Part shown: positions 1-64,000 of the stretch, in pieces | How positions within the stretch are numbered: the stretch's first letter is position 1 | Layout: each line of letters starts with the position of its first letter | Assembly (NCBI GenBank): GCA_965207075.1 | Contig: CBDBLO010000002.1 | Coordinates: 2,214-66,213, forward strand | Length of the DNA stretch: 64,000 nucleotides | Source of the DNA: Nitrosopumilus sp. | GTDB lineage: Archaea > Thermoproteota > Nitrososphaeria > Nitrososphaerales > Nitrosopumilaceae | Direction of reading: 5' to 3' | Notes under the pieces: model-generated | Database searches by the model: none | Told to the model about the DNA's origin: nothing | The model's input: the letters and a program-made list of their open reading frames with translations, nothing else | Program-made: the position numbers and the translations under genes

Positions 1-120
1 GTCCAGTATGAACCGCTCAGTGTCGGCTCTGTGCTCATCGTAGTCCGACAGGCTGGACGCCAAGAACATACCGCCAACTATACCAACCGCCGCGAGGCCT
101 ATTATGATCTTGCCTATCAT
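1..120 (-). CDS. 5' part of a membrane-anchored/secreted protein, truncated by the window edge
   Basis: Manual translation MIGKIIIGLAAVGIVGGMFLASSLSDYDEHRADTERFILD; N-terminal hydrophobic helix; TTATAA box at 145-150, 25 bp upstream. Confidence 0.65.
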   Translation of the reverse strand, partial: MIGKIIIGLAAVGIVGGMFLASSLSDYDEHRADTERFILD

Positions 121-552
121 TTACAGTGGTACGGCAACGCCATCTTATAATTATTGAGCATGGGCTCTCCCAAAAGCCCGCCCTCCCGCCGCGCCATAAC
201 TCACGGGACAAACAGCTCGACGCCGGCACGCGGCCGACGGCCCAACGCGGCCGATCCAAACACAGGAACAGCCAAGCGGCAAGTGGCGCCGTCAGCGATT
301 TCCCTCCCTCCTCCCCCTCCTCCCCCCCCCCCCCCCAGACTCACAAGCGCGGGCCGCGGTGACATCTGGGGCATCGCGGCGCCGTCCGGCGCGCACCGCA
401 TGTTTCGGGCCATCCCCGGACGGCGCACACGCGCAGCCGGCAGCAAACCCATGACGGAGCCGCACGGCGTCCGAACCCGCCCTGCGCCGCAGTTATTCGA
501 CGTTTGTACCAAAATCCAACCGCTAAACCCTTAAATAGAAATCTGAAACCAC

Positions 553-840
553 GTGAGTCAATTACTGATGAGGGGCATGCTTGGAATATCCTTGGTACTG
601 ATAGCAGTAGCGGCGGCAGTGGCGATCATACCGGCCGCCGGCGTCGCGCTTGCGGCCGGCGACGAGCCCGGCGAGTACATCGACCGCCGCGTGCTCATCT
701 GGAACCTGTTCTTTAGGATGATGACAGTCGCGTTCACGGTCGGGGCAGTCGTATCCGGCACGATAATCTGGCAGGTGTGGCGCTTCCGGGAGTCACACCC
801 CAAGGCAAAGCCTACTCCGTACGAGGGGACTGACTGGTAG
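553..840 (+). CDS. Small membrane protein at the head of the cox operon, resembling the transmembrane part of cytochrome oxidase subunit II
   Basis: Two to three hydrophobic helices; stop abuts the coxB start (TAG ATG at 838-843); the start could also be ATG 568. Confidence 0.75.
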   Translation: MSQLLMRGMLGISLVLIAVAAAVAIIPAAGVALAAGDEPGEYIDRRVLIWNLFFRMMTVAFTVGAVVSGTIIWQVWRFRESHPKAKPTPYEGTDW

Positions 841-1275
841 ATGGCCGGACATCACTCAAACTGGCCCGAGTGGATATACATCGGGATCGTGGTGGCGCTC
901 ATGACATGGGTCGGGGCCGAGGCCTGGGAGGTCGAGCGCCTCATCGAGCACGTCCCGGCCGACGCGGAGATCATAAAGGTGACGGGGCAGCAGTGGTTCT
1001 GGACCTTTGAGCACGAGGACGGCACAAAGGAGATAGGCGAGCTGCACCTGGAGGCGGGCAAGGCCTACAAGTTCGAGGTGGTGGCCACTGACGTCATACA
1101 CTCGTTTAACATACACGACTACGTGGTGCTGATAGACGCGGTCCCGGGCAGGGTGAACACGGTGTGGTTTGCGCCCGACGCGCCCGGAGTGCACGACATA
1201 CAGTGCCGCGAGTACTGCGGGCTGATACACTACAACATGCGCGGCACGCTGTACGTGGAGGAGCCGTCGTCATGA
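841..1275 (+). CDS. coxB: Heme-copper oxidase subunit II (CuA domain)
   Basis: GQQWFWTF, DVIHSF and CREYCGLIHYNM CuA motifs. Confidence 0.95.
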   Translation: MAGHHSNWPEWIYIGIVVALMTWVGAEAWEVERLIEHVPADAEIIKVTGQQWFWTFEHEDGTKEIGELHLEAGKAYKFEVVATDVIHSFNIHDYVVLIDAVPGRVNTVWFAPDAPGVHDIQCREYCGLIHYNMRGTLYVEEPSS

Positions 1276-1396
1276 CGCGGAGAGGATGTGGGATGGAGAC
1301 GAGTATGGACATGATGATGATGAGGGTTATAGCAGTACGGGCCGGGCGTCCGGCCGATGCCACCGATTATAATGTGGCGGGAGGTGCACGCGCATC

Positions 1397-2923
1397 ATGG
1401 TTCTAGAGCTGCAAAAGCCGCGCCCCATATGGCAGATAATGTTCTCGACCCACCACACCGACGTGGGGCTCCTGTACCTCATAACGTCCTTGGCGTTCCT
1501 GTTTCTGGGCGGAGCGCTGGCGCTCGCAATCAGGGCGGAGCTGTTCCTGCCGGGGGCCCAGATCATAGGCGACGCGATGACGTTCAACCGCATATTCACG
1601 GTCCACGGCACCACGCTGATCTTTTTGTTCATCATACCCTTCGCGTCTGCAGTCGGCAACTACTTTGTCCCGATAATGGTCAGGTACAAGGACATGGCGT
1701 ACCCAAAGCTCAACGCGATCGCGTTCTGGATGATACCTCCCTCCGGCGCCCTGATATGGCTCGGCTTTGCGGACTTTACGTGGTACGCGACGCCCCCCTA
1801 CTCGATAATCAGCGCCCCGGGGCCGGCTGCCGACATGTGGATATTCGGCCTCAAGATCCTTGGCGTATCCTCCGTGCTGGGCGCGATAAACTTCGTCGTC
1901 ACCATACTAAAGTGCAAGCATCCGGACATGTCGATAGGGCAGGTCCCGCTGCTGGCGTGGTCCTTCCTCTCCTCGTCGCTCATCATACTGGTCGCAATCC
2001 CGACCTTTGCGGCCGCGCTGCTGATGCTGCTCACCGACCGCCTCGGCGTGAGCGGCTTCTTCAACCCCGCGCTCGGCGGCGACCCGATAGCGTACGCGCA
2101 CCTGTTCTGGTTCACGTTCCACCCCGAGGTGTACGTGCTTGTGATCCCGGCGATCGGGATGATGTACGAGATAATACCGAGGTTCTCCAGGAGGCCGATC
2201 TACAGCTACAGCTCCGGGGTGTTCGCGTTCGTCCTTCTGTCGATAGTCGGGTTCTCCTCGTGGGCCCACCACATGTACGCGACGGGCATGTCGTTTACCG
2301 AAAAGACCGTGTTCATGGTCGGCACGCTGGCGGCGGTTCCCGCGTCTGCCATGCACGTGTTCAACTTTATCGCCACGATGTGGAACGGCCGCATCAGGTT
2401 CTCCACCCCCATGATGTGGGCAGTCGGCGGGATCGCGCTCTTCTTCTCGGCGGGTGCCGGCGGCGTCGTCAACAGCGCAATGCCGCTGGACTTTACCACG
2501 CACGACACCTACTGGGTGGTCGGACACTTCCACCTCTTTGTGATGGGTACCATAGCGTTCGGGTCCATCGGGTACCTCTACTACATGTTCCCGTACGTGA
2601 CCGGAAGGATGTACAACGAGACGATGGGCAAGATACACTTTGTAATGTCGTTCATCGGCACCATCCTGGTGTTCTTTACGCAGCACGTGCTCGGGCTGTA
2701 CGGGATGCCGCGGCGCATATTTGACTACCCGCCCATACCGGAGTGGATCGCGATGAACCAGATCGCGTCGATAGGGGCTATGATAATCGGGGTCAGCATG
2801 GTGGTGTTCCTGGCAAACATGATACACAGCTCCGCAAAGGGCGAGCCGGCAAACACGGACGACCCGTTCGGCGTGGGCGGCAGGTACTATTACCCGTTTG
2901 AGGCAAAGAACCCCTCGCATTGA
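1397..2923 (+). CDS. coxA: Heme-copper oxidase subunit I
   Basis: HGT, WFTFHPEVY, WAHHM and GHFH metal-ligand motifs; many TM helices. Confidence 0.97.
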   Translation: MVLELQKPRPIWQIMFSTHHTDVGLLYLITSLAFLFLGGALALAIRAELFLPGAQIIGDAMTFNRIFTVHGTTLIFLFIIPFASAVGNYFVPIMVRYKDMAYPKLNAIAFWMIPPSGALIWLGFADFTWYATPPYSIISAPGPAADMWIFGLKILGVSSVLGAINFVVTILKCKHPDMSIGQVPLLAWSFLSSSLIILVAIPTFAAALLMLLTDRLGVSGFFNPALGGDPIAYAHLFWFTFHPEVYVLVIPAIGMMYEIIPRFSRRPIYSYSSGVFAFVLLSIVGFSSWAHHMYATGMSFTEKTVFMVGTLAAVPASAMHVFNFIATMWNGRIRFSTPMMWAVGGIALFFSAGAGGVVNSAMPLDFTTHDTYWVVGHFHLFVMGTIAFGSIGYLYYMFPYVTGRMYNETMGKIHFVMSFIGTILVFFTQHVLGLYGMPRRIFDYPPIPEWIAMNQIASIGAMIIGVSMVVFLANMIHSSAKGEPANTDDPFGVGGRYYYPFEAKNPSH

Positions 2924-2949
2924 TGATGATGATGGTAGTGTGGTAAGAG

Positions 2950-3951
2950 ATGGCAGACGGCAGAAGCAGCGGGACGCAGCAGCAGGTGTACATGACCACG
3001 CCGGCCAGGACCGGCAAGATGATGGCCATAATGCTGGGCATATGCATAGTTGGAGGCGCCATCTTCTTCGGGATGTGGGACTATTGGATATCCGAGCCGG
3101 CCCCGATCGTGGCGATAATGGCGGCCTCCACCGCGGCGCCCGTCGCGGAGCAGGCGGAGCAGACGGGCCAAACCATAACCTCGGACCTAGTCTTCATCGA
3201 GGCTGACGACTTTATCACGATGGCCTTCAACGCGCTGCCCGGCGAGGAGGGCAACAACCCGACCATAAACATGAACGTGGGCGACAAGGTCGTGTTCAAC
3301 GTGGTAAGCGACGGCATCTCGCTGCACGCGTTTGGCGTCACGCAGGAGGAGGAGGGCACCGCTGGCATCATACCCGGCACCGAGATCGGCAGCCCCAACA
3401 GCCCGATGCTGAAGGGGGACAGCGGCACCGCTGAGTTCGTGGCCGGCGAGGAGGGCACCTACTATTACATATGCACGGTCCCCGGGCACAGGGCACAGGG
3501 CATGGAGGGCACCATTGTGGTGGGCCCCGCGCCCGAGTCTGGGGACGACGGCAGCGGAGGAGGAGGAGGAGAGGCGGCCCCCCCGACCGGCATATCGCAC
3601 GAGTTTGAGTTTGACTATGTAGAGTCCGACGACTTTAGGACGTTCGGGTTCAACGGGCTTGAGGGCGAGGAGGGGGCAAACCCCGAGATTGTGGTCAACT
3701 CCGGCGACGAGATTACGGTCACCACGGTCAACGTGGGCGTCTCGTTCCACTCGTTCGGGGTGGTGGCAGACCCCGCCGACTTTGCAAACGTGCTGTGGGG
3801 CTCGGAGATAGGGTCCATGACAAGCCCGCTGAAGAACGGCGAGAGCGGCTCAGTCACGTTCACGGCCGGGGCGCCGGGCAAGTACTATTACATCTGTACC
3901 GTTCCAGGCCACGCCCTGCAGGGGATGCAGGGGGTCCTGACTGTCGAGTAG
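2950..3951 (+). CDS. Membrane-anchored two-domain blue (type 1) copper protein
   Basis: N-terminal TM helix; two cupredoxin domains each with H...YYYICTVPGH..(Q)GM. Confidence 0.9.
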   Translation: MADGRSSGTQQQVYMTTPARTGKMMAIMLGICIVGGAIFFGMWDYWISEPAPIVAIMAASTAAPVAEQAEQTGQTITSDLVFIEADDFITMAFNALPGEEGNNPTINMNVGDKVVFNVVSDGISLHAFGVTQEEEGTAGIIPGTEIGSPNSPMLKGDSGTAEFVAGEEGTYYYICTVPGHRAQGMEGTIVVGPAPESGDDGSGGGGGEAAPPTGISHEFEFDYVESDDFRTFGFNGLEGEEGANPEIVVNSGDEITVTTVNVGVSFHSFGVVADPADFANVLWGSEIGSMTSPLKNGESGSVTFTAGAPGKYYYICTVPGHALQGMQGVLTVE

Positions 3952-3953
3952 CC

Positions 3954-4583
3954 TTGGCTGCCATAAAGTACCTTGCACTATCGAGCATGATCGTGCTGTA
4001 CTCGCTCATGTTCCTTGGCGGGTACATATCGGCCGCGGGCCTGGGGCTCACGTGCCCCGAGTGGCCGCTGTGCCCGGACGGCATAATGCCCTCAGAAGAA
4101 TACCTGATAGAATGGATACACAGGCTGGCCGCCGCCACCACGGGCGCGCTCGTGGTCGCCACCATGATCGCCGGCTTCCTGCACAGGGGGGCCGATGCCA
4201 AGATCAGGGTCACGAGCTCGCTTGCGACCGTCTTTGTCATAGTCCAGATCACGCTCGGGGCGCTCGTCATCGACCTAAAGCTGCACGCCGTCTTGGTCGC
4301 GATACACCTGGGGATAGGGATACTGCTGTTTGCAATGGTGCTGCTGACGACGCTGTTTGCGTTCCGCATACAGTCGCCCGCAAAGGCCGTTGCGCATGGC
4401 CGCAGCGGTGGTAGCGGTAGCAGCAACGGCAACAATAGCAGCAGTGACGACAACTATGGCACTGGCGACAGTGGCGATAGCAGCAACGGCAACGCCAACC
4501 GCAACGGCCGCGGACTACGCCGGAACTCCGGCGGCGGCGCCAAGATGATGCAGGATGCCGCAACGGCGGACGTTGCGCACTGA
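3954..4583 (+). CDS. ctaA: Heme A synthase (COX15/CtaA family), short form with a low-complexity C-terminal tail
   Basis: GLTCPEWPLC, EWIHR and HAVLVAIHL motifs; TTG start at 3954 is in frame with ORF 3795..4583. Confidence 0.85.
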   Translation: MAAIKYLALSSMIVLYSLMFLGGYISAAGLGLTCPEWPLCPDGIMPSEEYLIEWIHRLAAATTGALVVATMIAGFLHRGADAKIRVTSSLATVFVIVQITLGALVIDLKLHAVLVAIHLGIGILLFAMVLLTTLFAFRIQSPAKAVAHGRSGGSGSSNGNNSSSDDNYGTGDSGDSSNGNANRNGRGLRRNSGGGAKMMQDAATADVAH

Positions 4584-4648
4584 CTAGGTACTGGAGGGAC
4601 GACGACGGCCGCCGCCGCCGCCGGCCCCGCACGCATACCACATACAGA

Positions 4649-5278
4649 TCACCGGCCAAACGGAGGATGCCTGCCGCCGGCCCCGCCGTCTCCTCCCCCC
4701 TCTCGCCGCCGCCATCGCCGCTGCATCTTCGGAAGGTAGATGTACGCCATCACGCCTGCAAAGCAGAACGCCCCGACTGTAATGGATATGATAAAGATGT
4801 ACCCAAACGGGCTCTGCGTGCCCATGTTGAACGTATACGTGGTTACCCCGGGCTTGTCCACCATGTCATAGAGGTCCACCTTTACGATGTGGTTTCCCTG
4901 ATACCGCCACGTGTGCCCAAAGTCCCAGTGCCCCCCCTCTATGGCCGTGGGCGGGACCGCGTCCACCTGCTGCCCGTTGTAAAAGAACCTGATTCCCATC
5001 GTGAACCTGTCTACCTCCTCAAAGTCCGTGTCGGTCACCCGGACCAGAAACATCGACGGCTCGTCGATCTGGGGAAACTCGGGGGCCGTCGCAACCTGCA
5101 CCCTGTACCCCGCCATAAACTCCTCGGCCGAGTTGAACATGGAGTGTCCCGACGCCTCCTGCGCGCCCGGCACCAAGGCGCACGCCGCGCACAGCAGAGC
5201 GATCGCGGCCACGCCCCGGACGAGGGCGGACCCCGGGGCCTTCTTCTTCTGCCGCCCTCCCGCCGGTTTTGTCATCAT
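4649..5278 (-). CDS. Secreted/membrane-anchored hypothetical protein
   Basis: Signal-like N-terminus, beta-rich middle, C-terminal TM helix (YIFIISITVGAFCFAGVMAYIYL). Confidence 0.75.
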   Translation of the reverse strand: MMTKPAGGRQKKKAPGSALVRGVAAIALLCAACALVPGAQEASGHSMFNSAEEFMAGYRVQVATAPEFPQIDEPSMFLVRVTDTDFEEVDRFTMGIRFFYNGQQVDAVPPTAIEGGHWDFGHTWRYQGNHIVKVDLYDMVDKPGVTTYTFNMGTQSPFGYIFIISITVGAFCFAGVMAYIYLPKMQRRWRRREGGGDGGAGGRHPPFGR

Positions 5279-5331
5279 ACTCTGGGATCGTCTTCAAAAG
5301 CTTTAAATCCTTATTGGCAAGAGTCGGATCG

Positions 5332-5943
5332 TTGACACTTGTCACGAAATCCACCGAGATAAAGGTGCCAGTCGACAGCGTCTTTACCTATTTTGCGCGG
5401 CCCGAGCACGTCTCGGATCAGATGAAGAGCGAGACGGTGGGCATGACCGTGATCCCCATGGACATCAAGGAGGGGATGGGGGTCGGAACCACGTTTCGCG
5501 TGATAGGCGACTTTGGAGGCAAGCGGCTGGAATGGGACTGCGAGACCACCGAGTTTGTGCGCAACAAGCGCATATCCGCAGAGCAGACTGAGGGCCCGTT
5601 CAAGAAATGGGCCATCACAAACGAGTTTGAGGAGCTCGGGGCCAACCTGACCAGGGTTACCATGTCAGTGGACTATGAGATGCCCTTTGGCCCGCTGGGC
5701 GCCATCCTGAACAAGGCAAAGTTTGCAAAGTCCGCCGAGAGGGGCATGGAGACGGCCCTGTACAGCGTCCGCGGACTCTTGGAGGGCAACGGCTCGATTC
5801 CCGTATACATCACGCTTGACGCGTACCAAAAGCTGCTCGAGGAGAAGAAAAAGATGAACGACGTGCCGGTCTCCACCGCGCTGACGGCCATCATACAAAA
5901 GTACAACCAGATAGAGCAGAAAGAGCTTGCCGTCACAGGATAG
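5332..5943 (+). CDS. SRPBCC/polyketide cyclase family protein
   Basis: START-like pattern (EIKVPVDSVF...GVGTTF...GPFKKW...TRVTMSVDYE); TTG start ~25 bp after TTTAAAT (5302). Confidence 0.8.
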   Translation: MTLVTKSTEIKVPVDSVFTYFARPEHVSDQMKSETVGMTVIPMDIKEGMGVGTTFRVIGDFGGKRLEWDCETTEFVRNKRISAEQTEGPFKKWAITNEFEELGANLTRVTMSVDYEMPFGPLGAILNKAKFAKSAERGMETALYSVRGLLEGNGSIPVYITLDAYQKLLEEKKKMNDVPVSTALTAIIQKYNQIEQKELAVTG

Positions 5944-6078
5944 GCAGCGCCGTGCGTTTCTGACGTTTTCAAACCGCGAGTATCTAGCCCGCTTGCGACG
6001 CCCGTGTCCCGCCTCCGGCGTCCCGCGCCCCGGCGGATCTGAAGATTATAATAGTAATTTTGCGCCGTCTGTAACGGT

Positions 6079-6152
6079 GGGTCTATGGCGCAGCCAGGTA
6101 GCGCTCAGGACTCTTAATCCTGCTGTCGTGGGTTCGAATCCCTCTAGACCCG
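6079..6152 (+). tRNA. tRNA-Lys(CTT)
   Basis: Acceptor GGGTCTA/TAGACCC, D-stem GCGC/GCGC, anticodon stem CAGGA/TCCTG around CT-CTT-AA, T-loop TTCGAAT; no intron, CCA not encoded. Confidence 0.95.
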
Positions 6153-6185
6153 CTCCTATCGTAGCCTAGCGCGCCCCGAACCCGG

Positions 6186-6953
6186 TCATATGCTGCGCCG
6201 GTGCAGGTACAACGCGTAAATGACGATGGCGTGGGACGCGTTCCACAGCGGCCCCGACACGTCGCCAAACTCGTACGCGCCAAGCGTGTACGCATAGTTG
6301 TACGCCAGATCCCCGACCGTTCCGACCGCGATGCCGGCAAGCAGCGCCCGCCATGCCGGCGTCATGGCGGTGCCGACAAACACCGAAAACGCCACCAGGG
6401 TCAGCGCAAGAACCACCGAGGACGCGCCGACAAACACCAGGTTGTAGTAGAACAGGCCCGCCGGCGCATGGTCGACGCTGTGCAGGAACATTGCAGAGTA
6501 TGCCAGCACGATCAGCGCCGGCACCGATGCCAGCATCCCCTTCTGCCGCACGGTGAACCTATCTGCAAAGTACCTCACGTTGATTGTGATGTGGGCTGCC
6601 AGCAACACATACGCGCAGAGAAAGAGCGCCTCGCCGGCCCGTGCGAACTGCGCAAGCCCGTGCGCGTCGACAAAGTGGAAAAATATGACCTCGCCTGCAA
6701 AGACCGCCGCATACGACGCGCCCAGTACGAGAAACGACCTGCCAAAGACCCTGGAGTTGCCGTAGTGCCTCGCCGTCACAAGGCAGAACGCCGCGACCGG
6801 CAGCGGGGCCAGCACGATTGACAGCCTGATCACCATGTCGTTGCCGCCGCCCGCGGCATGGTGCACCGCCGCCGCATGCAGCACAAACGATCCGCACAGT
6901 ATGGCAACCGGGACTAGCGCGTCCCTCCTTCCCACCGTCCTTGACATCATCAT
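6186..6953 (-). CDS. Multi-pass membrane protein (sensor-like, ~7 TM)
   Basis: Series of hydrophobic helices; overlaps the upstream gene by 4 bp (ATGA). Confidence 0.75.
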   Translation of the reverse strand: MMMSRTVGRRDALVPVAILCGSFVLHAAAVHHAAGGGNDMVIRLSIVLAPLPVAAFCLVTARHYGNSRVFGRSFLVLGASYAAVFAGEVIFFHFVDAHGLAQFARAGEALFLCAYVLLAAHITINVRYFADRFTVRQKGMLASVPALIVLAYSAMFLHSVDHAPAGLFYYNLVFVGASSVVLALTLVAFSVFVGTAMTPAWRALLAGIAVGTVGDLAYNYAYTLGAYEFGDVSGPLWNASHAIVIYALYLHRRSI

Positions 6954-7582
6954 TTTGACTGCCTGGCCCTTGTCTGCACGATGGAGTTGAACGCAAAGCT
7001 CCTGCTCAGTATGGCGTCGTCAAGCCCGGCGCTCACGCTGATCCACGAGTCGCGCATGTCAAACGCCACCTTGCGCAGCGTGGCGGAGAACTCCTTGACG
7101 CTTCTGCCGTCCCTTGCCTCCGCACGGCCCGCCACGGCCAGCAGCCCGCCGTCCAGCAGGTCCCTTATCCTGCTGTAGGTGGACGCCTTTGGCAGCCCGG
7201 ACGCCGCTATGACGTCCGGCACGGTCATGGGGCGCCTCATCATGTCGAGTATGGCCCTTTTGGCCGGATCCCCGTATGACTCGAATACGTACCTTGTAAC
7301 CGCATCGTGCGTGATGTTCAGCGTGGCACCGCCGCCGCCCCTGCCCCCCTTCTCCAGTGACATGATCTTCCGAAACGCCTTGGATTCGACGTTGGCAGCG
7401 TGCCTGCCAAAGAACTTGCGCAGCACCAGGTCGAGCTTTGCAAAGTCACCGGCCGCCTCGCGCACGCCCAGGCCGTACATGCCCCGGACCTCCCTCTCGA
7501 CGTTCCTGTAGGTCACCCTGCCCAGGTCCTCCTCCAGCACGCTTCGCACGCCGTCCGCGATTATGACGTCAAGCGGGTTCAT
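6950..7582 (-). CDS. Winged-HTH transcriptional regulator
   Basis: MTVPDVIAASGLPKASTYSRIRDLLDGGLL HTH followed by a beta wing. Confidence 0.75.
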   Translation of the reverse strand: MNPLDVIIADGVRSVLEEDLGRVTYRNVEREVRGMYGLGVREAAGDFAKLDLVLRKFFGRHAANVESKAFRKIMSLEKGGRGGGGATLNITHDAVTRYVFESYGDPAKRAILDMMRRPMTVPDVIAASGLPKASTYSRIRDLLDGGLLAVAGRAEARDGRSVKEFSATLRKVAFDMRDSWISVSAGLDDAILSRSFAFNSIVQTRARQSK

Positions 7583-7685
7583 ACAACAAGTCCCACCCCG
7601 GCGCTATAAAACATTGTGTGTGGAAATAGTCCATTATTTCCAATTTTTAAGAAACAGATAAATACAGACACGCCCCAGCTACCGC

Positions 7686-7937
7686 ATGAGATCGAAGACA
7701 GTCCTGATGGCGGGGGTGCTCGCGGTGTTCGTGGCGGGCATGGCCGCGGCGGCGACGGCGTACTCGTTTGACGGATCGGAGTCGCCGGACGCGTCAGTCC
7801 CCAGGTATTCAGAAACGTGCGCGCACGGCCACAACGGCTTTGACTGCAAGCCGCCAAACCATACAGCGGACATTGCCTCACTCGAGCAGAGGGTGACGCA
7901 GCTGGAGCAAGACGTGCAGAACCTGGGACGCAGGTGA
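7686..7937 (+). CDS. Small secreted protein with C-terminal coiled coil
   Basis: Signal peptide MRSKTVLMAGVLAVFVAGMAAAA; LEQRVTQLEQDV heptads. Confidence 0.65.
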   Translation: MRSKTVLMAGVLAVFVAGMAAAATAYSFDGSESPDASVPRYSETCAHGHNGFDCKPPNHTADIASLEQRVTQLEQDVQNLGRR

Positions 7938-8428
7938 GTCCCATCCACTTTTTTATCAGTGGCTGTCGCGGGCCGGTGAAAGGTGCGCCGCCACGGGGCT
8001 CCAAAGGATCGGGCAGTCCAAGGCGGAGGCGGCAAGGCCGTGCCCGGCCTGCGGCCTCGTGTTTGCACGTGGGGGAAGCAGGATACCGGCCGAGGTATGA
8101 GGCGCCGGAGAACACGGCAGCCACGCAAGCCTGAAATTGCCAGCCCCTTCCTGAGGCGGCCAAGATGCTGCGAGTCCTGTCATTGGGCCTGAGAGGGCCC
8201 TCGGCCGTGGCGCCCGGCGAGTACCGCAGAAAAGTAGCGCGAACGGCTCTCCTGCAGAGGCGCGGAGGCTGCGCGGCCTCCATGACACGCCTGCCCGACA
8301 GCATCCATTACGACTACCGGTTGATGGCAATCGGGCGCCTTGGATTGGCACCGGCGTTTTTCCCACCCCAGCAAGGGAGCCGCGCGACCGCAAGTCTTTT
8401 TAGCCCACTTTGCGACGTAGTGTCAACT

Positions 8429-9799
8429 GTGAATTACAACATACGCACGACGCTGGTGCTAGCATCTGTAATAGTCGCCGCGACAGCGGCCGCACTTTCC
8501 ATGCCGCTTGATCCTACTGCTGCTGCCGGAACGGCCGCCTACGCCCAGACCCAGGGGCTGACAGAGATAAAGATAGGGGCGCTGCTGGAGTACGGGCCGA
8601 GCTACGACGACACCAGCAGCCAGAGGGCCATGGATCTGTCCATACAGGACATAAACAACGATCCCGTCATAAGCACCAAATACAGCGTGACGCTCGTGCC
8701 GCTGGACGTCACGGGCCTCAACTCGACGGAGATCGCCGGGGTGGTTCAGACCGCGGTCCAGGCCCAGGGAATAACCCACTTCGTGGGCCACTCCAGCTCG
8801 ACTGTCACGCCCGCCAAGCAGGTGCTTGACGCGATACCCGACGCGGCCATTGTATCCTACGGGTCGTCGGCCCCGATAATCCCGCTTCCAGGCGGCGCCA
8901 TCAACCTCGTGGAGGCCGGGGACAGCCTGTTCAGGCTGATTCCAAACGACTCGCACCAAGCGGCGAGCGTGATCGACCTCGTACTGAACAAGGACGGCAA
9001 GACAAATGTCGTGATAGTCGTCCGCGAGTCGTGGCATCCGATCGTCAACTTCCTTATAGCGCCGGAGCTCGCCGGCTCCTTTGAACACCGGATACCGTAC
9101 ACGGAGGCCGAGAGGTTCTCCGATCCGGCCGCGGCCGTATCCAGCCACGCGGCAGTCGCGCAGACAGTCGACGGCATCGTGGGCCGCCTCGTAGCCGCCG
9201 AGGGCGCCGACAAGGTGGCGGTGATGTTCATAGGATTCCCGCTTGACTTTGAATACCACGTAAAGGGCGTGCTGTCGGCCGGCGACGGCCTCGCAAACGT
9301 CCACGACGTAAAGTGGTACAGCACGGCCACCATCACGGGAGAGTCCGCCGCCGTACGCGACGCGGACGTGGCGGAGTTTGCAAAAAAGGTGGAGCTCTCC
9401 GGAACCCGCTACACCGTGCTTGACAACCCCGTCAACGCCGATCTCTGCAACACGCTGCTGCAGCAGGGGGTGATCTGCGACCGGTACGAGTACGGGCCGT
9501 TCGCCGCATACGACGCGATACACCTCCTGGTAGACGCCATCGTAACGCGCGACGGGCTGGCAGACGGCAGCATACCGGGCGACGAGAGAACCGCCAGGGA
9601 CCTGATACTCGACGTGTCTAGCGGCAGGGGATTCCACCACCTCGTGTACGAGGGAAGGGCCATAGGCGACGGCGCGCTGGGAGAATACACGCTCAACGCG
9701 GCAGGCGACCTTGAGACGCCCGTCACGTATACGGTGCTGAAATCCACCACGAACCCCGACAGCCCGTGGGTGCCCGCCAAGCCCATAATATGCCGCTAA
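8429..9799 (+). CDS. Type I periplasmic-binding-fold protein (branched-chain amino acid/ANF-receptor-like)
   Basis: EIKIGALL, AMDLSIQDIN, VSYGSSAP, LFRLIPND and AAYDAIHLL motifs; GTG start at 8429 gives a clean signal peptide. Confidence 0.8.
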   Translation: MNYNIRTTLVLASVIVAATAAALSMPLDPTAAAGTAAYAQTQGLTEIKIGALLEYGPSYDDTSSQRAMDLSIQDINNDPVISTKYSVTLVPLDVTGLNSTEIAGVVQTAVQAQGITHFVGHSSSTVTPAKQVLDAIPDAAIVSYGSSAPIIPLPGGAINLVEAGDSLFRLIPNDSHQAASVIDLVLNKDGKTNVVIVVRESWHPIVNFLIAPELAGSFEHRIPYTEAERFSDPAAAVSSHAAVAQTVDGIVGRLVAAEGADKVAVMFIGFPLDFEYHVKGVLSAGDGLANVHDVKWYSTATITGESAAVRDADVAEFAKKVELSGTRYTVLDNPVNADLCNTLLQQGVICDRYEYGPFAAYDAIHLLVDAIVTRDGLADGSIPGDERTARDLILDVSSGRGFHHLVYEGRAIGDGALGEYTLNAAGDLETPVTYTVLKSTTNPDSPWVPAKPIICR

Positions 9800-9861
9800 A
9801 ATCCACTATTGCTTGATGTAACATCAGGATGTTTTAAGTATCCCTTGCATGAACTCCCTCC

Positions 9862-11091
9862 ATGACCGCAATGGTGCTGGAGTGCCGCGAGTGCAAGAAG
9901 AGGTACGGCACGGAGTTCCGCTACGTGTGCGACGAGTGCTTTGGGCCGCTCGACGTGAGGTACGAGGGGCTGCCGAGGCTCGAGCCCGGGACGTTTGAGG
10001 GGCGCGAGCAGACATACTGGAGGTACAGGGAGCTGCTGCCCGTCGAGGACGCGTCAAACATCATAAGCATAGGGGCCGGCATGACCCCGCTGATCAAGGC
10101 CGACGCGCTGGCCGAGCGGCTGGGCCTCAGGAACGTCTACATCAAGAACGACTCGGTGAATCCGACGTTCTCCTTCAAGGACAGGCCGGCCGGGGTCGCG
10201 GTCTCAAAGGCAAAAGAGTTCGGGATGTCCAGGGTCGGGTGCGCCTCGACTGGCAACCTGGCGTCTGCGACTGCCGCGCACGCGGCAAGGGGCGGCATGC
10301 CGTGCCACATATTCGCGCCAAGCAACATAGAGATGGCAAAGATCGCCCAGGCGCTCTCCTACGGGGCCGACTACATATCGGTGGACGGCACGTACGACGA
10401 CGCGAACAGGATAGCGGCCCAGGCCGGGGACAGGCTGGGCATCGGCGTGGTCAACATCAACATGAGATCATACTACGTGGAGGGCTCAAAGACCCTGGCA
10501 TACGAGGTAGCCGAGCAGCTGGGCTGGCGCGTGCCGGACAACCTTGTGGTGCCGGTCGGAAGCGGGGCCATGCTCAACGCCATATGCAAGGGGTTCGAGG
10601 AGCTGGAGTCCGCGTCGCTCGTGCCGGGCGGGGGCGTGCGGGGCATGAGGGTGCACGCGGCCCAGCCGACTGGGTGCGCGCCCGTGGTGGACGCGTTTGC
10701 AAACAACCAGGATGCAGTCGTGCCAGTCGAGTCCCCCGACACCATAGCAAAGAGCCTGGCGATAGGCGACCCGGGCGACGGCAGGTACGTCCTCAAGCGG
10801 CTAAGGCAGTACGACGGCACGGCTGTGGAGACGTCAGACAGCGAGATCATAGACGCCATACTGCTCCTTGCAAAGACCGAGGGCATATTCACGGAGCCGG
10901 CCGGCGGGGTTGCAGTCGCCACGCTGCAGAAGATGGCGGAGCAGAAAATGATTGATCCCGGCGACTCCGTGGTGTGCTATGTGACCGGCAACGGGCTCAA
11001 GGCGACGGAGGCCGTGATGAGGTCGCTCAAGAAACCGGAGACCGTAAAGGCCGACGCGCAGGCCATAATAGCGGAGGTCGCAGGCAGGTAA
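9862..11091 (+). CDS. thrC: Threonine synthase (PLP-dependent)
   Basis: CxxC...CxxC N-terminus, NPTFSFKDR, ASTGN, VPVGSG and EPAGG motifs. Confidence 0.92.
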   Translation: MTAMVLECRECKKRYGTEFRYVCDECFGPLDVRYEGLPRLEPGTFEGREQTYWRYRELLPVEDASNIISIGAGMTPLIKADALAERLGLRNVYIKNDSVNPTFSFKDRPAGVAVSKAKEFGMSRVGCASTGNLASATAAHAARGGMPCHIFAPSNIEMAKIAQALSYGADYISVDGTYDDANRIAAQAGDRLGIGVVNINMRSYYVEGSKTLAYEVAEQLGWRVPDNLVVPVGSGAMLNAICKGFEELESASLVPGGGVRGMRVHAAQPTGCAPVVDAFANNQDAVVPVESPDTIAKSLAIGDPGDGRYVLKRLRQYDGTAVETSDSEIIDAILLLAKTEGIFTEPAGGVAVATLQKMAEQKMIDPGDSVVCYVTGNGLKATEAVMRSLKKPETVKADAQAIIAEVAGR

Positions 11092-12554
11092 TGGCGCCAG
11101 AGCCTGCGGGAGGGGCGGCTGCCATAACGTTCGTGGTACCGTCCGTGCTGAACCCCGGCGGGGGCGGCGAGCAGAGGATCGACATGGATGTAACGTCGCT
11201 TGCCGACGCGTTTGCAAGGGCAGTCGAGGCCAAGGGCCCCGACTTTGCAAGGCGCGTCATGGAGCCGGACGGCAGGACGCCGCGGCAGCTGATCAACGTG
11301 TACATCAACGGCAAGAACGCAAAGTTCTCCGGCGGCATGGATGCCAAGCTCGGGGACGGGGACGAGGTGTATATACTGCCGGCCGTCGCTGGGGGCAGCG
11401 GCGGCGGCACCGAGAATGGCAGTAGCAGCAGCGCCGCGGCCGCGCAGGCGACCGTATCAGAGGGGCTGACCCCGCGGGAGCTGGAGCGCTTCTCGCGCCA
11501 GGTGATGCTCGAGGAGATAGGATACAACGGGCAGATAAAGCTGAGGCAGGCCAAGATATGCATAGTCGGATCCGGCGGGCTCGGGAACCCCATCGCCACC
11601 AGGCTGGCCGCCATGGGCGCGGGGGCGCTCAGGATAATCGACCGCGACACGATAGAGCTGACAAACCTGCACAGGCAGACCTTGTTTGACGAGGACGACG
11701 TGGGGCAGGTAAAGGTGGAGGTAGCCGCGCGCAAGCTGCGCAAGCTGGCCCCCCACTGCGAGATCGAGCCGGTCCCCATGTCGGTGGGCGCGGCCAACGC
11801 GGCCGATGCCGTGGCGGGGTGCGACGTGGTAGTCGACGCGCTCGACAGCGTGGAGGCCAGGTACGCGCTCAACGCGGCGTGCGTCAGGCTGGGCATACCG
11901 TTCGTTACGGGGGCGGCAGTAGGCGTCTCGGGGCAGGCATTCACCGTCATGCCCGGAAGCTCGGCGTGCTACCACTGCGTCTTTCCCGGCCTGGACGAGG
12001 ACTCGATGCCGACCTGCAGCGTGGAGGGGGTCCACCCGTCGATACTCTCGATTGTCGGCGGAATAGAGGTGGCAGAGGCAGTCAATGTAATTTTGGGCAG
12101 GAAGCCGTCGCTCTCAGAGCGGATACTGCACGTAGACCTGGAGGAGATGGAGTTCCACAAGACCCGGACGTTCAGGGCGCCGGAGTGCCCCGTGTGCGGC
12201 GTCGGTGGCGGCAGCGACACCGGGAAAACGGATCCCGGGACATTGGAGCAGCAGCAGCAGAAAAAAGATCCCGACGGCCTCGTACTCGAGGAGCTGTGCG
12301 GCCGCAACAGGGGCAAGCGCACGTTTGCGATAACGCCTCCCGCCGCGCTCGACGTGGACCTTGGCGCCATATCCGACGCGGCGCGCCAAAAAGGATTCAC
12401 CGTGGAGAACCAGGGGGACCTGGGGCTGTCACTGCGCACAGACGAGCTGTCCGTCAGCATAATGAAGAAGGGCTCGGCCGTCGTGGTCGGGACAGAGGAC
12501 GAGGCGGGGGCCGCCAAGCTGTACAACGAGCTGCTCGGACGCGGTAGCCGGTAG
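11091..12554 (+). CDS. ThiS/MoaD ubiquitin-like domain fused to a ThiF/MoeB E1-like adenylyltransferase
   Basis: beta-grasp ending ILPAVAGG; RFSRQ, GSGGLG, DRDTIELTNLHRQ, CYHC and CPVC; start overlaps the thrC stop (TAATG). Confidence 0.9.
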   Translation: MAPEPAGGAAAITFVVPSVLNPGGGGEQRIDMDVTSLADAFARAVEAKGPDFARRVMEPDGRTPRQLINVYINGKNAKFSGGMDAKLGDGDEVYILPAVAGGSGGGTENGSSSSAAAAQATVSEGLTPRELERFSRQVMLEEIGYNGQIKLRQAKICIVGSGGLGNPIATRLAAMGAGALRIIDRDTIELTNLHRQTLFDEDDVGQVKVEVAARKLRKLAPHCEIEPVPMSVGAANAADAVAGCDVVVDALDSVEARYALNAACVRLGIPFVTGAAVGVSGQAFTVMPGSSACYHCVFPGLDEDSMPTCSVEGVHPSILSIVGGIEVAEAVNVILGRKPSLSERILHVDLEEMEFHKTRTFRAPECPVCGVGGGSDTGKTDPGTLEQQQQKKDPDGLVLEELCGRNRGKRTFAITPPAALDVDLGAISDAARQKGFTVENQGDLGLSLRTDELSVSIMKKGSAVVVGTEDEAGAAKLYNELLGRGSR

Positions 12555-12623
12555 GGGCCGGCAGGGGCCGCGGCCGGCGCGCGCCGCGGGCACCACACGA
12601 AGTACGAGTCCACGCCGCGCGCG

Positions 12624-13391
12624 TCACAGCAAAAACTCCGCCGCGTTCCTGCCCTCCTCGGTAAGCGAGACCCACCTGGTCCTGCCTACCTTCTCCACGT
12701 GCAGAAAGTTCCACTCGTCGGTGAGCGGCTCCACGATGTTCTTTGCCAGGCTCGCAAACCTAGCCGACTCCCTGTTCTCCTCGCGCGAGTTGACCGTGAT
12801 TATCCCGAGCTCCTCGGCCCTCTCGGCCATCTCGCCCTTCCTTATGCGCCCCCCCTCGGCCTTACTGACTATCGCAAGGGCCCTTACGAGCTCCTGCCGC
12901 GGCGTCTGTATCCTGTACTTGGGAAGCGTGGTGATGGACTTGAGGCCGCTGGACATCTGCTCGGGCGCCCGCCCCGGGGACTCGGCGGCCGACGACGTGT
13001 ACCCCTCCGGCTCCGCATAGTACGGCGTGATGCTCGCCGTGTCGTTCCACATCATGCACGCCATCATGCACGCTATGGACTGTATCTTGGAGCCGGACGA
13101 CACGTTTACGTATATGTCGTTGCCGCCCCCCTCCGCTATTATCCCCCTTACGGCCTTTAGCATGCCAAAGAGGTTCTTCCGATCGGCGTACTCGGCCCTC
13201 ACCTCTATCCCCTCCCCCCCGAGGCGCTCCCTGATCTCGGCCTCGAAGGGCTCCGCCTTGTCCTCGGAGCGGTTGCTGTGCACGAGCAGCCACACCGCGT
13301 CGGCCCTCAGGCGTATGGCAGGCAGCACTATCCTGTCGACCTCGAACCCCAGAGGGGCTATGTGCACCCGCAGCTTTGACTCTGTCTCCAT
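12624..13391 (-). CDS. HFX_2341/DUF6293-like regulator (Rossmann/CARF-like N-domain plus wHTH)
   Basis: VHIAPLGFEVDRIV...YVNVSSGSK; C-terminal HTH with TRWVSLTEEG wing. Confidence 0.7.
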   Translation of the reverse strand: METESKLRVHIAPLGFEVDRIVLPAIRLRADAVWLLVHSNRSEDKAEPFEAEIRERLGGEGIEVRAEYADRKNLFGMLKAVRGIIAEGGGNDIYVNVSSGSKIQSIACMMACMMWNDTASITPYYAEPEGYTSSAAESPGRAPEQMSSGLKSITTLPKYRIQTPRQELVRALAIVSKAEGGRIRKGEMAERAEELGIITVNSREENRESARFASLAKNIVEPLTDEWNFLHVEKVGRTRWVSLTEEGRNAAEFLL

Positions 13392-13540
13392 ACTGTGCAG
13401 GCTGTGCACAGCATGGACAATTTAAAGCCAGGCGGCGCGCCGCCGGCTACGCGGCGCCGTCAAAAATGAACATTTTTTACTCCCGGACGGCGGCGCGTTT
13501 TAGAAGGTTTATAAGCGAAATTGAGGTATCAGACTTGAGG

Positions 13541-14146
13541 ATGTCAGAGACCATAAAGCGCAGATCTGACGGCTTATCACGCAGGGACTTTTTGAAGCTT
13601 ATAGGGGCGGCGGGGACCGGGCTCGCGTTCGCTCCGTTCGTGCCGTTTGGCAACTTTATGCCCAACCCCAACCAGGCCTCACTCGAGAGGGTGCCGGCCA
13701 TGCTGCCGGACGGCACCCAGGCCAACATCAACACGTTCCCGGTGAACCACTCGGAGGTGATCACGTACCCGGCCACCGGCGACCCGGCCCTGGACGCGGA
13801 GGCGTTCCGCAAGTGGCAGCTCATAAGGCTGCCGGCCGAGATGGGCGGCGAGGCCGGCGACGTCTCGGCGCTGCGGGCGTTCAGCATGATATGCCTGCAC
13901 CTGTGGTGCCTCTGGAAGTACTGGCCCGACGACGGCAGGAAGAGGGGCGAGTGCCCGTGCCACGGCAGCATGTACGACGCGTCGACCGGCATAGCGTACA
14001 TAGGGCCCGCCTCCGTGCAGGCCTCGCCGTCAAACACGCTGCCAAAGCTGACGCTCGATTTGGACGCCGACGGGCTAGTGTACATACTTCCCCCCACGTT
14101 TACCGCCAACGAGAACGGAGTAGTAGGATATGGCCGCTTCGCCTGA
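13541..14146 (+). CDS. petC: Rieske Fe-S subunit of the bc-type complex
   Basis: Tat signal SRRDFLK; CLHLWC and CPCHGS Rieske boxes. Confidence 0.93.
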   Translation: MSETIKRRSDGLSRRDFLKLIGAAGTGLAFAPFVPFGNFMPNPNQASLERVPAMLPDGTQANINTFPVNHSEVITYPATGDPALDAEAFRKWQLIRLPAEMGGEAGDVSALRAFSMICLHLWCLWKYWPDDGRKRGECPCHGSMYDASTGIAYIGPASVQASPSNTLPKLTLDLDADGLVYILPPTFTANENGVVGYGRFA

Positions 14147-15782
14147 GGGAGTGACGCTCTTCCCGAGGAGGACGGGCGCCGTCGCCTTCTTCTACTGGCT
14201 GTGGGAGGGGGTGGACCGCACCATATTCACCGCGATAAAGTTCTCCTTTCCGGCCAGGTTCGTCAGCCCGTTCGGGTTCCTCGGGATGCTCACGTTCATC
14301 ACGTTCATCATACTGGGCGTCTCTGGCGCCCTGCTGATGTTCTACTACCAGCCGATACTGGACAGGGCGTGGGACAGCGTCCAGTTCATAAACGACGAGG
14401 TCCCCTTCGGGTTCCACATACGCAACATACACTACCACGGCTCGAATGCCATGGTGCTGCTCGCGGTCCTGCACATGTACTACCAGTACTTTAGCGGCCG
14501 CTACAAGATAAGGAACGAGGTGCTCTGGATGACAGGCGTCATACTGGGCGTCGTTACCATACTGGAGGCGTTCACGGGATATGACGTGATATTCAGCGAG
14601 AGGGCGGAGCTGGCAATCAGCATAGCGGCCTCGCTGACGACCTCGATACCCGTGGTCGGGCCGCTGATACGCGACGCCGCGCTCGGCAGCGGGTTCTCGG
14701 ACTTTGTGCTGCGGTTCTACGCGCAGCACGTGTTCATACTGCCCGTGGTCATGCTCGGGCTCATGGCAGTCCACTTCCCGAGGTTTTTGGTCTTCGACGT
14801 GCCGATGGTCATGGCCATCGGCGGGGCCATACTGATCACGGGAGGGGTCTTCCCGATTGATCTGGGCTTCAAGTTCCAGCCCGACGTCCCGCCCGGCGTG
14901 ACGGTCCCCGAGTGGTACCTGACCGGAATATACGCGTTCATGCGCACCCAGTACGACAAGTTCGTTACAGGGCTCCTGTGGCCCCTGCTGTTCATAGTAT
15001 CGTTCGTGCTGATACCGTTCATAGACAGGTACAAAAAGTTCTCGTGGCGGGACCGCCCGATTATAACGGCGTTCGGCATCACCAGTCTGGCCCAGATAAT
15101 GGTGACCACCTACTGGGGGTTCTACATCACGCCGGACGTGTCGGTCCCGCTGGTCGAGAGGCTGGTCATCGACCCGATCTTCTTTTATGGTACCATGATA
15201 CTGCTCGTGCCGCTCGGATTCGGGTTCACATATATGATGATAAAGCTCGCAAACGAGGCCGAGCGCAAGGCAAAGCTCGCAAAGAGCTCGGGCCCGCAAA
15301 AGGTGGCTACAATAAGCCTGTCAGAGAAGTGGATCAACTGGGTGCTGGTGGCCCTGCTCGCGTTCCAGGTCTTTTTGAACATCGCGGCGTACAACGCGGC
15401 CCTGACGGGCATGAACAACATCTCGCTCTTCTTCATCGGGCTGATACTCATCGTGTTTGCCGGGTTCTTCCACGTGTACAGGTACGGGATGAGCCAGGAG
15501 AAGGCCGCGCCGCCGCCGATGCCGCCGATGCCGGAGGCGGCCGGCGCGCCGCAGCTGGGGGCGCCGGCGGGAGCGGCAGCTGAGATAGAGGCGGGGGACG
15601 CGGCGGCCGCCGAAAGGCTCGACTCTGAGCCGCAGCAGAAGAAGAAGGAGCTTGAGGCCCCGCCGGAGATACCCGCGGCCGGCGCTGCTGCCGGCGCGTC
15701 AAAGCCGGAGGCCAAGGGGGCCGGGGCGGACAACGCCGCGGCCGCCGATACGGCGCAGAAGGGCAAGGAACAACAGCCGTAG
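14130..15782 (+). CDS. petB: Cytochrome b of the bc-type complex, with an Ala/Pro-rich tail
   Basis: RNIHYHGSN, LHM, RFYAQH, AVHF heme ligands and PEWY motif. Confidence 0.93.
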   Translation: MAASPEGVTLFPRRTGAVAFFYWLWEGVDRTIFTAIKFSFPARFVSPFGFLGMLTFITFIILGVSGALLMFYYQPILDRAWDSVQFINDEVPFGFHIRNIHYHGSNAMVLLAVLHMYYQYFSGRYKIRNEVLWMTGVILGVVTILEAFTGYDVIFSERAELAISIAASLTTSIPVVGPLIRDAALGSGFSDFVLRFYAQHVFILPVVMLGLMAVHFPRFLVFDVPMVMAIGGAILITGGVFPIDLGFKFQPDVPPGVTVPEWYLTGIYAFMRTQYDKFVTGLLWPLLFIVSFVLIPFIDRYKKFSWRDRPIITAFGITSLAQIMVTTYWGFYITPDVSVPLVERLVIDPIFFYGTMILLVPLGFGFTYMMIKLANEAERKAKLAKSSGPQKVATISLSEKWINWVLVALLAFQVFLNIAAYNAALTGMNNISLFFIGLILIVFAGFFHVYRYGMSQEKAAPPPMPPMPEAAGAPQLGAPAGAAAEIEAGDAAAAERLDSEPQQKKKELEAPPEIPAAGAAAGASKPEAKGAGADNAAAADTAQKGKEQQP

Positions 15783-15800
15783 GGGCCGGGGCGGCGGCCG

Positions 15801-16163
15801 CTAGCCTGCCGCCGCATACCGCGCGAAGACTATGCGGCTGTCAATCTCCTTGTGCTGCTCTATTGCCGACGCCCTGAACTTTACCTCGTGCTCGGACTCG
15901 GGCTCAAACGCGATCACGGCGGTAAACTCGGCCCTGCGGCCCCCCTCCTTCATCGAGTCCCTGCTGATGAACAGCCTGGCCACGTTCTGGGAGATCGGCC
16001 TGCCGTTTGAGGACTTGTACGTGATGTGCTCGTTGGAGTCAGATATCTGGGCGCTGACGACCACCCCGTCGTACTTGCCGGGGTACGAGACTGTAATGAC
16101 GCCCCTGATCTCCGCGTTGGGCCGTATCTCCACGGGGTCGATCTCCAGGGATATGTCGCCCAT
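15801..16163 (-). CDS. Hypothetical beta-rich protein
   Basis: MGDISLEIDPVEIRPNAEIRGVITVSY...; plausible codon usage, convergent on cytochrome b. Confidence 0.65.
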   Translation of the reverse strand: MGDISLEIDPVEIRPNAEIRGVITVSYPGKYDGVVVSAQISDSNEHITYKSSNGRPISQNVARLFISRDSMKEGGRRAEFTAVIAFEPESEHEVKFRASAIEQHKEIDSRIVFARYAAAG

Positions 16164-16504
16164 GGGCGTCACTCCACGCCTCCAAATAATAACCATCCAC
16201 GCGGCGCGGGGAGGCCGCCGAGGCCCAATTCGGTTGTTAGTCAGTCCTCCAGCGGCCTGCCATCTTCTGCTAGCCTGAAACCCAGCAGCTTTACCTGGTT
16301 TCCCTCCAAGAGCTGAAAGTACAACCAGCATACGCGATTGCTCACGTAATAGGTCTCATTCTTAGGACAGGCGACTACCGATGTCAGTCCGTCAATACCT
16401 GAAGCCTCCTCGATGTCGTGTATGAGCGACATGACAATCGCCCTCCTCGGATACATGTGGCTTTCCAGATTGCCGTCAAAAGCTGGATCGCTCTGTGATT
16501 TTCA

Positions 16505-16672
16505 TCAGTATCCGAGTGACTCGTGCTTTTGTAATATCTCTTTGTAGCTGGTCTTGATCGGCTTGTTATTCTTCCTTAGTATGTTGTTCACGAACGCCGT
16601 ATCCTCTGGCGACCAGCTCATTCCCTTCTCCGTCACGCCATCCGTCCGGCTCCTTGGTTGTGTGTCAGTCAT
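16505..16672 (-). CDS. Small hypothetical protein (possible antitoxin)
   Basis: MTDTQPRS...HESLGY in a lower-GC patch; its stop overlaps a downstream ATG (TGATG). Confidence 0.35.
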   Translation of the reverse strand: MTDTQPRSRTDGVTEKGMSWSPEDTAFVNNILRKNNKPIKTSYKEILQKHESLGY

Positions 16673-16870
16673 GTTATGTGATGCAGCATTTTGATATATA
16701 ATAGTTATCAACCTTATTGACGCTACGGTGGCGGCATCTAGAAACCCCAACAACGTCAGCCCAAATATGGGGCTTGTGTCAGTTGCCATATCCCCCTCAT
16801 GCCTAGCAACCGAACTGGAAGCGGAATCCACAAAATCAAGCTTTAATTGTGAGGGGACGGGACTCTGCTC

Positions 16871-17293
16871 ATGTCAGACGACGGCAACGGCGCCGCGGCC
16901 AAGGAGTGGGACGAGCTGTGGGGGGAGTATTCAAGGTCCCTTGAGAACTGGAAGAGGATGTACGAGCAGGCCCAGGCCGCAAGCGCCGAGATGCAGTCCA
17001 GGTTCAACGACGTCTGGAAGAAGACGACGGTGGACACCAGCTCCGACACGATGAAGCTCTTTGCGGAGAACTGGCAGGACGCCATGCGCGACGCGGGCAT
17101 AAAGTCGTTCAGGGAGTTCAGCGAGGGATGGCAGAGGGCCCTCAGCGAGTCGGGAACCGGCGGGTTTACGCAGTTTGCAGAGAACTGGCAAAAGTCCCTG
17201 GGCACTGCGGGCCTCGAGCAGATGAATTCGTACGGCGAGATGCTCAAGCGGTTTGCCGAGACCTGGAATGCGATGTGGCCGAAGAGGGTCTGA
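16871..17293 (+). CDS. Helical repeat protein (F-x-E-x-W-Q repeats); C-terminus rewritten by a TnpB element insertion
   Basis: FAENWQ/FSEGWQ/FAENWQ/FAETWN repeats; TTTAAT box upstream; stop TGA lies inside the element's left TIR. Confidence 0.75.
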   Translation: MSDDGNGAAAKEWDELWGEYSRSLENWKRMYEQAQAASAEMQSRFNDVWKKTTVDTSSDTMKLFAENWQDAMRDAGIKSFREFSEGWQRALSESGTGGFTQFAENWQKSLGTAGLEQMNSYGEMLKRFAETWNAMWPKRV

Positions 17294-18869
17294 TACGGAA
17301 TTCAAAAAATGCCCTAAATAGGGTTGGTGAGAAATTCATTTTCCACCACCCGCAAGCGGCGGGCGGATGGCACACCCTCGGGTCGATTCGGGATTCGCGC
17401 CTGAACGTGCTCCGAGTTTTAAAAATTTTAGGTACAATGCCTCAGTCGATCCGGGTGTGTGCGCGGCGGGCGCGCAGATAAAGATATAACGGTAATTTAC
17501 CGTACAAATACTATGTTTACGTACCGAAAGTACCGCGTGCGCGCGTTGCTGACCGCGGAGCAGAGGGGGGAGATCCGGCGCCTGCGCGACGGACAGCGCC
17601 AGGCATACAACTGGGCCGTCTCAAGGCTGAGGGAGGGGTGGCCCCGGAACGACGAGTACGGGCTCTACAGGGAGCTCACCGCACAGAGGAGCAGGCACGA
17701 CTGGCTCCGCGCCGTCCCGGCTGTCATACAGCGCGCCGGAATCCGCGACGCGTTCACGGCCTCCAGGCTGTCGGCGCGGTACGGCCGCGGCGAGCCAAAG
17801 TACCGCTCCAGGAAACGCGGCCCGGGCGCGCTCAGGTGCCCGTTGGCGCCCCGCATGGTGGATCCGTGCCGCATCAGGCTCCCCTGCTTTGGCGCGGTAC
17901 GCGCGTGCATCCCGGATGAGATCATGGAATACGAGCCGCGCGCATACGAGTTCGTCCCGCACAAGGGCGGCTATCTGCTGTACGTGTCGTGCCGCGTCGC
18001 CGTGCAGGGTCAGCGGCCGCCGTCCGACGGGCCGGGCGCCTCGCGCGTGACGGTCAAGGGCGTCGACCGCGGTACGGTCGAGCCAACCGTCGTCGTCACG
18101 CTGAACCCGGACGGCAGCACGAGGAGCAAGGACACGTATGACACGGCGGCGCCCTTCCGCGACGACAGGGCCGGGCATCAGAGGAGGCAGTCCAGAATGA
18201 GCAGGAGGATGAACAGGCGCTCCGGGAGATACAGGCGGCTCCGCGCCAAGACGAGGGGGCAGCTGCGGAGAGTACGAAACCGCCGGACATACGCGGAGTG
18301 CGTGGCCGCAAAGCACGTCGTGGACGACTACAGCCCCCACACCATAGTGCTCGAGAGCCTGAACCTGTCCGGGATGACCCGCCGCGGCGGCCCTTGCAAA
18401 AAGGGCATGAACCGCGAGATGCGCTTTGTCCGACACCATGCAGTCGAGCAGCGCATCCGCAACCGCGCAGAGATGCGCGGGATCCGCGTAACCGCGACCA
18501 GCCCGCATTACACCTCGCAGACATGCTCGCGCTGCGGCCGCGTGGACGCGAAATCCAGGGTCACGCGCGACATGTTCAAGTGCACAGGGTGCCATTACAT
18601 TCAGCACGCGGATGTCAATGCCGCGTTGAACATCGGAAGGCAGGGACTGCCGACGCCTTCTGACGAGGACACGCAAGAGGCAGTCCCCGACGGAGGTTGG
18701 AACCCCTTCGTGAGACGCGAACTGGACGTGCGCCTCAATTGTTTTGTCGAGGGCCCCGCAAGGGGGCGCGAGAACCAAGTGCCTGCACGTCACCTTGCCC
18801 ACATGGGCATGGAGAAAGAACGTCAAAGGACCAATGGGGCCCGCAAGGGCTGAAGTTGGTACCAACCCC
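17286..18869 (+). mobile_element. TnpB-only element 1 with 19-bp imperfect TIRs and a 9-bp TSD
   Basis: TSD GGCCGAAGA at 17277-17285 and 18870-18878; left end GGGTCTGATACGGAATTCA; right end reverse complement GGGGTTGGTACCAACTTCA. Confidence 0.9.
17513..18853 (+). CDS. tnpB: TnpB RNA-guided endonuclease
   Basis: N-terminal HTH (YRVRALLTAEQ); RuvC D (GVDRG), E (VLESL), D (ADVNAA); zinc finger CSRC/CTGC. Confidence 0.93.
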   Translation: MFTYRKYRVRALLTAEQRGEIRRLRDGQRQAYNWAVSRLREGWPRNDEYGLYRELTAQRSRHDWLRAVPAVIQRAGIRDAFTASRLSARYGRGEPKYRSRKRGPGALRCPLAPRMVDPCRIRLPCFGAVRACIPDEIMEYEPRAYEFVPHKGGYLLYVSCRVAVQGQRPPSDGPGASRVTVKGVDRGTVEPTVVVTLNPDGSTRSKDTYDTAAPFRDDRAGHQRRQSRMSRRMNRRSGRYRRLRAKTRGQLRRVRNRRTYAECVAAKHVVDDYSPHTIVLESLNLSGMTRRGGPCKKGMNREMRFVRHHAVEQRIRNRAEMRGIRVTATSPHYTSQTCSRCGRVDAKSRVTRDMFKCTGCHYIQHADVNAALNIGRQGLPTPSDEDTQEAVPDGGWNPFVRRELDVRLNCFVEGPARGRENQVPARHLAHMGMEKERQRTNGARKG

Positions 18870-18925
18870 GGCCGAAGAGCAACTATTAGAGACAAGAATA
18901 AAAGCACCACTATGGTACGCCCGCC

Positions 18926-19723
18926 GTGAGCGAGGAACCGGCGGAGTGCCACATAGAGCTTGAGAGTTTCGAGGATCTGGCAAGGCTTGCGTGCTCGTAC
19001 CAGGCCCATCCGAGGAGGATCTTCAGTTTCGTAAGGGATGACGGTGGCGACGGGGGCGGGAACGGTGCGGACGTAGGCGACGGGGATGGCAACGGCGGTA
19101 ACGGCATCGGCAACAACAGCAGTGGCGACGGGGGCGGCAACAACGACGGAGGCACCCGCGTCGCGGCGACCGTGTTCAACCTAGCAAACACCCTCGTAGT
19201 CATGTACGCCCCGCTTCCAAAGGACGGCAGGTACGTGTCATATGTAATCGACGGAGGAAGGGAGCGCGCCGACGTGGTGGACGCGGCGTCAAATTCCGCA
19301 AGCTATGCGCCCATAATACACGTAAACAGCGAGCCGTGCCTGACGCACATGGAGGCCGACCCGCCGGCAGACGACATACCCGACGTGCTCCACCCGATAG
19401 AGCTTGCGGACCTGGGCAGCCTGGCGAGGCTCACGTACGATCCGGACTTCCCAGACGAGCCGGATCCCGTCATATACGCGGTGCCGGTGGGCGGGCTGTG
19501 GGCCCTGGGGTACGTGGTGGCCTACGACATGGAGGAGTCCCACTACGTGTTCTACCACGTGATGCGCGACGCAAAGCCCGACAAGCCGTTCCTTAGGTAC
19601 GGGCACGACAGGGCGCAGGAGCCCGAACTGTCAGACAGGATAGAGCACGGGTACGTGTACATGCCGATAGTGACCGTCAGGGACCAGCATCCCATCTTCG
19701 GCTTTGACGCGCACCACCGGTGA
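18926..19723 (+). CDS. Hypothetical protein with an internal Gly/Asn/Asp-rich insertion
   Basis: Internal duplication (IELESFEDLARL / IELADLGSLARL); coding-like codon usage. Confidence 0.75.
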   Translation: MSEEPAECHIELESFEDLARLACSYQAHPRRIFSFVRDDGGDGGGNGADVGDGDGNGGNGIGNNSSGDGGGNNDGGTRVAATVFNLANTLVVMYAPLPKDGRYVSYVIDGGRERADVVDAASNSASYAPIIHVNSEPCLTHMEADPPADDIPDVLHPIELADLGSLARLTYDPDFPDEPDPVIYAVPVGGLWALGYVVAYDMEESHYVFYHVMRDAKPDKPFLRYGHDRAQEPELSDRIEHGYVYMPIVTVRDQHPIFGFDAHHR

Positions 19724-19736
19724 CCGCTGCTGCCGC

Positions 19737-20438
19737 TTATGACGGCGCGGCCAAATCCCTGATGCGGGCCTCGGACTCGGAGATCATGCGCTGCAGGGCC
19801 TGCACGTACACGTCCGCCGCGCGGGCCATCTCCACCGTATGCGTCTCTCCCCCCTCGTGCCGGACCACTGCAAAGCAGAGCGCCCCCACGTCCTTGGCCG
19901 ACACGGCCGGCTCGCCGCCGCGGCGCCTCTTGTCGTTTGCCATGTCGAGGAACGCGGGCAGCCGCCTCCTGACCTCTACTGACAGCTCGTCGCGCGAGCG
20001 CAGCCTGCCGCCGCGGAAGGTGAGTCCCGCCGCGTCAACCTCGTACGAGGGGTCGTCCGCGTACCCGTCCGATACGCCGATCATTATCCGGACTTTGGGG
20101 GCCCGCCCGTGCGTCTTTACCATGCGGCGCGCCGCCCCTACTGCACGCGTGTACACCGCGGAGTGCCACGGGCCGGAATGCTGCGCGTCGAACCACCCGA
20201 GGAATTCGGAGGCCGACGCGTCCCGTCCCCCCCTTGCACGTATGGCGGCCTCAAAGGAGTCGCGCGCGGCGTGCCTGCCCATGCACGGCAGCAGCCCAAA
20301 GTCGGTGCCCGCCGTGTGGAATATGCCGTCGACCGCGGCGTTCGCGGCCCTCAGGTACTGCTCAAAGTGGCGCCCGGTATAGTACGGATCCGGGTTGTGC
20401 AGCCTGATCTGCTTGGCGCGCATGCGGCATTCCTGCAT
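19737..20438 (-). CDS. Hypothetical protein
   Basis: 3' part of ORF 19737..20720 reads as real protein from MQECRMRAKQIRL. Confidence 0.55.
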   Translation of the reverse strand: MQECRMRAKQIRLHNPDPYYTGRHFEQYLRAANAAVDGIFHTAGTDFGLLPCMGRHAARDSFEAAIRARGGRDASASEFLGWFDAQHSGPWHSAVYTRAVGAARRMVKTHGRAPKVRIMIGVSDGYADDPSYEVDAAGLTFRGGRLRSRDELSVEVRRRLPAFLDMANDKRRRGGEPAVSAKDVGALCFAVVRHEGGETHTVEMARAADVYVQALQRMISESEARIRDLAAPS

Positions 20439-20499
20439 TGCGTCGGACTGGGTCGCGTGCACGACTCTGTGATGTCGCGGGTGCGTATATTGATATCCG

Positions 20500-20973
20500 T
20501 CACAACCCGAGCGCCCGCTCCCACTGCCTGTTGTATTCGGCAAGCAGCCCGGCCTGCACGCGGCGGAGGGCGTGTCCCTGGGACGCGGCGGCGGCCGCGG
20601 CGGCCCTCGCGTGCTGTATGGCGCTCTCCGAGCAGGCGTCCTGCCATCTCCCGGCCCAGTACAGGCCGGCCCCCTTGAGCAGCTCCGTGTCCAGGCCGAC
20701 TGCCCGGTGGCACAGGTCAAGGTAGGAGGCCGCCGCGCGTATCGCGGACCCCTGCAGGACTACGGCCGACTCGGTCCAGCCCGCCAGGGCCGCGCGGTAC
20801 AGGTCCCACGAGCGCTCGAGGTCCGGGGTGGCGGCGGGGAACGTCGGCAGCAGCGGCCCGGGTGCTACGGCGGCGGTGGCCGCGGCGCCCTGCCGGATCG
20901 GTGATGACGATTTCTTGCCGGGGGACTTCTTTGCCTTCTTCTTGCCGCCCTTCTCCTTCTTGCCGCCGGCCAT
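20500..20973 (-). CDS. Hypothetical helical protein with a Lys-rich N-terminus
   Basis: MAGGKKEKGGKKK, then amphipathic helices with spaced Trp. Confidence 0.55.
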   Translation of the reverse strand: MAGGKKEKGGKKKAKKSPGKKSSSPIRQGAAATAAVAPGPLLPTFPAATPDLERSWDLYRAALAGWTESAVVLQGSAIRAAASYLDLCHRAVGLDTELLKGAGLYWAGRWQDACSESAIQHARAAAAAAASQGHALRRVQAGLLAEYNRQWERALGL

Positions 20974-21105
20974 ACCCGCGGTGCCACATACAGAACCTTA
21001 AACTTTGTCCTGCTGCACGCGCATCACAGCCGTCCGCAACCGCGGCCGTCGCCGCAGCCTGCAAAAAAAACGACACTATTATGGAAGGCCCCGCCCACAC
21101 CCCGC

Positions 21106-21342
21106 ATGGACGACGCGGGCACCCGCGGCAGCGGCACGATCAGGGAGGAGGAAAAGGGCAGGCGGTTCCTAGAGCTTATAGACAGGCAGAATACGCTCCA
21201 GCAGGCCATCGCGTCAAAGCTGACGCGCCTGATAAGCGAGCACGGCTGGGACTCGGACGCGCTGCGCGCGGAGCTGGCAGGCCTGGTCGCGGAACACTCG
21301 CGGGTCACCGGGGAGATAAACGGGCTGGACGCGGGCGCGTGA
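21106..21342 (+). CDS. Small coiled-coil hypothetical protein
   Basis: FLELIDRQNTLQQAIASKL heptads. Confidence 0.65.
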   Translation: MDDAGTRGSGTIREEEKGRRFLELIDRQNTLQQAIASKLTRLISEHGWDSDALRAELAGLVAEHSRVTGEINGLDAGA

Positions 21343-21554
21343 GCCGGGCGCCGCCATGCCGCGTGCAGACGGGCCGCCGAGATGGAGGGGCGCGCCGTGG
21401 ATGTGGGAGAGGACACGCGCCGCAGGCAGCCACCCCGATGCGGCCCCGGGGTTGCGGCCCGTGCCGCATCTTGGCGCGATCGCGGCCGGCTTTATACCCC
21501 TACATTTTACAAAATAAGATATAGTTTTATAGGTATGTAGGGGTAGCAGCATAC

Positions 21555-22439
21555 ATGGTGCGGGTACGAAAAAGGCGGCTCGGGGGCAGCACCTACCATT
21601 ACCTTGAACATAGTATGAGGGACGGGGGCAGGATACGAAAAAAGGAGCGCTATGTCGGAAGGGCGCTCCCACCCAACATGGACGAGATCATGCAGGACTT
21701 TGTGCACGAGATATACAATGAGCGGTGGCGTGCGGACATTGACACCATAAGAAGGAACTTTGCCAAGGAACGCAGGATCATGCCAAGGACGGTCCGGGAA
21801 AAAGAGGCCCGGTCCTTTGCAGTGCGGTTCACGTACGACACGCAGAAAATAGAGGGCTCCACGCTCACCAGGAGGGAGGTTGCAGACCTGCTCGAGAAGG
21901 GCATCACCCCAAAAAACAGGCCGATGGCAGACGTGCAGGAAGCCGAACTGCACAACAAACTATTCCACAGGATGCTCGGGTTCAAGGGCGACTTGACACT
22001 GCAGCTGCTGCTTGACTGGCACTGGGACCTCTTTGGCGTGACCAAGCCGGACATTGCCGGAGACATAAGGAGATACCGGGTGGGCATAACCGGAAGCGAG
22101 TTTGTCCCGCCCCCGCCGTACGAGGTGCGGCCGATGCTGGCCGAGATGTTCGAGTGGTACGAGAGCAACAAGTCCAGAGTTCACCCGGTCATGCTCGCCG
22201 CGTTGGTTCACCTCAAGATAGTGACGATACACCCGTTTGGCGACGGCAACGGCAGAATCACAAGGCTCGCGATGAACTTCATACTGAACAGGAACAAGTA
22301 TCCCATGCTCGACATCCCGTATGAGGGGAGAAGCGGTTACTACAACTCGCTGGAGAGGGCGCAGGTGGGGAAAGACGAGCTTGCGTCTATCCAGTGGCTT
22401 GCAAAAAAGTACATAAAAGCGTACAGCGCTTACCTGTAG
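21555..22439 (+). CDS. Fic family protein
   Basis: Canonical Fic motif HPFGDGNGRITR; TQKIEGSTL N-terminal motif. Confidence 0.92.
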   Translation: MVRVRKRRLGGSTYHYLEHSMRDGGRIRKKERYVGRALPPNMDEIMQDFVHEIYNERWRADIDTIRRNFAKERRIMPRTVREKEARSFAVRFTYDTQKIEGSTLTRREVADLLEKGITPKNRPMADVQEAELHNKLFHRMLGFKGDLTLQLLLDWHWDLFGVTKPDIAGDIRRYRVGITGSEFVPPPPYEVRPMLAEMFEWYESNKSRVHPVMLAALVHLKIVTIHPFGDGNGRITRLAMNFILNRNKYPMLDIPYEGRSGYYNSLERAQVGKDELASIQWLAKKYIKAYSAYL

Positions 22440-22559
22440 TTGCAACAAACTCCTAGCTTTGCAGACATCTTGCCGTCTGATTACCGGATTCAGGGGGCCC
22501 TGACATTACTGCGCTATTATGAGCATGCAAAGATCCGTCGGGATCCGCATTCCCCGGAT

Positions 22560-22751
22560 ACCGGCTCCACCGCCCCTTGCGCATTCCACGCCGTCTCTCC
22601 GAGGAGTCCGCGCCTGCGCCTTTGGCCTATAACCTCTGGAGAGCATCAGGGCCCTTCCCGACTACAGCATGGCGTTGTATGCGGCGTTGTGAGCCCACCC
22701 CCACTCGCCGATCTCGTTTCTTATCTGATGAAGATCAGTGCTTGAGTTCCC
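22560..22751 (-). pseudogene. HEPN-domain toxin remnant
   Basis: Translation IGEWGWAHNAAYNAML*SGRALMLSRGYRPK with an in-frame TAG at 22662-22664; no start codon; directly follows the MNT gene. Confidence 0.65.
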
Positions 22752-23351
22752 CTATGATCCTTGCTTGACAAGTCGTCTAAACTCATCTGAATCACCGACA
22801 ATCATAATGACCGGGGTCTCTGCCAGCTCCCTGACCAGCGGGATACCCAGCCCCGCCTTTTCCAGAAACTCATCTTCCGTCCACAGCACGAGGCTGACCT
22901 GCCTGCCCGTCTCCCTCTCCGTCCGCATTACAGACTTCAGTACGGCGCCCTCATCAACGCCGCCTATCACGAGCAGATCAATGTCGCTTGACGCAACCTC
23001 CACGCCCTTTGCAAAGGATCCATAAATCAGGGCAAAGCGTATCCTTTCCCTTTCCTTCTTGCTGATCCCGGCAAGCAGCTGCGCGCCGAGGCCCTCCGTC
23101 TTTAGGAATATTCTCTTCAGCTCGTCTGCGATGGAGGCGCCCTCGTCCAGCCTGTACAGAACCATCCTTCCCACTCTCCTTTTCTTCAAGAGGCCCAGCT
23201 GTTCAAGGTTTTCCAGCTCCCTTTGAACGAGTATCGGGGTAGCGTGAATCGTCCCGGCCATCCCCCTAATGTGATACTCCGAGCCGGAGTTCAGCAAGAA
23301 CTGGGACAGTATGCCCACGCGGGTCTTTGAGGTGAACAGCCTCTCCAACAT
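22752..23351 (-). CDS. wHTH plus minimal nucleotidyltransferase (MNT) antitoxin
   Basis: LFTSKTRVGIL...ELENLEQLGLL HTH; YGSFAKG...SDIDLLVIG Pol-beta motif. Confidence 0.85.
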   Translation of the reverse strand: MLERLFTSKTRVGILSQFLLNSGSEYHIRGMAGTIHATPILVQRELENLEQLGLLKKRRVGRMVLYRLDEGASIADELKRIFLKTEGLGAQLLAGISKKERERIRFALIYGSFAKGVEVASSDIDLLVIGGVDEGAVLKSVMRTERETGRQVSLVLWTEDEFLEKAGLGIPLVRELAETPVIMIVGDSDEFRRLVKQGS

Positions 23352-23517
23352 TGTATGCTTTTAATATACATATGTATATAAAAATTATACAATACGTCAC
23401 CGAGCGGTTGGCCGAAGAACGGACGGCAATCATTGCAGGTAAGAGATCAACGCGTGCCGCAGCGGACGTGCCGGACGGCTCGGCCGGTGCCGGGCTGCTG
23501 CCAGGACCTGTCGAGCC

Positions 23518-24450
23518 TCAGAGCGCCGAGTCTACCATCAGCGCTATGAACAGCACCGCCAAATACGGGCTTGAGAACTTGAAGAGCGTCCATGACGCGC
23601 GCTCCATGGGTTTGGCAATCACCCACGCGGACAGCGCGATCATCAAGACCCCGGAGGCCACGGCCGTCCACAGGTACGCGGGCCCCACCATGGCGGTGCC
23701 GTCCTCCATTACAAGGAAGAACGGTACGATGGAGAACGCCACCATCACGACCGTGGACAGCGCAATGGCCCTGGCCGACGTCCCCTCCGACTGCACCGCC
23801 GTCAGCATCGGGACGCCCACCCTGTTGTAGTCCTCCTTGAAGTGCAGCGTCAGCGCCCAGATGTGCATGGGTATCCATATGAACACGAGGCCCGCCATCG
23901 CAAGCCCCATGGTCCACAGGTCCGACGTCGTGACTGCCACCCAGCCTATCATGGGCGGGGCACCCCCGCACAGCCCGCCGAGTATTATGTTGGTGCGGGA
24001 CGTGCGCTTTAGCGCGTAAGAGTACACCAGCACGTTGTTGAGCAGGCCGAACGCGATGAACCCGGCCGCCCACACCCCCTGCTCCACGGTCGTGGTGAGC
24101 GCGATCGCGGCGGCCAGCACCAGGGACGCGGCGGCCAGCACGAGTCCAAAGTTCCTGGCCTTTGTGGCCGGGTGTATCCTCTTTGAGGGGAGCGGCCTGT
24201 TCTTTGTGCGCTCCATTATGGCGTCGATGTCCCTGTCGTGGTAGTTTGTAAGCGTGTTCGCGGCAGCCGACCCCGCCGCCACAGAGAACAGCACCAAAGC
24301 CCAAGTGGCCGGCGACACTTCCACCCCGTAGATGTTCGACGCCGTCAGCGTGGCCCCGAACGCGGTGAACACCAGCAGATACCATATCTTGGGCTTTGTA
24401 AGCTCATAGTATACGGCCACCCTGGACTGGGACTTTTCGTGCTGCTGCAT
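23518..24450 (-). CDS. cyoE: Protoheme IX farnesyltransferase
   Basis: ELTKPKI, YHDRDIDAIMERTKNRPLP, LKR..NI.LGG.CG.PP and DYNRVGVPML motifs. Confidence 0.95.
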   Translation of the reverse strand: MQQHEKSQSRVAVYYELTKPKIWYLLVFTAFGATLTASNIYGVEVSPATWALVLFSVAAGSAAANTLTNYHDRDIDAIMERTKNRPLPSKRIHPATKARNFGLVLAAASLVLAAAIALTTTVEQGVWAAGFIAFGLLNNVLVYSYALKRTSRTNIILGGLCGGAPPMIGWVAVTTSDLWTMGLAMAGLVFIWIPMHIWALTLHFKEDYNRVGVPMLTAVQSEGTSARAIALSTVVMVAFSIVPFFLVMEDGTAMVGPAYLWTAVASGVLMIALSAWVIAKPMERASWTLFKFSSPYLAVLFIALMVDSAL

Positions 24451-24456
24451 TGCTCC

Positions 24457-24933
24457 TCAGTCATCCCCGGCGCCGCTTCTCATATATGGCATTGCCTTTG
24501 CGCGCGACTTCATCTCCACAAAGGACTCGGAGGACAGCACCCCGTCGATGCGGCCTATCCTTTCGGACACGACCTTGTGCATCTGGTCAAGCGACTCGGA
24601 GTACATCGTGACGAGCATGTCGAACCTGCCGGTCACCTCCGATACGGCGGCGACGCCGTCTATCCTGAACAGCTCGTCTATTATGTGGTCGCGGCGGTTG
24701 GTGTCCATCTTGATCCCGGTCACCGCCTTGACGCCGTACCCGAGGGCCCCGCCGTTGACCTTGATGGTATACCCCTCGATCAAACGGTTCCTGACCAGCC
24801 GCTTTATCCTGGAGTACACCACCGACGGGTTTGCGCCTATCTTCTCGGAGAGGCGCGGCACGGACACCGACGAGTCCGCCGAAAGCTCCCTTAGAATGGA
24901 GACGTCCAGCTCGTCGACCCCCGCGGCAGGCAT
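24457..24933 (-). CDS. Lrp/AsnC family regulator
   Basis: DELDVSIL...LSEKIGANPSVVYSRIKRL; VTGRFDML RAM domain. Confidence 0.9.
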   Translation of the reverse strand: MPAAGVDELDVSILRELSADSSVSVPRLSEKIGANPSVVYSRIKRLVRNRLIEGYTIKVNGGALGYGVKAVTGIKMDTNRRDHIIDELFRIDGVAAVSEVTGRFDMLVTMYSESLDQMHKVVSERIGRIDGVLSSESFVEMKSRAKAMPYMRSGAGDD

Positions 24934-25109
24934 GAGTCCGAGTGCCCTGCGGTTCTTATAAAGTAAGAGGGGGCTGCTTTTCCAAGGCGCGCGGGGGGCG
25001 GCCCTGACTGCCCGCTGTGGCAGAACCGGGGGGCTGTCGCGCTGGGCGGGGCCGCGCGCCGGGCCCATCCACGGTGACGGCGGCGGCGGCGGCGGGGGAT
25101 GCCTTGATG

Positions 25110-25186
25110 GTATGACTCGAACCCGACGCACGCAGGTGTCACAGCTGGAGGACCAGAATGCGCACGAGCCTTGGATCGGCACCATA
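25110..25186 (+). mobile_element. Probable right-end remnant of an IS630-type element
   Basis: CAGAATGCGCACGAGCCTTGGATCGGCACCATA aligns by eye with CGGAACGCGCGCAAACCCTGGATCGGCACTATA at the end of the IS630 remnant (48433-48465, minus strand); ends in TA. Confidence 0.5.
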
Positions 25187-25269
25187 GCCCACAAACGCGC
25201 ATGCCTGCCGCGCGATCGTGCGCCCTGCGTCATCCGCCTGCGTGTCCGTCTTCCCCGGCCCAGCCGGGT

Positions 25270-26784
25270 TCACATCAGAAGCAAGAAGACAGCAGCCGGA
25301 ATTACCACGTATTCGGATCTTGCCTCCAAGTCATACTTTGAGACAACCAGCCCACTTTTGGTACCAGGGCTGCTGTCAAGAAAGCTCACCAGCCCGGACA
25401 GTTCCCTGAAATCAATCCTTTTTCTATACTTGACCTCTATGGGGACCTCTATATCATCCACGCCATACAGTACGAAATCCACTTCCCTGTTCCTCTTGTC
25501 CTTCCAGTAAAACACGTGGTTGTAATAGTCAAAAGTCTGCTTTTTGTTGCTCAGGGCAAAGGCCCACCTAATCAGGTGATCTGCCGTCACGCCCTCGACA
25601 ATCCTTCCCTGGTTGTCCTCCTGATCCACGTAGTCCAGGCTGGCCCCGAAGTTGTCTTTTGCACTTGCCAGGCCGTTGAACACATGGAGGAAGTACGGGT
25701 CGCGGAAGTAGAGCTTCTTGTCACTTCTGATCATTGGGATCTTTTTATCGTCCCCGTACCTGTGTATGACCGACAGGGCAAACATATCCTTTAGCGTGTA
25801 TGCGTAACTTGAGGCGGTGTCCGCGCTTCCAATGTCTGCCTCTTTTGACAGACTGTTCCACGACGCGTGGCTGCCCTGGCTCTTGATTGCCGCCCTGCAG
25901 AACTGCTTTAATTTTGACTCGTTCTTTTGAAATGCGGACCATTGCCCCACGATACTGTCCAGATAGGCCCTGTATGAGTTCTCATTTATGCTGCCCGTCC
26001 TTATCTTCTCGTTGACAATTTTTGGTATCCCTCCAGTTATCATATATTCGCGCAAGAGATCGTCCAGTTCGTCCCGATGCGCACCCACTTGGTAAATTCG
26101 GTCGTCAATTTCCTTGCCCAGCAGCCTTTTAAATACGCCTCTCCTGTCCCGGGCCGGCAGCAGGTGTTTTTTTAACACGTCCCTGATCCTGTCACTCCTC
26201 ATTGATGCGTACTCTGAAAACTTCATCGGGAGCAGGACCTTGTCATGATTGTCAGAAACTTCCCCCCTGCGTCCGGGCAGTCTCTCCGCCGCGTTTCTTA
26301 TGTCGACTGAGTGCGATCCCGTAACCATGACCGTGCAGTTTTCGAGCTTGCCGCTGTCAATCAGCCATTTGATTCCTTTTTGCCAATTGGGCACTGATGA
26401 GATCTCGTCTAGGAACAAATAGCAGCGGTTCTCCCCGCGCAGCCCGCTGCTTATCTTCATGTACCTCTCTATAATCCCCACCAGATCCTGCGCCGTGCCT
26501 ACCAGATCCAGCGTATAGTAGAATATGTTCCATGGGCATATGCCCTTGTCCAGGAATTCCCTTATCTGCAGCTTGACAAGCGTTGTCTTACCCACCTGTC
26601 TTGGACCCCGCAACGAGTACACTACTGGATTGGAAGGCTCAAAGTCATACCTGATGGCGCGCAGCAGCCCGGGCACGTATCTTGTTGCCGATTCCTCCCA
26701 ATCCCTGATTTTCTGATCGCTCCGTATGCTTGAAGGGTCCCTCCACCACGGATTGGCGCCCCACATGGAGCTTTCCTGTGCCAT
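25270..26784 (-). CDS. AAA_14 plus DUF4143 ATP-binding protein
   Basis: GPRQVGKTT Walker A, LFLDEI Walker B, YMITGGIP, KLYFRDP, EVDFV...PIEVK PD-(D/E)xK-like tail. Confidence 0.88.
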   Translation of the reverse strand: MAQESSMWGANPWWRDPSSIRSDQKIRDWEESATRYVPGLLRAIRYDFEPSNPVVYSLRGPRQVGKTTLVKLQIREFLDKGICPWNIFYYTLDLVGTAQDLVGIIERYMKISSGLRGENRCYLFLDEISSVPNWQKGIKWLIDSGKLENCTVMVTGSHSVDIRNAAERLPGRRGEVSDNHDKVLLPMKFSEYASMRSDRIRDVLKKHLLPARDRRGVFKRLLGKEIDDRIYQVGAHRDELDDLLREYMITGGIPKIVNEKIRTGSINENSYRAYLDSIVGQWSAFQKNESKLKQFCRAAIKSQGSHASWNSLSKEADIGSADTASSYAYTLKDMFALSVIHRYGDDKKIPMIRSDKKLYFRDPYFLHVFNGLASAKDNFGASLDYVDQEDNQGRIVEGVTADHLIRWAFALSNKKQTFDYYNHVFYWKDKRNREVDFVLYGVDDIEVPIEVKYRKRIDFRELSGLVSFLDSSPGTKSGLVVSKYDLEARSEYVVIPAAVFLLLM

Positions 26785-26798
26785 GTCCTACTCATATG

Positions 26799-26893
26799 GA
26801 ACTTCTTTATATGTTATAGATTAACCACCCTGAACTTCTTTATATGTTATAGATTAACCACCCTGAACTTCTTTATATGTTATAGATTAACCA
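26799..26893. repeat. 33-bp tandem repeat, 2.9 copies, containing a TATA-like box
   Basis: GAACTTCTTTATATGTTATAGATTAACCACCCT at 26799, 26832 and 26865 (last copy 29 nt); no spacers. Confidence 0.95.
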
Positions 26894-27221
26894 TTCTCGC
26901 AGGAGCGGCATGCCGGAAACGGCGGCGTCGATAGCCCGGCAGGATGCCTGATCCCGGGGGCCTGCACGGGAGAGTCCAAGAAATCTGCAAACTCCCCGGA
27001 CGCGTCCCTCGTACAGGCAAAATCAAGGTCCTCGGAGAATCTGAAGTCCGCAAAGTATGCCTTCTTCAGGGCCGTCCCCCCCCCCCCCCGAAGACCATCT
27101 CGCCCAGCCTTGGAAAACTCGAGATTCTGTACAGCAGGACCGTTGGGACATAGTCCTTTTCAAATATTCCAACCGGCACCCGGTTCCTGCGCGCCGGCTT
27201 CCTGAGTGTGATCTCGTCCAT
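26887..27221 (-). pseudogene. AbiEii-type nucleotidyltransferase toxin, frameshifted and truncated
   Basis: MDEITL...IFEKDYV...MVF-[G14]-TALKKAYFADFRFSEDLDF; the 14-nt C run at 27076-27089 breaks the frame. Confidence 0.75.
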
Positions 27222-27292
27222 CAGCTGCCCCTCCAAGACAGCAAGTCGCCGTCCGACAGCCCGACTGTCATGCGGTAACGGGGCGACGTCTT
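27221..27292 (-). pseudogene. Probable C-terminal remnant of an AbiEi antitoxin
   Basis: KTSPRYRMTVGLSDGDLLSWRGS*, with its stop overlapping the toxin ATG (TGATG); cut by element 3. Confidence 0.4.
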
Positions 27293-28778
27293 GGGAATTA
27301 TACGCATTAGTTCATCGCCGTCATTACCGCTGTAATGGCGGCCCCGAACCGAGCATATTTTGGGCGTTGTTTCTCCGCTCCGTTTTGGAGTGGTGACGAG
27401 CCGATGCTTGGTTTTCGCATCCCCCCTCCGCGGGGGAGCCCGCGGCCAAAAACCTGCCGCGGCGCGCGTCCAGTTCGCGCCTCACGAAGGCCATTCCCGC
27501 CTCCGGAGGGCCTGCCTCCTGCGTGGTGTCGGCGGGGCGCAGGCCGGCCCTCCCGATTATTATGGCGGCGCTTACGTCCGCCTGCTGAGTGTAATGGCAC
27601 GACACGCACCTGAACGTGTCCCGCGTCACGCGGGAGTCACTGTCCGTATGGCCGCACCCCGGGCACTTCTGGGACGTGTAGTGTGGCGCGACATGCTCCA
27701 GAACGACCCCCTCCATCTCGGCGCGGTTCCTGATCCTTTGCTCTATGGCGTGGTGGCGCACAAAGCGCATCTCGCGGTTCAGGCCCCTCTTGCGGGAGCC
27801 GCCCCTGCGGGTCATGCTTGATAGCTTGAGATCCTCCATGACGATTGCGCGTGGGCGGCCGGTCAGGCAGATCTCCTTTGCGGCGACGCACTCCGCGTAC
27901 GTGCGGCGGTTGAGAGCGCGCCTGAGCCTTTTGTTGAGCATGCAGAGGTGGTCACGGTACCGCCCGGACCTCCTGTTCTGTTTTGAGAGGCGGCTCTGAT
28001 GCCTTTGGTACGAGGTGCGGCCGTCCTTGAACGCGGAGGCCGTATCGTACGAGTCGGCGGCCAGCGGCCTGCCGCGGAGGTCCAGAGTTACCACAACGGT
28101 GGGCTCGACCGCGCCGCGGTCCACGCCCTTGATCGTCGTGCCGGGGCCCGTAGAGCGGGCGGCGGGAACTCCGACGCGGCAGGATACGTACAGCGTGTAT
28201 CTGTCGCCCACGATCCGGACGAACTCGTACGACCTGGGCTCTCCTGCAAGCAGCGCGTCGGGGACGTCGCACCTGACGGTTCCGAACCGTGGGAGCTTTA
28301 TCAGGCGCCTGTCAACGACGGTGGGCGCCAGGGGACACTTGAGCGCCGCGCCGCGGCCAGATTTTCTGGTCCTGTATCTCAGTTCTGATATGGTGTTGCG
28401 GCCGCGCCTCAGCATTGACTTGGCCGCCGTAAACGCGTCCCTGATTCCGGCGCTTTGGATGGCTCGGGGTACGGAGCGCATCCATTCGTCGCCGCCGCGC
28501 TTGTGCTGGGTGAACCTTGCGGACAGGCCGTACTCGTCGTTGGGATCCCACCCCTCCCTGAGGTTGGAGACGGCCCAGTTGTACGCGTGGCGCTGTCCGT
28601 GTCGCATCCTGGTGACATCCGCCTTCTGCTCCGCGCTCAGGCGGACGGGAACGCGGTACTTTCGATACGTAAACATGAGATTATTACGGTACTATACGGT
28701 AATAACGTTTTCGGGCGGGCAGGCGGCGGGGACAGTGGCAGTAGTGTGGGCGGCAGTGAACTAATGTATATAATTCCC
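27293..28778 (-). mobile_element. TnpB-only element 3 with 22-bp TIRs
   Basis: GGGAATTATACGCATTAGTTCA (27293-27314) vs reverse complement of 28757-28778 GGGAATTATATACATTAGTTCA (20/22); flanks GACGTCTT / GATGTGTT match 6/8 (possible decayed 8-bp TSD). Confidence 0.85.
27324..28676 (-). CDS. tnpB: TnpB RNA-guided endonuclease (divergent paralogue)
   Basis: MFTYRKYRV start; RuvC GVDRG / VMEDL / ADVSAA; CPGC/CVSC zinc finger. Confidence 0.93.
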   Translation of the reverse strand: MFTYRKYRVPVRLSAEQKADVTRMRHGQRHAYNWAVSNLREGWDPNDEYGLSARFTQHKRGGDEWMRSVPRAIQSAGIRDAFTAAKSMLRRGRNTISELRYRTRKSGRGAALKCPLAPTVVDRRLIKLPRFGTVRCDVPDALLAGEPRSYEFVRIVGDRYTLYVSCRVGVPAARSTGPGTTIKGVDRGAVEPTVVVTLDLRGRPLAADSYDTASAFKDGRTSYQRHQSRLSKQNRRSGRYRDHLCMLNKRLRRALNRRTYAECVAAKEICLTGRPRAIVMEDLKLSSMTRRGGSRKRGLNREMRFVRHHAIEQRIRNRAEMEGVVLEHVAPHYTSQKCPGCGHTDSDSRVTRDTFRCVSCHYTQQADVSAAIIIGRAGLRPADTTQEAGPPEAGMAFVRRELDARRGRFLAAGSPAEGGCENQASARHHSKTERRNNAQNMLGSGPPLQR

Positions 28779-28976
28779 GATGTGTTGTTCTGGATCATAT
28801 CCCATAAGACGAGGCATCTAGGGTTATAGCTGTTTTGTTCTTGGAACGAAACTTCCGTTTAAAGGAAGTATTGCTACATAAAATATTACAGCCGGTTGGA
28901 GGGGTAGGTAGCAACGGTGATCACGCGTCCGCCGCTGGCCGGGCCTCGGGGCAGCCGGGCGCCCGCCCCCCTCTCT

Positions 28977-30632
28977 TCACGGGCCGCGCCCGTTTGCGCC
29001 GTCCCCCGTGCCGCCGCACAGGGCCCCGATCGCGTCCCGGATCTCCCTCGCGTGCCTGTCGCTCATGCAGACGATCCTCGCGACCTCGCCGATCAGCGCG
29101 TCTGGGTCCGGGGAGCCCCCCGCGCGCAGCATCTGCTGCAGCCTGTTACGCACCGCGCGCACCTCGGCCTGGTCGTCCCTGCCCGGGCCGGCGGCGTCCC
29201 TGGCACCGCCGCGACCCGCCCCGGACGCGGCGGCGCCCCGGTGCCCGCTGAATATGTTGAGCATGTGGGCCGCCTTTGCGTACTCCGCCCGCACGGTCTC
29301 CCCGTATAAAATGGACTGCTTCTCGTACACGTCCTTTGGCTTGTGCCCTATCACGTGGTCGGCCACGTCCATCCGGCAGCCGCACTCTATGAGCGTGGAC
29401 TTTAGGAGGGAGCGCATCTCGTGCGAGTCCACGCGCCACGAGTTCTTGCCGGTCTTCTGCTGCACGCCGGAGCCCCAGGCCAGCCTCGAGAACGCGTTGG
29501 TCACCCACCCGCTCCCGATCGGCTTTAGCGCGCTCGACAGGAACAGCGGGAGATCCCCGCTCATGCCGCCCCCCGTCCTTGAGCGGCGCCAGTCCAGGTA
29601 CTCCTGCACGGCGGCCACCGCGTCCCGCTCCAAAAACCCCAGGTGCGTGTACCCCGTCTTCAGGCGCGTCAGAGTGACGGGCACGGGGCACCTGTCCAGG
29701 TCCCATCCGTGGTGGTCCTCCGTCCCGAAGTGGCGCGCCATCTGACCCCAGGCCTCAAAGTTGAACCGGTCTATCAGCGTGGAGACGTCAAGCCCCCTGT
29801 GCAGCTTGCAGAGCATCGCGGCCTTTTCCGTTATGGTGGGGCGCGCGGCAGTCAGCATCCTGCGCACGTCCCCGAGCGTGAGCGTCTGGATCGTCTCCGT
29901 GTTGTCGTACGTGGCGGCCGGGTCGAATGAGACCTCGATCCCCTGCTCGTTGCGCTTGAAATATGACAGTATGGCGTTGCGGGTCGAGGCCATCGTCGAC
30001 GCCCTCTTTCCCCGGTGCGCCGGGTCCATCAGGTACCTCTTCACTATGACGGCAACGTCCGAGCGTACTGCCAGCGGCCTGGCAAGCAGCTCTATCAGAT
30101 CCTCGACGCTCTCAAAGGCGGCCTGGCTCACGCGGGTATGGGAGCCGCCTGCCAGCATGCGCCCCCCGGAGCACCTCTTCCTGCCGCCTCCCCGGTGCCT
30201 TGCCACGTGGACTTCGTGCGTGCCGCTTGTGAGCCACCTGTTGAAGCGCCACAGGTGCCTCGCGTACGACGAGCGCGTGGTGTTGGCCGAGCCGCCGACG
30301 TTGGTCCTTGTACTGCCGCGGAGCTGGCCCAGCCAGAACGAGACGGTCCTCAGGCTCAGGAACTCGTCGGGTATGTGCCCGTCCTCCACCCTGTCAAGGG
30401 CGCCGGTTTTTGCGACGGCGGCAAGCCCGCGGCTCACAACCGAGATGGCGGTGGAGTCGTTTGCCGGCAGGCGGGGCCTGTGCTCGCTGTAGACCTCCCT
30501 GCAGGTGAGCCTCCTGCCGGGCTCGAAAGACCCGAATATGCCCACCAGCCTCTTTGGGACCTTGGCTCGCTCATAGTCGGCGGCAGTCGGCCTGCGTATG
30601 ACCGCGTACGTGATCTCGGGCCTGCCGTTCAC
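28977..30632 (-). CDS. Tyrosine recombinase/integrase with N- and C-terminal extensions
   Basis: Catalytic set R (LHRGLD), K (RLKTG), HxxR (SHEMR), H (VIGH), Y (DVYEK). Confidence 0.85.
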   Translation of the reverse strand: MNGRPEITYAVIRRPTAADYERAKVPKRLVGIFGSFEPGRRLTCREVYSEHRPRLPANDSTAISVVSRGLAAVAKTGALDRVEDGHIPDEFLSLRTVSFWLGQLRGSTRTNVGGSANTTRSSYARHLWRFNRWLTSGTHEVHVARHRGGGRKRCSGGRMLAGGSHTRVSQAAFESVEDLIELLARPLAVRSDVAVIVKRYLMDPAHRGKRASTMASTRNAILSYFKRNEQGIEVSFDPAATYDNTETIQTLTLGDVRRMLTAARPTITEKAAMLCKLHRGLDVSTLIDRFNFEAWGQMARHFGTEDHHGWDLDRCPVPVTLTRLKTGYTHLGFLERDAVAAVQEYLDWRRSRTGGGMSGDLPLFLSSALKPIGSGWVTNAFSRLAWGSGVQQKTGKNSWRVDSHEMRSLLKSTLIECGCRMDVADHVIGHKPKDVYEKQSILYGETVRAEYAKAAHMLNIFSGHRGAAASGAGRGGARDAAGPGRDDQAEVRAVRNRLQQMLRAGGSPDPDALIGEVARIVCMSDRHAREIRDAIGALCGGTGDGANGRGP

Positions 30633-30685
30633 ACACCACGCGTTGCGCCAACCTTACTTAATGCGCCGTGTCAAGAAACACTCGC

Positions 30686-30847
30686 AACTGGATAAATTTT
30701 TTTTGACAGGCTCGCCGCCGCACGGGTTCGCCCGCCGTGCGTGGGGCACCCGCGGCTCGGGGTCCGCGCCCGGCTGCTGGGGGTGGGGGGAGCGGGTGGA
30801 GGCGCGAACCCATACAGGCCATCATCATCATCAGCACCAACAACGCG
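30686..30847 (+). promoter_or_regulatory. Disrupted promoter/leader of S-layer copy A
   Basis: CTCGC-AACTGGA-TAAATTTTTTTTGACAGGC vs CACGC-TTATAAG-TAAATTTTTTTGACAGGC upstream of copy B; 108-bp insertion between ACAGGC repeats; ATG replaced by GCG (30845). Confidence 0.75.
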
Positions 30848-30887
30848 CAAAAGCGAGACCTACAGAAAATATACTAGCATAACGCTA

Positions 30888-33800
30888 ATGGCAATCATGG
30901 TCGCCGGGGGGCTGACCTTTGCCGTACCGGGCGCGGACCCCGTGTTTGCAGAAGTGAGCACGTCGAACCCGAACCTGTACGTATCGGCAGAGGGACAGGA
31001 CCCCGACAACATGTTTGCCGAAGGAAACATAATCGAAGTAATAATTAGAGACGATTCAATAGGAGATACAGACGAAGGAGAGGCGGAGCCCGAAGTTACC
31101 GTAAACGGAGCGGACCTCCGGATGCTGCAGACTGCCAACGGCTACTGGACGGCGTACTTTGCCGAGGTGGACGCGCTGGCGGGCGCAGCTGAAAGCCTCC
31201 CCTACGGTGTATACTGTAGCGAGACTGCCGCGTCAGCGGTGACAGGTCTTCCGCTCAGCGACGGCAACGGCGTATACCTGCCGCCCGGCTCCAACTGTAA
31301 TGATTCCAACACCAGCGCCAACGGCCACCCCCTGATAAGGGAGCCGCGCGACCTGACCAACTATGACGGCAACTCGCTGGGACAGCTTGGACTGTCCAAC
31401 GCGAACCTTTGGCCCTTCATCCAGGTATACGACTTTACGTCACTGACTGACGTCGACATCGTCTACAACAAGGGCGGCGATCGCCAGACCGTCACCCTGA
31501 CGTTTGACGACCCGTCAGAATCCCACTCGCTAGACCGCACCAAGTACCCGCAGGGCGCTCACGTGCACATCGAGCTGATGGACTATGCACTGAACATAGA
31601 CCCGACAGACGAGGACACGTGGGTGTTCGACACCCAGAACGGTGGGGCGTACTACAACGTGTTTGACGAGGACGGAAACCCGAGCTCTGAGATCAACGCA
31701 GTTGGCTCGGAGGCCGGCATCGACGAGACCGTAAGCATAAACCGCGGCGCACAGGGCAACGACGTGATCGACTGCCAGGTGACAAAGGACTTTGGAATAC
31801 AGGAGGAAGATAACGCGAGCCGCGACTACCTCGTGGTCGATGACTATGGCGCCTGCGTGCCCAACGTGGGCCTGGTCGCCGGCGCGGACGACGTGTTCAC
31901 GCCCGGCAACTTTGCCATCGGATTCGTGGAGGACGGCTCCAACAACAACGTATTCATCAACTGGGCCGAGGACCAGAGGTCCAACATCGTCGTAAAGAAA
32001 GACGCGCTGAGGGGCAACAGCTTCGAGGTGGACTACAGCTCTCCGGACGCAAAGTCCGGGGTCATAGGACACTTCTTTGCCGAGCTCGCGCTCGACGTGC
32101 CTGACGACACCTGGAACTCTGGCGAACGCATACCCATAACGCTTACCGACGAGGACGCCAACGTCAACCCACTCGCAGAGGACAACCTCGAGGTGGCCAA
32201 CCCGTACAGCCTGCTGGTGCCATCCATCAGGATCGGCTCGCCGGTCACGCTGGCGTCGGCCACAGGCGACGTGGTATGGTTTGACTTGGCAGATCCGCTT
32301 CCGCCTGACACCACAGATCCGGTGATCAGACTCACCGGACCCTCGGAGATCAGGCTGAACGTGGGCGACACCTATACCGAGCGGGGCGCCACGTGTACTG
32401 ACGCGAGGGACGGCAACCTAACGGTCTCCCAGACGTCGGCTGCACCCAACACTAACGTGGCAGGCACGTACACGCTGATGTACACTTGTACCGACACTGC
32501 AGGAAACTCGGCTTCCGTTACCAGAGTGGTAACCGTCGACGATCCTGACAGACCCGATACTGACATGCCCGTGATTACCGTGAACCCGGGCACCGACACC
32601 ATAACTGCCGGTGACACCTGGACCGACGCGGGAGCCAGCTGTACGGATGCCAGGGACGGGCCACTGACCGTGACCACGACTGGCACCGTCACCAACACTG
32701 CACCGGGCACCTACACCATAACGTACGCCTGTGAGGACAATGCAGGAAACTCCGCAACCGAGACTAGGACCGTAACCGTAAATGCCAGACAGGCTACGAT
32801 ATCACTGACCGTCGACCCAGGCCAATGGGATGACGGGGTTATCGAGCTGGACATAAGCGGAACCACGGTCAACGTCGCCGACGGCATCGTTACACTGACG
32901 TCAGATACCATTCCCAACTTTGGCGAGTATGACGTTACAGTAACCAGCAACGTGATATCAGGGATGATACCCTTTGCCAACGTTACGGTGTCCGGCACCC
33001 ACACGTTTACGGCAACGACTTCTGACGGCTCAATTAGTGGCAGCGACACGGCAAACATACCGCCGGCTATGTCACTCACCAACGTGGTTCACATAGACTC
33101 ATGGATCGATGCTGACGATGTTCCTACCGCGGATCGTGACTACATTACGCTACGGGTCGCAGGTACGGAATCCGTGTCTGGCCCTGTTACCTTGTCAGTA
33201 CTTGATGAGGACGGCGAGCTAACTGACAAGCTTGGCTTACCTGTACAGTTTGGCGACAACGGCCAAGTGCGTATCAACATCACGGATACATCCATACAAG
33301 GACCAACCCAGTTTGTCCTGACAACCACCTACGCTGGCGTAACTTCAACCTCAAACAGCTGGACTGCGAACATGCCCGTACTGCTTACCCTAGACGACAT
33401 CATCGTAAACGAATGGGACAATGGTTCACTCATACTGAACATCACAGGTACCAAGCAAGCAATCGTACCGAATGGCGGAGGCAGCGACAATGTCGATGTC
33501 CGCGTATCTGGTACTACTACAATCGTAGGTAGCGTTGAGGGTTACAGTGACGGTGTGGTAAACGGCACAGTAACACTTGCCGACACCGACTGGGCATTAT
33601 CCGGCACTACCGTACAGTTCGAACTGGTGGAAGACACAAATACTCCGACGATTTTCACGTCAGATCCCGTAGCCAGGGACATACCCTCGATCCTGACCAA
33701 CCTGCAAGTTACCACAACCGGTAGCAATGCGGGCCAGTGGAACGACGGGAACTTTGAGGTAAGGGTGACAGGATCCAGCGACGGCATTCCCGAGGATACC

Positions 33801-36800
33801 CTGATTAACTTGGAAGCGGACAACGGAGAGGCATGGATCCCAGTTGTAACCGGTGCTAATACACCAGGTTTACTACAGATACTGGCTGGCGGCGACATAC
33901 GCGCCACGGTATCCATAGATGACATCAACCTGTCCGGAAACACCGTGTTCAGACTGGTGACTGCTACCAATGGCGCTACATCCAACAACTCGACTGCCAT
34001 AAACATCCCATCCGTATTTACCTCTCTGCCGGTCATCACGGCAGATTCTGACGGCTGGGGTGGCGACAATAACATCGACATAAACGCACTGGGAACCTCC
34101 GGTCTGGCCGATGCCACGACCCTGCAACTGCGGGTGTCGACAGGCGGCGCATTTACGGACGTAGGGGCCACCAGTACCATTGCCGCCGATGCAAATGGCG
34201 CTATCAACCACACTGGATCCTTGACCGACCTATCACTGTCCGGAACATCAGCCACGTTCATACTGCAAGCCACTACCAGTGGTATTATTGTAATGTCAGA
34301 CAACGTGACCGTAAGCATACCTGCGGCACTGACCCTGGCAGACGTGAGCTTTGGTAATGCAGGATGGACGGGTGAAGAAGGCTCTCAAGTACTCAACCTG
34401 TTTGTAACAGGCAGCACCACGCTGACGGTTGGTAACGGGGCATCACTAGAATACTACAACGAAGCCACTGAAACTTGGGTTCCTGTTCCGGTCGACGGCG
34501 ATGGCCCCGCTCTCGTGGGTACAATACCTGACGACGGCGCCATAGCAGATGCGCAGGTAATCCTAGATGATCCAGAGCTGGCGGGCGACACAGTCCAGCT
34601 CAGACTGGTCTCAACTGATGATACAACCACGGCAGCATCGGCACCCATAACAAGGACCATTCCGGCACTGCCGCCATCAAGCAGCAGCGTCGACATGGCA
34701 CCCACGCCGATATCCTTCTCCGCACAGAACGGATTCCCGCCCATAACTAGGGCAGTAATCAACGACATCAGCGAGATACCGGCCGTGCACAACGTGCAGG
34801 CCTCATCACCGGTGGCAATATACACCTGGTCAGATGACGACAAGACCGTAGAGGCGTTCAGCGACAGGCTCAGACTATCCGAGCCTTCCGAGAGGAACAC
34901 CATAACGGGCAACTCGAAGATCGTCATATACGGATGGGAGCCACCCACGTTTGCCGACGGCGTCACAACGCTGTTCAACTGGAACTTTGGTTCCATACTG
35001 AGCGACAGCATCGCGGCCGGCACGATCATAACCGAGATCAGGCTTGCAAACGCAGCCCACACCGAAAGTGTGCTACTGGGCGACGGTGAATCCGGCCTGG
35101 TGGACATCACTGCCATGAAGGACGACATCGAGGCCCTCGGAGATACCGTAGACCTGGTCATCATGATGGACAACACCAACATCGACCACGTGTGCGGCGA
35201 CATTACGTTGGTTGCTGACTTCTTCACGTTCGGACAGAACGACGATGACGGTAGGGTGAACAACGCCATATACCGCATCGAGGTCGAGGAGGCCAGCAGC
35301 AACTCTGCCGACTTTGAGGGCACCGTGGAGTACACCATGCTCAACCAGCTGAACATCGACGATCCGGCCACGTACACGGGCCTGAGGACCATCTCAGACC
35401 AAGTGTCGATCATAGTCCACGAGGACTTTACCGACGAGGACTCCGTGAGGGTCAACTATCTCGACTTGGGCGCCGACGGCGTATCAACCCAGATAGCGAT
35501 CCAGCAGGCGGCCCCGACGCACAGCGCCGTGGTCTCCTTTGACGCGGAGAGCTACAAGGTTGCCGACACCGTTACGATAACGCTGGAGGATGCCGACCTC
35601 AACGTCCAGAACGACGTGATAGACATCTACACGTTCTCATCTGAACTCACGGACTACATCGGAGACGACAAGGCCTACATCCTCGACGTCACATTTGACG
35701 ACGAGCTATGGACCTCCGGAGAATGTGAGGGAGCCGACGGATTTGCATCCACCGGCTTCACGCTGCAGGAGACTGCGGCAGGCTCCGGCGTCTTTACGGG
35801 CGACTTCCAGATACCCGAATACTACTGCCAGTCGAGCACCACCACCATGGTCTCCGTAACCGGCGTGGACATTGAAGTCAACTATCAGGACTTCCGTGAC
35901 GCGTCCGGCGAGGAGATCGAGGTCGGAGCGGGAGCGGCGGTTCGTGCCAACACTGGTACGGTATCGCTTGACCGCACCGTATACCCGGTGCCGTTCGCGG
36001 CAGACGTGTTCGAGCACACCACAGGCACGCTCGGCCAGCACGATCTGACGGTCCACGTCACCATAGACGATCCGGACTTTGACATATCGGCTGCCGGCGA
36101 GGACGTGATATCCAACGCCACCGAGTACCTGACCGTACAGGTCATACGCGGCTCGGCATCCCAGACGATCGACCTTGACGACGCGCAGATCCTCGAGACC
36201 GCGCCCGACAGCGGCGCATTCGAGCTTGACCTGCCACTCGCGTACGACGCCGGTCCGGACGGATCGATACTGCAAGGAGACATCCTGCAGGTCGAGTACC
36301 GCGACCCGACTGACGCGTCAGGCGAGGAGAACACCGTCACAGACTCTGCTACCTTCGACCTGCGCAACGGCGTGCTCCAGTCCGACAAGTCCGTCTACAT
36401 CATCGGCTCAGACATGATCCTGACGCTGATAGAGCCGGACCTTGACCTGGAGAACGACGGCGCCGAGTCCTACACGCTCGACCTGATCGAGTGGGACTCT
36501 GACGCAGCGACGCTCGGCATGGACAACCCAGTGTTCGATCCAGAGCCATCCGAGCTCCGTGAGACTGGAGACTCCACCGGAATATTCCAGGTGATAGTCG
36601 AGATTCCCGCGGAGATCGACGGCGACCGCCTCGAGAGGGGTGAGGAGATCGAGCTCGAGTACGTTGACTGGGGTCCGTCAGGCGCCGACTATGTCGGCGA
36701 CGAGAGTGAGGACGTCGGACTGACGGTATTCACCTCCAACTTTGGCGCGACCATCGAGCTGGACCAGAAGGTGTACACGTGGACCGACAAGGTCTACATC

Positions 36801-37874
36801 ACCATCGTGGCGCCAGACCACAACTTCGACTCCGCACTTGTCGACGAGATAGGCGACTCCAACCTCGACCCGATACAGGTATCCACGCGCAGTGCCGACA
36901 TCGACAACTACAAGCTTGTCGAGACCGGTCCTGACACGGGAATCTTCACGGGTGAGGTGATCCTTATCGGATTCGACCACAACGCGGACGGCGACACCGA
37001 GACTGGTACCGAGGCAGGTTATGACAACCCGCAGCGTGACACCAGCCCAGACGGCAGCGGACCCACCAACGGCTACCTCCAGACTGACGATGACGACGGC
37101 ATCACCGTCTCATTCGAGTACTCTGAGGACGAGACCGTAGTGGGCTCTGCTCTCATCAGGTGGAACATAGGCGAAGTGCAGTGGCTCGAGTCATCGTACC
37201 CGGCATCCGGCACAGGAGTGGTCAGGGTCATCGACCCAGACATGAACTGGAACCCGGAGGCAGTGAACAACTTTGTGGTTGACGTGTGGTCAGACGCCGA
37301 CAACGGCGGAATCGACCTCACCGTAACCGAGACCAACGAGGCGACCGGAATATTCGAAGGCACGGTGTTCTTCACCATAACCGACGAGTCGTCCGGGCAC
37401 CGCCTCCGCGTCGCAGAGGGCAACACTGTAACGGCCGAGTATGAGGACAACACGCTACCAGACCCGTACACGACAGCAGACGAGCTCGACATAACGGCAA
37501 CCACGCTGATCGGCACCATCGTGCCTCCGCTGGAGAGGGCGCCCGCAACCAACCTTAGGATTGTGGATGCCTTCGGCAACAGCCTAGACACGGTGTCTGC
37601 AGACCAGCAGGTGCAGATCGTGGCAGACCTGGCCAACGGCCAGGACCGCTCCCAGGCCTTTGCCTATCTGGTACAGGTCCAGGACGCAAACGGTGTCACG
37701 GTCGCGCTCTCCTGGATATCCGGAACGCTGGAGGCAGGACAGTCACTGAGTCCGTCAACATCATGGATTCCATCCGAGGCGGGAACCTACACGGCAACCG
37801 CGTTCGTATGGGAGTCAGTTGACAACCCGACTGCCCTATCGCCGCCGGTCACAACCGACATCACCGTAAGCTAG
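30888..37874 (+). CDS. Large thaumarchaeal-type S-layer protein, copy A (probably a silent cassette)
   Basis: Reading frame open to 37874 (ORF track starts at GTG 30741); N-terminus YRKYTSITLMAIMVAGGLTFA, acidic beta-rich body, DUF5011-like Ig repeats, C-terminal ...SWIP..AGTYTATAFVWES; 30888 is the first ATG inside the homologous region. Confidence 0.85.
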   Translation: MAIMVAGGLTFAVPGADPVFAEVSTSNPNLYVSAEGQDPDNMFAEGNIIEVIIRDDSIGDTDEGEAEPEVTVNGADLRMLQTANGYWTAYFAEVDALAGAAESLPYGVYCSETAASAVTGLPLSDGNGVYLPPGSNCNDSNTSANGHPLIREPRDLTNYDGNSLGQLGLSNANLWPFIQVYDFTSLTDVDIVYNKGGDRQTVTLTFDDPSESHSLDRTKYPQGAHVHIELMDYALNIDPTDEDTWVFDTQNGGAYYNVFDEDGNPSSEINAVGSEAGIDETVSINRGAQGNDVIDCQVTKDFGIQEEDNASRDYLVVDDYGACVPNVGLVAGADDVFTPGNFAIGFVEDGSNNNVFINWAEDQRSNIVVKKDALRGNSFEVDYSSPDAKSGVIGHFFAELALDVPDDTWNSGERIPITLTDEDANVNPLAEDNLEVANPYSLLVPSIRIGSPVTLASATGDVVWFDLADPLPPDTTDPVIRLTGPSEIRLNVGDTYTERGATCTDARDGNLTVSQTSAAPNTNVAGTYTLMYTCTDTAGNSASVTRVVTVDDPDRPDTDMPVITVNPGTDTITAGDTWTDAGASCTDARDGPLTVTTTGTVTNTAPGTYTITYACEDNAGNSATETRTVTVNARQATISLTVDPGQWDDGVIELDISGTTVNVADGIVTLTSDTIPNFGEYDVTVTSNVISGMIPFANVTVSGTHTFTATTSDGSISGSDTANIPPAMSLTNVVHIDSWIDADDVPTADRDYITLRVAGTESVSGPVTLSVLDEDGELTDKLGLPVQFGDNGQVRINITDTSIQGPTQFVLTTTYAGVTSTSNSWTANMPVLLTLDDIIVNEWDNGSLILNITGTKQAIVPNGGGSDNVDVRVSGTTTIVGSVEGYSDGVVNGTVTLADTDWALSGTTVQFELVEDTNTPTIFTSDPVARDIPSILTNLQVTTTGSNAGQWNDGNFEVRVTGSSDGIPEDTLINLEADNGEAWIPVVTGANTPGLLQILAGGDIRATVSIDDINLSGNTVFRLVTATNGATSNNSTAINIPSVFTSLPVITADSDGWGGDNNIDINALGTSGLADATTLQLRVSTGGAFTDVGATSTIAADANGAINHTGSLTDLSLSGTSATFILQATTSGIIVMSDNVTVSIPAALTLADVSFGNAGWTGEEGSQVLNLFVTGSTTLTVGNGASLEYYNEATETWVPVPVDGDGPALVGTIPDDGAIADAQVILDDPELAGDTVQLRLVSTDDTTTAASAPITRTIPALPPSSSSVDMAPTPISFSAQNGFPPITRAVINDISEIPAVHNVQASSPVAIYTWSDDDKTVEAFSDRLRLSEPSERNTITGNSKIVIYGWEPPTFADGVTTLFNWNFGSILSDSIAAGTIITEIRLANAAHTESVLLGDGESGLVDITAMKDDIEALGDTVDLVIMMDNTNIDHVCGDITLVADFFTFGQNDDDGRVNNAIYRIEVEEASSNSADFEGTVEYTMLNQLNIDDPATYTGLRTISDQVSIIVHEDFTDEDSVRVNYLDLGADGVSTQIAIQQAAPTHSAVVSFDAESYKVADTVTITLEDADLNVQNDVIDIYTFSSELTDYIGDDKAYILDVTFDDELWTSGECEGADGFASTGFTLQETAAGSGVFTGDFQIPEYYCQSSTTTMVSVTGVDIEVNYQDFRDASGEEIEVGAGAAVRANTGTVSLDRTVYPVPFAADVFEHTTGTLGQHDLTVHVTIDDPDFDISAAGEDVISNATEYLTVQVIRGSASQTIDLDDAQILETAPDSGAFELDLPLAYDAGPDGSILQGDILQVEYRDPTDASGEENTVTDSATFDLRNGVLQSDKSVYIIGSDMILTLIEPDLDLENDGAESYTLDLIEWDSDAATLGMDNPVFDPEPSELRETGDSTGIFQVIVEIPAEIDGDRLERGEEIELEYVDWGPSGADYVGDESEDVGLTVFTSNFGATIELDQKVYTWTDKVYITIVAPDHNFDSALVDEIGDSNLDPIQVSTRSADIDNYKLVETGPDTGIFTGEVILIGFDHNADGDTETGTEAGYDNPQRDTSPDGSGPTNGYLQTDDDDGITVSFEYSEDETVVGSALIRWNIGEVQWLESSYPASGTGVVRVIDPDMNWNPEAVNNFVVDVWSDADNGGIDLTVTETNEATGIFEGTVFFTITDESSGHRLRVAEGNTVTAEYEDNTLPDPYTTADELDITATTLIGTIVPPLERAPATNLRIVDAFGNSLDTVSADQQVQIVADLANGQDRSQAFAYLVQVQDANGVTVALSWISGTLEAGQSLSPSTSWIPSEAGTYTATAFVWESVDNPTALSPPVTTDITVS

Positions 37875-37909
37875 TATATACACAAAAACACACAGAAAAA
37901 AATTTCCCC

Positions 37910-37928
37910 TTTTTTCTTTTTTTATTTT
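37910..37928 (+). terminator. Archaeal oligo-T terminator of S-layer copy A
   Basis: TTTTTTCTTTTTTTATTTT just downstream of the stop. Confidence 0.75.
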
Positions 37929-38259
37929 GGACTAACAGCGGATGCTGTGACCGTCAGGTTGTAGCATGCGCAAATCCGCGCTATGCTGTATCCAGAGACT
38001 TGGTCGACGAGCAGCAAAAATGGTAATCAAGTACGTGACGTCCCTTGCTGCATGTAGGACGATAACGAAATATGGAATAATTTCCGACCAGCTAACGTGA
38101 AAGATCTACGAGTGCGTCCGACCATGTTAAAGCGGGTTCATCCACCGCGCCGTTCTGCGACGAGTTTTCTTTGCGCGTTTTATTTTCTGCATGTGGGCAA
38201 CCGACGGTTTTTGGGCTGGGCTTGGACATAACCTCTGAAGTCATGGAAGGATTGCACTA

Positions 38260-39364
38260 GAGTGACGATCATTGAAAATTTCGCTTCACACGCAGCGGTA
38301 CAGAAATTTGTAGATGTCAAGCCTGATTGGGCACGTCCTGAAATATTCGGACACAGCATGCGTCAGATCCTCCCGCGTCTCGTAGTGTTCTGAGGTGACA
38401 AGCCTGTACTTTGCATCCTTCCATACGGACTCGACTGCGCTGAGCTTCGGTGTGGCGGTGGGCAGGTACAGGATCTCCACCCCGTCGTGTTCCTTCAGGT
38501 ACTTTTTCACCTCCCTGTGCTTGTGCTGGCTTGCGTTGTCCGCTACGAGCAGGACCCTGCCCCACTTGCGGCGCACCTTCCTGAGATACCGTACGAACGT
38601 CGGGCCGTCGAACTTCTCATACTGCCGCATCAGTCTCGTTCCATCCTCTGCAAGCGTGCCGAACACGACGGTCCGATCCCTCCTGCCGTGCCGGCTGACA
38701 GTCACGGAATCCCCGACGCGCGACCACAGCTTCCTTCCGTTCGTCCCCGTTCTGAGAAATATGGACTCGTCCTGCACCGCGATCGTCAATCCGCGCCTTT
38801 TTGCACCCGATATCGTGCCTGCGGCGTCGGCCTGCCACTGCCTTACCGCGTCGGCGTCGGCAGCCGAGGCGTACAGGGTGGTCGACCTCTTGGACGAGAA
38901 CCCGAGGCGTCGCAGGATCCTGCGCACGCTGCACAGGCTGTACCGGATGTACAGCCTCTCCCGTATCCAGTTCCGCAGCTTTCTCGGGGTGAGCGTGTTC
39001 CTGCCTGCAAGCCTGTCGGCCACCCTCCTGATCTGGCCGTACCTTGCGCGTGAAGCCCTGCCCCTCCCGGGAGCGTCCCGGAGGCCACCGATGCCGTCCT
39101 CGTTGAACCGGGCAACCCACAGTTGCACCGTTCGCTGGTCCACGTCTGCAAAATCAGACGCGGTCCTTGTCGAGTGGCCCTTGAGCACACCCAGGACAGC
39201 CATCATCCTGTTGCGGATCCTGACGTCCCTCTCTGCACGCATGGCCTCCTTCAGCTCCCAGATCTTCTTGCTGTTCTCGATCATGGATGGGGCGGCGATC
39301 CGGCGATCAATAAGCTTTTCTGCGGTTGTCCATCATGAGGCGAAATTTTCAATGAGCGTCACTC
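38260..39364 (-). mobile_element. IS630/Tc1-mariner family IS
   Basis: TIRs GAGTGACGATCATTGAAAATTTCGC / GAGTGACGCTCATTGAAAATTTCGC (1 mismatch); TA on both sides (38258-59, 39365-66) in a CTAG context. Confidence 0.93.
38286..39284 (-). CDS. IS630 transposase (intact, single frame)
   Basis: Two HTH regions; DDE triad QDES / ADNAS / AVESVW. Confidence 0.93.
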   Translation of the reverse strand: MIENSKKIWELKEAMRAERDVRIRNRMMAVLGVLKGHSTRTASDFADVDQRTVQLWVARFNEDGIGGLRDAPGRGRASRARYGQIRRVADRLAGRNTLTPRKLRNWIRERLYIRYSLCSVRRILRRLGFSSKRSTTLYASAADADAVRQWQADAAGTISGAKRRGLTIAVQDESIFLRTGTNGRKLWSRVGDSVTVSRHGRRDRTVVFGTLAEDGTRLMRQYEKFDGPTFVRYLRKVRRKWGRVLLVADNASQHKHREVKKYLKEHDGVEILYLPTATPKLSAVESVWKDAKYRLVTSEHYETREDLTHAVSEYFRTCPIRLDIYKFLYRCV

Positions 39365-39609
39365 TAGTGGACGCTCTGACAGCTTGAATGCGCCGCGGTT
39401 AAATGATGCGTCCATCTACCCATGAGATGATATGGGCAGCCACCCCCGTATTCAACACCGCCGTTATCCGCAATCCGTCGCCGGCCGGATACAACGGCGG
39501 CCGCCATAGCAACATTATGGCCAAGTTTTACGCCCAAACGCCGGCAAATCAGAATAGAGGTGCCATGCTTGTGCAATCATGTGACGGTCACAGCATCCGC
39601 TGTTAGTCC

Positions 39610-39628
39610 AAAATAAAAAAAGAAAAAA
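39610..39628 (-). terminator. Oligo-T terminator of S-layer copy B
   Basis: Reverse complement of the copy A terminator. Confidence 0.75.
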
Positions 39629-39663
39629 GGGGAAATTTTTTTCTGTGTGTTTTTGTGTATATA

Positions 39664-42600
39664 CTAGCTTACGGTGATGTCGGTTGTGACCGGCGGCGAT
39701 AGGGCAGTCGGGTTGTCAACTGACTCCCATACGAACGCGGTTGCCGTGTAGGTTCCCGCCTCGGATGGAATCCATGATGTTGACGGACTCAGTGACTGTC
39801 CTGCCTCCAGCGTTCCGGATATCCAGGAGAGCGCGACCGTGACACCGTTTGCGTCCTGGACCTGTACCAGATAGGCAAAGGCCTGGGAGCGGTCCTGGCC
39901 GTTGGCCAGGTCTGCCACGATCTGCACCTGCTGGTCTGCAGACACCGTGTCTAGGCTGTTGCCGAAGGCATCCACAATCCTAAGGTTGGTTGCGGGCGCC
40001 CTCTCCAGCGGAGGCACGATGGTGCCGATCAGCGTGGTTGCCGTTATGTCGAGCTCGTCTGCTGTCGTGTACGGGTCTGGTAGCGTGTTGTCCTCATACT
40101 CGGCCGTTACAGTGTTGCCCTCTGCGACGCGGAGGCGGTGCCCGGACGACTCGTCGGTTATGGTGAAGAACACCGTGCCTTCGAATATTCCGGTCGCCTC
40201 GTTGGTCTCGGTTACGGTGAGGTCGATTCCGCCGTTGTCGGCGTCTGACCACACGTCAACCACAAAGTTGTTCACTGCCTCCGGGTTCCAGTTCATGTCT
40301 GGGTCGATGACCCTGACCACTCCTGTGCCGGATGCCGGGTACGATGACTCGAGCCACTGCACTTCGCCTATGTTCCACCTGATGAGAGCAGAGCCCACTA
40401 CGGTCTCGTCCTCAGAGTACTCGAATGAGACGGTGATGCCGTCGTCATCGTCAGTCTGGAGGTAGCCGTTGGTGGGTCCGCTGCCGTCTGGGCTGGTGTC
40501 ACGCTGCGGGTTGTCATAACCTGCCTCGGTACCAGTCTCGGTGTCGCCGTCCGCGTTGTGGTCGAATCCGATAAGGATCACCTCACCCGTGAAGATTCCC
40601 GTGTCAGGACCGGTCTCGACAAGCTTGTAGTTGTCGATGTCGGCACTGCGCGTGGATACCTGTATCGGGTCGAGGTTGGAGTCGCCTATCTCGTCGACAA
40701 GTGCGGAGTCGAAGTTGTGGTCTGGCGCCACGATGGTGATGTAGACCTTGTCGGTCCACGTGTACACCTTCTGGTCCAGCTCGATGGTCGCGCCAAAGTT
40801 GGAGGTGAATACCGTCAGTCCGACGTCCTCACTCTCGTCGCCGACATAGTCGGCGCCTGACGGACCCCAGTCAACGTACTCGAGCTCGATCTCCTCACCC
40901 CTCTCGAGGCGGTCGCCGTCGATCTCCGCGGGAATCTCGACTATCACCTGGAATATTCCGGTGGAGTCTCCAGTCTCACGGAGCTCGGATGGCTCTGGAT
41001 CGAACACTGGGTTGTCCATGCCGAGCGTCGCTGCGTCAGAGTCCCACTCGATCAGGTCGAGCGTGTAGGACTCGGCGCCGTCGTTCTCCAGGTCAAGGTC
41101 CGGCTCTATCAGCGTCAGGATCATGTCTGAGCCGATGATGTAGACGGACTTGTCGGACTGGAGCACGCCGTTGCGCAGGTCGAAGGTAGCAGAGTCTGTG
41201 ACGGTGTTCTCCTCGCCTGACGCGTCAGTCGGGTCGCGGTACTCGACCTGCAGGATGTCTCCTTGCAGTATCGATCCGTCCGGACCGGCGTCGTACGCGA
41301 GTGGCAGGTCAAGCTCGAATGCGCCGCTGTCGGGCGCGGTCTCGAGGATCTGCGCGTCGTCAAGGTCGATCGTCTGGGATGCCGAGCCGCGTATGACCTG
41401 TACGGTCAGGTACTCGGTGGCGTTGGATATCACGTCCTCGCCGGCAGCCGATATGTCAAAGTCCGGATCGTCTATGGTGACGTGGACCGTCAGATCGTGC
41501 TGGCCGAGCGTGCCTGTGGTGTGCTCGAACACGTCTGCCGCGAACGGCACCGGGTATACGGTGCGGTCAAGCGATACCGTACCAGTGTTGGCACGAACCG
41601 CCGCTCCCGCTCCGACCTCGATCTCCTCGCCGGACGCGTCACGGAAGTCCTGATAGTTGACTTCAATGTCCACGCCGGTTACGGAGACCATGGTGGTGGT
41701 GCTCGACTGGCAGTAGTATTCGGGTATCTGGAAGTCGCCCGTAAAGACGCCGGAGCCTGCCGCAGTCTCCTGCAGCGTGAAGCCGGTGGATGCAAATCCG
41801 TCGGCTCCCTCACATTCTCCGGAGGTCCATAGCTCGTCGTCAAATGTGACGTCGAGGATGTAGGCCTTGTCGTCTCCGATGTAGTCCGTGAGTTCAGATG
41901 AGAACGTGTAGATGTCTATCACGTCGTTCTGGACGTTGAGGTCGGCATCCTCCAGCGTTATCGTAACGGTGTCGGCAACCTTGTAGCTCTCCGCGTCAAA
42001 GGAGACCACGGCGCTGTGCGTCGGGGCCGCCTGCTGGATCGCTATCTGGGTTGATACGCCGTCGGCGCCCAAGTCGAGATAGTTGACCCTCACGGAGTCC
42101 TCGTCGGTAAAGTCCTCGTGGACTATGATCGACACTTGGTCTGAGATGGTCCTCAGGCCCGTGTACGTGGCCGGATCGTCGATGTTCAGCTGGTTGAGCA
42201 TGGTGTACTCCACGGTGCCCTCAAAGTCGGCAGAGTTGCTGCTGGCCTCCTCGACCTCGATGCGGTATATGGCGTTGTTCACCCTACCGTCATCGTCGTT
42301 CTGTCCGAACGTGAAGAAGTCAGCAACCAACGTAATGTCGCCGCACACGTGGTCGATGTTGGTGTTGTCCATCATGATGACCAGGTCTACGGTATCTCCG
42401 AGGGCCTCGATGTCGTCCTTCATGGCAGTGATGTCCACCAGGCCGGATTCACCGTCGCCCAGTAGCACACTTTCGGTGTGGGCTGCGTTTGCAAGCCTGA
42501 TCTCGGTTATGATCGTGCCGGCCGCGATGCTGTCGCTCAGTATGGAACCAAAGTTCCAGTTGAACAGCGTTGTGACGCCGTCGGCAAACGTGGGTGGCTC

Positions 42601-45600
42601 CCATCCGTATATGACGATCTTCGAGTTGCCCGTTATGGTGTTCCTCTCGGAAGGCTCGGATAGTCTGAGCCTGTCGCTGAACGCCTCTACGGTCTTGTCG
42701 TCATCTGACCAGGTGTATATTGCCACCGGTGATGAGGCCTGCACGTTGTGCACGGCCGGTATCTCGCTGATGTCGTTGATTACTGCCCTGGTTATGGGCG
42801 GGAATCCGTTCTGTGCGGAGAAGGATATCGGCGTCGGTACCATGTCGACGCTGTTGCCAGATGGCAGTGCCGGAACGACCCTTGATAGGGAGTTTGATAC
42901 TGCTATGGCGGGGTCACTACCTGTTTGCAGTCTGAACTGGACTGTGTCGCCCGCCAGTTCTGTATCATCTAGGGTTACCACCGCGTCAGATATGTCACCC
43001 GCTGTGCCGCTTGCAGCAGGGGTAAGAGGGATCCATGTTTCGCCGTTGGTGGATACCGCTAGTGTTGCGCCTGTACTCAATTTGCTGTTGCCTGTTACAA
43101 ACAGGTTGAGGCTATGATCAGTATCAGTTGTGTTAGTCCATCCTGCATTGCCGAAACTCACGTCTGCCAGGGTCAGTGCCGCAGGTATGCTTACGGTCCT
43201 GTTGCCTGACTCTGCCACATTGCCGCCGACAGTGACTGCCAGTTTGAACGTGGTCGTTATTCCGGACATTGCGATGTCGTTCAGGGTTGCATTGTAGTCG
43301 AAATTGCCGCCTGTAAGGGCGGTGTCAAAGGCATTACCTACGTCAACAAACTCATTAGCTTTCACCGCCTGCAATTGCAGAGACGTACCCGAAGCACCCA
43401 AGCCAGAGGTTCCCTTTACGTTTATCGTAAGGGCGCCAGCATCCGTCCAGTCACCAATCGGCGTGACGGTCGGCAGGGATGTGAGTATGTGCGGGATGCG
43501 CACGGCTGTCGAGTTGTTTGACGCGGCATCGTTGGCATATTCATTGGATTGGTCAGTGCCAGTCACCAGCCTAAACACGGTATCTCCGGACAGAGATATG
43601 TCCGTTATGGATACCGTGGCGCGTATGTCGCCGCCAGACAGTATCCGCAGTCCCGTAGTTGTGCCATCTACAACCGTCGTCCATTGATCGTCGATGTCTG
43701 CCTGCAGGTCAATCTCGGTATCCTCTGCAATGCCGTCGCTGAGTCCTGTCACCCTTACCTCAAAGTTCCCGTCGTTCCACTGGCCCGCGTTGCTGCCGGT
43801 TGTGACAACTTGCAGGTTGGTCAGTATCGGGGGTATGTCTCTGGATAGGGGATCTGATGTGAAAGTCGTCGCCGCACCTCCGGAGTTTTCCACCAGTACA
43901 AACTGTACGGTAGTGCCGGATAATGCGAGGTCGTCGGCGCCAAGTGTTACCGTGCCGTTTACCACGCCGTCATCGAAACCAGAAACCGAAACCGTACCTA
44001 CGGCTGCTCCAGTATCAACTAGATGGACAGTGAATGCGCCACCGCCGTCGGTATTCGGTACGATTGCTTGCTTGCTACCTGTTATGTTCAGTATGAGCGA
44101 ACCCGTGGTTGCACCTGCGATCCATTCATTTACGATGATGTCGTCTAGGGTAAGCAGTACGGGCATGGGCGCAGTCCAACTGTTTGAAGCTACAGGTACG
44201 CCAGCGTAGGTGGTTGTCAGGACAAACTGGGTTGGGCCTTGTATGGCAGTATTCGTTATGTTGATACGCGCTTGGTTGTTGACAAACTGTACAGGTTGGT
44301 TAAGCGTGGCTGTATCAAGCTCGCCGTCCTCATCAAGTACTGACAAGGCAACGGCGCCAGACACGGATTCCGTACCTGCGACCCGTAGCGTAATGTAATC
44401 ATCACCAGTGTCAGGATTAATCCATTCATCTACGGGAACCACGTTGGTAAGGGATATCGCCGGCGGTATGTTTGCCGTGTCGCTGTTACTAATTGAGCCG
44501 TCAGAAGTCGTTGCCGTAAACGTGTGGGTGCCGGACACCGTAACGTTGGCAAAGGGTATCATCCCTGATATCACGTTGCTGGTTACTGCAACGTCATACT
44601 CGCCAAAGTTGGGAATGGTGTCTGACGTCAGTGTAACGGTGCCGTCGGCGACGTTGACCGTGGTTCCGCTTATGTCCAGCTCGATAACTCCGTCATCCCA
44701 TTGGCCTGGGTCGACGGTCAGTGATATCGTAGCCTGTCTGGCATTTACGGTTACGGTCCTAGTCTCGGTTGCGGAGTTTCCTGCATTGTCCTCACAGGCG
44801 TACGTTATGGTGTAGGTGCCCGGTGCAGTGTTGGTGACGGTGCCAGTCGTGGTCACGGTCAGTGGCCCGTCCCTGGCATCCGTACAGCTGGCTCCCGCGT
44901 CGGTCCAGGTGTCACCGGCAGTTATGGTGTCGGTGCCCGGGTTCACGGTAATCACGGGCATGTCAGTATCGGGTCTGTCAGGATCGTCGACGGTTACCAC
45001 TCTGGTAACGGAAGCCGAGTTTCCTGCAGTGTCGGTACAAGTGTACATCAGCGTGTACGTGCCTGCCACGTTAGTGTTGGGTGCAGCCGACGTCTGGGAG
45101 ACCGTTAGGTTGCCGTCCCTCGCGTCAGTACACGTGGCGCCCCGCTCGGTATAGGTGTCGCCCACGTTCAGCCTGATCTCCGAGGGTCCGGTGAGTCTGA
45201 TCACCGGATCTGTGGTGTCAGGCGGAAGCGGATCTGCCAAGTCAAACCATACCACGTCGCCTGTGGCCGACGCCAGCGTGACCGGCGAGCCGATCCTGAT
45301 GGATGGCACCAGCAGGCTGTACGGGTTGGCCACCTCGAGGTTGTCCTCTGCGAGTGGGTTGACGTTGGCGTCCTCGTCGGTAAGCGTTATGGGTATGCGT
45401 TCGCCAGAGTTCCAGGTGTCGTCAGGCACGTCGAGCGCGAGCTCGGCAAAGAAGTGTCCTATGACCCCGGACTTTGCGTCCGGAGAGCTGTAGTCCACCT
45501 CGAAGCTGTTGCCCCTCAGCGCGTCTTTCTTTACGACGATGTTGGACCTCTGGTCCTCGGCCCAGTTGATGAATACGTTGTTGTTGGAGCCGTCCTCCAC

Positions 45601-46680
45601 GAATCCGATGGCAAAGTTGCCGGGCGTGAACACGTCGTCCGCGCCGGCGACCAGGCCCACGTTGGGCACGCAGGCGCCATAGTCATCGACCACGAGGTAG
45701 TCGCGGCTCGCGTTATCTTCCTCCTGTATTCCAAAGTCCTTTGTCACCTGGCAGTCGATCACGTCGTTGCCCTGTGCGCCGCGGTTTATGCTTACGGTCT
45801 CGTCGATGCCGGCCTCCGAGCCAACTGCGTTGATCTCAGAGCTCGGGTTTCCGTCCTCGTCAAACACGTTGTAGTACGCCCCACCGTTCTGGGTGTCGAA
45901 CACCCACGTGTCCTCGTCTGTCGGGTCTATGTTCAGTGCATAGTCCATCAGCTCGATGTGCACGTGAGCGCCCTGCGGGTACTTGGTGCGGTCTAGCGAG
46001 TGGGATTCTGACGGGTCGTCAAACGTCAGGGTGACGGTCTGGCGATCGCCGCCCTTGTTGTAGACGATGTCGACGTCAGTCAGTGACGTAAAGTCGTATA
46101 CCTGGATGAAGGGCCAAAGGTTCGCGTTGGACAGTCCAAGCTGTCCCAGCGAGTTGCCGTCATAGTTGGTCAGGTCGCGCGGCTCCCTTATCAGGGGGTG
46201 GCCGTTGGCGCTGGTGTTGGAATCATTACAGTTGGAGCCGGGCGGCAGGTATACGCCGTTGCCGTCGCTGAGCGGAAGACCTGTCACCGCTGACGCGGCA
46301 GTCTCGCTACAGTATACACCGTAGGGGAGGCTTTCAGCTGCGCCCGCCAGCGCGTCCACCTCGGCAAAGTACGCCGTCCAGTAGCCGTTGGCAGTCTGCA
46401 GCATCCGGAGGTCCGCTCCGTTTACGGTAACTTCGGGCTCTGCTTCGCCCTCGTCCGTGTCTCCTATTGAGTCATCTCTTATGATTACTTCGATTATGTT
46501 TCCTTCGGCAAACATGTTGTCGGGGTCCTGTCCCTCTGCCGATACGTACAGGTTCGGGTTCGACGTGCTCACTTCTGCAAACACGGGGTCCGCGCCCGGT
46601 ACGGCAAAGGTCAGCCCCCCGGCGACCATGATTGCCATTAGCGTTATGCTAGTATATTTTCTGTAGATTTCGTTTTGCAT
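39664..46680 (-). CDS. Large thaumarchaeal-type S-layer protein, copy B (probably the expressed copy)
   Basis: 2338 aa; complete signal peptide MQNEIYRKYTS...; near-identical to copy A outside the central segment. Confidence 0.92.
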   Translation of the reverse strand: MQNEIYRKYTSITLMAIMVAGGLTFAVPGADPVFAEVSTSNPNLYVSAEGQDPDNMFAEGNIIEVIIRDDSIGDTDEGEAEPEVTVNGADLRMLQTANGYWTAYFAEVDALAGAAESLPYGVYCSETAASAVTGLPLSDGNGVYLPPGSNCNDSNTSANGHPLIREPRDLTNYDGNSLGQLGLSNANLWPFIQVYDFTSLTDVDIVYNKGGDRQTVTLTFDDPSESHSLDRTKYPQGAHVHIELMDYALNIDPTDEDTWVFDTQNGGAYYNVFDEDGNPSSEINAVGSEAGIDETVSINRGAQGNDVIDCQVTKDFGIQEEDNASRDYLVVDDYGACVPNVGLVAGADDVFTPGNFAIGFVEDGSNNNVFINWAEDQRSNIVVKKDALRGNSFEVDYSSPDAKSGVIGHFFAELALDVPDDTWNSGERIPITLTDEDANVNPLAEDNLEVANPYSLLVPSIRIGSPVTLASATGDVVWFDLADPLPPDTTDPVIRLTGPSEIRLNVGDTYTERGATCTDARDGNLTVSQTSAAPNTNVAGTYTLMYTCTDTAGNSASVTRVVTVDDPDRPDTDMPVITVNPGTDTITAGDTWTDAGASCTDARDGPLTVTTTGTVTNTAPGTYTITYACEDNAGNSATETRTVTVNARQATISLTVDPGQWDDGVIELDISGTTVNVADGTVTLTSDTIPNFGEYDVAVTSNVISGMIPFANVTVSGTHTFTATTSDGSISNSDTANIPPAISLTNVVPVDEWINPDTGDDYITLRVAGTESVSGAVALSVLDEDGELDTATLNQPVQFVNNQARINITNTAIQGPTQFVLTTTYAGVPVASNSWTAPMPVLLTLDDIIVNEWIAGATTGSLILNITGSKQAIVPNTDGGGAFTVHLVDTGAAVGTVSVSGFDDGVVNGTVTLGADDLALSGTTVQFVLVENSGGAATTFTSDPLSRDIPPILTNLQVVTTGSNAGQWNDGNFEVRVTGLSDGIAEDTEIDLQADIDDQWTTVVDGTTTGLRILSGGDIRATVSITDISLSGDTVFRLVTGTDQSNEYANDAASNNSTAVRIPHILTSLPTVTPIGDWTDAGALTINVKGTSGLGASGTSLQLQAVKANEFVDVGNAFDTALTGGNFDYNATLNDIAMSGITTTFKLAVTVGGNVAESGNRTVSIPAALTLADVSFGNAGWTNTTDTDHSLNLFVTGNSKLSTGATLAVSTNGETWIPLTPAASGTAGDISDAVVTLDDTELAGDTVQFRLQTGSDPAIAVSNSLSRVVPALPSGNSVDMVPTPISFSAQNGFPPITRAVINDISEIPAVHNVQASSPVAIYTWSDDDKTVEAFSDRLRLSEPSERNTITGNSKIVIYGWEPPTFADGVTTLFNWNFGSILSDSIAAGTIITEIRLANAAHTESVLLGDGESGLVDITAMKDDIEALGDTVDLVIMMDNTNIDHVCGDITLVADFFTFGQNDDDGRVNNAIYRIEVEEASSNSADFEGTVEYTMLNQLNIDDPATYTGLRTISDQVSIIVHEDFTDEDSVRVNYLDLGADGVSTQIAIQQAAPTHSAVVSFDAESYKVADTVTITLEDADLNVQNDVIDIYTFSSELTDYIGDDKAYILDVTFDDELWTSGECEGADGFASTGFTLQETAAGSGVFTGDFQIPEYYCQSSTTTMVSVTGVDIEVNYQDFRDASGEEIEVGAGAAVRANTGTVSLDRTVYPVPFAADVFEHTTGTLGQHDLTVHVTIDDPDFDISAAGEDVISNATEYLTVQVIRGSASQTIDLDDAQILETAPDSGAFELDLPLAYDAGPDGSILQGDILQVEYRDPTDASGEENTVTDSATFDLRNGVLQSDKSVYIIGSDMILTLIEPDLDLENDGAESYTLDLIEWDSDAATLGMDNPVFDPEPSELRETGDSTGIFQVIVEIPAEIDGDRLERGEEIELEYVDWGPSGADYVGDESEDVGLTVFTSNFGATIELDQKVYTWTDKVYITIVAPDHNFDSALVDEIGDSNLDPIQVSTRSADIDNYKLVETGPDTGIFTGEVILIGFDHNADGDTETGTEAGYDNPQRDTSPDGSGPTNGYLQTDDDDGITVSFEYSEDETVVGSALIRWNIGEVQWLESSYPASGTGVVRVIDPDMNWNPEAVNNFVVDVWSDADNGGIDLTVTETNEATGIFEGTVFFTITDESSGHRLRVAEGNTVTAEYEDNTLPDPYTTADELDITATTLIGTIVPPLERAPATNLRIVDAFGNSLDTVSADQQVQIVADLANGQDRSQAFAYLVQVQDANGVTVALSWISGTLEAGQSLSPSTSWIPSEAGTYTATAFVWESVDNPTALSPPVTTDITVS

Positions 46681-46709
46681 GTTATTGATGGCCTGTCAAA
46701 AAAATTTAC

Positions 46710-46715
46710 TTATAA
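46710..46715 (-). promoter_or_regulatory. TATA box of S-layer copy B
   Basis: TTATAA 30 bp upstream of ATG 46680. Confidence 0.75.
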
Positions 46716-47073
46716 GCGTGATGGACGATTGGTTCATGAGATAGGCACGGATTCACGGCTGCAGGTATGATGCTGCACGGTTGGTTTTATGTTTGTACCA
46801 ATATGGCGGCCGTCGGAGGGTCTGGGGGCGGTGGGACGGCCATATGCTGCCGTCCGGCGGCCGGCCGGACATCCATCAGCCACTCCAAGCATCCGCCCCG
46901 CGGACAGCCGACCTGCCACCGCGGGAAGAGCCGGGCACGTCACACTTGGACTTGCAGGTCTTGGCGGCTCCGCCCTTTGCGGGGGGAGGGGTGGACGTAC
47001 ATGCCGCGCCACGGCCCATGCATCTGCCTACCGCAAAAGGGGGGCACGGCGGGCGCCCGCAAAAAGCGTCGGA

Positions 47074-48411
47074 TCAGGGCGGCTGCACCGATCCCGGGTT
47101 GATCAGGAACGGGCTGACCAGCCTGTACCAGCTCTCACTTAGGCGCTCATACTCGGACTGGCACTGGCTGGCCCTCGCCTCCGTAAGAAAGCCGCGATTG
47201 ACAAAGTCCGAAAATGCATGCACGTCGCTTCCATACATCCAGCACGCTACGTTGTAGAACCTCTGGGAAGCCAGCGAGTGGGGGCCTGCAAGCTGCCCTT
47301 CGGTCGGGAATATGTCGCTTTGGCCCAGGGACCACGCGCGCAGGGTCGAGAAAAGAATGTTGCCGGCCTGATCAGGCGGGATGTATTCCAGCGCGATTAC
47401 CGTGGCAAACTGATCTACTGCGTCCTCCTCGTTTCCCGTAACCGGCAGGTCGTATACGTCGATCAGGGCGTGCCCCAGCTCGTGCAGCATGATCCACGTA
47501 ACGAAGCCGTTGACCCCATGGGACAGTTCCGCACTCGTGCCGTAGTACGGCGCCAACCGCCCTTCAAGAAACGTGACTAGTTCGTAGCAGACGACTATGC
47601 GCTTGTAGTCCGGATAATAAAACGCGTTGGGCTCGTCGCATTCGTCCATTGTGAGATAGACGTCGTAGGGCAGGGCAAGCGTCTGGCTCAGGCGCCCCGT
47701 GAAGTTCTCGAGAAACAGCCGGTCCTGATAATATGACTTCGGCGCCAGGTTGTGCTGGCTCGCTGCGGCGTAATAGATCGGGACAAAGTCGCCCGAATCG
47801 GTGACTGGCACCACGATCTGCCCGCCCAGGGTGCCCTTCAGGTCCACGATCTCCGCCTCCAGCGCCGTTATTTTCAGTGAGAGGCCCTCTATGATATTTC
47901 TCAGGTTGTCGATGACGCTGGCCAGCAGGGCGATACTCGACGGCGGGACCGGTGTCGTTGGCGGCTGCGGGACCGGTGTCGTTGGCGTATCTGGCTGCCC
48001 CGTCTGGGACCTGGTCGAGACCGTGACAATCTGCGAGACCCCCGAGTTCCCGGCGCCGTTGAAGGCCAGCACGGCGAACTGGTACGTGGTGCCCGGCTCA
48101 AGGCCGCGTACTGTGTAAAAGGTGCCGGCGCTGCCGGTGTCGGAGACCAGCACGGTGAGTATGGACTCGGTCGCGACTGCCCTGGAGAGTATCTTGTAAC
48201 CGGTTATGGTGCGGTCGCCGGGGTTGTCCCAGGTCAGCGTGACTGTACTTGAGGTGGACGAGGCTGCAAGGTTTGAGGGGGGGCGCGGGACTTCGCCCGA
48301 ACTCTGGGCGTATGCCGGAATTGCCAGAGCGGCGCCCGCAACGGCGCATAATGTCACTACTGCCGCCGCCACCACTATGACTTTTTGCGCTGCACGCAAC
48401 GCGCTTGTCAC
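47074..48411 (-). CDS. Secreted FN3 plus coiled coil plus DUF4344-like zinc metallopeptidase
   Basis: Signal peptide; FN3 (PSNL...VTLTW...GY.I...GLEPGTTYQF.V.A); HELGH...NEEDAVD zincin motif. Confidence 0.85.
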   Translation of the reverse strand: MTSALRAAQKVIVVAAAVVTLCAVAGAALAIPAYAQSSGEVPRPPSNLAASSTSSTVTLTWDNPGDRTITGYKILSRAVATESILTVLVSDTGSAGTFYTVRGLEPGTTYQFAVLAFNGAGNSGVSQIVTVSTRSQTGQPDTPTTPVPQPPTTPVPPSSIALLASVIDNLRNIIEGLSLKITALEAEIVDLKGTLGGQIVVPVTDSGDFVPIYYAAASQHNLAPKSYYQDRLFLENFTGRLSQTLALPYDVYLTMDECDEPNAFYYPDYKRIVVCYELVTFLEGRLAPYYGTSAELSHGVNGFVTWIMLHELGHALIDVYDLPVTGNEEDAVDQFATVIALEYIPPDQAGNILFSTLRAWSLGQSDIFPTEGQLAGPHSLASQRFYNVACWMYGSDVHAFSDFVNRGFLTEARASQCQSEYERLSESWYRLVSPFLINPGSVQPP

Positions 48412-48432
48412 TCAATTATTGATATAAAAAGA

Positions 48433-48745
48433 TATAGTGCCGATCCAGGGTTTGCGCGCGTTCCGAAGTCTTGCTGTCGAGGTACTTGTGTGCGTAAAGG
48501 CCAAATCGTATTGTTCCAAGGTACGTTGATACTGCCCTGCGCATGTTGTCAAAAGCCTCGTAATATTCTGAATTTAACAGGTAGTTTTTCCTCCGAGCCA
48601 GAATTGCTCCGAGGCGTCGAGGTACTGCGGTGCCTTGGGCAGGCAGGCGAACCCGACGTTTTTGTTTTTGCCGAATGCCTTCCTCGCCAGCTTCGAGCGG
48701 TACGTTGCGAATCCCGGTTCGGGAGTGCCCCATCACGCCTGCCGT
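48433..48745 (-). pseudogene. 3' remnant of a second IS630-family transposase, with right end
   Basis: Two frames give ATYRSKLARKAFGKNKNVGFACLPKAPQYLDASEQFW / NYLLNSEYYEAFDNMRRAVSTYL, matching the C-terminus of 38286..39284 (QHKHREVKKYL...YLPTATPKLSAVESVW...VTSEHY...HAVSEYF). Confidence 0.75.
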
Positions 48746-48814
48746 GCCCGCAGAGTCACACGCTACGGGCTTGCCACCGATCTCGCCGGCATTGCAGGCG
48801 CCTGATGCGGCTGC

Positions 48815-48939
48815 GTCATCTGCACCGTGTGCACGGCCGGTATCTCCGGGATGTCGTTGGTTACCGTTTTGGTTGTGGGCGGGAACCCGTCACGCGTGGA
48901 GAGGGATGCCGGCGTCGGTGTCATGTCGGCGCTGCGGCC
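48815..48939 (-). pseudogene. Degenerate start of the S-layer constant C-terminal region after a TAG
   Basis: GRSADMTPTPASLSTRDGFPPTTKTVTNDIPEIPAVHTVQ vs GNSVDMVPTPISFSAQNGFPPITRAVINDISEIPAVHNVQ in copy B. Confidence 0.8.
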
Positions 48940-51900
48940 CTATGGCAGTGCCGGAACGACCCTTGATACGGGTGCCGATACTGCCGTGTTTGCGCCAGAA
49001 TCTGCGTCCAGCCTGAACTGGACGGATTTGCCTGCCAGCGTCGTGTCGGTTAGAGCTACCACCGCGTCAGATATGTCACCCGCTGCGGTGCTTGCAGGGC
49101 CAACGTCGGTCCATGTCTCGCCGTCGTTGGAAGACACCTGGAGCATTGCGCCTGCAGCCAATTTACCGTTGCCTGTTACAAACAGGTTGAGCCTATGATT
49201 ATCAGCAGTCGTGTTGGTCCAGCCTGCGTTGCCGAAACTCACGTCTGTCAGGGTCAGCGCCGCAGGTATGCTTACGGTCCTGTTACCCGACTCTGCCACA
49301 GTACTGCCGGTAGTCTCAGTGGCTACCAGTTTGAACGCGGTCGTTGTTCCGGACAGCGAGACGTCGCTCAGGATTGCACTGTAGTCGATGTTGCCGCCTG
49401 CAAGGGCGCCGGTAAAGGCGCCACCCACGTCATCAAACGCATTATCTTTCACCGCCTGCAGTTGCAGAGACGTGCCCGAAGCGCCCAGACCGGAGGCTCC
49501 CCTTACGTTTATCGCAAGTTCGCCACCGGCCGTCCAGTCACCGACTGGCGTGACGGTCGGCAGGGATGCGAGTACGTGCGGGATGCGCAGGGCCGTCGAG
49601 TTGGATGATGCGGCGTCGTTGGCGTAGTCATTGCCTCTGTCGGTGCCAGTCACCAGCCTGAACACGGTATGTCCGTACAGGGATATGTCCGTTATGGATA
49701 CCGTGGCGCGTATGTCGCCGCCAGACAGTATCCGCAGTCCCGTAGCTGAGTATGGCACGACCGTCTCCCAGCCATCGCCGTCGTTTGCCTGCAGGTCAAT
49801 CTCGGTAGCCTCGGAAATACCGCTGCTGAGTCCCGTCACCCTTACCTCAAAGTTCCCGCCGTTCCACTGGCCCGCATTGCTGCCGGCTGTGGCAACTTGC
49901 AGGTTGGCCAGTATCGGGGGGATAGGTCTGGACAGGGGGTTTGATGTGAAGATCGTACCCGGTGCCCCGGTGTCTTCCACCAGTACGAACTGTACGGTGG
50001 TGCCGGATAATGAGAGGTCGTCGGAGCCAAGCGTTACCGTGCCGTTTACCACACCATCACTGTAACCAGAAACGGTACCTACGGTTGTATCAGTGCCAAG
50101 TATGTTGACGTCGATGCTGTCGTCGATAGCCGGCACGATTGCCTGCCTGCTGCCCGTTATCTCCAGTGCAAGATTACCCCCGCCGTCCCACTCACCTACG
50201 GTGACGCCGTCCAGGGTGAGCAGCACGGGCATGCTAGCAGTCCAGCTGTTTGAAGCTGCAGTTACGCCAGCATAGGTGGTCGTCAGGACAAACTGGGTTG
50301 ATCCCTGTATGGCAGTATTCGTTATGTTGATACGCGCCTGGTTGTTGGCATCAAACTGTACAACTACGTTAAGCGCGGCAGTATCCAGCTCGCCGTCCTC
50401 GTCGAGTACCGACAAGGTAACGGCGCCAGACACGGACTCCGTACCTGCGACCCGTAGCGTAATGTAATCGTTAGTAGAGGCAGGGTCGTTATCAGTGTCA
50501 GCATCGATCCATGAGCCTATGGGGATCACGCTGGCAAGGAAGATGGCCGGCGGTATGTTTGCCGTGTCGCTGCCCGTGGTTGCACCGTCAGAAGACGTCG
50601 CCGTAAACGTGTGGGTGCCGGACACCGTAACGTTGGCAAAGGGTATCGTCCCGGATATCACGTTGTCGGTTACTGGAACGCCGTACTCGCCAAAGTTGGG
50701 AATGGTGTCTGACGTCACTGTGACGTCGCCGTCGGTGACGTTGACCGTGGTTCCGCTTATCGCCAGCTCGAGAACTCCGTTATCCCAGTCGCCTGGAACG
50801 ACGTTTAGCGATATCGTAGCCTGTCTGGCATTTACGGTTACGGTCCTGGTCTCGGTTGCGGAGTTTCCTGCATTGTCCTCACAGGCGTACGTTATGGTGT
50901 AGGTGCCCGCCCTGGTGTTGTCGACGATGCCAGTCGTGGTCACGGGCAGTGTCCCGTCCCTGGCGTCGACACAGGTGGCTCCCGCGTCGGTCCACTGGCC
51001 GCCGGCAGTTATGGTGTCGGTGCCCGGGTTCACGGTAATCACTGGGTCGTCAGTATCAGGTGCGGCAGGATCGCCGACAGTTACGACCCTGGTAGCGGTC
51101 GCCGTGTTTCCGGCAGCGTCAGTACAAGAGTACTCCAGCGTGTACGTGCCTGCCCGAGTAGTGTCAGGATCAGCCGACGTCTGGACTACCTCAAGGGTGC
51201 CGTCCTCCGCGTCAGTACACGTGGCGCCGGCCTCCGTATAGGGGTCGCCCACGTTCAGCCCGACCTCTGGAGCCCCGTTGAGTCTGATCACCGGATCACC
51301 CTTGATCAGGAACTGGCCGGCCAGCCTGTACCAGCTCTCACTCATGCGCTCATACTCGGACGGGCACTGGCCGGCCCTCGCCTCCGTAAGAAGGCCGCTG
51401 TCGACAAAGTTCGAAAATGCATGCACGTCGCTTCCATATATCCAGCACGCTACCTTGTGTAGCCTATGGGAAGCCAGCGGGTCGGAGCCTACAAGATGCG
51501 GTTCAGGAAGGGATACGTCGTTTTGGCCCAGGGACCACGCGCGCAGAGTCGAGGAAAGAACGTTGCCGGCCTGATCAGGCGGGATGTATTCCAGTGCGAT
51601 TACCGTGGCAAACTGATCCACCGCGTCCTCCTCGTTTCCCGTAACCGGCAGGTCATACACGTCAATCAGGGCACGTCCCAGCTCGGACAGCATGACCCAC
51701 GTAACGAAATCGCTGACGCCCCGGGACAGTTCCGCATTCGTACCGTAGTACGGCGCCAGCCGCCCTTCAAGGAACGTGACGAATTCGTAGCAGAGGACTA
51801 TGCGCGCGTAATACGGATAATAAACCGCCTCGGGTTCGCCGCATTCATCCATTGTGAGATAGACGTCGTAGGGCAGGGCAAGCGTCTGGGTCAGGCGCCC

Positions 51901-52560
51901 CGTGAGATTCTCAAGAAACAACTGATCCTCATAATATGATTTCTGCGCCAGGTTGTGCTGGCTCGTCGCGGCGTAATAAACCGGGACAAAGTCGCCCGAG
52001 TCGGTGACTGGCGCCACGATCCGCCCGCCCAGAGTCCCCCTCAGATCCACGATTTCTGCCTCCAACGCCGTTATTTTCAGCGAGAGGCCCTCTATGATAC
52101 CTGTCAGACTCTCGATGATGCTGGCCAGTGCAGTGGCATCAGACGGCGGGGCTGTCTGGGCCTTGGGCGAGACCGTGACAATCTGCGAGGGTACCGAATT
52201 CCCGGCGTTATTGACGGCCAGCACGGCGAACTGGTACGTGGTGCCCGGCTCAAGGCCGCTTACGGTGTAGGAGGTGCCGGCGCGGCCGGTGTCGGAGACC
52301 AGTACGGTGAGTATGGACTCGGTCGCGGTGTTCCTGGAGAGTATCTTGTACCCGGTTATGGTGCTGTCGCCGGGGTTATCCCAGGTCAGCGTGACGGTGC
52401 TTGAGGTGGACGTGGCCGCAAGGTTTGAGGGGCGCGCGGGGTTTTCCAAACTTTGGGCATGCGCCGGGATTGCCAAGGCGGCGCCCGCAACGGCGCAGAA
52501 TGCCACTGCCACCACCGCCGCCACCATGACCTTCCGCGCTGCACGCAACGCGCTTGTCAC
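48940..52560 (-). CDS. Chimeric secreted protein: FN3 plus inactive DUF4344-like domain plus S-layer Ig repeats and variable segment (cassette C)
   Basis: First ~420 aa parallel 47074..48411 (HELGH becomes SELGR); from DPVIRL (~51297) onward collinear with the S-layer central region. Confidence 0.85.
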   Translation of the reverse strand: MTSALRAARKVMVAAVVAVAFCAVAGAALAIPAHAQSLENPARPSNLAATSTSSTVTLTWDNPGDSTITGYKILSRNTATESILTVLVSDTGRAGTSYTVSGLEPGTTYQFAVLAVNNAGNSVPSQIVTVSPKAQTAPPSDATALASIIESLTGIIEGLSLKITALEAEIVDLRGTLGGRIVAPVTDSGDFVPVYYAATSQHNLAQKSYYEDQLFLENLTGRLTQTLALPYDVYLTMDECGEPEAVYYPYYARIVLCYEFVTFLEGRLAPYYGTNAELSRGVSDFVTWVMLSELGRALIDVYDLPVTGNEEDAVDQFATVIALEYIPPDQAGNVLSSTLRAWSLGQNDVSLPEPHLVGSDPLASHRLHKVACWIYGSDVHAFSNFVDSGLLTEARAGQCPSEYERMSESWYRLAGQFLIKGDPVIRLNGAPEVGLNVGDPYTEAGATCTDAEDGTLEVVQTSADPDTTRAGTYTLEYSCTDAAGNTATATRVVTVGDPAAPDTDDPVITVNPGTDTITAGGQWTDAGATCVDARDGTLPVTTTGIVDNTRAGTYTITYACEDNAGNSATETRTVTVNARQATISLNVVPGDWDNGVLELAISGTTVNVTDGDVTVTSDTIPNFGEYGVPVTDNVISGTIPFANVTVSGTHTFTATSSDGATTGSDTANIPPAIFLASVIPIGSWIDADTDNDPASTNDYITLRVAGTESVSGAVTLSVLDEDGELDTAALNVVVQFDANNQARINITNTAIQGSTQFVLTTTYAGVTAASNSWTASMPVLLTLDGVTVGEWDGGGNLALEITGSRQAIVPAIDDSIDVNILGTDTTVGTVSGYSDGVVNGTVTLGSDDLSLSGTTVQFVLVEDTGAPGTIFTSNPLSRPIPPILANLQVATAGSNAGQWNGGNFEVRVTGLSSGISEATEIDLQANDGDGWETVVPYSATGLRILSGGDIRATVSITDISLYGHTVFRLVTGTDRGNDYANDAASSNSTALRIPHVLASLPTVTPVGDWTAGGELAINVRGASGLGASGTSLQLQAVKDNAFDDVGGAFTGALAGGNIDYSAILSDVSLSGTTTAFKLVATETTGSTVAESGNRTVSIPAALTLTDVSFGNAGWTNTTADNHRLNLFVTGNGKLAAGAMLQVSSNDGETWTDVGPASTAAGDISDAVVALTDTTLAGKSVQFRLDADSGANTAVSAPVSRVVPALP

Positions 52561-52975
52561 TCAGTTATTGATATAAAAACATACATCGGCAGACCGGCGC
52601 CGGATTCGGATCCGCGGGACGTCGCGCCGATTTACGCGCCGGCCTCAGCTGGCAGATCATTTTTGCGCGCGCTCCAACCTTGCTCAAGATCTTTGGCCTG
52701 ATTGGAGATGCTTCGGGCCTTGGGGGCTCACGTCCGGTACGAGCCGCCGTGGCCCGTCTGCATCCGGCTCCTCGCTGCCGGCCCGCCATGCGGGCGGCCG
52801 TCACGGGTCCGACATGGCGCGATACCGTCGTGCGGGATCTGGAAGGCGGCACAAATCCTCCGATCCTGCGCGTTGCGCCGCACCGCACGCGCGGCCGGGT
52901 CTGCCGCGATCAGGACGCGTCTGCGAAGGACCCAAGATCGCGCAGCATAATAACAAAGACGCGCATAACGAGGGC

Positions 52976-53362
52976 ATGAACCGCCGCGCCGACATAACCG
53001 TCTCCGGACTGGTGCAGGGCGTGGGCTTCCGACACATGGCAAGGGGCGCGGCCCGCCAATGCCTGCTCAGGGGCGAGGTCGAGAACCTGGAGGACGAGAC
53101 CGTGCGCATAACCTGCGAGGGCGATGAGGGGGACATCGAAAGGTTTGTCGAGGCGGTGCGCAGCGCAGAAAAGCCAATCGGGGTCGACGACGTCCAGGTA
53201 GAGTATTCCGAGCCCACGGGCAGGTTCAAGAACTTTAGGATAATAATCGGGGATCAGCTCACGGGGATGTCAGAGGGGATCGGCGTGAGCGCAGCATACC
53301 TTCGCATGGCGCTCGACAAGTGGGACCTTGCGCGGGACAGGCAGGACGGCGTAATCGGCTAG
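52976..53362 (+). CDS. acyP: Acylphosphatase with C-terminal extension
   Basis: VSGLVQGVGFR...GEVENLED.TV.I..EG signature. Confidence 0.88.
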   Translation: MNRRADITVSGLVQGVGFRHMARGAARQCLLRGEVENLEDETVRITCEGDEGDIERFVEAVRSAEKPIGVDDVQVEYSEPTGRFKNFRIIIGDQLTGMSEGIGVSAAYLRMALDKWDLARDRQDGVIG

Positions 53363-53558
53363 GTACGCTCCCCCCCCCCCACCTGCATGCACGGCACGAT
53401 GGTGCGCGGTTCCGGCGGCTGGAAGGCGGGATGGCAGGGACGGAGGCAGGATCCATAGGTGTCGCGCGGCGCGCCCCGCGCGGCGCGTTTGGCGGCCGCG
53501 CCTGCGGCATGGCAAACGGCCCACAATGTTTTAGAGCGCCGCGCCGTACAGGCGCGCG

Positions 53559-54299
53559 ATGGACCTCTTCCTGGACATCGAGACCGCGCCGGACATGACC
53601 GCATCGGAGTACGCGGACGCAGGCAGGCGCATGGAACAGGGCATACTCACGAAACAGTCGGATCCCGACACGTACTGGAAGGCGAAAAAGGGGGCCCTCA
53701 ACGCGGTGGACGGCAAGGTCATACTGATTACATACCGGCTCGGCGAGCACGGCCCCGTGCGCCGCCTCGCGGAGTGGGAGTCGGACGAAAAAACCATACT
53801 CGCCGAATTCTACGGGATGCTCTCAAAGTTCCAGAGGATCAGGGGCTTCCGGATCATAGGGCACAACCTGACCCGGTTCGACCTGCCGTTCCTGTACGCC
53901 AGGATGCTGCACCACAACATAGACGGCGAACGCGAGGTATACCGCAGGCTGGTGGAGGGGGTGGTGGTATGCGACACGCTGCAGATGCATCTGCCGCTCA
54001 ACGACTACGACATAGCGGGGCTCAGGCACGACACGCTGATGCACGCGTACGGGCTGCCCGTCAAGGGGACCTCCGGGGGCGACGAGATACGGCACTACTT
54101 TGACGGCGAGTACGAAAGGATACTGGAGTACTCGGAGAGGGAGTTCCTGTACGCCGAGCTGTTCGCGCGCATGAGGGAGGGGGGCATGGTATCAGCCGAG
54201 AGGCTGAAGGATGCTGTGGAGGAGATGCAAAAGAGGAGGCAGCAACAAAACGGGGGGGAGAACGGTGCGCAGGACGCGGACGGCGTAGCCGGCGCTTGA
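53559..54299 (+). CDS. PolB-like 3'-5' exonuclease (RNase H fold)
   Basis: FLDIETAP (ExoI), EKTIL.EF, IIGHNLTRFDLPFL (ExoII). Confidence 0.8.
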   Translation: MDLFLDIETAPDMTASEYADAGRRMEQGILTKQSDPDTYWKAKKGALNAVDGKVILITYRLGEHGPVRRLAEWESDEKTILAEFYGMLSKFQRIRGFRIIGHNLTRFDLPFLYARMLHHNIDGEREVYRRLVEGVVVCDTLQMHLPLNDYDIAGLRHDTLMHAYGLPVKGTSGGDEIRHYFDGEYERILEYSEREFLYAELFARMREGGMVSAERLKDAVEEMQKRRQQQNGGENGAQDADGVAGA

Positions 54300-54383
54300 C
54301 GGCCGCGGCCTGCAATCGGAATACAGTACAGGCGGCGGAGGCGGAGGCGGTTACTGCCATGCGGGAGGCCGCAAAGACTTTTT

Positions 54384-55286
54384 TTGACCGCATGCCGGCG
54401 CGGCCACATGTGGCGCACCCCGACTGGAACGCAGAAAAAGCCGTCTGATACGCACGCCGAGAACATCGCAAGGAACCCGGACGACTACCGCGTGCTGGAG
54501 AGGGTCCCCCTGCGTTATGACGACGTCCCGATAAGGTTTGCAGAACCTCGCGATGACGACACCACCGTCGTTATCGTGGACTTTGAGACCACGGGGCTCA
54601 GCCACGACGCGGATAAGGTCATAGAGATCGGCATGGTGCGGTGCCGTTACGACCCGGAGGGAAGGCTCGCCGGAATAGACGAGGCACTCGACATGTTCGA
54701 GGATCCCGGCGAGCCCATATCCGACAACATAACCGAGCTGACCGGGATAACGGACGACATGGTGCGGGGCAAGCGCATCGACACGGATAAAGTGCGCGAC
54801 ATGATCCGCGGCGATCCCGTAATGGCGGCCCACAACGCAAAGTTCGACCGCCCGTTCTTTGACCGCATCGTGCCAAACGACCACAGGTGGAAGTGCACCA
54901 TGGAGGAGATACCGTGGTGGGATCTGGGGCACGGCACGCGGGGGCTGGGCGAGCTCCTGATGCGCGAGGGGTGGTTCTTTGACCACCACAGGGCGCACGC
55001 GGACTGCCTTGCGACCGCGTGGCTGCTGAGCGTGGTGCCGGGCAGCCTGCACCTCATGCTGGAGCCGTCCGTAAGGGTGGTCGCCCACGGCAACAGCTTT
55101 GACGTCAAGGACGAGCTAAAAGGCCGGGGATACAAGTGGAACCAGACGGAGAGGTACTGGTGGACCAGCACCAAGGATGGCGCGGACGAGGAGCTGGAGT
55201 ACCTGCGCAACCTGTACCCGGACGGCTACAAGGCCAAGGCGACGGAGATCGACCCGCGCACGGCGTACAGGCTGCCAGGTGGCTGA
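54384..55286 (+). CDS. DnaQ/epsilon-like DEDDh 3'-5' exonuclease
   Basis: IVDFETTGL, AAHNAKFDRPF and HHRAHADC motifs; start uncertain (TTG 54384 or ATG 54408). Confidence 0.88.
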   Translation: MTACRRGHMWRTPTGTQKKPSDTHAENIARNPDDYRVLERVPLRYDDVPIRFAEPRDDDTTVVIVDFETTGLSHDADKVIEIGMVRCRYDPEGRLAGIDEALDMFEDPGEPISDNITELTGITDDMVRGKRIDTDKVRDMIRGDPVMAAHNAKFDRPFFDRIVPNDHRWKCTMEEIPWWDLGHGTRGLGELLMREGWFFDHHRAHADCLATAWLLSVVPGSLHLMLEPSVRVVAHGNSFDVKDELKGRGYKWNQTERYWWTSTKDGADEELEYLRNLYPDGYKAKATEIDPRTAYRLPGG

Positions 55287-56740
55287 CCCCGGGGACGTCC
55301 GGCGCACCCGTGGCCCGGGGATCACGCGCCAGCCCTGTCCCTTAATTCGCGCAACTTTGCAGCGGTATCGGCATTGTCGGCCTCGTGCTTGGATATATGA
55401 TCCCTGTACGCGGAAATTTCGGCCCCAATATCGTCTATCTCCGACGCGTTTGCGGAGTTCGCCTCCCTGTGCAGAGGGGCGTTACATAATCCCAGAAGGC
55501 GCTCTATCTCATGGTCATTGTGCCTCTGGCATTATTCCAACGCGCGTATGTCGCTGTCAATCCCTCGAATCATTTGACCGCTCCTCGTATGATTCCGCAA
55601 GGCGCCTTGCCATCTCGGCCAGTTCGGCGTGTCCCATCTTTTCTGCAAGGTCCCCGACCTTGCGGCACCTGTTGATTTCAAGGGCATAGTTTGCCATGCC
55701 GTATGTCGCGTCGTTCGGCATAAAAATATTGCCGCAGGCAGTCGGTCGCGTACAGGCTGGCCATGCAGAGGGTCAAGAAGTGGTCCGAGGTGGGGTGGGG
55801 GACCACGAGCCGGAAAAGAGGGGCGGCAGGAAAAGGACGCGGGGCCAGAAGATCATTGGGGTGTACGCGGTCTTTGCCACCGACCTTGCCGCGGCGACCG
55901 TGCGGGGCCGCAGGCCGGCAGGCCGTCATGCGCGGCCAGAGAACAGCTCGCGCACCAGGAACACGTGCTCTAGAAGGGCACTGCCCAGCATCTTTTTGCC
56001 AAAGCCGGCCGAGTCCGGGATGTCCCGCACGTATGACGCGGCCCTGCGTCCGGGATCGGGCACGCCGCCTCCACGTATGCTTTTTACCTGCTCCAGTATG
56101 TCATGCAACATGCGCGCCGCCTCGGACTTTGTAACCTCCCCGTCCAGACACCTGCGCACATGCACGGAGTATGCGCACAGCAACAGCAGCACGTCCGTGA
56201 CGTGCTCGGTCTTTCTGTACCTGTGCTTTTTTGCCAGGTACGTCCCCTGAAAGTTGTTGTAGCGCTTGGCCTGCCTGTCAGTGACACTGACTGCGGACTT
56301 TAGGTTCAGGAGCCCGAAAACGGAGCCGGTGACGCTTGCAATAATGTCAGGTATGCCATACCTCGGCTCGCGTGCAAAATGCTCCGTCTTGAAACCAGTC
56401 ATGACCTCAAACGCGCCAAGTGACACTTCAAGATCCCGCCTTGTGGAGGATTTTAACAAAAGACCTAGGTCGTAGACCTGCTTTGCGATCTCAGTCTGCT
56501 TAGAGGGCCGGAGCCCGATCGTCCCAAGCGCCAGGGTCGTAAGCTTGTCGCCCAGCAGGGAGCCCTTCGAGAGTATGCGCATGTCATGGGCGGTCTCGAA
56601 GCCAAAGAGCTCGAACCCGGATCTCTTCAGCTCCGAGTCCGGGTGCACGTCCACATCGCAGAAAAAGTCCACCTTGACATACCTTCTCCCGCCCAGGCAG
56701 GAGTCGTAGTATACCCGGTACGAGACCAGGTTGTCAAGCG

Positions 56741-58217
56741 GGGGTTGGTACGGAATTCAAAAAATGTTCTAAATGGGGGTTGGTGCCAAATTCATTTTCC
56801 ACCACTCGCAAGCGGCGGGCGTGCAGAAAGATATAAACGGTAATTTACCGTACAAATACTATGTTTACATACCGAAAGTACCGCGTGCGCGCGTTGCTGA
56901 CCGCGGAGCAGAGGGGGGAGATCCAGCGCCTGCGCGACGGGCAGCGCCAGGCGTACAACTGGGCCGTCTCAAGGCTGAGGGAGGGGTGGTCCCGGAATGA
57001 CGAGTACGGGCTCTACGGGGAGCTCACCGCGCAGAGGAGCAGGCACGACTGGCTCCGCGTCATCCCGGTTGTCATACAGCGCGCCGGAATCCGCGACGCG
57101 TTCACGGCCTCCAAGCTGTCGGCGCGGTACGGCCGCGGCGAGCCAAAGTACCGCTCCCGGAAGCGCGACCCGGGCGCGCTCAGGTGCCCGTCGGCTCCCC
57201 GCGTGGTGGATCCGTGCCGCATCAGACTCCCCGGCTTTGGCGCGGTACGCGCGCGCATCCCGGAGGAGATCATGGAATACGAGCCGCGCGCATATGAGTT
57301 CGTCCCGCACAAGGGCGGCTATCTGCTGTACGTGTCGTGCCGCGTCGCCGTGCAGGGGCAGCGGCCGCCGTCCGGCGGGCCGGGCGCCTCGCGCGTGACG
57401 GTCAAGGGCATCGACCGCGGTACGGTCGAGCCAACCGTCGTCGTCACGCTGAACCCGGACGGCAGCACGAGGAGCAAGGACTCGTATGACACGGCGGCGC
57501 CCTTCCGCGACGACAGGGCCGGGCATCAGAGGAGGCAGTCCAGAATGAGCAGGAGGATGAACAGGCGCTCCGGGAGATACAGGCGGCTCCGCGCCAAGAC
57601 GAGGGGGCAGCTGCGGAGAGTACGAAACCGCCGGACATACGCGGAGTGCGTGGCCGCAAAGCACGTCGTGGACGACTACAGCCCCCACACCATAGTGCTC
57701 GAGAGCCTGAACCTGTCCGGGATGACCCGCCGCGGCGGCCCTTGCAAAAAGGGCATGAACCGCGAGATGCGCTTTGTCCGACACCATGCAGTCGAGCAGC
57801 GCATCCGCAACCGCGCAGAGATGCGCGGGATCCGCGTAACCGCGACCAGCCCGCATTACACCTCGCAGACGTGCGCGCGCTGCGGCCGCGTGGACGCGAA
57901 ATCCAGGGTCACGCGCGACATGTTCAAGTGCACAGGGTGCCATTACATTCAGCACGCGGACGTCAATGCCGCGTTGAACATCGGAAGGCAGGGACTGCCA
58001 ACGCCTTCTGACGAGGACACGCCGGAGGCAGTCCCCGACGGAGGTTGGAACCCCTTCGTGAGACGCGAACTGGACGTGCGCCTCAATTGTTTTGTCGAGG
58101 GCCCCGCGAGGGGGCGCGAGAACCAAGTGCCTGCACGTCACCTTGCCCACCTGGGCATGGAGAAAGAACGTCAAAGGACCAATGGGGCCCGCAAGGGCTG
58201 AATTTGGTACCAACCCC
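56741..58217 (+). mobile_element. TnpB-only element 2 with 19-bp TIRs and a 9-bp TSD
   Basis: TSD TGTCAAGCG at 56732-56740 and 58218-58226; TIRs GGGGTTGGTACGGAATTCA / GGGGTTGGTACCAAATTCA (17/19). Confidence 0.95.
56861..58201 (+). CDS. tnpB: TnpB RNA-guided endonuclease (close copy of 17513..18853)
   Basis: GIDRG / VLESL / ADVNAA RuvC triad; CARC/CTGC zinc finger. Confidence 0.93.
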   Translation: MFTYRKYRVRALLTAEQRGEIQRLRDGQRQAYNWAVSRLREGWSRNDEYGLYGELTAQRSRHDWLRVIPVVIQRAGIRDAFTASKLSARYGRGEPKYRSRKRDPGALRCPSAPRVVDPCRIRLPGFGAVRARIPEEIMEYEPRAYEFVPHKGGYLLYVSCRVAVQGQRPPSGGPGASRVTVKGIDRGTVEPTVVVTLNPDGSTRSKDSYDTAAPFRDDRAGHQRRQSRMSRRMNRRSGRYRRLRAKTRGQLRRVRNRRTYAECVAAKHVVDDYSPHTIVLESLNLSGMTRRGGPCKKGMNREMRFVRHHAVEQRIRNRAEMRGIRVTATSPHYTSQTCARCGRVDAKSRVTRDMFKCTGCHYIQHADVNAALNIGRQGLPTPSDEDTPEAVPDGGWNPFVRRELDVRLNCFVEGPARGRENQVPARHLAHLGMEKERQRTNGARKG

Positions 58218-58543
58218 TGTCAAGCGGATACGGATTCCGTGGAACGTACTCCTCGCACAGGATTCCGGGCGGGGCGCCGCTTATGCCGCCCATGACGCCC
58301 CTTGTCTCGTCGACGGTCAGCCCTGTCAGAAGGTCAACGTCCACGCTCAGCCTCCTGGCCGCGCCGTCGGCCGTGTGGAACGGCATGCACATGCCCCCCC
58401 CCCTCGTGACGCAGTCCGCCCTCCGCGCTATGCGCGCGTGCACCTCAAAATCCATGATGAATTTTTCAATGGCCAGCTTGTCCCTGAACCCGTACCGTTC
58501 CGATATGGACGAGATGCTGTCCTCCTCAAGCAGCGCGGAATAC

Positions 58544-60472
58544 TCAGGACTGTCCAGCGCGTCCGCCTCCCAGGTATCCGTCGACGCCGTCCAGCAGTTT
58601 TCTGCGCCTTGCAAGCGACCGGAGTCTCTTTTCCGACGCAAGGCCGCTCCGGAGCAGCTCCGACAGTATCCCGTCCAGCTCGTCGCCGTACATGGTCAGC
58701 GTTCCCCTGCGCACCTCGGAGTAGAGGTCGAGCCAGGCTTTTTCCGGGGGGGCCCACGTGGTCGCCGGCCGCTCCGCGTACTCCCGTATTATTATGAGCC
58801 TGCTGCCGACGCCGGAGATTCCAAGGACGGCATCCACCTCGGCCGGCCTTGGCTCCAGCAGCGCGACGAACCTCCCCCCCGCGTGGTCCTGTACGGCCTC
58901 CAGTACCTGCTGCCCCGCCCCGGGCACCGTGTGGATGACGTAGACCATCTTGCCATACGCGTTGTGCAGAAAGGGGGCCAGCGTGCTCAGGCCGGTAAAC
59001 TGAAAGCCGTGTCTTATGGCGTCGGCCAGGTGGCCGTGCAGGTCCACGAGCTCGCCTGCGGGGGAGTAGGCGGGCGTCAGCACCGCGCCGCCGCCGCCGC
59101 CATTTCTCGGTCCGGTTCTCCTTGGAGCCGGGTCGGCCACGAGCCTGCCTACGAGCTCGCCCCACCTCCTGTTTCTGTCGCGGACAAAGTCGGCATACCT
59201 TGCCGGGTTGCCGGCCACAAGCTCCGACTCTACGCGTACCAGGCTCAGGAGCAACAGCGGGTTCTTGAAGATCATAAACATCTCGCTTGACCTGTTGACT
59301 GTGATCTTGAGGCCGTCGTCGGCAAAGTCCAGGCCGTATATGCCGCCGTCCTTGGCGTCCTCGAACGCGACGTCCATCCTCCCCGCCTCGCCCCGGACGG
59401 CAAAGCGGCCCGTCCTGCGCAGCAGTGACCTGGCGTTTGCGGCGCTCATCCTTGCGTCCAAGAGGGGGGTACTCCCCGCGTCATCCGCGAATATGCGGCG
59501 TATGTCAAGCGAGTCCTGTCTCCTTGACGGCGAGTCACGGATGCATTTCAGCACGGCCGGGTCCTTCCCAAAGCCCTTGACGGCCTCTTCGTATTCCAGC
59601 GAGTCCTCCAAGAACCCCGTCTTGTGAAAGTTTACCGGAACGTGGTCGATGGATATCTCCCCGACCACTCTGGCCATCTCCGGATGGCTCCTTATGCCGA
59701 ACTTGTCAAAGGCCCTTATGAGGCGCCCTCTCCGGTAGAGGTGCATCCCGTAGTCGCCCTTGATCGACCGCCTCCTCAAGAGTCCGACCCAGCCGGCTAT
59801 CCGGCCGCCGCTTGGGAGCCTTACGTCGACGTCCTGCCGCGTGCCTTCCTCGAGTTCCGGTTCGGCGGGCCTGCAGTCCTTGGAGTTGACCGTTATGCGG
59901 GCCCTGCCGTCCCTGAGGTACGGACCGTACCTTATTGCAAACCGTTTCTTAAAGTTCGAGAGCTGGTTGGAATACAGCGGAACCTTGAGCTTGCTGATCG
60001 TTATCTTGGTGCCGTGCCAGTCGCCGGACTTGTCGGACTCCTCGATCTCAAAGTTGGTCCAGTCCCTTGACCCGTCCCCCAGCCACTGATCCTCGTCATA
60101 TCTGGCCACAAGTTTTGTCCCCGGGCCCGGCCTGGACGTAACTATCGAGAATGCCTTGCCGAGGCTGGAGCAGGCCCCCTTCATTCCCATGCCGAACCTG
60201 CCCAGACTGCCGTCCTTTTTTGTCTCCCTTGCGACGGTCAGCGCGTCCCGCAGCTGGGGCAGGTTCATCCCCAAGCAGTCGTCTGTCACCGTAACCTGCC
60301 TCCTGCCAAAGTCCAGCTGCAGGCGGATGCGGCACGTCTCGCCCTCGATTCTTGCGTCAATCGAGTTGTCCACCAGCTCTGCGACCGCCTGTTCGGTCCT
60401 GTATCCGACGAGGCCCAACTTCTTGATCAGGCTCTTGTCAGGGGTGATGTCTACGGGAATCGTCCGCGCCAT
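58544..60472 (-). CDS. GHKL (MORC/MutL-like) ATPase fused to a C-terminal AbiEi-like domain
   Basis: AVAELVDNSID, VTDDCLGM, GRFGMGMK, HGTKITI GHKL boxes; C-terminal PEKAWLDLY resembles AbiEi antitoxin C-termini. Confidence 0.8.
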   Translation of the reverse strand: MARTIPVDITPDKSLIKKLGLVGYRTEQAVAELVDNSIDARIEGETCRIRLQLDFGRRQVTVTDDCLGMNLPQLRDALTVARETKKDGSLGRFGMGMKGACSSLGKAFSIVTSRPGPGTKLVARYDEDQWLGDGSRDWTNFEIEESDKSGDWHGTKITISKLKVPLYSNQLSNFKKRFAIRYGPYLRDGRARITVNSKDCRPAEPELEEGTRQDVDVRLPSGGRIAGWVGLLRRRSIKGDYGMHLYRRGRLIRAFDKFGIRSHPEMARVVGEISIDHVPVNFHKTGFLEDSLEYEEAVKGFGKDPAVLKCIRDSPSRRQDSLDIRRIFADDAGSTPLLDARMSAANARSLLRRTGRFAVRGEAGRMDVAFEDAKDGGIYGLDFADDGLKITVNRSSEMFMIFKNPLLLLSLVRVESELVAGNPARYADFVRDRNRRWGELVGRLVADPAPRRTGPRNGGGGGAVLTPAYSPAGELVDLHGHLADAIRHGFQFTGLSTLAPFLHNAYGKMVYVIHTVPGAGQQVLEAVQDHAGGRFVALLEPRPAEVDAVLGISGVGSRLIIIREYAERPATTWAPPEKAWLDLYSEVRRGTLTMYGDELDGILSELLRSGLASEKRLRSLARRRKLLDGVDGYLGGGRAGQS

Positions 60473-60770
60473 GATTACGAGCAATATGTGAGAATATTAT
60501 ATATTTTCTCTGTTTTCGCTCGTAGAATCATAATGTTAAATGCAATCTTATTATGAGAATAACGCCGAAATTCTCGTAAATTGCTCGTTAAGCCGGACGC
60601 GGCTGCCGCCTTTTTTGGGCTACAGGCAGGCAGGCAGGCAGAGGCGGCGGCATTCACAGGCAGCCGGACGCGCGCAGAACCGCCAAGTTGAGCTGGACGC
60701 CGTCCGGGGCGCGGCCCCGCATGATCCGCGGCCGTCCCGCCGCGCCCCGCCGCCGTCGGGAACCTCCGCG

Positions 60771-61724
60771 TCACACCCTGGGCATGCAGCACTTTTTGTA
60801 CTTCTTACCGGAGCCGCAGGGGCAGGGCTCGTTCCTGCCCGTCTTCCGGCTTGCGGGAAGGGACAAGGGCGCGTCCGCGGGCCCGCCGTGGCCCGGGCCG
60901 TAGAGATAGTCGTCGCGGTACGAGAATATGTCCATGGGATCCATCGAATTGTCCACCCGCGACGTTGGGAGGCTACCCGCATAAACTTGGTCGAGGGTAG
61001 ACACGTCATAAAAGTCACTGCGGATGAATCTGGTCTCCACCGCGTCCTTTAGGTATTCGTACAGGTCCGGATCCCTCAGATCGAGCAGCGAGTCGACCAG
61101 CATCATTCTCGTACCGTCGTCCGCCTCCCTTTGCGCCGCGTCCTTTATCGACGCGACTATTCCGGGCCTTGCCTCTGGGTGCTTTGAGGCCGTGATAACC
61201 AGCGCCTCTGCCGCGGCACACCGCACGTACGTGTCGGCACCGACATGCCGCATGAGCGCCGTCGTTGATGGTATGGCCCCGGTCCCCATGTGCGCCAGTA
61301 TGTATGGCGCGTCATCCGTCAGCCAGTCGCCGGTCTCCTCGTAGTGATCGAGGATGGCCGCGTTTACGGCCAGCTGCGCTCGGTAGTGGCCGATCTTGGC
61401 CAAGAGGTGAATTGCGCACACCGGCGCCCACGCGTTGTGGGCTTTCCAGTACTCGTCGTACGTCGCAATCCGGGCCAGGTGCGGGAACGTCTCCTCCCTT
61501 GCGTCCAAGATGCCCCTGACAACCTCCTCGTCCGCGTGCATCCCCTCCGACTCCAGTACCCTGATCCTGGCTGCGGTGTCCAACGGGTAGCGTCGAATGC
61601 CGCAACGGATTAACGTTGCCACGCGGCGGTTCTGGCAAATCCTCGGCATCCGCGGCGGCGACTGGTACCCCTTCTTCGGCGTCACTTTTGACTCGCGCCC
61701 AGTACACGCCGCGTCACGCGGCAA
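60771..61724 (-). CDS. HEAT-like (DUF1186-type) protein with a C-terminal SEC-C zinc motif
   Basis: KTGRNEPCPCGSGKKYKKCC; helical repeats; true start probably downstream of the ORF-track start. Confidence 0.8.
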   Translation of the reverse strand: MPRDAACTGRESKVTPKKGYQSPPRMPRICQNRRVATLIRCGIRRYPLDTAARIRVLESEGMHADEEVVRGILDAREETFPHLARIATYDEYWKAHNAWAPVCAIHLLAKIGHYRAQLAVNAAILDHYEETGDWLTDDAPYILAHMGTGAIPSTTALMRHVGADTYVRCAAAEALVITASKHPEARPGIVASIKDAAQREADDGTRMMLVDSLLDLRDPDLYEYLKDAVETRFIRSDFYDVSTLDQVYAGSLPTSRVDNSMDPMDIFSYRDDYLYGPGHGGPADAPLSLPASRKTGRNEPCPCGSGKKYKKCCMPRV

Positions 61725-62385
61725 ACCTGGACGCGTCCATCACGTTGAGCGCCAGAAGCGACAGGCCTCCGTCGGGCTCCCTTCGGAACACGTTGAGCGC
61801 GGCGTTCGCGATCTCGGCGCGCAGCAGCCGCTCGGGCGATATCCCGGCTATCTCGCCGAGCATGGCCTTTATCGGGTCCATGTGCGTGACGAGCACGGCG
61901 TTTCCGTTATCATCATCATTACTATCGGCGCCGCCCCCGCTGCCCGCAGCGGCATCACCGCCGCCCGACACCACTTCGGACACTATCCCGGTGACGCGCC
62001 TCCTGACCTGCTCGAAGGTCTCCACCCCCTTGTGCGCGATCTCGACGTCCCCCCCGTAGAACTTTGCGAATATGTCGTCGTGGCCCGACACCACCTCCTC
62101 AAACGTCATGCCGGTGAACTTGCCCATGTCAATCTCCGTCAGCCTCTCGTCGACTGTAACGGGCACCCCGCACTCCTCGGATATCATCCGCGCCGTCTCG
62201 GCGGCCCTCTTAATCGGGCTCGAGTATATCGCAGACACGCCTGCCGACGCGAGCATCTTGGCCGCGCGCTCCGCCTGCCTCACGCCCTCCGGCGTCAGCG
62301 GGACGCCGTCCATGCGGCCGGCAAGCATCCTCTCCACGTTGTTCCGGGCCTGCCCGTGCCGGACCATTATGACGTGCCGCACCAA
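61714..62385 (-). CDS. Histidine phosphatase (phosphoglycerate mutase family)
   Basis: MVRHGQARNN, SSPIKRAAETA, LTEIDMG and LVTHMDP motifs; TTG start. Confidence 0.9.
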   Translation of the reverse strand: MVRHVIMVRHGQARNNVERMLAGRMDGVPLTPEGVRQAERAAKMLASAGVSAIYSSPIKRAAETARMISEECGVPVTVDERLTEIDMGKFTGMTFEEVVSGHDDIFAKFYGGDVEIAHKGVETFEQVRRRVTGIVSEVVSGGGDAAAGSGGGADSNDDDNGNAVLVTHMDPIKAMLGEIAGISPERLLRAEIANAALNVFRREPDGGLSLLALNVMDASRFAA

Positions 62386-62436
62386 GATATCCGCCCTCGA
62401 ATAGAGATAATAATAAGTCATATGTTTTCCCGTTGA

Positions 62437-63117
62437 ATGGCCAAGACCGTCGGAATCATAGGGGGCACCGGGGGAATGGGCAAGGGGTTTGCCATCAGAT
62501 GGGCCCAGAACCATCCCATACTGGTGGGCTCGAGGGACGCGGCAAGGGCCGCGGATGCGGCCGCGTCATACCAGAAGGAGGCCGACGCCATATACGGCAC
62601 ACAGACCAGCATAACCGGCGGCGCCAACCCCGAGGTGGCCGAGAACAGCGACATTTTGATACTCTCCATACCGTACGGCAACATCGACGCCACGTGCCCG
62701 GGGATACTTTCGCGCGTCAGGGACGGCTGCACCGTGGTGTCGCCCATAGTCCCCATGGAGAAGACCGACACGGGGTTCGAGTTCATACCGTTCAGGGACA
62801 GCGGCGCAAAGACGTCGCACGAGTCCGTCGCCGCCCACATGAAAGACGGCGGCAGGAGCCTGGTGTCGGCGTTCCACGTGATATCCGAAAAAAAGCTTGC
62901 AAACCCCTCAGTTACGCTAGACTATGACATATTCGTGTGCGGCGACGACGAGCGGGCCACGGACGAGATATGCGGGTTCATATCGGAGGTGGAGGGGCTG
63001 CGGCCCATACTGCTGGGCCCCGGCAAGCTGGCGTACATGGCCGAGATCGCCACCCCGCTTTTGCTCAACGCCATGATACGCAACAAGATGAGAAACCCCG
63101 GCATAAAGCTGGTATGA
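62437..63117 (+). CDS. npdG: F420-dependent NADP+ oxidoreductase
   Basis: GIIGGTGGMG Rossmann motif, VGSRD, VSAFHVI, DIFVCGDD. Confidence 0.88.
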   Translation: MAKTVGIIGGTGGMGKGFAIRWAQNHPILVGSRDAARAADAAASYQKEADAIYGTQTSITGGANPEVAENSDILILSIPYGNIDATCPGILSRVRDGCTVVSPIVPMEKTDTGFEFIPFRDSGAKTSHESVAAHMKDGGRSLVSAFHVISEKKLANPSVTLDYDIFVCGDDERATDEICGFISEVEGLRPILLGPGKLAYMAEIATPLLLNAMIRNKMRNPGIKLV

Positions 63118-63157
63118 CCAGCGGCACGGGGCAGAGAGGCTGGCTCGACAAGATGAT

Positions 63158-63445
63158 ATGGCGCATGGCGATATCAGAATCATCATGAGCGGGGGCGGGG
63201 GCAGCGAGTACAGGCGCAGGGGCAGAAACTGGTATACGGCAGTCGGGGCGCTGTTCGTCATAATGGCGTGCATAGTTTTGGTGCAGCAGCTGCTGGTGTG
63301 GGGCCCCGAGTTCGTGTCGGACTTTCTGACAAACGCCGAGGTGACCAACGAGAAGGTGTCCGCCGGCATGCTCGGGTTCGGCGCCTTTATGATCGCGATG
63401 GGATTCAGGCGCAACGCGCCCACAAGGGGGCCCGGCACGCAGTGA
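63158..63445 (+). CDS. Small two-TM membrane protein
   Basis: Two hydrophobic helices; overlaps the next gene (GTGA). Confidence 0.65.
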   Translation: MAHGDIRIIMSGGGGSEYRRRGRNWYTAVGALFVIMACIVLVQQLLVWGPEFVSDFLTNAEVTNEKVSAGMLGFGAFMIAMGFRRNAPTRGPGTQ

Positions 63446-63855
63446 CTGTACAGCACACCAGGGAGCAGGTGGAGCGGTTCCTGGAGGCGCAGAAGACTAT
63501 GCGCCTTGCCACCGTACGCGGGGACGGAACGCCGCACGTGGTGCCGGTGTGGTACATGTACGAAAACGGGGCCTTTTACGTCGGCACCCACACCAGGACC
63601 GCAAAGGCCAAGAACGTGGAGAGGACGGGCAGGGCCGCGTTCTGCGTCGACGTCGGGGTGCACTCCCCGGACATATTCGGGGTGTCCGGACACGGCAGGG
63701 CCTCGCTTCTCAGGGACGACGTTGTTGCCATCGCGTCCAGGATACTATCCAGATACTATGACACGATGGACGACCCTGCCGCGCAGGAGCTGCTGGAGGA
63801 CACCGACTGCATCATACGCATCGTGCCGGACGGCATGGCTAGCTGGAGCTATTGA
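63442..63855 (+). CDS. Pyridoxamine 5'-phosphate oxidase-like (flavin/F420-binding split barrel)
   Basis: RLATVRGDGTPHVVPVWY...AKAKNV motif. Confidence 0.88.
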   Translation: MTVQHTREQVERFLEAQKTMRLATVRGDGTPHVVPVWYMYENGAFYVGTHTRTAKAKNVERTGRAAFCVDVGVHSPDIFGVSGHGRASLLRDDVVAIASRILSRYYDTMDDPAAQELLEDTDCIIRIVPDGMASWSY

Positions 63856-64000
63856 TCATAAAGTCCTCGAGCTTTGACATGGCCGACTCCAGCACCGGTA
63901 TGTCGGGCAGGTACACGACACGGAAGTGCCCCGAGCCGTACCGCTCGCCGAACCCCGAGCCGTGGACCGTGAGCACGCCCTTTCTCTCGAGCAGCGACAT
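63839..64000 (-). CDS. 3' end of a class I/II aminotransferase (window edge)
   Basis: LLERKGVLTVHGSGFG..YGSGHFRVVYLP C-terminal motif. Confidence 0.8.
   Translation of the reverse strand: MSLLERKGVLTVHGSGFGERYGSGHFRVVYLPDIPVLESAMSKLEDFMINSSS

Follow-up and report, generated by a model that had tools for sequence, protein, structure and literature searches.

The window, the whole 64,000-nt stretch of Nitrosopumilus sp. DNA that was analysed, holds two S-layer genes that are convergent and inverted relative to each other, with an insertion sequence in the spacer between them. A tyrosine recombinase gene (Rec) lies divergent from copy A, and a third, partial cassette lies beyond copy B (Table 1). 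Copies A and B are both true S-layer genes of the NmSLP family. Copy B matches the N. maritimus S-layer protein (PDB 8c8k) at a phmmer E=0 and 1383 bits, and family membership is also marked by Pfam Bact_surface_Ig-like domains. The two genes form inverted arms of 2267 and 3316 nt (99% identity, with 100% identical stretches of 1.75 kb and 3.2 kb) around a variable middle. The middle of the third cassette shares 73% amino-acid identity with the B middle and 63% with the A middle, and this cassette stops at the point where the C-arm would start.

The copy A frame is as long as the earlier note had claimed (~2330 codons there, 2328 on our count). An ORF finder extends it upstream to GTG 30741, and the public gene call P0112 begins at ATG 30888. 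Read from that ATG, the protein starts MAIMVAGG, in mid signal peptide, and the charged n-region is absent; the signal peptide of copy B has one (MQNEIYRKYTSITLMAIMVAGGLTFAVPGA).

Table 1 Features of the S-layer locus, in window coordinates
Feature	Position	Strand	Remarks
Rec, tyrosine recombinase gene	28977..30632	-	551 aa; divergent from copy A; weak Pfam, PHROG and NCBIfam integrase matches
Imperfect palindrome TGTCAAGAAA (30669-30678) ... TTTTTTGACA (30699-30708)	30669..30708		Rec upstream region
AACTGGA	30686..30692	+	Position of the copy B TATA box TTATAAG (46709-46715); A/B homology ends here
Promoter-spacer remnant TAAATTTTTTTTGACAGGC	30693..30711	+	19/20 nt identical to B (46708-46691); inverted relative to B on the chromosome
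108-bp filler	30712..30819	+	81% G+C, against 61% for the window; bracketed by ACAGGC at 30706-30711 and 30814-30819
Region proximal to former start	30820..30859	+	CAT x4 (30820-30831); GCG (30845-30847) replacing ATG; +1 nt shift
N-terminal arm	30850..33116		Inverted repeat of 44410-46676; 31086-32836 100% identical to B
S-layer copy A	30888..37874	+	Open frame of 2328 codons from first ATG to stop at 37874
Variable middle cassette of A	33117..34672	+	63% amino-acid identity to B middle (42866-44409)
C-terminal arm	34673..37988		Inverted repeat of 39550-42865; 34749-37956 100% identical to B
IS630-type insertion sequence	38254..39370	-	DDE_3 transposase 38286-39284 (Pfam); spacer between convergent A and B
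S-layer copy B	39664..46680	-	2338 aa; expressed copy
Copy B core promoter	46686..46715	-	TATA box TTATAA at 46710-46715; RNA 5′ end 46686, 6 nt upstream of ATG
Third, partial cassette	48940..52560	-	FN3 + DUF4344 N-terminus fused to S-layer middle region

Public RNA defines the promoter of copy B. A 38-nt RNA contig (depth 7000, 0 mismatches) terminates at 46686, with no RNA farther upstream. This 5′ end puts TTATAA at −24 to −29, confirming it as the real TATA box of B, at the distance typical of archaeal promoters (~26 nt upstream of the transcript 5′ end); copy A has AACTGGA at the homologous place. RNA depth is high over the 5′ end of copy B in X15 and X14, a B-type 5′ end is present in a second metatranscriptome, and the ~60 nt 5′ of the B-type ATG are almost invariant in three genomes. 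No RNA contig covers 30500–30835 in four metatranscriptomes, all from other strains. Among public runs, the copy A upstream region turned up in DNA-like runs of the same population and in no RNA run. An A-middle-like cassette is transcribed, as a 796-nt RNA contig 93% like 33933–34718 occurs in metatranscriptome X23.

The earlier note described the upstream region of copy A as that of copy B with a swapped TATA box, an insert, a repeat expansion and a lost start. AACTGGA does stand at the TTATAAG position, but the supposedly matching context 5′ of it amounts to ~4–5 chance matches, and what lies there is upstream sequence of the divergent recombinase gene, not a B-like promoter. After these 7 nt, both copies read TAAATTTTTTT(T)GACAGGC, a spacer remnant found in 6/6 A-type and 3/3 B-type loci. 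A motif scan of 30633–30866 found no TTTAWA or TTATAW; the TATA-like exception upstream of copy A is a retained ATAAAT at 30692, at the start of the shared block. No ATG precedes 30888. The GC-rich stretch between ACAGGC repeats is real, but it is not a simple insertion into B-like sequence: the A-type copies of relatives hold other fillers at this place, and the ACAGGC repeat is not conserved. The comparison marks the 108 bp as a lineage-variable filler, with conservation limited to its first ~15–30 nt. It contains a hairpin with a 7-bp stem (CGCACGG, 30719–30725; CCGTGCG, 30735–30741). Two candidate origins were rejected. Local alignment to the B upstream region in both orientations was no better than for shuffled sequence, which disfavours a displaced copy, and a scar from both ends of a 6-kb island found in relative L011 gave no convincing match.

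Nearer the former start, four CAT units are present. The closest strain has 'caccagcgtcaccaccat' at this position, so this is A-specific sequence that has diverged and contains a small local repeat; CATCAATAAC of B has not been expanded here. The lost start and the +1 shift both held up: GCG occupies the place of the ATG in B, and the interval measures 34 nt in copy A, against 33 nt both in B and in a close strain's A-type copy, so the shift is real.

Comparison of six A-type loci from sponge-associated Nitrosopumilaceae (the window, L001, L011, L012, L013 and L014) dates these changes. The Rec junction, the missing TATA box and the replaced ATG are common to all six; the TATA-loss junction and the loss of the ATG are therefore old. 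The former ATG reads GCG in the window and L011, GCA in L012 and L013, CCG in L014 and an out-of-frame GTG in OZ242041. To speak of several separate lesions, or of decayed signals, is thus misleading, as the TATA loss is one old junction and the ATG loss is ancestral; the filler, the CAT run and the +1 shift alone look like later drift. The filler itself is 85 nt and GC-rich in OZ242041, AT-rich repeats in L012–L014, and the 6-kb island in L011. TATA-like motifs occur within the AT-rich repeats of L012–L014, and in L013 a TTG lies in frame three codons ahead of the former start. The A-type frame is open at full length in the window and OZ242041, and open to the contig end in L013 and L014. L011 carries a +16-nt frameshift near codon 305, in the N arm, and is open thereafter; OZ242041 has an in-frame stop just upstream; the L012 copy is fragmented in an assembly of only 5x. 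The coding arms differ by 10–15% at the nucleotide level among the at least six A-type lineages. In the distant relatives L004 and L005, both S-layer copies retain a TATA box and an ATG.

Hundreds of substitutions, plus in-frame indels, separate the middle cassettes without introducing a stop codon. The cassettes are mosaic: the 3′ half of the A middle is 90–95% identical to the L012 copy at the A locus. Searching proteins with only the A-specific middle gave no matches, probably because low-complexity words saturated the candidate list. Between genomes, cassettes are found at both kinds of site. In the middle, the silent-site cassette of OZ242041 resembles the promoter-linked L002 copy at 75% amino-acid identity, against 44%, and most of the informative sites agree. 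The silent-site copy of L015 is 92% identical to the window's expressed B over 5.8 kb; the L015/L016 locus has an apparent palindromic junction at the equivalent of window 36619. These alignments place the same cassette lineage at silent and promoter-bearing sites in different genomes. Because the same cassettes reappear at the expression sites of other genomes, silent-site cassettes would in fact seem to be used.

The dN/dS comparison proposed in the earlier note gave different answers for arms and middle. On the A-type branch of OZ242041, the N arm has a value of 0.20 and the C arm one of 0.15, equal to those of the B-type paralogue. For the A-specific middle, two silent-site copies give 0.59, weakly below neutral, with one of the sequences from a 5x assembly. 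Within the N arm, A and B differ by 10 synonymous and 0 nonsynonymous changes, all within 43 nt. We rejected this pattern as strong evidence of selection; given the clustering, it is probably one conversion tract, not ten events. In contigs from four deep DNA runs of the same population (X1–X4), which lose rare variants and are unable to bridge the 2.3-kb arm, there were no inversion isomers, no inversion of the IS spacer and no hybrid junctions at the 19-nt block.

Rec is predicted to be catalytically intact: R279, K325, H404, R407, H430 and Y436 are invariant in 12 homologues, and most of its 111 homologues carry PF00589. It adjoins the A-type copy in L001, L012, L013 and L014 as in the window, and the 6-kb island lies between the two in L011. 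Across more distant relatives, recombinase and S-layer gene do not go together. Rec orthologues at 57–63% identity lie beside methyltransferase and AsnC–UbiA genes with no S-layer gene near. Since these orthologues keep the same chromosomal place (AsnC–UbiA) without an S-layer gene, Rec probably has another primary role. The palindrome is kept upstream of Rec in all close relatives, and a similar (G/A)TCAA-A-run ... TTGAT stands upstream of the distant orthologues. Rec is unlikely to be a mobile-element integrase that came with copy A, as its downstream neighbours AsnC and UbiA are retained in distant relatives.

With moderate confidence, we take copy A to be a silent reserve copy that would trade sequence with B through the inverted arms, either by homologous recombination or by inversion. 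The storage cassette of the earlier note survives in this qualified form: A is without TATA box and ATG yet open, and cassettes occur at silent and expressed sites across genomes, whereas the silence of A in the window strain and inversion as the route of exchange are what we infer. An old rearrangement would have fused the spacer of an S-layer promoter (TAAATTTTTTTGACAGGC) with sequence upstream of a recombinase gene already resident there, the TATA box being lost, and the ATG would have gone in the same ancestor. The stretch from the spacer remnant to the former start could then drift freely, giving the 108-bp filler, the CAT run and the +1 shift of the window strain. The body of A would be kept usable because A and B are inverted repeats whose long arms have identical interiors. 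Arm recombination or gene conversion would move the variable middle into the promoter-bearing B site, or copy sequence from one site to the other. A crossover in the N arm, for instance, would invert 33117–44409 and place the A middle and C-terminus behind the promoter, start codon and signal peptide of B. The exchange seen between genomes could have come about by gene conversion or allele replacement, without programmed switching. The benefit may lie in surface variation, for example against viruses or in host recognition.

Expression of copy A in place is rather unlikely. It would use an unrecognised A-specific promoter or an internal AAAATATA (30866–30873), with a start at ATG 30888, ATG 30897 or GTG 30741, and A and B would be co-expressed or differentially regulated paralogues, like Nmar_1547 and Nmar_1201 of N. 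maritimus and like the two copies of the Cenarchaeum sp. genome, which both have a TATA box and an ATG. The retained ATAAATTTTTTTT at 30692 could also act as a weak TATA box, with translation from ATG 30888 or GTG 30741. The intact 2328-codon frame, the purifying selection on the OZ242041 A-type branch, the gene callers' choice of ATG 30888, the TATA-like motifs of L012–L014 and the in-frame TTG of L013 all fit such expression. So do the two expressed paralogues in relatives (L004, L005; PMC11153153). Against this, MAIMVAGG lacks the charged n-region that all promoter-bearing copies have, and the filler is unconserved between lineages, unlike a promoter. The in-frame upstream stop in OZ242041, the N-arm frameshift in L011 and the lack of an RNA contig over the upstream region in the four metatranscriptomes of other strains also speak against it. 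We regard as unlikely that A is a decaying, functionless duplicate, its open frame and identical arms the product of passive gene conversion from B and its middle simply without a stop yet. Decay would account for the lost expression signals, the frameshifted L011 copy, the fragmented L012 copy (5x assembly), the dN/dS of 0.59 in the A-specific middle and the mobile elements (IS630, TnpB, the 6-kb island) that pile up around the locus. It fits poorly with an architecture that persists in at least six lineages with arms 10–15% apart and frames open (window and OZ242041; L013 and L014 to the contig end), with middles that stay stop-free across hundreds of substitutions and in-frame indels, and with the recurrence of silent-site cassettes at expression sites elsewhere.

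We also weighed Rec as a dedicated switch enzyme, and find this very doubtful. Programmed site-specific inversion between the inverted TAAATTTTTTTGACAGGC copies (30693–30711, 46691–46708) would flip 16 kb, passing B's TATA box to A and withdrawing it from B; the hybrid junction would join gcaactgga-TAAATTTTTTTGACAGGC to CATCAATAACATG. The recombinase has its catalytic residues, it is adjacent to the A-type copy in 5/6 lineages despite other rearrangements nearby, and the inverted 19-nt block lies exactly between the TATA box and transcription start of B and upstream of A, overlapping the palindrome native to the Rec upstream region. After such an inversion, however, A would still be without a start codon, with the filler as a ~170-nt leader. 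The palindrome half-sites are ~20 nt apart, compared with the 6–8-nt spacer of classical tyrosine-recombinase core sites, the 57–63% orthologues hold the same place without an S-layer gene, and no hybrid junction occurs in the X1–X4 contigs. If true, archaea would gain their first described case of surface phase variation under recombinase control, and in an animal symbiont.

For the silent-reserve reading, the closest analogues are bacterial: Campylobacter fetus sap and Lactobacillus slpA/slpB. C. fetus has several sapA homologues and one promoter, with inversion through conserved 5′ regions; the promoter-bearing segment between divergent cassettes itself inverts, and silent copies retain their start codons. 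Like sap, the window locus has an S-layer cassette family with conserved 5′ coding regions as candidate recombination substrates, probably a single promoter, and a variable remainder that would be exchanged. Unlike sap, its promoter is fixed outside the invertible segment, and there are only two full copies and one partial cassette. In Lactobacillus, according to the summary in PMC3666127, slpA and slpB are oppositely oriented homologous S-layer genes on one chromosomal segment; the active promoter serves only one, the silent frame is intact, and exchange brings the silent gene to the expression site. The window locus likewise has two homologous S-layer genes in opposite orientation on one segment, one behind an active promoter (B, by its RNA 5′ end; the silence of A would be the counterpart) and the other with its frame intact. 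It differs in being archaeal, with a TATA-box promoter and a near-leaderless mRNA, and in its convergent genes of 7 kb each. Because the repeated arms consist of 2.3 and 3.3 kb of coding sequence, exchange here would swap only the internal variable module. The putatively silent copy is also without a start codon, and inversion at the window locus is a prediction.

Mycoplasma vsa/vpma systems have one expression site that supplies a promoter and 5′ end absent from the silent genes, and a short sequence common to the 5′ ends. A locus-encoded tyrosine recombinase, Xer1/HvsR, is reported to carry out switching of this type (PMC5634654). The window locus resembles these systems in its adjoining tyrosine recombinase gene, in a short sequence common to the 5′ ends and, if A is silent, in having one expression site with the promoter and 5′ end. 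Its 19-nt block, however, precedes the start codon, and A would not regain a start by recombination at that block; distant Rec orthologues are unlinked to S-layer genes, and any action of Rec on the window locus is hypothetical. The N. maritimus paralogues Nmar_1547 and Nmar_1201 belong to the same protein family (B versus 8c8k, as above) and are likewise two; they differ mainly in an internal segment, and one dominates expression (PMC11153153). The passages of PMC11153153 consulted mention no copy that lacks a promoter or a start, no inversion of one gene relative to the other and no recombinase next to them, in which the window locus differs.

The literature that we searched contained no case of archaeal S-layer switching between an expression site and silent copies. 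In a few bacteria such switching is textbook knowledge. Most archaea have an S-layer as their outermost structure, and that of ammonia oxidisers gathers ammonium at the cell surface as well. In these uncultured sponge symbionts, the locus provides an archaeal example that can be tested. Its modules comprise a fixed promoter and signal peptide, a hypervariable middle present at least twice in full and once in part, and long, near-identical inverted arms. If exchange is ongoing, it would explain the large differences between the middles of co-occurring strains and would suggest that, within sponges, viruses or the host exert pressure on the surface of the archaea. There is also a lesson for annotation: gene callers give A as a normal 2328-aa protein, although its promoter, its start codon and half the signal peptide are missing.

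Mobile elements around the locus comprise IS630, TnpB and, in L011, the 6-kb island. The IS630-type element is multi-copy, with several different flanks in runs X1–X4, and the spacer of the related strain L015 is without it.

The centre of the window (61% G+C) holds two very large convergent ORFs, copies A and B, arranged as inverted repeats in which long N- and C-terminal arms bracket a diverged middle (63% amino-acid identity between A and B). Base-by-base comparison gives 100% A/B identity over 31086–32836 and 34749–37956. Copy B gives a match of E=0 to the solved S-layer protein of Nitrosopumilus maritimus (8c8k), and both copies are therefore genuine S-layer genes. The window sequence is present in sponge and reef metagenomes, and the public genomes nearest to it are MAGs of sponge-associated Nitrosopumilaceae. 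The population carries multiple copies of the IS630-type element found between the genes, with several different flanks in DNA runs X1–X4 (same population as the window); a 1-nt indel polymorphism at 38543 falls within its transposase gene.

Features of the S-layer locus, in window coordinates
Feature	Coordinates	Inverted counterpart	Strand	Remarks
Rec	28977-30632		-	tyrosine recombinase (profile matches and homologues); divergent from copy A
Imperfect palindrome	30669-30678 (TGTCAAGAAA) ... 30699-30708 (TTTTTTGACA)			Rec upstream region
Copy A	30741/30888-37874		+	S-layer ORF
Copy B	39664-46680		-	S-layer ORF
N-terminal arm	30850-33116	44410-46676		inverted repeat
Diverged middle	33117-34672 (A)	42866-44409 (B)		between arms
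C-terminal arm	34673-37988	39550-42865		inverted repeat
IS630-type element	38254-39370			in 1.5-kb spacer between S-layer genes

TTATAAG is the real TATA box of copy B. The sponge metatranscriptome X15 contains a 38-nt contig (depth 7000) that is identical to the window and stops at 46686, 6 nt 5′ of the B ATG, with no RNA further upstream in X15. Measured from this end, TTATAA lies at −24 to −29, as is canonical for an archaeal TATA box. In a second metatranscriptome, X14, an adapter-joined end falls at 46672, and its sequence is B-type (CGAAATCTACAG), not A-type. The ~60 nt 5′ of the B ATG hardly vary among three genomes that differ by ~15% in their coding arms.

At copy A, as the earlier note had described, AACTGGA (30686–30692) replaces this box; the block shared with B, TAAATTTTTTT(T)GACAGGC, follows. 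The matching context that the note claimed does not extend 5′ of these 7 nt: the sequence there is not B-like, but is the upstream region of the divergent Rec gene. Integrase-family profile matches of Rec are weak; most of its 111 homologues have PF00589, and the catalytic residues R279, K325, H404, R407, H430 and Y436 do not vary among 12 homologues. The T-run/GACA portion of the shared block forms one half of an imperfect palindrome, and the same palindrome is found 5′ of distant Rec orthologues without an S-layer neighbour. A single rearrangement may have joined the S-layer promoter spacer to the Rec upstream motif, with its breakpoint in A/T-rich similarity; the TATA box of A would then have been cut away, not mutated.

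The same A-type (Rec-side) design is present at five further loci of related Nitrosopumilaceae: L001 (the complete MAG OZ242041, here OZ), L011, L012, L013 and L014, with L011, L015 and L016 together representing the whole locus of one strain. All have Rec divergently 5′ of the S-layer copy and keep the TAAATTTT..GACAG block; where B has its TATA box none of them has one, and the ATG is replaced in all, by GCG (window, L011), GCA (L012, L013), CCG (L014) or an out-of-frame GTG (OZ). The stretch from GACAG to the former start is different in every lineage—108 nt and GC-rich in the window, ~85 nt and partly alignable to it in OZ, AT-rich tandem repeats in L012–L014 and, in L011, a 6-kb island. 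Since TATA box and ATG are absent from all A-type loci and the other differences vary, these two losses are ancestral. Four separate lesions had been proposed to silence copy A; the remaining ones are later drift in unconstrained DNA. The 108-bp insert (81% G+C) is present between ACAGGC copies (30706–30711 and 30814–30819), but that direct repeat is not conserved in relatives; the putative CAT expansion amounts to CAT x4, where the closest strain has caccagcgtcaccaccat; and GCG for ATG plus one extra nucleotide are as stated, the +1 shift being unique to the window (the L011 A-type copy has 33 nt there, as in B). In the more distant Cenarchaeum sp. (L004, L005), both S-layer copies keep TATA box and ATG, so the presumably silent design is derived within the window's clade. 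The two copies in the L005 genome are both in direct orientation, and L005 carries a tandem duplication of the S-layer promoter unit (TGAAyCAATC...CTTATnTAGTAAAATTG) at ~9760–10000, 5′ of its S-layer gene.

Directly after GACAGGC, the window has a hairpin, CGCACGG-N9-CCGTGCG (30719–30741), whose 7-bp stems are identical at the OZ A-type locus around another loop, a sign that a structure or a binding site may be conserved here. The two or three AT-rich tandem units of L012, L013 and L014 (for example, cgtgaattgtaccaatattattttaattcg) resemble sequence just 5′ of Rec (gtaccaatattacttaatacg); they may be arm-type sites of the recombinase, promoter units that have been duplicated, or both. The island (11743–17791 of reverse-complemented L011, window-equivalent 30720..30819) encodes a TPR protein, an SNF2-family helicase with DUF3670 and a SWIM protein. 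Both A-locus alleles co-exist in the same sponge samples (X1–X4), the window type at depth 45–460 and the island type, from the majority strain, at 110–1710.

The sequence evidence argues against copy A being a dead gene. Its frame, put at ~2330 codons in the earlier note, is open for 2,328 codons from ATG 30888; A-type frames are open at full length in the window and OZ (2469 aa), and as far as the contig ends in L013 and L014. The arms of OZ's own A-type and B-type copies are 86% and 94% identical, and three-taxon decomposition gives its A-type branch dN/dS values of 0.20 in the N arm and 0.15 in the C arm, equal to the B-type branch. For the A-specific middle, the suggested dN/dS check (window versus L012, a 5x assembly) returns 0.59, which is below 1 but only weakly so. 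The L011 A-type copy has a +16-nt frameshift near codon 305 and is open thereafter, which fits a copy not translated in place. No contigs cover 30500–30835 in four metatranscriptomes, all from strains other than the window's. Among public runs, the A upstream region turns up in DNA-like runs of the window's population and in no RNA run.

The S-layer copies are mosaics, and cassettes change site type (presumed silent versus promoter-linked) between genomes. At most informative sites, the promoter-linked copy of L002 sides with the copy at the silent site of OZ (75 versus 9 and 72 versus 2 per 60 codons are examples); in the middle it is 75% identical to that copy, and 44% to the one that OZ expresses. 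In the L015 strain, the copy at the silent site shares 92% identity over 5.8 kb with the expressed copy B of the window, and a very different allele occupies the expression site. An A-middle-like cassette is transcribed in metatranscriptome X23 (93% identity, 796 nt), its depth being close to that of the conserved arm. Overall, the earlier observation is partly confirmed, and its reading of A as a silent storage cassette partly supported. Within otherwise identical N arms, ten A/B differences, all synonymous, cluster in 43 nt (31043–31085), probably one conversion tract; it looks like an import from another functional allele.

In the best-supported model, B would be a fixed expression site and A a silent reserve copy, with homologous recombination between the long inverted arms as the link between them. 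Crossover in the N arm would invert 33117–44409, so that the A middle and C-terminus would follow the promoter, start codon and signal peptide of B. The same outcome, without inversion, would come from gene conversion. Inversion isomers and hybrid junctions were not seen in the X1–X4 assembler contigs, which are unable to bridge the arms. A Rec-driven switch at the 19-nt A/B block is possible but disfavoured: recombination there would leave A without a start codon, distant Rec orthologues are unlinked to S-layer genes and the X1–X4 contigs contain no recombinant junction.

Under the arm-recombination model, a partial third cassette (48940–52560, minus strand) is a possible further donor. In this 1,206-aa ORF, an N-terminus with FN3 and DUF4344 (putative metallopeptidase) is joined to a middle region of S-layer type that shares 73% amino-acid identity with that of B. 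The ORF stops exactly at the would-be start of a C-terminal arm, where degenerate arm sequence (I7, 78%) follows; it may be a third donor of cassettes or what is left of a third S-layer copy. The window has two copies of the DUF4344 gene (the second at 47074–48411, also minus strand), OZ and L015 one each. The long-read contig L015 has, at 16478/16479 (the same in L016; window-equivalent 36619), a perfect fold-back junction of convergent S-layer genes inside the C-terminal arm. Some 1.25 kb is therefore missing from the 3′ coding part of each gene, as is the spacer; the contig shows either a genuine palindromic deletion between the inverted arms or an artefact of assembly.

The closest analogues of this locus, Campylobacter fetus sap and Lactobacillus acidophilus slpA/slpB, are bacterial. 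For the latter, PMC3666127 describes inversion of a chromosomal segment that brings the silent gene to the expression site in 0.3% of chromosomes. In the literature searched, we found no report of an archaeal silent S-layer copy or S-layer switching. According to PMC11153153, N. maritimus has two S-layer paralogues that differ in an internal segment, one of them dominant. Expanded S-layer gene sets are known in sponge ammonia-oxidising archaea (PMC6790972).

The window also contains three TnpB/Cas12f-like (IS200/IS605-type) genes (17459–18853, 27324–28676 and 56861–58201), the two outer ones ~56% identical to the one adjoining Rec. That gene holds the position occupied just 3′ of Rec in L011 (11876–13013) and L014 (6188–7773) by an AbiEi/AbiEii toxin–antitoxin pair.

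Follow-up and report, generated by a model that had tools for sequence, protein, structure and literature searches.

Segmental gene conversion from silent cassettes operates in Neisseria (pilE/pilS), Borrelia (vlsE/vls), Anaplasma (msp2), and Mycoplasma genitalium (MgPar), and the donor cassettes in these systems are promoterless, truncated, and not expressed by themselves. S-layer switching in Lactobacillus acidophilus (slpA/slpB) and Campylobacter fetus (sap) proceeds instead by inversion of a promoter or gene. In ammonia-oxidizing archaea, the S-layer is regarded as a conserved lattice that concentrates ammonium. The vls and C. fetus systems have been summarised (PMC3971579), and Nitrosopumilus maritimus is known to have two S-layer paralogs, Nmar_1547 (NmSLP, PDB 8c8k) and Nmar_1201, which are 91% identical and differ in one segment (PMC11153153).

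The 64,000-nucleotide stretch of Nitrosopumilus DNA analysed here (hereafter, the window) contains two S-layer genes (A and B), a putative metallopeptidase gene (D), and a chimeric gene (C), which we think is probably an old, conserved chimeric paralog rather than a dedicated silent cassette. Gene C resembles the silent-cassette systems in that it incompletely duplicates the variable portion of a surface protein, lies near an expressed gene, and lacks the constant 5′ and 3′ ends of the S-layer gene, and also in its conserved flanks and the mosaic alleles found in the population. Unlike the donors of those systems, C is not promoterless: a promoter-like element precedes it, it has its own start and signal peptide, and its N-terminal domains are unrelated; moreover, it is a single copy, 18–24% diverged, has no identical tract >64 nt, and resides in an archaeal host. 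Genes A and B, on the other hand, recall slpA/slpB and sap in their opposite orientation and in having identical constant regions around different variable parts, but here a cassette is also fused to another gene (C), and A and B lie tail to tail, each with some promoter-like sequence upstream. Compared with NmSLP, A and B have ~800 extra residues (two Ig-like domains and six modules) where NmSLP has ~180, and by our domain assignment this insert would lie near the outward-projecting domain 4 of NmSLP. Gene C has no described counterpart in N. maritimus.

Domain organization of gene C and its neighbors

Gene C encodes, in order, a signal peptide, an Fn3 domain, DUF4344, two Ig-like domains, and six beta-sandwich modules, the last starting near 50820, 50556, 50232, 49923, 49584, and 49269, with the variable cassette running from ~50541 onward within this array (Table 1). 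Residues 195–413 match the DUF4344 profile PF14247 in Pfam (E=1.4e-46; 159.5 bits against a cut-off of 29.6; profile positions 1–219 of 220). In C, however, the zinc-binding HExxH motif of this domain has become SELGR (51687–51673, minus strand), as also in the orthologs P0002 and P0003, all followed by a C-terminal S-layer-type arm, whereas D is a typical family member with HELGH, which is found in P0006 and P0008 as well. An AlphaFold model of the module array was all-beta (pLDDT 81.6), and a Foldseek search with the model of the arm returned only generic Ig/Fn3 arrays.

Table 1 Features of the locus, with positions in the window.
Feature	Position	Strand	Description	Basis
S-layer gene A	30741..37874	+	Inverted relative to B; cassette 32837-34748
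S-layer gene B	39664..46680	-	2338 aa; cassette ~42790-44689
Gene D, Fn3 + DUF4344 putative metallopeptidase	47074..48411	-	Between C and B; intact HELGH at 47484-47470
Gene C, chimeric ORF	48940..52560	-	1206 aa; 1202 aa from TTG 52548	ORF list, translation, Pfam
TATA-like element TTTTTATATC of C	52570..52579	-	~22 nt upstream of TTG 52548
N-terminal module of C (signal peptide, Fn3, DUF4344)	51301..52560	-	Paralog of gene D, 83.6% nt identity
Two PF16403 Ig-like domains of C	50821..51297	-	Collinear with A 32316.. and B 45210..; 77-93% nt identity to A/B
Array of six ~95-105-aa beta-sandwich modules of C	48943..50820	-		Alignment, motif coordinates, AlphaFold model
Main 'A-like' run in C	50058..50112	-	B the lone outlier once more alleles are added	Three-way comparison
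Second 'A-like' run in C	48972..49024	-		Three-way comparison
Short tract with two-codon indel	49285..49325	-	Common to C and S-layer allele L3A of another strain
Premature TAG ending C	48940..48942	-	TCT in B, TCG in the ortholog from L001
Vestigial tail of C	48763..48939	-	58 in-frame codons, ending at the usual stop of the family (48765-48763)

The TATA-like element, at its spacing from the TTG, fits a leaderless mRNA and may serve as a promoter; it is conserved ahead of C and D orthologs across the window, L001, L002, and L003. The original prediction described the cassette in C as stored, a description at odds with this conserved element, the start, the signal peptide, and the full-length syntenic orthologs described below.

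Genes A and B are NmSLP homologs (PDB 8c8k, E=0), with residues 1–472 and 1430–2338 of B aligning to NmSLP 1–517 and 697–1734. Gene A is identical in nucleotide sequence to B over 31086–32836 and 34749–37956. The canonical conserved promoter and ATG of B lie at 46716–46680, the promoter being kept in L003 (B′), L005, and L007. For the GC-rich leader that precedes A, folding was not improved over shuffled sequence (z=-0.3), and Rfam gave no match. C gave no match to 8c8k by sequence, lacks the NmSLP-type N- and C-terminal lattice-forming Ig-like domains, and has only the inserted arm in common with A and B. For annotation, it should be named neither S-layer protein nor active peptidase.

Relationship of the C cassette to those of A and B

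A third version of the S-layer variable segment had been predicted inside the chimeric gene, collinear with the S-layer Ig repeats and variable segment from 51297, and nucleotide alignment supports this: C from 51297 to 48820 aligns with B 45210–42739 at 81.3% identity over 2502 nt, and its alignment with A consists of two blocks, one of 2150 nt (76.9%) and one of 223 nt (75.8%). C also has the predicted orientation of B, but not the predicted distance of ~4 kb, as 2.26 kb separate its end from the ATG of B and homologous positions are offset by about 6.06–6.09 kb.

Three-way informative sites comprise 109 A-like, 239 B-like, and 295 C-unique sites, and the A/B mosaic anticipated in C is significant (3SEQ-like permutation p<5e-5; runs test z=-4.96; PHI p<5e-4). 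With C of the window denoted wC, GENECONV-like tracts were found for wC–L3A and L1C–L3A (p<5e-4), and a single consistent tree, the outcome named beforehand as speaking against conversion, does not fit the whole segment. The reading of the A patches as transfers from A did not hold, however. With five further alleles added, WIDAD, GYSDGVVNG, and EDT..TIFTS proved common to nearly all alleles, B alone deviating; the 'A-like' patches in C are therefore not A-to-C transfers.

Gene conversion among the three cassettes as a recent event in this genome likewise found no support. The longest exact matches are 61 nt for C–A and 64 nt for C–B, compared with 1752 and 3209 nt for A–B, and the longest tract identical between C and L3A is 73 nt; no long tract of the expression site identical to C was found among A, B, and L3A. 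A GENECONV-like signal for wB–wC (p=0.024) was lost on correction for 15 pairs. This genome thus shows no recent movement of sequence between C and either A or B. Moreover, the G+C content at third codon positions (GC3) is 0.65 in the C cassette and 0.55–0.56 in those of A and B, a gap indicating long separate residence.

Premature stop codon and C-terminal tail

Alignment confirmed that C stops at a TAG where B reads TCT. Judging from the TCG in the L001 ortholog, a single C-to-A change suffices, and the stop is real, since the same codon is present in near-identical contigs of four independent runs (X1, X2, X3, and X5). The ~40 codons predicted to follow do exist, the first 44 being collinear with the S-layer constant region up to ..AVHTVQ (about 74% nucleotide identity) and 14 more leading to a stop, but they are not degenerate: this is the stop that P0002 and P0003 use, so that the codons represent the normal C-terminus of the family, lost here to one nonsense change. 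The dN/dS of the tail is 1.1–1.3 in the C family, compared with 0.15–0.22 for the same stretch in S-layer genes, which partly establishes that the TAG costs C only a neutrally evolving tail.

Orthologs, selection, and expression

P0001 is the exact protein, and the orthologs P0002 (86%) and P0003 (67%) have the same architecture. The gene order acylphosphatase–C–D–S-layer, with full-length orthologs, is found in two other contigs, L001 and L002, while L003 has no C but a single D at its position, with C-type upstream sequence. A scan of metagenome contigs with the N-terminal module of C yielded only distant relatives (29–50% identity) and no further C orthologs.

The dN/dS of the N-terminal module is 0.29–0.51 among C orthologs, compared with 0.20–0.23 for D. 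Between wC and its ortholog L1C, 360 substitutions include one stop, where 6.6 would be expected under neutrality (P(<=1)=0.006), and all three indels are multiples of 3. Furthermore, three C orthologs are open over 1206–1260 codons at 4–12% divergence. These comparisons partly show that the reading frame of C is kept open by selection. In a sponge metatranscriptome of a related strain, the contig depth was 0–3 for C and D as against 290–8300 for the S-layer constant regions; run X30 resembles low-depth DNA and is thus of no use for expression. Gene C probably yields a minor protein, secreted or on the cell surface, that displays an S-layer-like arm.

Sequence exchange among strains

When two alleles of the C locus were compared with two S-layer alleles as a quartet, 121 of 170 informative sites grouped by locus, and the conflicting 49 were clustered. 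Within the tract that C has in common with L3A (Table 1), the C ortholog L1C has the alternative form of B, with a run of six X sites in the quartet. The S-layer allele P0004/L3A of another strain contains C-like stretches, indicating that the C and S-layer loci swapped sequence at some time, and L4A, also an S-layer allele from outside this strain, is C-like in its Ig1 half. Patches of tens of bases have thus moved between C-locus and S-layer-locus alleles over evolutionary time. Whole cassettes have also been replaced: the ortholog L2C has an unrelated cassette in place of that of C, closest (46% in amino acids) to an S-layer cassette of a distant MAG. Parts within C also differ in history, as dS for wC–L1C is 0.06 in the N-terminal part and 0.13–0.23 in the arm, and that for wC–L2C 0.04 and 1.9, respectively.

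Cassette GC3, at 0.53–0.57, lies below the values for both the S-layer constant regions (0.77) and core genes (0.85). Module 2 of B has no relative above 63% among the compared sequences, and one S-layer allele, 99.2% identical over 4.3 kb and fully identical in its Ig and cassette stretch, is found at the position of A in L003 but at that of B in L002, and both of these come from a single sample. In runs X1–X5, the C allele of the window reaches nearly the full depth of the population, whereas the cassettes of A and B from the window reach only part of that depth and abundant copies of an L3A-type cassette occur. These cross-strain data show that S-layer cassettes turn over fast beside a stable C allele. 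The population data are short assembled contigs of mixed-strain samples, in which strains are inseparable from switch variants and several cassettes occur alongside one C allele. A search of these contigs for B/C hybrids gave joints at 51168/45089, 48984/42927, 49737/43723, and 50423/44440, all of them collinear S-layer-to-C-like switches with short or imperfect sides (e.g., 4 mismatches in 41 nt), which fit alleles of co-resident strains; the first occurs in six runs, one a metatranscriptome. No deletion-type C-to-B joint was seen in the contigs.

Origin and role of gene C

As a history of C, we infer duplication followed by deletions. An ancestral arrangement of acylphosphatase, D peptidase gene, and S-layer gene would have been duplicated in tandem; a first deletion in the upstream copy would have taken out the S-layer promoter together with the final 8 codons of D and residues 1–490 of the S-layer protein, and a second the C-terminal lattice-forming part. 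The resulting single ORF would have comprised a D-type promoter and signal peptide, Fn3, DUF4344, the outward-facing arm of the S-layer protein, and a short useless tail; HExxH would have been lost later. The C cassette itself is a diverged sibling of the B type. Synonymous divergence is similar across the segments of C (0.25 for its N-terminal part versus D, 0.22 for its Ig domains versus those of A/B, and 0.26 for the second half of its cassette versus B), which fits one duplication, but the match could be coincidence, since D orthologs themselves differ at dS 0.2–0.29. The 365 nt between the C tail and D have no homology elsewhere in the window, an observation that counts against a duplication origin. 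The dead active site, relaxed dN/dS, and nonsense codon count against a functional C and would also fit a gene on its way out.

That C acts instead as a donor, passing short patches by non-reciprocal conversion into the expressed B (same orientation, 6 kb away) or into A, appears rather unlikely to us. The supposed benefit would be an altered exposed arm allowing escape from viruses or host recognition, as with pilS/pilE or vls. The conserved flanks common to C and the expression genes (the Ig domains at one end and the tail at the opposite end) would suit such a role, as would the C-like stretches in L3A and L4A, the recurrent joint 51168/45089, the stable C allele beside a variable expression site in X1–X5, and a frame maintained despite the dead peptidase motif; frame maintenance leaves a donor role open, since known silent donor cassettes also stay open-reading. 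Against this, the identical tracts are short, the wB–wC signal does not survive correction, GC3 is locus-specific, most informative sites group by locus, and C carries a promoter-like element, a signal peptide, and N-terminal domains of its own. A single cassette of this kind would moreover supply little diversity, its replacement in L2C makes C also a recipient, and the imperfect hybrid contigs fit alleles of other strains. Nor do we think it likely that A, B, and C form an archaeal surface-variation system in which an eight-domain arm is exchanged among the expressed B, the inverted A, and an archive C, the frame of C being kept because it supplies short patches by gene conversion and A being kept identical to B in its constant parts. 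If true, closely related symbiont strains would thereby differ in their S-layer arms while a single C allele stays stable, and archaea would have their first described case of S-layer variation by cassettes.

Lateral import from other Nitrosopumilaceae strains, by homologous recombination via the conserved flanks and with C as one more target, is an appreciable possibility, though short of probable, as the main source of the mosaic. It agrees with the low GC3 of the cassettes, the affinity of the L2C cassette to that of a distant MAG, the isolated position of module 2 of B, and the single allele found at the A and B positions in L003 and L002; alone, however, it leaves unexplained the grouping of wC with L1C by locus along most of the arm, and no donor genomes were found. 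It is compatible with, rather than opposed to, an old paralog. We regard it as improbable that C is a decaying duplication relic, functional neither as protein nor as donor. The change of HELGH to SELGR, a dN/dS above that of D, the neutral tail, the nonsense codon in this strain, the negligible transcript signal in the related metatranscriptome, and the absence of C from L003 would all accord with decay; on the other hand, three orthologs remain open with indels in frame and fewer stops than neutrality predicts, the N-terminal dN/dS of 0.3–0.5 is below 1, the TATA-like element and start are conserved, and the sole stop precedes a tail already neutral in the orthologs. Diversity-generating retroelements combine a reverse transcriptase with a template repeat and confine differences to adenines of the template. 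Such an element was rejected here, as mismatches fall on all four bases (A, 19–39%) and the variable part spans 1.9 kb; none of the window ORFs that were scanned gave a reverse transcriptase.

Beside the conserved C paralog, the high-GC Nitrosopumilaceae lineage of these sponge- and coral-associated runs has a lattice protein with a long outward arm that is hypervariable, compositionally foreign, and present in three copies per genome, and the S-layer cassettes vary among strains whose C alleles are nearly identical. These features suggest that viruses or the host exert strong diversifying pressure on the surface of the archaeon, and they make the locus a concrete place to test cassette exchange for surface variation in archaea. 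P0006 and P0008 were considered as older DUF4344–Ig fusions; their Ig-like domains precede the peptidase domain, unlike those of C, and both are of the D type.

Gene C as a probable conserved chimeric paralog

From residue 422 (position 51297) onward, the product of C, an ORF joining a DUF4344 module to an S-layer arm (Ig-like domains plus the variable segment, or cassette), consists of two PF16403 Ig-like domains followed by a long all-beta region, and it is collinear from this point with the S-layer genes, as originally predicted (81.3% nucleotide identity to gene B and ~77% to gene A over 51297–48820). The AlphaFold model of residues 422–1206 was all-beta (pLDDT 81.6), and its fold matches were generic Ig-like arrays, S-layer proteins among them. 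The stop codon TAG (48942–48940) indeed lies opposite TCT in B, and it is attributable to one C-to-A change, since the ortholog in L001, a contig of a related strain, has TCG. Beyond it, 44 codons are collinear with the S-layer genes, close to the expected remnant of ~40 degenerate codons, but the frame continues for 58 codons to a second stop (48765–48763), which is the normal end of the orthologs; the ortholog proteins P0002 (1260 aa) and P0003 (1232 aa) continue past the TAG position and both terminate precisely at this second stop. The TAG was present in near-identical contigs of four independent sequencing runs, and run contigs bridged the DUF4344/Ig junction and the interval between C and the neighbouring DUF4344 peptidase gene D, showing that C is not an assembly artefact.

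C is more than an isolated cassette; it is a gene. The TATA-like sequence TTTTTATATC (52579–52570) stands ~22 nt 5' of its TTG start and is kept 5' of all C and D orthologs, and the order acylphosphatase–C–D–S-layer was found again in L001 and L002. The window copy (wC) and the L001 ortholog (L1C) differ by 360 substitutions and three indels (6, 3 and 6 nt), with one stop observed against 6.6 expected in a neutral simulation (P(≤1)=0.006). The dN/dS of the N-terminal module was 0.29–0.51 in C versus 0.20–0.23 in D, and that of the post-cassette tail was ~1.2 in the C family versus 0.15–0.22 in S-layer genes, so that the TAG costs C only neutral sequence. The peptidase motif HELGH is changed to SELGR in all three C orthologs. 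Three PF16403 Ig-like domains also lie between the Fn3 and peptidase domains of two D-type proteins of related archaea (P0006 and P0008), indicating that shuffling has distributed these domains over several surface proteins in this lineage.

Features of the S-layer region
Feature	Position	Strand	Remarks
S-layer gene A	30741-37874	+	very long; tail to tail with B
S-layer gene B	39664-46680	-	very long; tail to tail with A
IS630-type (DDE_3) transposase	38286-39284	-	between tails of A and B
ORF C	48940-52560	-	signal peptide, Fn3, full DUF4344 domain (E=1.4e-46)
Gene D	47074-48411		
A-like runs in C	50112-50058; 49024-48972	-	three-way alignment
Cassettes	32837-34748 (A); 42790-44689 (B); 48943-50541 (C)		third-position G+C 0.55-0.65
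TnpB-like (Cas12f1-like TNB) gene	17459-18853	+	
TnpB-like (Cas12f1-like TNB) gene	27324-28676	-	
TnpB-like (Cas12f1-like TNB) gene	56861-58201	+	

Mosaicism and recombination of the cassettes

The cassette of C had been described as mosaic, sharing some patches with A and others with B. Codon-guided alignment of the three gave 109 A-like, 239 B-like and 295 C-unique sites, and the A-like and B-like sites were clustered (3SEQ-like permutation p<5e-5; runs test z=-4.96); a MaxChi-type scan of this alignment was not significant (p=0.07). Five related alleles were then added, namely the C orthologs L1C and L2C and other strains' S-layer genes L2S, L3A and L4A (L2S and L3A being identical across the compared stretch). 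WIDAD, GYSDGVVNG and EDT..TIFTS were common to nearly every allele with B as the sole deviant, indicating that the three-sequence mosaic is largely due to changes in B, not to transfer from A to C. No other copy is more than 63% identical to module 2 of B.

Recombination in the family of C and S-layer alleles is nevertheless real, and a single tree lacking conversion tracts was not upheld: PHI gave p<5e-4 over 506 informative sites, and GENECONV-like tracts were significant for wC–L3A and L1C–L3A (p<5e-4) and marginal for the window's own pairs wA–wC (p=0.001) and wB–wC (p=0.024), the latter two p values being uncorrected for the 15 pairs compared. The quartet wC, L1C/wB, L3A grouped by locus at 121 sites and conflicted at 49, concentrated at ~50530–50250 and ~49440–49060; in the run 49325–49285, with a common two-codon indel, wC equals L3A (S-layer) and L1C equals B. 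Among C orthologs, dS was 0.04–0.08 for the N-terminal module, 0.09–0.23 for the Ig part and 0.17–1.9 for the cassette, so the arm and the remainder of C have had different histories. L2C has an unrelated cassette, to which an S-layer cassette from a distant MAG comes closest.

Exact matches of C were no longer than 61 nt with A and 64 nt with B, and no recent transfer involving C was seen in the window genome. The reading that suits C best is that of a conserved chimeric paralog whose cassette is a sibling of the one in B. Short patches were exchanged long ago between C and the S-layer loci, nothing points to donation at present, and an active donor role for C is unlikely. The observation behind the original prediction is confirmed, and its interpretation partly supported, for past exchange but not for ongoing donation.

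Third-position G+C fell from 0.85 in core genes to 0.77 in S-layer constant regions, 0.68–0.70 in the Ig part and 0.55–0.57 in S-layer cassettes, the cassettes of wC and L1C being at 0.63–0.65. The composition of the cassettes thus looks foreign, and that of the copy in C has shifted further toward the genome's, which fits long residence without replacement. Judged by composition, cassettes may circulate among lineages of lower G+C.

Population and transcript data

In the population data, which are short assembled contigs, those near-identical to window C, carrying the TAG and 4 differences over 501 nt, reached about full depth in public runs X1–X5, and the window's A and B cassettes a fraction of the C depth (~15% for the A cassette in X2 and X4). 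Another abundant allele agreed with L3A at 26 of 27 variant sites. These data indicate that close strains have a common C and differing S-layer cassettes. One S-layer allele (99.2% identical over 4.3 kb, with Ig part and cassette identical) recurs in two contigs from a single sample, at the A position of L003 and at the B position of L002. Collinear joints between S-layer and C-like sequence occurred in several runs, all short or imperfect, and for this reason fit other strains' alleles. In a sponge metatranscriptome of a related strain, S-layer constant regions had depths of 290–8300 versus 0–3 for the C and D regions, only a hint of low C and D transcription, as contig depth is a poor expression measure.

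Origin of C

The N-terminal module of C (51301–52560) is 83.6% identical in nucleotides to D, the similarity (47099–48434 in D) beginning 23 nt 5' of the start codon. The dS was 0.25 between this module and D, 0.22 between the Ig parts of C and A/B, and 0.26 between the second cassette halves of C and B. L003 lacks C, having a single D in its position with C-type upstream sequence. One tandem duplication of a D–S-layer unit followed by two deletions could have produced C, fitting both the dS values and the L003 layout. For the same strain pairs (window, L001, L002), dS of D orthologs was 0.20–0.29, three to five times the 0.04–0.08 of the C N-terminal module; D may have been replaced along with the S-layer gene. 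An insertion of ~0.9 kb between C and D in L001 (5780–6697; 320-aa ORF) and L002 (4702–5613; DDE_3 fragment) is absent from the window (~48700).

S-layer genes A and B and their surroundings

The window's Nitrosopumilaceae archaeon has ~60% G+C, its nearest genome records are Nitrosopumilus/Nitrosopumilaceae MAGs, and sponge, coral and marine metagenomes are among the public runs containing window sequence. B matched the N. maritimus S-layer protein NmSLP (PDB 8c8k; E=0), residues 1–472 aligning with NmSLP 1–517 and 1430–2338 with 697–1734, which leaves ~800 extra residues in B where NmSLP has ~180. Domain 4 of NmSLP, nested in domain 3, is described as projecting to the outside (PMC11153153), and the insert would lie at its position.

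A and B are nucleotide-identical over 1752 nt (A 31086–32836) and 3209 nt (A 34749–37956) and differ in the ~1.9 kb separating these blocks, together forming a 7.1-kb inverted repeat (30835–37956 and 46690–39582) with the diverged 1.9-kb cassette inside. Such identity around a diverged cassette implies ongoing homogenisation halting at the cassette borders. In a second MAG, OZ242041 (L005/L006), two paralogs likewise converge, but they are only 86–98% alike. The depth of the IS630-type transposase contig was several times that of its flanks in the runs, indicating a multi-copy element, and L003 has no IS between its A-type and B-type gene tails. With three TnpB-like genes in 64 kb, the surroundings of the S-layer genes are rich in mobile elements.

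The promoter-like sequence and ATG of B (46716–46680) are of canonical form, and L003 B', L005 and L007 conserve them. At the start of A, the stretch 30690–30890 has a partial promoter-like sequence only (GGATAAATTTTTTTTGACAGGC), then a 108-nt GC-rich leader, with no ATG at the canonical place and the next at 30888; the canonical start is also missing in L006 and L003 A'. Gene A may be under different control or weakly expressed. In L002 (7x coverage), the S-layer gene at the B position lacks ~150 nt including promoter and ATG (at 7440–7490), which reflects either a genuine deletion haplotype or an assembly error caused by low coverage. In L003 (14485–14850), the A-type gene reaches constant-region residue 646 and is followed by a reversed, far more diverged B' at residue 645, a tail-to-tail junction at the same residue that could reflect a true rearrangement or a fault of the assembly.

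Follow-up and report, generated by a model that had tools for sequence, protein, structure and literature searches.

A TnpB-only element bounded by IS5-like inverted ends in a Nitrosopumilus genome

Background

Cas12 and the Fanzors of eukaryotes descend from TnpB, which in IS605 and IS607 elements prevents the loss of the element after scarless excision. Fanzor1 is cargo of transposons with terminal inverted repeats and target-site duplications; these come from several DDE superfamilies that are unrelated to one another, and the copies are often non-autonomous; its carriage in eukaryotic DDE transposons was reportedly described by Bao and Jurka in 2013 and by Saito et al. in 2023. MICs and MITEs are non-autonomous derivatives of DDE insertion sequences, MIC231 of IS231 being an example. 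As for the target duplications, they measure 9 bp in the IS903-like group of the IS5 family and 2-3 bp in IS630, ISL2 and IS1031.

The last three are DDE families that have been named for an association with TnpB. It has been argued, against such an association, that the selective benefit of TnpB is less obvious on a DDE element than on IS605, since DDE excision itself leaves a double-strand break (PMC13565253). According to the same review (PMC13565253), inverted ends and target duplications are both absent from IS200/IS605 and from IS607, and an earlier sequence-only reading of our locus agrees with this. Altae-Tran et al. [quoted passage not shown] TnpB on DDE transposons has been known since 2023, and the element described here is a well-documented new example which leaves the general picture published in that year unchanged. 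The sequence-only reading had proposed the capture of an intact TnpB by a non-autonomous DDE-type element: the IS5-like ends and the intact TnpB support this, while its novelty gives way to the precedent (PMC10691335).

The element, about 1.5 kb long and encoding only TnpB (56741-58217), lies in a thaumarchaeal Nitrosopumilus sp. genome, in a window which is the whole 64-kb stretch of DNA that was analyzed. Probably it is a cassette without a transposase, in effect a "mobile insertion cassette", whose IS5-like DDE ends enclose a putative promoter, an intact tnpB and a predicted omegaRNA. Like the DDE-associated and solo TnpBs of Altae-Tran et al., it has inverted repeats around a tnpB whose 3' end lies at the element end, and, as in the solo ones, these repeats are nearly identical to the ends of DDE-encoding elements (here up to 18/19, in L049, L060 and L093). 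It differs from the DDE-associated TnpBs by its IS5-like ends with a 9-bp duplication, by the IS1595 ends of its sister elements, and by the fact that in none of the members seen of the archaeal clade does a transposase lie in cis. With the IS1341-type solo tnpB (IS200/IS605) and with IS607 it shares the TnpB-only content; an omegaRNA over the 3' part of the gene would be a further likeness, and the flank presumably supplies the guide. It is set apart from IS200/IS605, IS1341 included, by the 9-bp duplication and by inverted repeats of 19 bp which coincide with its boundaries, where the IS200/IS605 family has subterminal hairpins. Inverted ends and duplication likewise distinguish it from IS607, as does the absence of a serine-recombinase TnpA from the element.

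As with Fanzor1, a TnpB-family RNA-guided nuclease is here the cargo of a transposon with inverted repeats and a target duplication, but the host is thaumarchaeal, the element is much smaller, and its protein is devoid of the eukaryotic extensions. By sequence the protein is no Fanzor, and among solved structures it comes nearest to Cas12f and TnpB. The locus contributes archaeal data on the prokaryotic side of the link between Fanzors and DDE transposons. Insertion-sequence ends without a transposase, the duplication length of the parent and probable mobilization in trans are shared with MICs and MITEs; the difference is that the passenger is a mobile-element nuclease with a predicted guide RNA, the 3' end of which would be formed by the insertion-sequence end.

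Results and discussion

The element and its insertion site

The sequence-only reading had claimed 19-bp inverted repeats matching at 17 positions and a perfect 9-bp duplication. Both are read directly from the sequence (Table 1), and the duplicated 9-mer occurs three times in the 64-kb window against 0.56 expected. The insertion splits an AbiEii gene into a C-terminal part (55926-56740) and an N-terminal part (58218-58641). Excision of 56741-58226 leaves a continuous minus-strand ORF of 409 aa with a single Pfam AbiEii match (residues 82-258) which runs across the junction, so that the deletion does restore an in-frame gene, as had been claimed; an intact orthologue (P0348) is 95% identical. 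A search for empty alleles in relatives, suggested in the same reading, gave four related assemblies (L171-L174) in which AbiEii is uninterrupted and holds exactly one 9-mer. Their flanks are 95-97% identical to those of the window, and both window flanks overlap on this one copy, reading ...GACCAGGT TGTCAAGCG GGTACGG...; the empty allele of L172 reads ...GACCAGGT joined to TGTCAAGCGGGTACGG.

Table 1. Positions of the features discussed, in window coordinates
Feature	Position	Strand	Basis or remark
Left target-site duplication TGTCAAGCG	56732..56740	.	Sequence; single copy at the L171-L174 empty sites
Left (outer) terminal inverted repeat GGGGTTGGTACGGAATTCA	56741..56759	+	Repeat finding; 17/19 against the right arm
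Inner (subterminal) end repeat GGGGTTGGTGCCAAATTCA	56776..56794	+	Repeat finding; 18/19 against the right arm
Putative archaeal TATA-like promoter AAAGATATAAA	56827..56837	+	Read from the sequence; the ATG follows after about 25 bp
tnpB, intact, 446 aa	56861..58201	+	NCBIfam and Pfam
omegaRNA-like conserved structured region	58025..58217	+	RNAalifold; overlaps the tnpB 3' end, reaches the element tip
Right terminal inverted repeat, reverse complement GGGGTTGGTACCAAATTCA	58199..58217	-	Repeat finding
Right target-site duplication TGTCAAGCG	58218..58226	.	Sequence; empty sites
Interrupted host gene for an AbiEii-family nucleotidyltransferase	55926..58641	-	ORF, Pfam and orthologue
Second copy (17286-18869), duplications included	17277..18878	+	97% identical; tnpB 17513-18853
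Empty target site within the window	20497..20505	.	Comparison with the related genome L119
Third element, diverged but within the TnpB clade of the other two	27293..28778	-	tnpB 27324-28676, 450 aa, 56% identical

The inner end repeat, overlooked in the sequence-only reading, lies 35 bp interior to the outer one. It is present in the second copy as well, and none was found in the IS5-like insertion sequences examined.

Other copies and sister elements

Copies lacking duplications or having different ends, or empty sites that do not reduce to one duplication, had been named as what would speak against the proposal. The second copy passes this check: it has a 9-bp duplication of its own, GGCCGAAGA (17277-17285 and 18870-18878), and its own empty site, in L119, with one 9-mer GGCCCAAGA; the same insertion is found in a different sample (L123). 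Its left outer repeat is degenerate (GGGTCTGATACGGAATTCA), its 5' UTR is about 100 bp longer, and the dN/dS between the two tnpB genes is about 0.38.

The third element has IS1595-type ends (GGGAATTATATACATTAGTTC, 19/21) which match those of an IS1595-family insertion sequence, and no recognizable duplication flanks it. Its TnpB is 99.1% identical to P0017. A dN/dS calculated for its tnpB against L119 was rejected as invalid, the codon register being broken by indels. At the site equivalent to 20497-20505, which is empty in the window, L119 has a type-B TnpB element between CCCTGACGG and TTCTGACGG.

All ten clade loci examined, and an outgroup with 37% identity, are TnpB-only. Inverted ends are recognizable in all of them apart from L124 and two partial loci, L121 and L122, of which the right end alone is visible; short duplications are visible where insertions are young. 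At least four types of ends are found within this small TnpB clade. A metagenome scan with the TnpB alignment gave only three loci.

It could be supposed that TnpB is here a domesticated or immobile protein, for instance a TldR-like regulator, standing between decayed repeats, the duplication being a relic. Most TnpB clusters are indeed immobile (PMC10691335), and the distance of 3% between the two copies, together with the degenerate left repeat of the second, points in the same direction. Three different elements are nevertheless polymorphic for insertion and empty site among genomes 92-97% identical, five clade members lie inside about 72 kb, and the 9-bp duplications are perfect while the catalytic residues are intact. 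We therefore consider an immobile TnpB very unlikely.

The tnpB gene and the omegaRNA-like structure

An intact TnpB as the sole cargo had been claimed in the sequence-only reading, and the protein models uphold it: the product scores 144.6 bits against NCBIfam NF040570 (guided_TnpB, cut-off 100) and matches Pfam PF07282 (65 bits) and PF12323. The RuvC residues D185, E281 and D367 and the zinc-finger cysteines C338, C341, C357 and C360 are invariant in a 19-sequence alignment (A1), the motifs having been assigned by inspection (GIDRG, IVLESL, HADVNAA; CxxC...CxxC). The putative TATA-like element is kept in the second copy, and its position would imply a nearly leaderless tnpB mRNA.

At the 3' end, the TGA stop codon (58199-58201) falls within the right inverted repeat, and a GNRA-capped hairpin (58185-58198) directly precedes this repeat. 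RNAalifold on ten elements gave 39 pairs, 12 of them with compensatory changes, and 91.8% of the cells are paired in this region against 40-48% in slid controls. The stem of the terminal hairpin varies among type A and type C ends; one outer pair is compensatory in the alifold, while the changes in the inner stem are mostly one-sided, via G-U. The region matched no family in an Rfam search, and when that of 56741-58217 is folded by itself it is no more stable than shuffles (z = -0.59). Covariation is the only evidence that argues for the RNA.

The stop codon in the right repeat and the covarying structure reaching this repeat leave no room for a separate right end of the IS605 or IS607 type. 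This bears on a second explanation, chance nesting, by which a solo tnpB of the IS200/IS605 or IS607 type would have landed in a DDE-type MITE and would now travel with it. Besides the fact that MITEs with these ends exist, one can notice weaker NCBIfam matches of the protein to IS607_TnpB (69.6 bits) and IS200_TnpB (53.2 bits), which such an origin would account for. However, the stretch between the left repeat and the ATG is only about 120 bp long and is occupied by the inner repeat and the putative promoter. Neither separate left-end or right-end hairpins nor TnpA remnants were seen in the element, and the same tight arrangement of ends and tnpB is repeated in every clade member, across differing types of ends. 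Chance nesting is on these grounds even less credible than an immobile TnpB.

Transposases associated with the same ends

Inverted ends with a 9-bp duplication had been read as the footprint of a DDE transposase, and it had been suggested to look for the same ends on transposase-bearing elements. The left outer repeat does match the termini of insertion sequences of the IS5-like DDE kind: near-identical ends (GGGGTTGGTGCG[A/T]AATTCA) with 9-bp duplications are found on such sequences and on MITEs, in Nitrosopumilaceae and Woesearchaeota. A cognate element would be expected to have ends like GGGGTTGGTAC(C/G)(A/G)AATTCA. In Nitrosopumilaceae, the 19-bp end (up to 18/19) flanks insertion sequences of 1153-1201 bp (L060, L049, L093) which encode a transposase of 317-332 aa with the domain PF01609 (DDE_Tnp_1), the best NCBIfam model being IS5_2. 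In Woesearchaeota it bounds gene-less MITEs of 120-250 bp. Exact 9-bp duplications are observed at L033, L049, L060 and L115b, which is the length found at both type-A copies of the window. The lead to these elements came from a scan of genome contigs with the motif GGGGTTGGTRCNNAMTTCA, a degenerate query for which about 106 of at least 118 matches are single chance matches; 12 paired archaeal matches are among the matches listed. Viral sequences gave only single matches to the type-A end and, for the type-C end, 96 single chance matches with no TnpB or DDE homologues.

The assignment to the IS5 family is a loose one, as the DDE protein lies below the NCBIfam IS5 cut-offs (62 bits against 140). 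The ends are not known to be related to those of IS903. The candidate partner enzymes are thus a PF01609 transposase with a 9-bp duplication, the length of the IS903-like group, and an IS1595-family transposase (PF12762/PF12760) with the 8-bp duplication of that family, from an insertion sequence whose ends match those of the sister elements.

The sequence-only reading had seen no matching transposase in the window. By tblastn there is indeed no IS5-like transposase in the 64 kb, nor in related loci which together make up about 45 kb. The only DDE gene of the window belongs to the IS630 family and was rejected as a partner, its own 34-bp ends being unrelated; this family makes TA duplications (PMC13565253). 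The nearest-genome partner (L127) has an end which matches at 13/19 only. The contig of 2.317 Mb from a close relative which is the source of L172 holds, together with the empty site, an IS5-like transposase accompanied by a GGGGTTGGTG... end.

The least probable explanation, and a most improbable one, is an autonomous element in which TnpB, a nuclease of RuvC/RNase-H fold, would itself act, possibly with host factors, as the transposase for the inverted ends and produce the duplication: a clade that is wholly TnpB-only, retains its ends over a divergence as deep as 37% identity and includes at least four end types would suit it, as would the lack of a partner in the window and flanking loci, but the same ends and duplication lengths are found without TnpB on DDE insertion sequences and gene-less MITEs, a conserved omegaRNA-like structure is present, and TnpB is an established RNA-guided nuclease which is dispensable for transposition (PMC13565253).

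We thus return to the transposase-less cassette. As it has IS5-like ends and a 9-bp duplication but encodes only TnpB, and as no IS5-like transposase is found in the window, it most likely moves by a borrowed transposase, that is, by mobilization in trans by an IS5-like enzyme.

A possible exchange of ends and the predicted guide

Since sister elements have IS1595-family ends, one TnpB lineage, judged by its terminal sequences, has recourse to two DDE families for its ends. A wider hypothesis, which we put forward tentatively and to which we give somewhat less than an even chance, is that a thaumarchaeal TnpB-omegaRNA lineage exists only as transposase-less cassettes, has replaced the ends of one DDE family by those of another, unrelated one (IS1595-like apparently ancestral, IS5-like derived), and aims its nuclease at the pre-insertion allele. 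The direction of this exchange, from IS1595 to IS5, is read from an NJ tree without support. At each exchange the omegaRNA would have had its 3' end fitted anew, given that the final bases of the repeat can pair with the loop of an upstream hairpin (GGAAT:ATTCC, GGAAC:GTTCC, GGTTGG:CCAACC). For the type-A element this pairing between tip and loop is only suggestive, as composition-preserving shuffles of the type-A tip also pair in 33% of cases (random 9-mers in 4-5%). If the hypothesis holds, the lineage would be a prokaryotic counterpart of the many transposon families of Fanzor1 and a natural system for the role of TnpB in cut-and-paste transposons.

The cycle of the cassette can be pictured as follows. 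A DDE_Tnp_1 transposase encoded elsewhere would bind the 19-bp GGGGTTGGT... ends and excise the cassette, which would insert by a staggered cut of 9 bp and so generate the duplication. An omegaRNA transcribed from the 3' part of tnpB would extend across the right inverted repeat and beyond the element, so that the guide would begin with the duplicated 9-mer (58218-58226 being its first 9 nt) and continue into the downstream host DNA (predicted TGTCAAGCGGATACGG...). With a guide starting in the target duplication, the nuclease would be aimed at the pre-insertion allele: TnpB-omegaRNA would recognize the empty allele and neither junction of the occupied site. A cut in the empty allele would, by way of homologous repair, favor retention or copying of the cassette, as has been shown for the TnpB of IS605 and IS607.

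The locus bears in this way on the question why cut-and-paste DDE transposons carry TnpB, and on how the guide is defined where the target duplication adjoins the element end. As a natural example it is compact and offers two young copies, empty alleles which are the exact presumptive targets and a conserved omegaRNA-like structure that runs into the repeat, and the sister elements with ends of a second DDE family are a further asset. Both mobilization in trans and the targeting of the empty allele become directly testable. Two type-A insertion sites are available, too few to derive a TAM from their flanks; the left flanks end in ...CAGGT (copy at 56741-58217) and ...GATGT (copy at 17286-18869).

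Boundaries and empty sites

The left end of copy 1, the 1477-bp TnpB-only element under study, is GGGGTTGGTACGGAATTCA; the repeat finding matched it to the reverse complement of the right end, GGGGTTGGTACCAAATTCA, at 17 of 19 positions. The same 9-mer, TGTCAAGCG, stands on both sides of the element (3 occurrences in the window, where 0.56 are expected). The sequence-only reading had reported these repeats and this perfect duplication, and had overlooked a further end repeat inside the element, identical to the right arm at 18 of 19 positions. It had also claimed that deleting the element and one 9-mer restores an in-frame gene: in silico, the deletion regains a 409-aa ORF on the minus strand, whose single Pfam match, AbiEii, covers residues 82-258 across the junction. 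A protein search returned an intact orthologue 95% identical to the restored AbiEii protein (P0348). In the four assemblies carrying its DNA (L171-L174), where the flanks are 95-97% identical to the window, the window flanks join on exactly one TGTCAAGCG (...GACCAGGT TGTCAAGCG GGTACGG...). The empty site thus reduces to one copy of the duplication, so the reading survived the comparison it had itself proposed; what it had observed on copy 1 is confirmed.

Features of the window and of the adjoining locus L125
Feature	Position	Strand	Remarks
Copy 1	56741-58217
9-mers flanking copy 1	56732-56740, 58218-58226
Inner end repeat of copy 1	56776-56794
tnpB ORF of copy 1	56861-58201		guided_TnpB 144.6 bits; Pfam PF07282 and PF12323
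Copy 2	17286-18869		97% identical to copy 1; intact 446-aa TnpB
Extra segment of copy 2	17366-17462
Copy 3	27293-28778	minus	450-aa TnpB, only 56% identical
551-aa gene	28977-30632	minus	weak tyrosine-integrase matches
IS630-family element	38255-39369		34-bp inverted ends CACTAGAGTGACGATCATTGAAAATTTCGCTTCA, unrelated to those of copy 1
IS630-family transposase	38286-39284	minus	DDE_3 and HTH domains
Two further TnpB-only elements	L125: 1013-2519, 3937-5417		ends inverted (types D and B'); located shortly after window position 64000

Other copies

BLAST of copy 1 against the window returned two further copies. Copy 2, with right end GGGGTTGGTACCAACTTCA and a degenerate left outer repeat, carries its own 9-bp duplication, GGCCGAAGA, on both sides; in L119, a locus on a contig of 2.098 Mb with about 92% identity to the window, its site is empty and holds one 9-mer, GGCCCAAGA. 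The ends of copy 3 are unlike those of copy 1 (GGGAATTATATACATTAGTTC, 19 of 21 matching), and its flanks showed no recognisable target duplication. An orthologue of copy 3 lies at another position in L119, with a 7-9-bp duplication, and window 20497-20505 is its empty site. We give a low probability to the view that this TnpB is immobile and domesticated. Locus L125, which is 99% identical to the final 1.9 kb of the window where the two overlap, adds two elements; hence at least five clade members lie in about 72 kb of the source genome.

Compared with copy 1, the 5' UTR of copy 2 is longer by about 100 bp, which lie between inner end repeat and promoter; L123, a locus from another sample, shares this insertion. 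The two tnpB genes (56861-58198 and 17513-18850) differ at 35 nucleotides, 27 of them within the first 620 nt, with the half encoding RuvC and zinc finger and the omegaRNA region near-identical; stronger constraint or gene conversion could produce this bias. Copy 3 adjoins the 551-aa gene and has a partial extra repeat (CGTCTTATGGGATAT) upstream of its left end; its neighbourhood (27293-30632) may be a rearranged or integrated region. The two elements of L125 flank an ATPase gene.

Origin of the ends

We scanned the genome collection with a loose pattern of the ends of copies 1 and 2 (type A), which returned mostly chance matches; among the matches listed, 12 archaeal loci have inverted end pairs. 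In Nitrosopumilaceae, GGGGTTGGTGCG(A/T)AATTCA bounds insertion sequences of 1153-1201 bp (L060, L093, L049), encoding a 317-332-aa protein with Pfam DDE_Tnp_1, for which the top NCBIfam model is IS5_2, at a score under its cut-off. In Woesearchaeota, the same ends bound gene-less elements (MITEs) of 120-250 bp. Exact 9-bp duplications surround L033, L049, L060 and L115b. Copy 1 therefore matches this IS5-like family in ends and duplication length. The family is common (more than 130 clusters), and one of its transposases (P0107), in an element with right end GGGGTTGGTGTAGAATTAC, is on a 2.317-Mb contig that also has the empty AbiEii site. As the sequence-only reading had stated, the window holds no matching transposase: an IS5-like homologue is absent from the 64 kb, and the sole DDE gene belongs to the IS630 family.

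L093 contains a second DDE_Tnp_1-like insertion sequence (5570-6783), 27% identical, with other ends (GGTGTGTCCTAG...) and a duplication of about 10 bp (CCCTGAGCGC); the IS5-like superfamily is therefore diverse in Nitrosopumilaceae. In locus L114 (70-3140), an IS5-like insertion sequence is broken by a gene of about 340 aa which, by eye from its translation, looks like an IS110-type transposase; the 15-nt flanks are mutual reverse complements and not a direct duplication.

Type-B ends, those of copy 3 and its relatives, are identical over 19 nt to the ends of a 1.6-1.75-kb insertion sequence on six IMG/VR contigs, encoding a 305-aa IS1595-family transposase (PF12762 and PF12760); one such insertion sequence (L156) has an 8-bp duplication. 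In Nitrosopumilaceae, only one 41%-identical IS1595 transposase was found, in one locus. A rough NJ tree of TnpB places type-B elements at the base and types A, C and D in its derived part. A single TnpB-omegaRNA lineage thus seems to employ the ends of two unrelated DDE families. A separate exact 19-mer, GGGAATCATATACATTAGA, is present in single copy on 22 IMG/VR contigs (L128-L155; GC about 0.3), many of them 80-215 kb long and from metagenome 3300045988; it probably belongs to a conserved segment of a viral gene and not to the end of a transposon.

TnpB and its putative omegaRNA

The guided_TnpB score of copy 1 compares with an NCBIfam cut-off of 100 bits, and the stop codon falls within the right repeat. 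Among solved structures, Cas12f and TnpB proteins come closest to it, with low similarity; D185, E281, D367 and four zinc-finger cysteines are unchanged in all 19 aligned clade members, and a comparison of copies 1 and 2 gives a dN/dS of about 0.38. This small clade stands isolated, with about 30 clusters in the range of 48-95% identity, the named ones all labelled Thaumarchaeota or Nitrosopumilaceae, and only 9 representatives at E <= 1e-30 among 1.84 billion. The nearest outgroup (P0032, 37% identical, on a TARA contig) is likewise a TnpB-only element, with type-B ends and an 8-bp duplication, TAAATTTT. No clade member examined has a transposase in cis; that TnpB is itself the transposase has low probability.

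The final 190 nt or so are conserved as nucleotides across elements whose proteins are just 55-60% identical. RNAalifold predicted 39 pairs, 12 with compensatory changes; 91.8% of cells on this structure are paired against 40-48% with partners slid, and 12 pairs are changed on both sides against 0-4 in the slid controls. An Rfam search gave no family match and the single-sequence fold was no better than shuffles, so the case for an omegaRNA is made by covariation and position. With type A and C ends, a short GNRA-capped hairpin directly precedes the end repeat (GCCC-GCAA-GGGC, TGACC-GACA-GGTCA, GGCC-GGCA-GGCC, GGCC-GGGA-GGTC). Its stem changes are mostly one-sided, through G-U, with one outer pair scored by alifold as compensatory, so covariation lends it slight support. 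Of 10 elements, 9 end in 5-6 nt that are complementary to one upstream hairpin loop (GGAAT:ATTCC, GGAAC:GTTCC, GGTTGG:CCAACC); judged by controls, this pairing is only suggestive, and weakest for type A.

Proposed mechanism and known systems

Copy 1 is best explained as a cassette that lacks a transposase of its own and is mobilised in trans by one of the IS5-like DDE type, which supports the interpretation in the sequence-only reading. Its cargo would be TnpB and an omegaRNA reading across the right repeat and on into flanking DNA, so that the guide would begin with the duplicated 9-mer. Only the uninterrupted allele would offer a full match to the guide: of the two occupied junctions, the left one has no more than 9 nt in common with it, and in the right one the tip of the repeat occupies the position of the target-adjacent motif. 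Such targeting fits a retention or homing role; this has been shown for TnpB of IS605 and IS607, whereas for our cassette we propose it by inference.

IS200/IS605 and IS607 elements have neither inverted ends nor duplications (PMC13565253); copy 1 has both and falls outside these families, though its protein is a TnpB. That an IS605-type element was nested by chance in a MITE is improbable. The concept of DDE-associated TnpBs is already published: Altae-Tran et al. (2023) described such associations, with inverted terminal repeats in 6 of 6 branches, as well as solo TnpBs that have matching ends and were taken to be mobilised in trans (PMC10691335); a review names ISL2, IS630 and IS1031 as the DDE families concerned (PMC13565253). 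Our literature search found no paper in which TnpB is connected with IS1595 ends or with Nitrosopumilus. The present element is a new, unusually well-documented thaumarchaeal member that combines IS5-like ends with 9-bp duplications and known empty sites. A possible new twist lies in the exchange of ends between DDE families and in an omegaRNA whose 3' end is made from the repeat.

Neighbourhood

Genes of a defence-like or accessory kind surround the insertion sites (54384-60484, 21555-26784). The AbiEii toxin gene adjoins a gene for a MORC-like HATPase_c_3 protein (58544-60484); an RNase_T exonuclease gene, a Fic protein (21555-22439) and an AAA_14/DUF4143 ATPase (25270-26784) are also near insertion sites. 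A large inverted duplication (context 30741-46680) has the IS630-family element at its centre; its arms are two giant genes for Ig-like surface proteins, one on the plus strand (30741-37874) and one on the minus strand (39664-46680).

Follow-up and report, generated by a model that had tools for sequence, protein, structure and literature searches.

The window, which is the whole stretch of 64,000 nucleotides that was analysed, carries a two-gene locus on its minus strand. The host is a sponge-symbiont archaeon of the Nitrosopumilaceae. The first gene (58544..60472, minus strand) is intact, and its open reading frame (ORF) encodes a putative antitoxin-regulator of 642 amino acids in which a MORC-type ATPase is fused to an AbiEi-like domain. 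The start was placed at the ATG at 60472 (MAR...), as backed by the alignment of homologues; a TTG upstream at 60484 is also possible. A TATA-like box (AAAATATATAATATT) is present at 60492-60506 ahead of the gene, and the protein has 98% identity to its homologue P0002. The second gene, a putative toxin gene of the AbiEii family of nucleotidyltransferases (NTases), is found as a 5' fragment (58227..58641, minus strand) and a 3' fragment (55926..56740, minus strand) with a mobile element inserted between them. All the elements named in a first-pass annotation of the DNA were recovered in their places.

A GHKL (Bergerat-fold) ATP-binding domain was located at about residues 24-126 of the fusion protein (60095..60403, minus strand) by Pfam (HATPase_c_3, 2.5e-16; HATPase_c, 2.8e-8), by matches in PDB and by invariant columns. 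The motifs are E32-x3-N36-x2-D39, D64-x-C66-x-G68 and G91-x2-G94-x-G96-x-K98, and the alignment of 39 homologues revealed that E32, N36, D39, D64, G68, G91, G94, G96 and K98 are invariant and T155 is nearly so. The first glycine of DxGxG (G1 box) is a cysteine in the lineage of the window (C66), which could weaken the ATPase activity. An S5-fold transducer domain lies at about residues 190-300 (59573..59905, minus strand). The Pfam model Morc6_S5 matched the protein of the window at 7e-4 and all the 39 family members, the best at 2.3e-7, and P0081, when tested singly, passed the threshold of 26.2 bits with 26.6. The S5 motif N281-F282-H-K284-T285-G286-F287, including the lysine K284, is invariant in the 39 homologues. 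The search of PDB sequences with the fusion protein matched only MORC4, MORC3 and MORC2, with alignments spanning both GHKL and S5, and residues 239-296 align to the S5 domain of MORC4. Judged from these matches and motifs, the N-terminus is a MORC-type GHKL and S5 ATPase, in accordance with the first-pass annotation of a MORC-type ATPase with an S5-like second domain. The N-terminal 300 residues gave no helix-turn-helix match, and the winged helix (AbiEi_4 / COG5340) of ordinary AbiEi is absent from them. The middle domain at about residues 318-445 (59138..59521, minus strand) was modelled by AF2 as a four-stranded beta-meander with helices, with pLDDT mostly 80-91; it has no recognisable relatives, and Foldseek against PDB gave no match with E below 0.2.

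MORC modules dimerise in an ATP-driven manner and in most cases serve as DNA clamps. The N-terminal GHKL and S5 arrangement and the ATP-binding motifs of the fusion are shared with MORC2/3/4 and with the prokaryotic MORC/paraMORC proteins linked to restriction-modification (Iyer, Abhiman and Aravind 2008, PMC2292703), but the fusion lacks both the CW zinc finger and the coiled coil, and its C-terminal half differs. The parts of that article reached by a term search report neither an NTase toxin partnership nor an AbiEi-type fusion. Membership as MzaB of the MZA system was rejected: the NCBIfam MzaB model reached 37.4 bits where the cut-off is 850 and covered only residues 20-144, the PADLOC MzaB model matched all 39 ATPase family members weakly and in the GHKL part only (the first 130-200 residues or so), and the gene neighbours at the locus are unrelated to mzaA, C, D and E. 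The assignment to restriction enzymes of the BbrUII/HgiDII type was likewise rejected, the NCBIfam BbrUII score being 28 bits against a cut-off of 550 and limited to GHKL.

The C-terminal domain, a putative toxin-neutralising domain of the DUF6577 / AbiEi type, covers about residues 468-642 (58547..59071, minus strand). It contains the motifs FQFTGLSTL and PEKAWLDLY, the latter (residues 576-584) invariant or nearly so across the family. The window's own copy of the domain was unmatched by any AbiEi or DUF6577 model of Pfam or PADLOC. Among the 39 fusion family members DUF6577 was matched in 15, two of them above the Pfam threshold, and the PADLOC AbiEi models matched six directly. The profile search of 1.84e9 proteins revealed stand-alone relatives of 230-310 amino acids, consisting of a winged helix-turn-helix (wHTH) and DUF6577, in which the wHTH matched AbiEi_4 in 4 of the 10 tested (one at the Pfam threshold). 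These stand-alone proteins are spanned end to end by the PADLOC AbiEi models (1e-12 to 1e-25), and their comparison with the C-terminal domain of the fusion using hhalign gave a probability of 99.9 and an E of 6.8e-36. The domain is therefore assigned to DUF6577, of AbiEi type at the family level, by transitivity in a well-aligned family and by profile-profile comparison. Its AF2 model (pLDDT 87) had no significant neighbour in PDB by Foldseek; the solved S. agalactiae AbiEi (6Y8Q) ranked 43rd in the list with a weak TM of 0.45 and E of 0.77. This similarity is not significant, which leaves homology to the COG5340 AbiEi studied by experiment unestablished. The AbiEi-like nature of the domain, as read in the first-pass annotation, thus holds for the family through DUF6577, PADLOC on the relatives and the pairing with AbiEii, but was reproduced neither by the models on the window's own copy nor by the structural comparison. 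The N-terminal partners found for DUF6577 were the winged helix, a complete type I HsdS specificity subunit and MORC; the arrangement of an HsdS-DUF6577 fusion with AbiEii was found in passing.

The NTase was analysed after deleting 56741-58226 (1486 nt), which joins the two fragments in frame and gives a single restored ORF. This ORF matched Pfam AbiEii (DUF1814, PF08843) with 27.2 bits against a threshold of 22.5 and PADLOC AbiEii at 6.8e-12; both fragments also matched PADLOC AbiEii, the 3' fragment at 1.9e-7, and the orthologues in loci L002 and L162-L167 are labelled PF08843. The 5' fragment holds motif I (GGG, residues 19-21 counted from the methionine of MDFE) and RRLSVDVD with Ser37 at 58345-58347, and the 3' fragment holds VKVD (D101), GDKL (D141, K142) and KQVYD (K163, D167). 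Among 22 orthologues G20, G21, R35, S37, D39, D41, D141, K142, K163 and D167 do not vary, and at least 90% of the sequences share D101. The sequence of the downstream gene identifies it as an AbiEii (DUF1814) nucleotidyltransferase with all the catalytic motifs, and the GG, RxSxDxD, DKL and KQVYD reported earlier fall on invariant columns. Motif I is GGG instead of GG in the lineage of the window, and the extra glycine could weaken the activity. The NTase profile did not reach the solved MenT structures by sequence. The possible starts are TTG 58641, TTG 58614 and ATG 58455, of which the two TTG codons are the only canonical in-frame starts in the overlap and would overlap the 3' end of the ATPase gene by 71-98 nt, in agreement with the gene overlap first noticed; in the relatives, coding sequence is conserved over about 33 codons ahead of the MDFE methionine.

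The NTase is split at codon 77 by a TnpB-only mobile element of 1.48 kb (56741..58218, plus strand), identified by NCBIfam guided_TnpB, its repeats and empty sites. The TnpB ORF (56861-58201, plus strand) matched guided_TnpB at 5e-42. The 19-nt terminal inverted repeats are at 56741-56759 (duplicated at 56776-56794) and 58199-58217, and the target duplication of 8-10 nt is a direct repeat TGTCAAGCGG (core of 8 nt, GTCAAGCG) with its left copy at 56732..56741 and its right copy at 58218..58227, at a spacing of 1486 nt. The site is empty and the NTase uninterrupted in the close relatives at loci L001 and L009. Runs X1 and X6 contain a contig joint that leaves out 1486 nt, the depth of the element is 2-18 times that of its flanks, and a co-resident strain in the source sample, at about one third of the depth, has an intact NTase gene; the insertion is polymorphic in this sample. 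The disruption is recent, because dN/dS of the restored NTase against the intact orthologue is 0.24. With its NTase split, the module is therefore currently disarmed in the strain of the window, beside an ATPase fusion gene that is still intact. The reported inactivation of the toxin gene by a mobile element is hence right for the window's sequence, but does not extend to the co-resident strain. The disrupted and intact NTase alleles in one sample constitute a natural knock-out and wild-type pair.

The linkage of the two genes was evaluated in the relatives. Above 400 full-length homologues of the ATPase fusion were found, in a family nearly limited to one archaeal lineage. The ATPase has an intact adjacent NTase in 28 of the 43 Nitrosopumilaceae loci and NTase remnants in 6, thereby supporting the supposed linkage elsewhere, and stands without any NTase in the remaining 9. 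In most of the relatives the distance from the ATPase stop to the NTase start is between -10 and +8 nt, so that the genes overlap or abut, and an archaeal homologue of only 32% identity shows the same arrangement. The stand-alone DUF6577 genes have an NTase of the same subfamily immediately downstream in 62 of 80 metagenomic loci, usually with a 4-nt overlap; 4 more have it adjacent and 7 end at a contig edge, giving pairing with AbiEii in about 90% of the 73 informative loci, and these NTases are PF08843 AbiEii by precomputed Pfam. The ATPase-NTase locus is far beyond chance, because of the number of full-length homologues and because the two genes are repeatedly found paired in genomes with a GC content of 22-57%. 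It could still be argued that the MORC-DUF6577 protein is a housekeeping or chromatin/DNA-processing protein and the NTase a dispensable accessory enzyme, as the ATPase is intact without NTase in 9 of the 43 loci and with mere remnants in 6 more, the window's own ATPase has outlasted its broken partner and the family is so narrowly distributed. This is very improbable when set against an NTase that clearly belongs to the AbiEii/DUF1814 toxin family and retains every catalytic residue, a DUF6577 domain that occurs almost only beside AbiEii-type NTases, and several divergent or tandem copies per genome at a patchy locus targeted by insertion sequences (IS), which fit selfish or defence modules and not housekeeping genes. 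The repeated loss or decay of the NTase with the ATPase kept is typical of toxin-antitoxin (TA) pairs; since 9 of the 43 loci keep the ATPase without an NTase, the ATPase may also have a function of its own.

The best explanation, to which a probability of about 0.7 is given, is that the locus is a two-gene TA module of the AbiE family whose antitoxin has a MORC ATPase in place of the winged helix. Like AbiE of Lactococcus lactis and Streptococcus agalactiae and MenA3/MenT3 (Rv1044/Rv1045) and MenA4/MenT4 of M. tuberculosis, it is bicistronic and translationally coupled with the neutraliser first, the NTase is of the DUF1814/AbiEii Pol-beta type with GG, RxS/TxDxD, DK and KxxxD, and the relatives of the neutraliser's C-terminal domain, though not the window's own copy, fall in the PADLOC AbiEi class. 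It differs from them in its archaeal host (Nitrosopumilaceae) and in about 460 residues of MORC-type GHKL and S5 plus the middle domain in place of the winged helix; moreover, its C-terminal domain is in the DUF6577 branch, whereas the 6Y8Q structure and mechanism come from the COG5340 branch, with a TM of only 0.45 between them. The stand-alone wHTH-DUF6577 and AbiEii operons, which occur in Bathyarchaeota, Nanohaloarchaea, Bacteroidetes and many metagenomic contigs, have the same C-terminal domain, gene order and start-stop overlap and an NTase of the same subfamily (profile E reaching 1e-46), but their head is a winged helix of about 65 residues (AbiEi_4 / DeoR-like) in a protein of 230-310 residues, against the MORC head in 642 residues here. 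The MORC ATPase-AbiEi-type fusion is an undescribed variant of AbiE, common in Nitrosopumilaceae: no description of it was found in the literature, and PADLOC, which matched AbiEii in the NTase, did not recognise the fusion as AbiEi, in line with the earlier remark that it is not a named system.

In the studied AbiE systems, AbiEi binds AbiEii and makes the toxin auto-phosphorylate at T65, equivalent to S78 of MenT3 and T39 of MenT1 (bioRxiv 10.64898/2026.01.19.700257; PMC11375011). The type IV label used in the first-pass annotation is the classical one; more recently a case has been made for type VII, that is, antitoxin-induced auto-phosphorylation of the toxin. By analogy with MenT and AbiEii, the NTase would block translation by adding nucleotides to the acceptor ends of tRNA, and the DUF6577 domain is predicted to bind this toxin and hold it inactive. 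Neutralisation would most likely proceed by induced auto-phosphorylation of the invariant serine of RxSxDxD, a mechanism borrowed from COG5340 AbiEi across a gap of unestablished homology. The GHKL fold also includes protein kinases, such as the histidine-kinase-like serine kinase SpoIIAB, and the GHKL domain might itself phosphorylate the active-site serine with DUF6577 as the docking domain, making a true kinase-type type VII antitoxin. The ATP-binding domain and the predicted toxin-binding domain are on one polypeptide, and the invariant serine is at the motif position of the phospho-acceptor of MenT3 and AbiEii. Such direct phosphorylation is nevertheless very unlikely, as the S5 transducer and the invariant S5 lysine of this MORC-like module are hallmarks of GHL ATPase clamps and not of kinases, stand-alone DUF6577 antitoxins pair with the same toxin subfamily without an ATP-binding domain, and the toxin phosphorylates itself in the studied systems (PMC11375011).

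Within the AbiE-type module, ATP binding or hydrolysis and DNA engagement of the MORC part may decide whether the AbiEi-type domain restrains the toxin; whether the toxin is neutralised would then depend on circumstances such as the presence of invading DNA or of a phage inhibitor acting on the ATPase. It is tentatively proposed that the MORC ATPase is an infection sensor, either as a DNA clamp or as a 'guarded' ATPase targeted by viral inhibitors, which allosterically controls the AbiEi-type silencing of the tRNA-modifying NTase by auto-phosphorylation; HsdS-AbiEi would be a parallel version guarding a restriction enzyme. The anticodon nuclease PrrC is kept latent by the type Ic restriction enzyme EcoprrI, and this translation-targeting toxin is freed when the DNA-surveillance module is disturbed. 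The likeness, a toxin silenced by a DNA-surveillance ATPase or restriction module, is in concept only and HsdS-DUF6577 with AbiEii would fit it, but the proteins are unrelated and the analogy is purely functional and speculative. A simple exchange of one DNA-binding or autoregulatory head for another fits as well as gating does, because all known N-terminal partners of DUF6577 are DNA-binding modules. The module could then be a plain addiction or stress TA with no sensing of infection, MORC merely replacing the winged helix as a DNA-binding, autoregulatory or tethering head and turning over ATP only for clamping. In classical AbiEi the operon is autoregulated through the winged helix, and S. 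agalactiae AbiE did not protect against any of 32 coliphages (bioRxiv 10.64898/2026.01.19.700257). This explanation is unlikely, since an ATP-consuming module of about 460 residues is a costly replacement for a winged helix of about 65, MORC/paraMORC ATPases and HsdS are typically found in restriction or defence contexts (PMC2292703), and the locus adjoins a variable slot which in a relative of 98% identity is occupied by an AAA_15/AAA_21 ATPase pair.

The studied AbiE/MenAT antitoxins have a DNA-binding head and a neutralising domain only, and the MORC fusion offers a concrete and mutable candidate trigger for toxin release. An ATPase type that clamps and senses DNA from bacteria to humans is here built into an antitoxin, and the sister form builds in a type I restriction specificity subunit. 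DUF6577 gains a putative role, that of an AbiEi-type partner to AbiEii, and at loci of the MORC fusion the defence-finder models now in use pick up nothing but an orphan AbiEii. If MORC is the sensor, these would be a family of AbiE systems with the trigger inside the antitoxin, and the archaeal (thaumarchaeal) MORC members would have their first assigned partner and function. To our knowledge, few TA or defence systems have been characterised in ammonia-oxidising archaea, in which an abundant multi-copy TA or defence-like module is now documented, including in sponge symbionts.

The gene of the ATPase fusion was located on the minus strand from an ATG at 60472 to a stop at 58544, encoding 642 aa. 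Translation could also begin at a TTG further upstream (60484); the alignment revealed the same Met-Ala-Arg start in homologues of the fusion, and 20-34 nt before the start there is a TATA-like box, AAAATATATAATATT. The protein was matched in Pfam by HATPase_c_3 (2.5e-16), by HATPase_c and weakly by Morc6_S5, the last of which was found in all 39 of the 39 aligned family members with a best value of 2.3e-7. The sequence search of aa 1-317 against the PDB returned only MORC4, MORC3 and MORC2, with MORC4 aligned over the GHKL part at aa 27-117 as well as over the S5 part at aa 239-296. The Bergerat residues E32, N36, D39, D64, G68, G91, G94, G96 and K98 and the lysine K284 of the S5 'NFHKTGF' motif were invariant in the family, and the DxGxG motif of the window lineage carries a Cys instead of the first Gly. 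Judged by these matches, the closest kind for the ATPase module is MORC, in accordance with the first-pass annotation, which had described a MORC/MutL-type ATPase with an S5-like second domain. Membership of MzaB and of the BbrUII/HgiDII-type restriction enzymes was considered and rejected, as both matches covered the GHKL domain only and were far under the family cut-off. The fusion family comprised 431 clusters at E <= 1e-3, and the 120 best of these 431 mostly showed 45-60% identity to the window's protein over about 98% of its length. The GHKL+S5 module (~40% identity, aa 1-300) is also common to a separate family of 500-550 aa with a helical or coiled C-terminus, hosted by CPR bacteria (Saccharibacteria, Parcubacteria), DPANN archaea and some Actinobacteria; neither DUF6577 nor a nucleotidyltransferase neighbour was found at these short N-terminal-only homologues (loci L048-L079).

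The putative toxin gene lies directly 3' of the ATPase gene in the same orientation, in two minus-strand fragments (58171-58641 and 55926-56672). Removal of 56741-58226 (1486 nt) fused both fragments in frame into one ORF, which matched Pfam AbiEii with 27.2 bits against a threshold of 22.5 and the PADLOC AbiEii model at 6.8e-12. With residues numbered from the methionine of 'MDFE', G20, G21, P25, R35, S37, D39, D41, D141, K142, G152, K163, D167 and F240 were invariant in 22 orthologues, and the GG, RxSxDxD, DKL and KQVYD motifs named in the first-pass annotation all fall on invariant columns. The dN/dS ratio against the intact orthologue was 0.24, indicating that the gene was under constraint until recently. 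The PDB sequence searches with the nucleotidyltransferase family profile and with a single nucleotidyltransferase did not reach MenT or AbiEi. The toxin of the window lineage has an extra Gly in motif I (GGG vs GG) and an extra Leu, which the reads confirm and which relatives lack; the extra Gly sits in a C-homopolymer run. Three lineage-specific 3-nt insertions were observed at 58394-58402, 56184 and 58871, two in the toxin gene and one in the ATPase gene; contigs of the source sample contain them, and neither another sponge metagenome nor L001, the locus of a 98%-related genome, has them. The dS values against L001 (55929-60472) were 0.024 for the ATPase gene and 0.088 for the toxin gene, and this nearly four-fold contrast between adjacent genes hints at recombination within the module.

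The overlap of the two genes, which had been read from the sequence in the first-pass annotation, was examined against the start assigned by gene callers in the relative, the 'MDFE' ATG, 88 nt past the ATPase stop. An overlap arising as an artefact of ORF extension was rejected, as the supposed spacer is conserved coding sequence: the ~100 nt between the ATPase stop and 'MDFE' are kept at protein level (...I..IA.KYGF......VEKFIMDFE) in genomes of 22 to 57% GC. In most relatives an ATG, GTG or TTG falls between -10 and +8 nt from the ATPase stop, arranged as ATGA, TAATG or TGATG, and the overlap was on this evidence taken to be real. The alignment of the PADLOC AbiEii model runs across the N-terminal extension of the toxin. 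The sole canonical in-frame starts in the window lineage are TTG 58641 and TTG 58614, giving an overlap of 98 or 71 nt. The conserved extension and the position of the starts show that the genes are translationally coupled or overlapping, as is likewise the case in classical toxin-antitoxin operons.

The C-terminal 248 aa of the window's own protein gave no match in direct scans of Pfam, PADLOC and NCBIfam, and the middle domain (aa ~318-445) showed no recognisable relatives. Within the family, DUF6577 of Pfam was matched over aa ~470-637 in 15 of 39 members, two of them above the gathering score. When the last 178 aa were used as a profile against 1.84 billion representative proteins, 125 matched, among them fusions of 620-676 aa and numerous stand-alone proteins, 230-310 aa long, that carry the domain at the C-terminus. 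All ten stand-alone proteins scanned were above the DUF6577 threshold, and four of the ten matched AbiEi_4 over an N-terminal winged helix, one of them at the threshold of Pfam. The profile-profile comparison of the fusion domain with the stand-alone family gave a probability of 99.9 and an E-value of 6.8e-36 over 165 columns, pairing PEKAWLDLYxE of the fusion with ERAxVDLYFE of the stand-alone family. The PADLOC AbiEi models PDLC02235, 02243, 02261 and 02257 span the stand-alone proteins from end to end including the C-terminal domain (1e-12 to 1e-25), and among the 39 fusions the direct matches of PADLOC AbiEi models numbered 6 and 5, with a best value of 2.5e-6. The DUF6577 matches, the profile-profile alignment and the PADLOC matches in the family thus argue that the C-terminal domain is of AbiEi type as PADLOC defines AbiEi. 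The PDB was also searched by sequence with the profiles of the C-terminal half and of the stand-alone family, and neither found AbiEi or MenT, the latter profile returning generic winged helices of CooA and Sul7s type only.

In two AF2 models (pLDDT 80.6 and 87.2), a helical bundle comes after an alpha/beta core. Foldseek searches of the PDB returned no neighbour at E <= 1e-3 for the model of aa 318-642 or for that of the C-terminal domain only. The best, non-significant neighbour of the C-terminal domain was the aminoglycoside nucleotidyltransferase ANT(2'')-Ia (E 0.028, probability 0.90, TM 0.47), and 6Y8Q, the solved AbiEi of S. agalactiae, ranked 43rd (E 0.77, TM 0.45/0.42). The modelled structures lend no added support to the AbiEi assignment, and with no significant neighbour and 6Y8Q so far down the ranking, homology to the experimentally studied COG5340 branch is at most putative. 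ANT(2'')-Ia, the top neighbour of model m6efc4ffedc0b (58547-59080), is itself a nucleotidyltransferase with about the same TM as 6Y8Q, and the neutralising domain may have a degenerate nucleotidyltransferase-like fold.

The linkage of the two genes was examined for both forms of the domain. The partner of the stand-alone form was sought in 80 metagenomic loci with a profile of thaumarchaeal toxins, and a nucleotidyltransferase (E 1e-8 to 1e-46) was immediately downstream in 62 of them, usually with a 4-nt overlap; L081 was the first example. Four further adjacent nucleotidyltransferases lay outside the gap rule and seven loci stop at a contig edge, giving linkage in about 66 of 73 informative loci. 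The precomputed Pfam label of these partners is PF08843 AbiEii. The fusion form was represented by 45 full-length loci of species-representative genomes, nearly all from Nitrosopumilaceae, Cenarchaeum or other Thaumarchaeota, and 43 had room downstream. An intact nucleotidyltransferase was directly 3' of the fusion in 28 of the 43, truncated or stop-containing remnants were found in six, and the partner was absent in nine. Two of these nine fusions lie just downstream of a second complete module, indicating that tandem modules can occur, and several genomes hold two divergent copies. The same fusion and partner were found at a 32%-identical homologue in an unclassified archaeon. The two outcomes that the first-pass annotation had named as refuting, a C-terminal domain unlike AbiEi and no conserved linkage of the genes elsewhere, were not what was found. 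A 56%-identical pair of ATPase and nucleotidyltransferase was observed at L007 (contig CBDCTF010000004.1, binned as Dehalococcoidia), reflecting either mis-binning or transfer to a bacterium of the same habitat. On a single 3.6-kb contig, P0232 (L167:403-3620) joins a complete type I HsdS (PADLOC Specificity_I, 6e-78) to a DUF6577/AbiEi domain (1.4e-36); a PF08843 AbiEii gene follows after 45 nt and the preceding gene overlaps by 4 nt, and the arrangement looks like a restriction-coupled AbiE variant. DUF6577 relatives were not found in a scan of viral contigs, and tblastn against PLSDB plasmids gave no match for a stand-alone DUF6577 protein or for its nucleotidyltransferase partner.

The toxin fragments are separated by a TnpB-only element (56741-58218), whose gene of 446 aa lies on the plus strand at 56861-58201 (NCBIfam guided_TnpB, 5e-42; Pfam Cas12f1-like_TNB and HTH_OrfB_IS605). 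Its terminal inverted repeats, 19 nt long, lie at 56741-56759 (repeated 35 nt inward, at 56776-56794) and at 58199-58217, and a direct repeat, TGTCAAGCGG, borders it on both sides, at 56732-56741 and 58218-58227, as an 8-10-nt target duplication. Classical IS200/IS605-type TnpB elements are not known to have either terminal inverted repeats or a target duplication. Another terminal-repeat copy was observed at 18852-18869. The uninterrupted toxin sequence, exactly as after the 1486-nt deletion, is present in L001 and in L009 from another assembly. The public runs containing the window sequence were sponge metagenomes or sponge-associated samples, and in contigs over 55300-60800 the joint omits exactly 1486 nt (56742 to 58229). 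A different sponge metagenome contained the element-free joint and no other form (depth 185); the source sample of the window showed this joint as a minority (depth ~56 vs ~161 for the flanks), carried by a co-resident variant strain. In the source runs the element reached 2-18 times the depth of its flanks, indicating that it is multi-copy. The proposed inactivation of the toxin by the element thus holds for the window's strain, in which codon 77 is split between motifs II and III, and not for the whole population, where an intact allele is also present.

The surroundings of the module were also compared with the relative. Just upstream of the ATPase gene is a variable slot (60771-61724, minus strand, vs L001:3743-5619), which holds a SEC-C motif/DUF1186/HEAT protein in the window and a defence-like pair, an AAA_15/AAA_21 ATPase and a 158-aa protein, in L001. 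On the downstream side of its toxin gene, L001 further carries 2.5 kb of inserted DNA that includes a DUF4344 metallopeptidase. At 53559-55286 on the plus strand, downstream of the module, a PolB-exonuclease-like gene (DNA_pol_B_exo2, 1.2e-7) stands beside an RNase_T/DEDD exonuclease (1e-15), and this pair is syntenic with the relative.

The toxin and the neutralising domain are of known kinds. Full-text literature searches found DUF6577 in no paper and AbiEii together with GHKL in no paper, and the fusion, which the first-pass annotation could not assign to a named system, had no description there. No partner of nucleotidyltransferase or toxin kind is mentioned in the paraMORC paper (PMC2292703), and the comparative study of sponge Thaumarchaeota names, on the basis of Pfam counts, no more than 'a putative AbiE family system' (PMC7848895). 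The window's ATPase is not labelled AbiEi by the PADLOC models, so that an orphan AbiEii is the most that a pipeline would report. The MORC-fused antitoxin, and DUF6577 as an AbiEi-type partner, appear to be undescribed.

According to recent work, AbiEi binding induces auto-phosphorylation of AbiEii at T65, equivalent to S78 of MenT3 and T39 of MenT1, for which reason AbiE is now being moved to type VII; the MenT toxins modify the acceptor stems of tRNA and thereby block translation (bioRxiv 10.64898/2026.01.19.700257; PMC11375011; PMC10435456). By analogy, the nucleotidyltransferase would be a toxin that blocks translation, Ser37 of RRLSVDVD, which is invariant, would be its phospho-acceptor and the DUF6577 domain would be the neutralising module. 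The new element is that a MORC module stands where the winged helix would be, and its ATP- and DNA-dependent conformational cycle would make neutralisation conditional. In the main rival explanation, MORC is no more than a substitute for the DNA-binding or autoregulatory head of the antitoxin. Every N-terminal partner of the DUF6577 domain was a DNA-binding module, namely winged helix, MORC or, on one contig and followed by AbiEii, HsdS, and this pattern fits both gating and head replacement. Because restriction contexts are the source of the HsdS and MORC partners (PMC2292703), the reading leans somewhat towards a module that would sense or guard.
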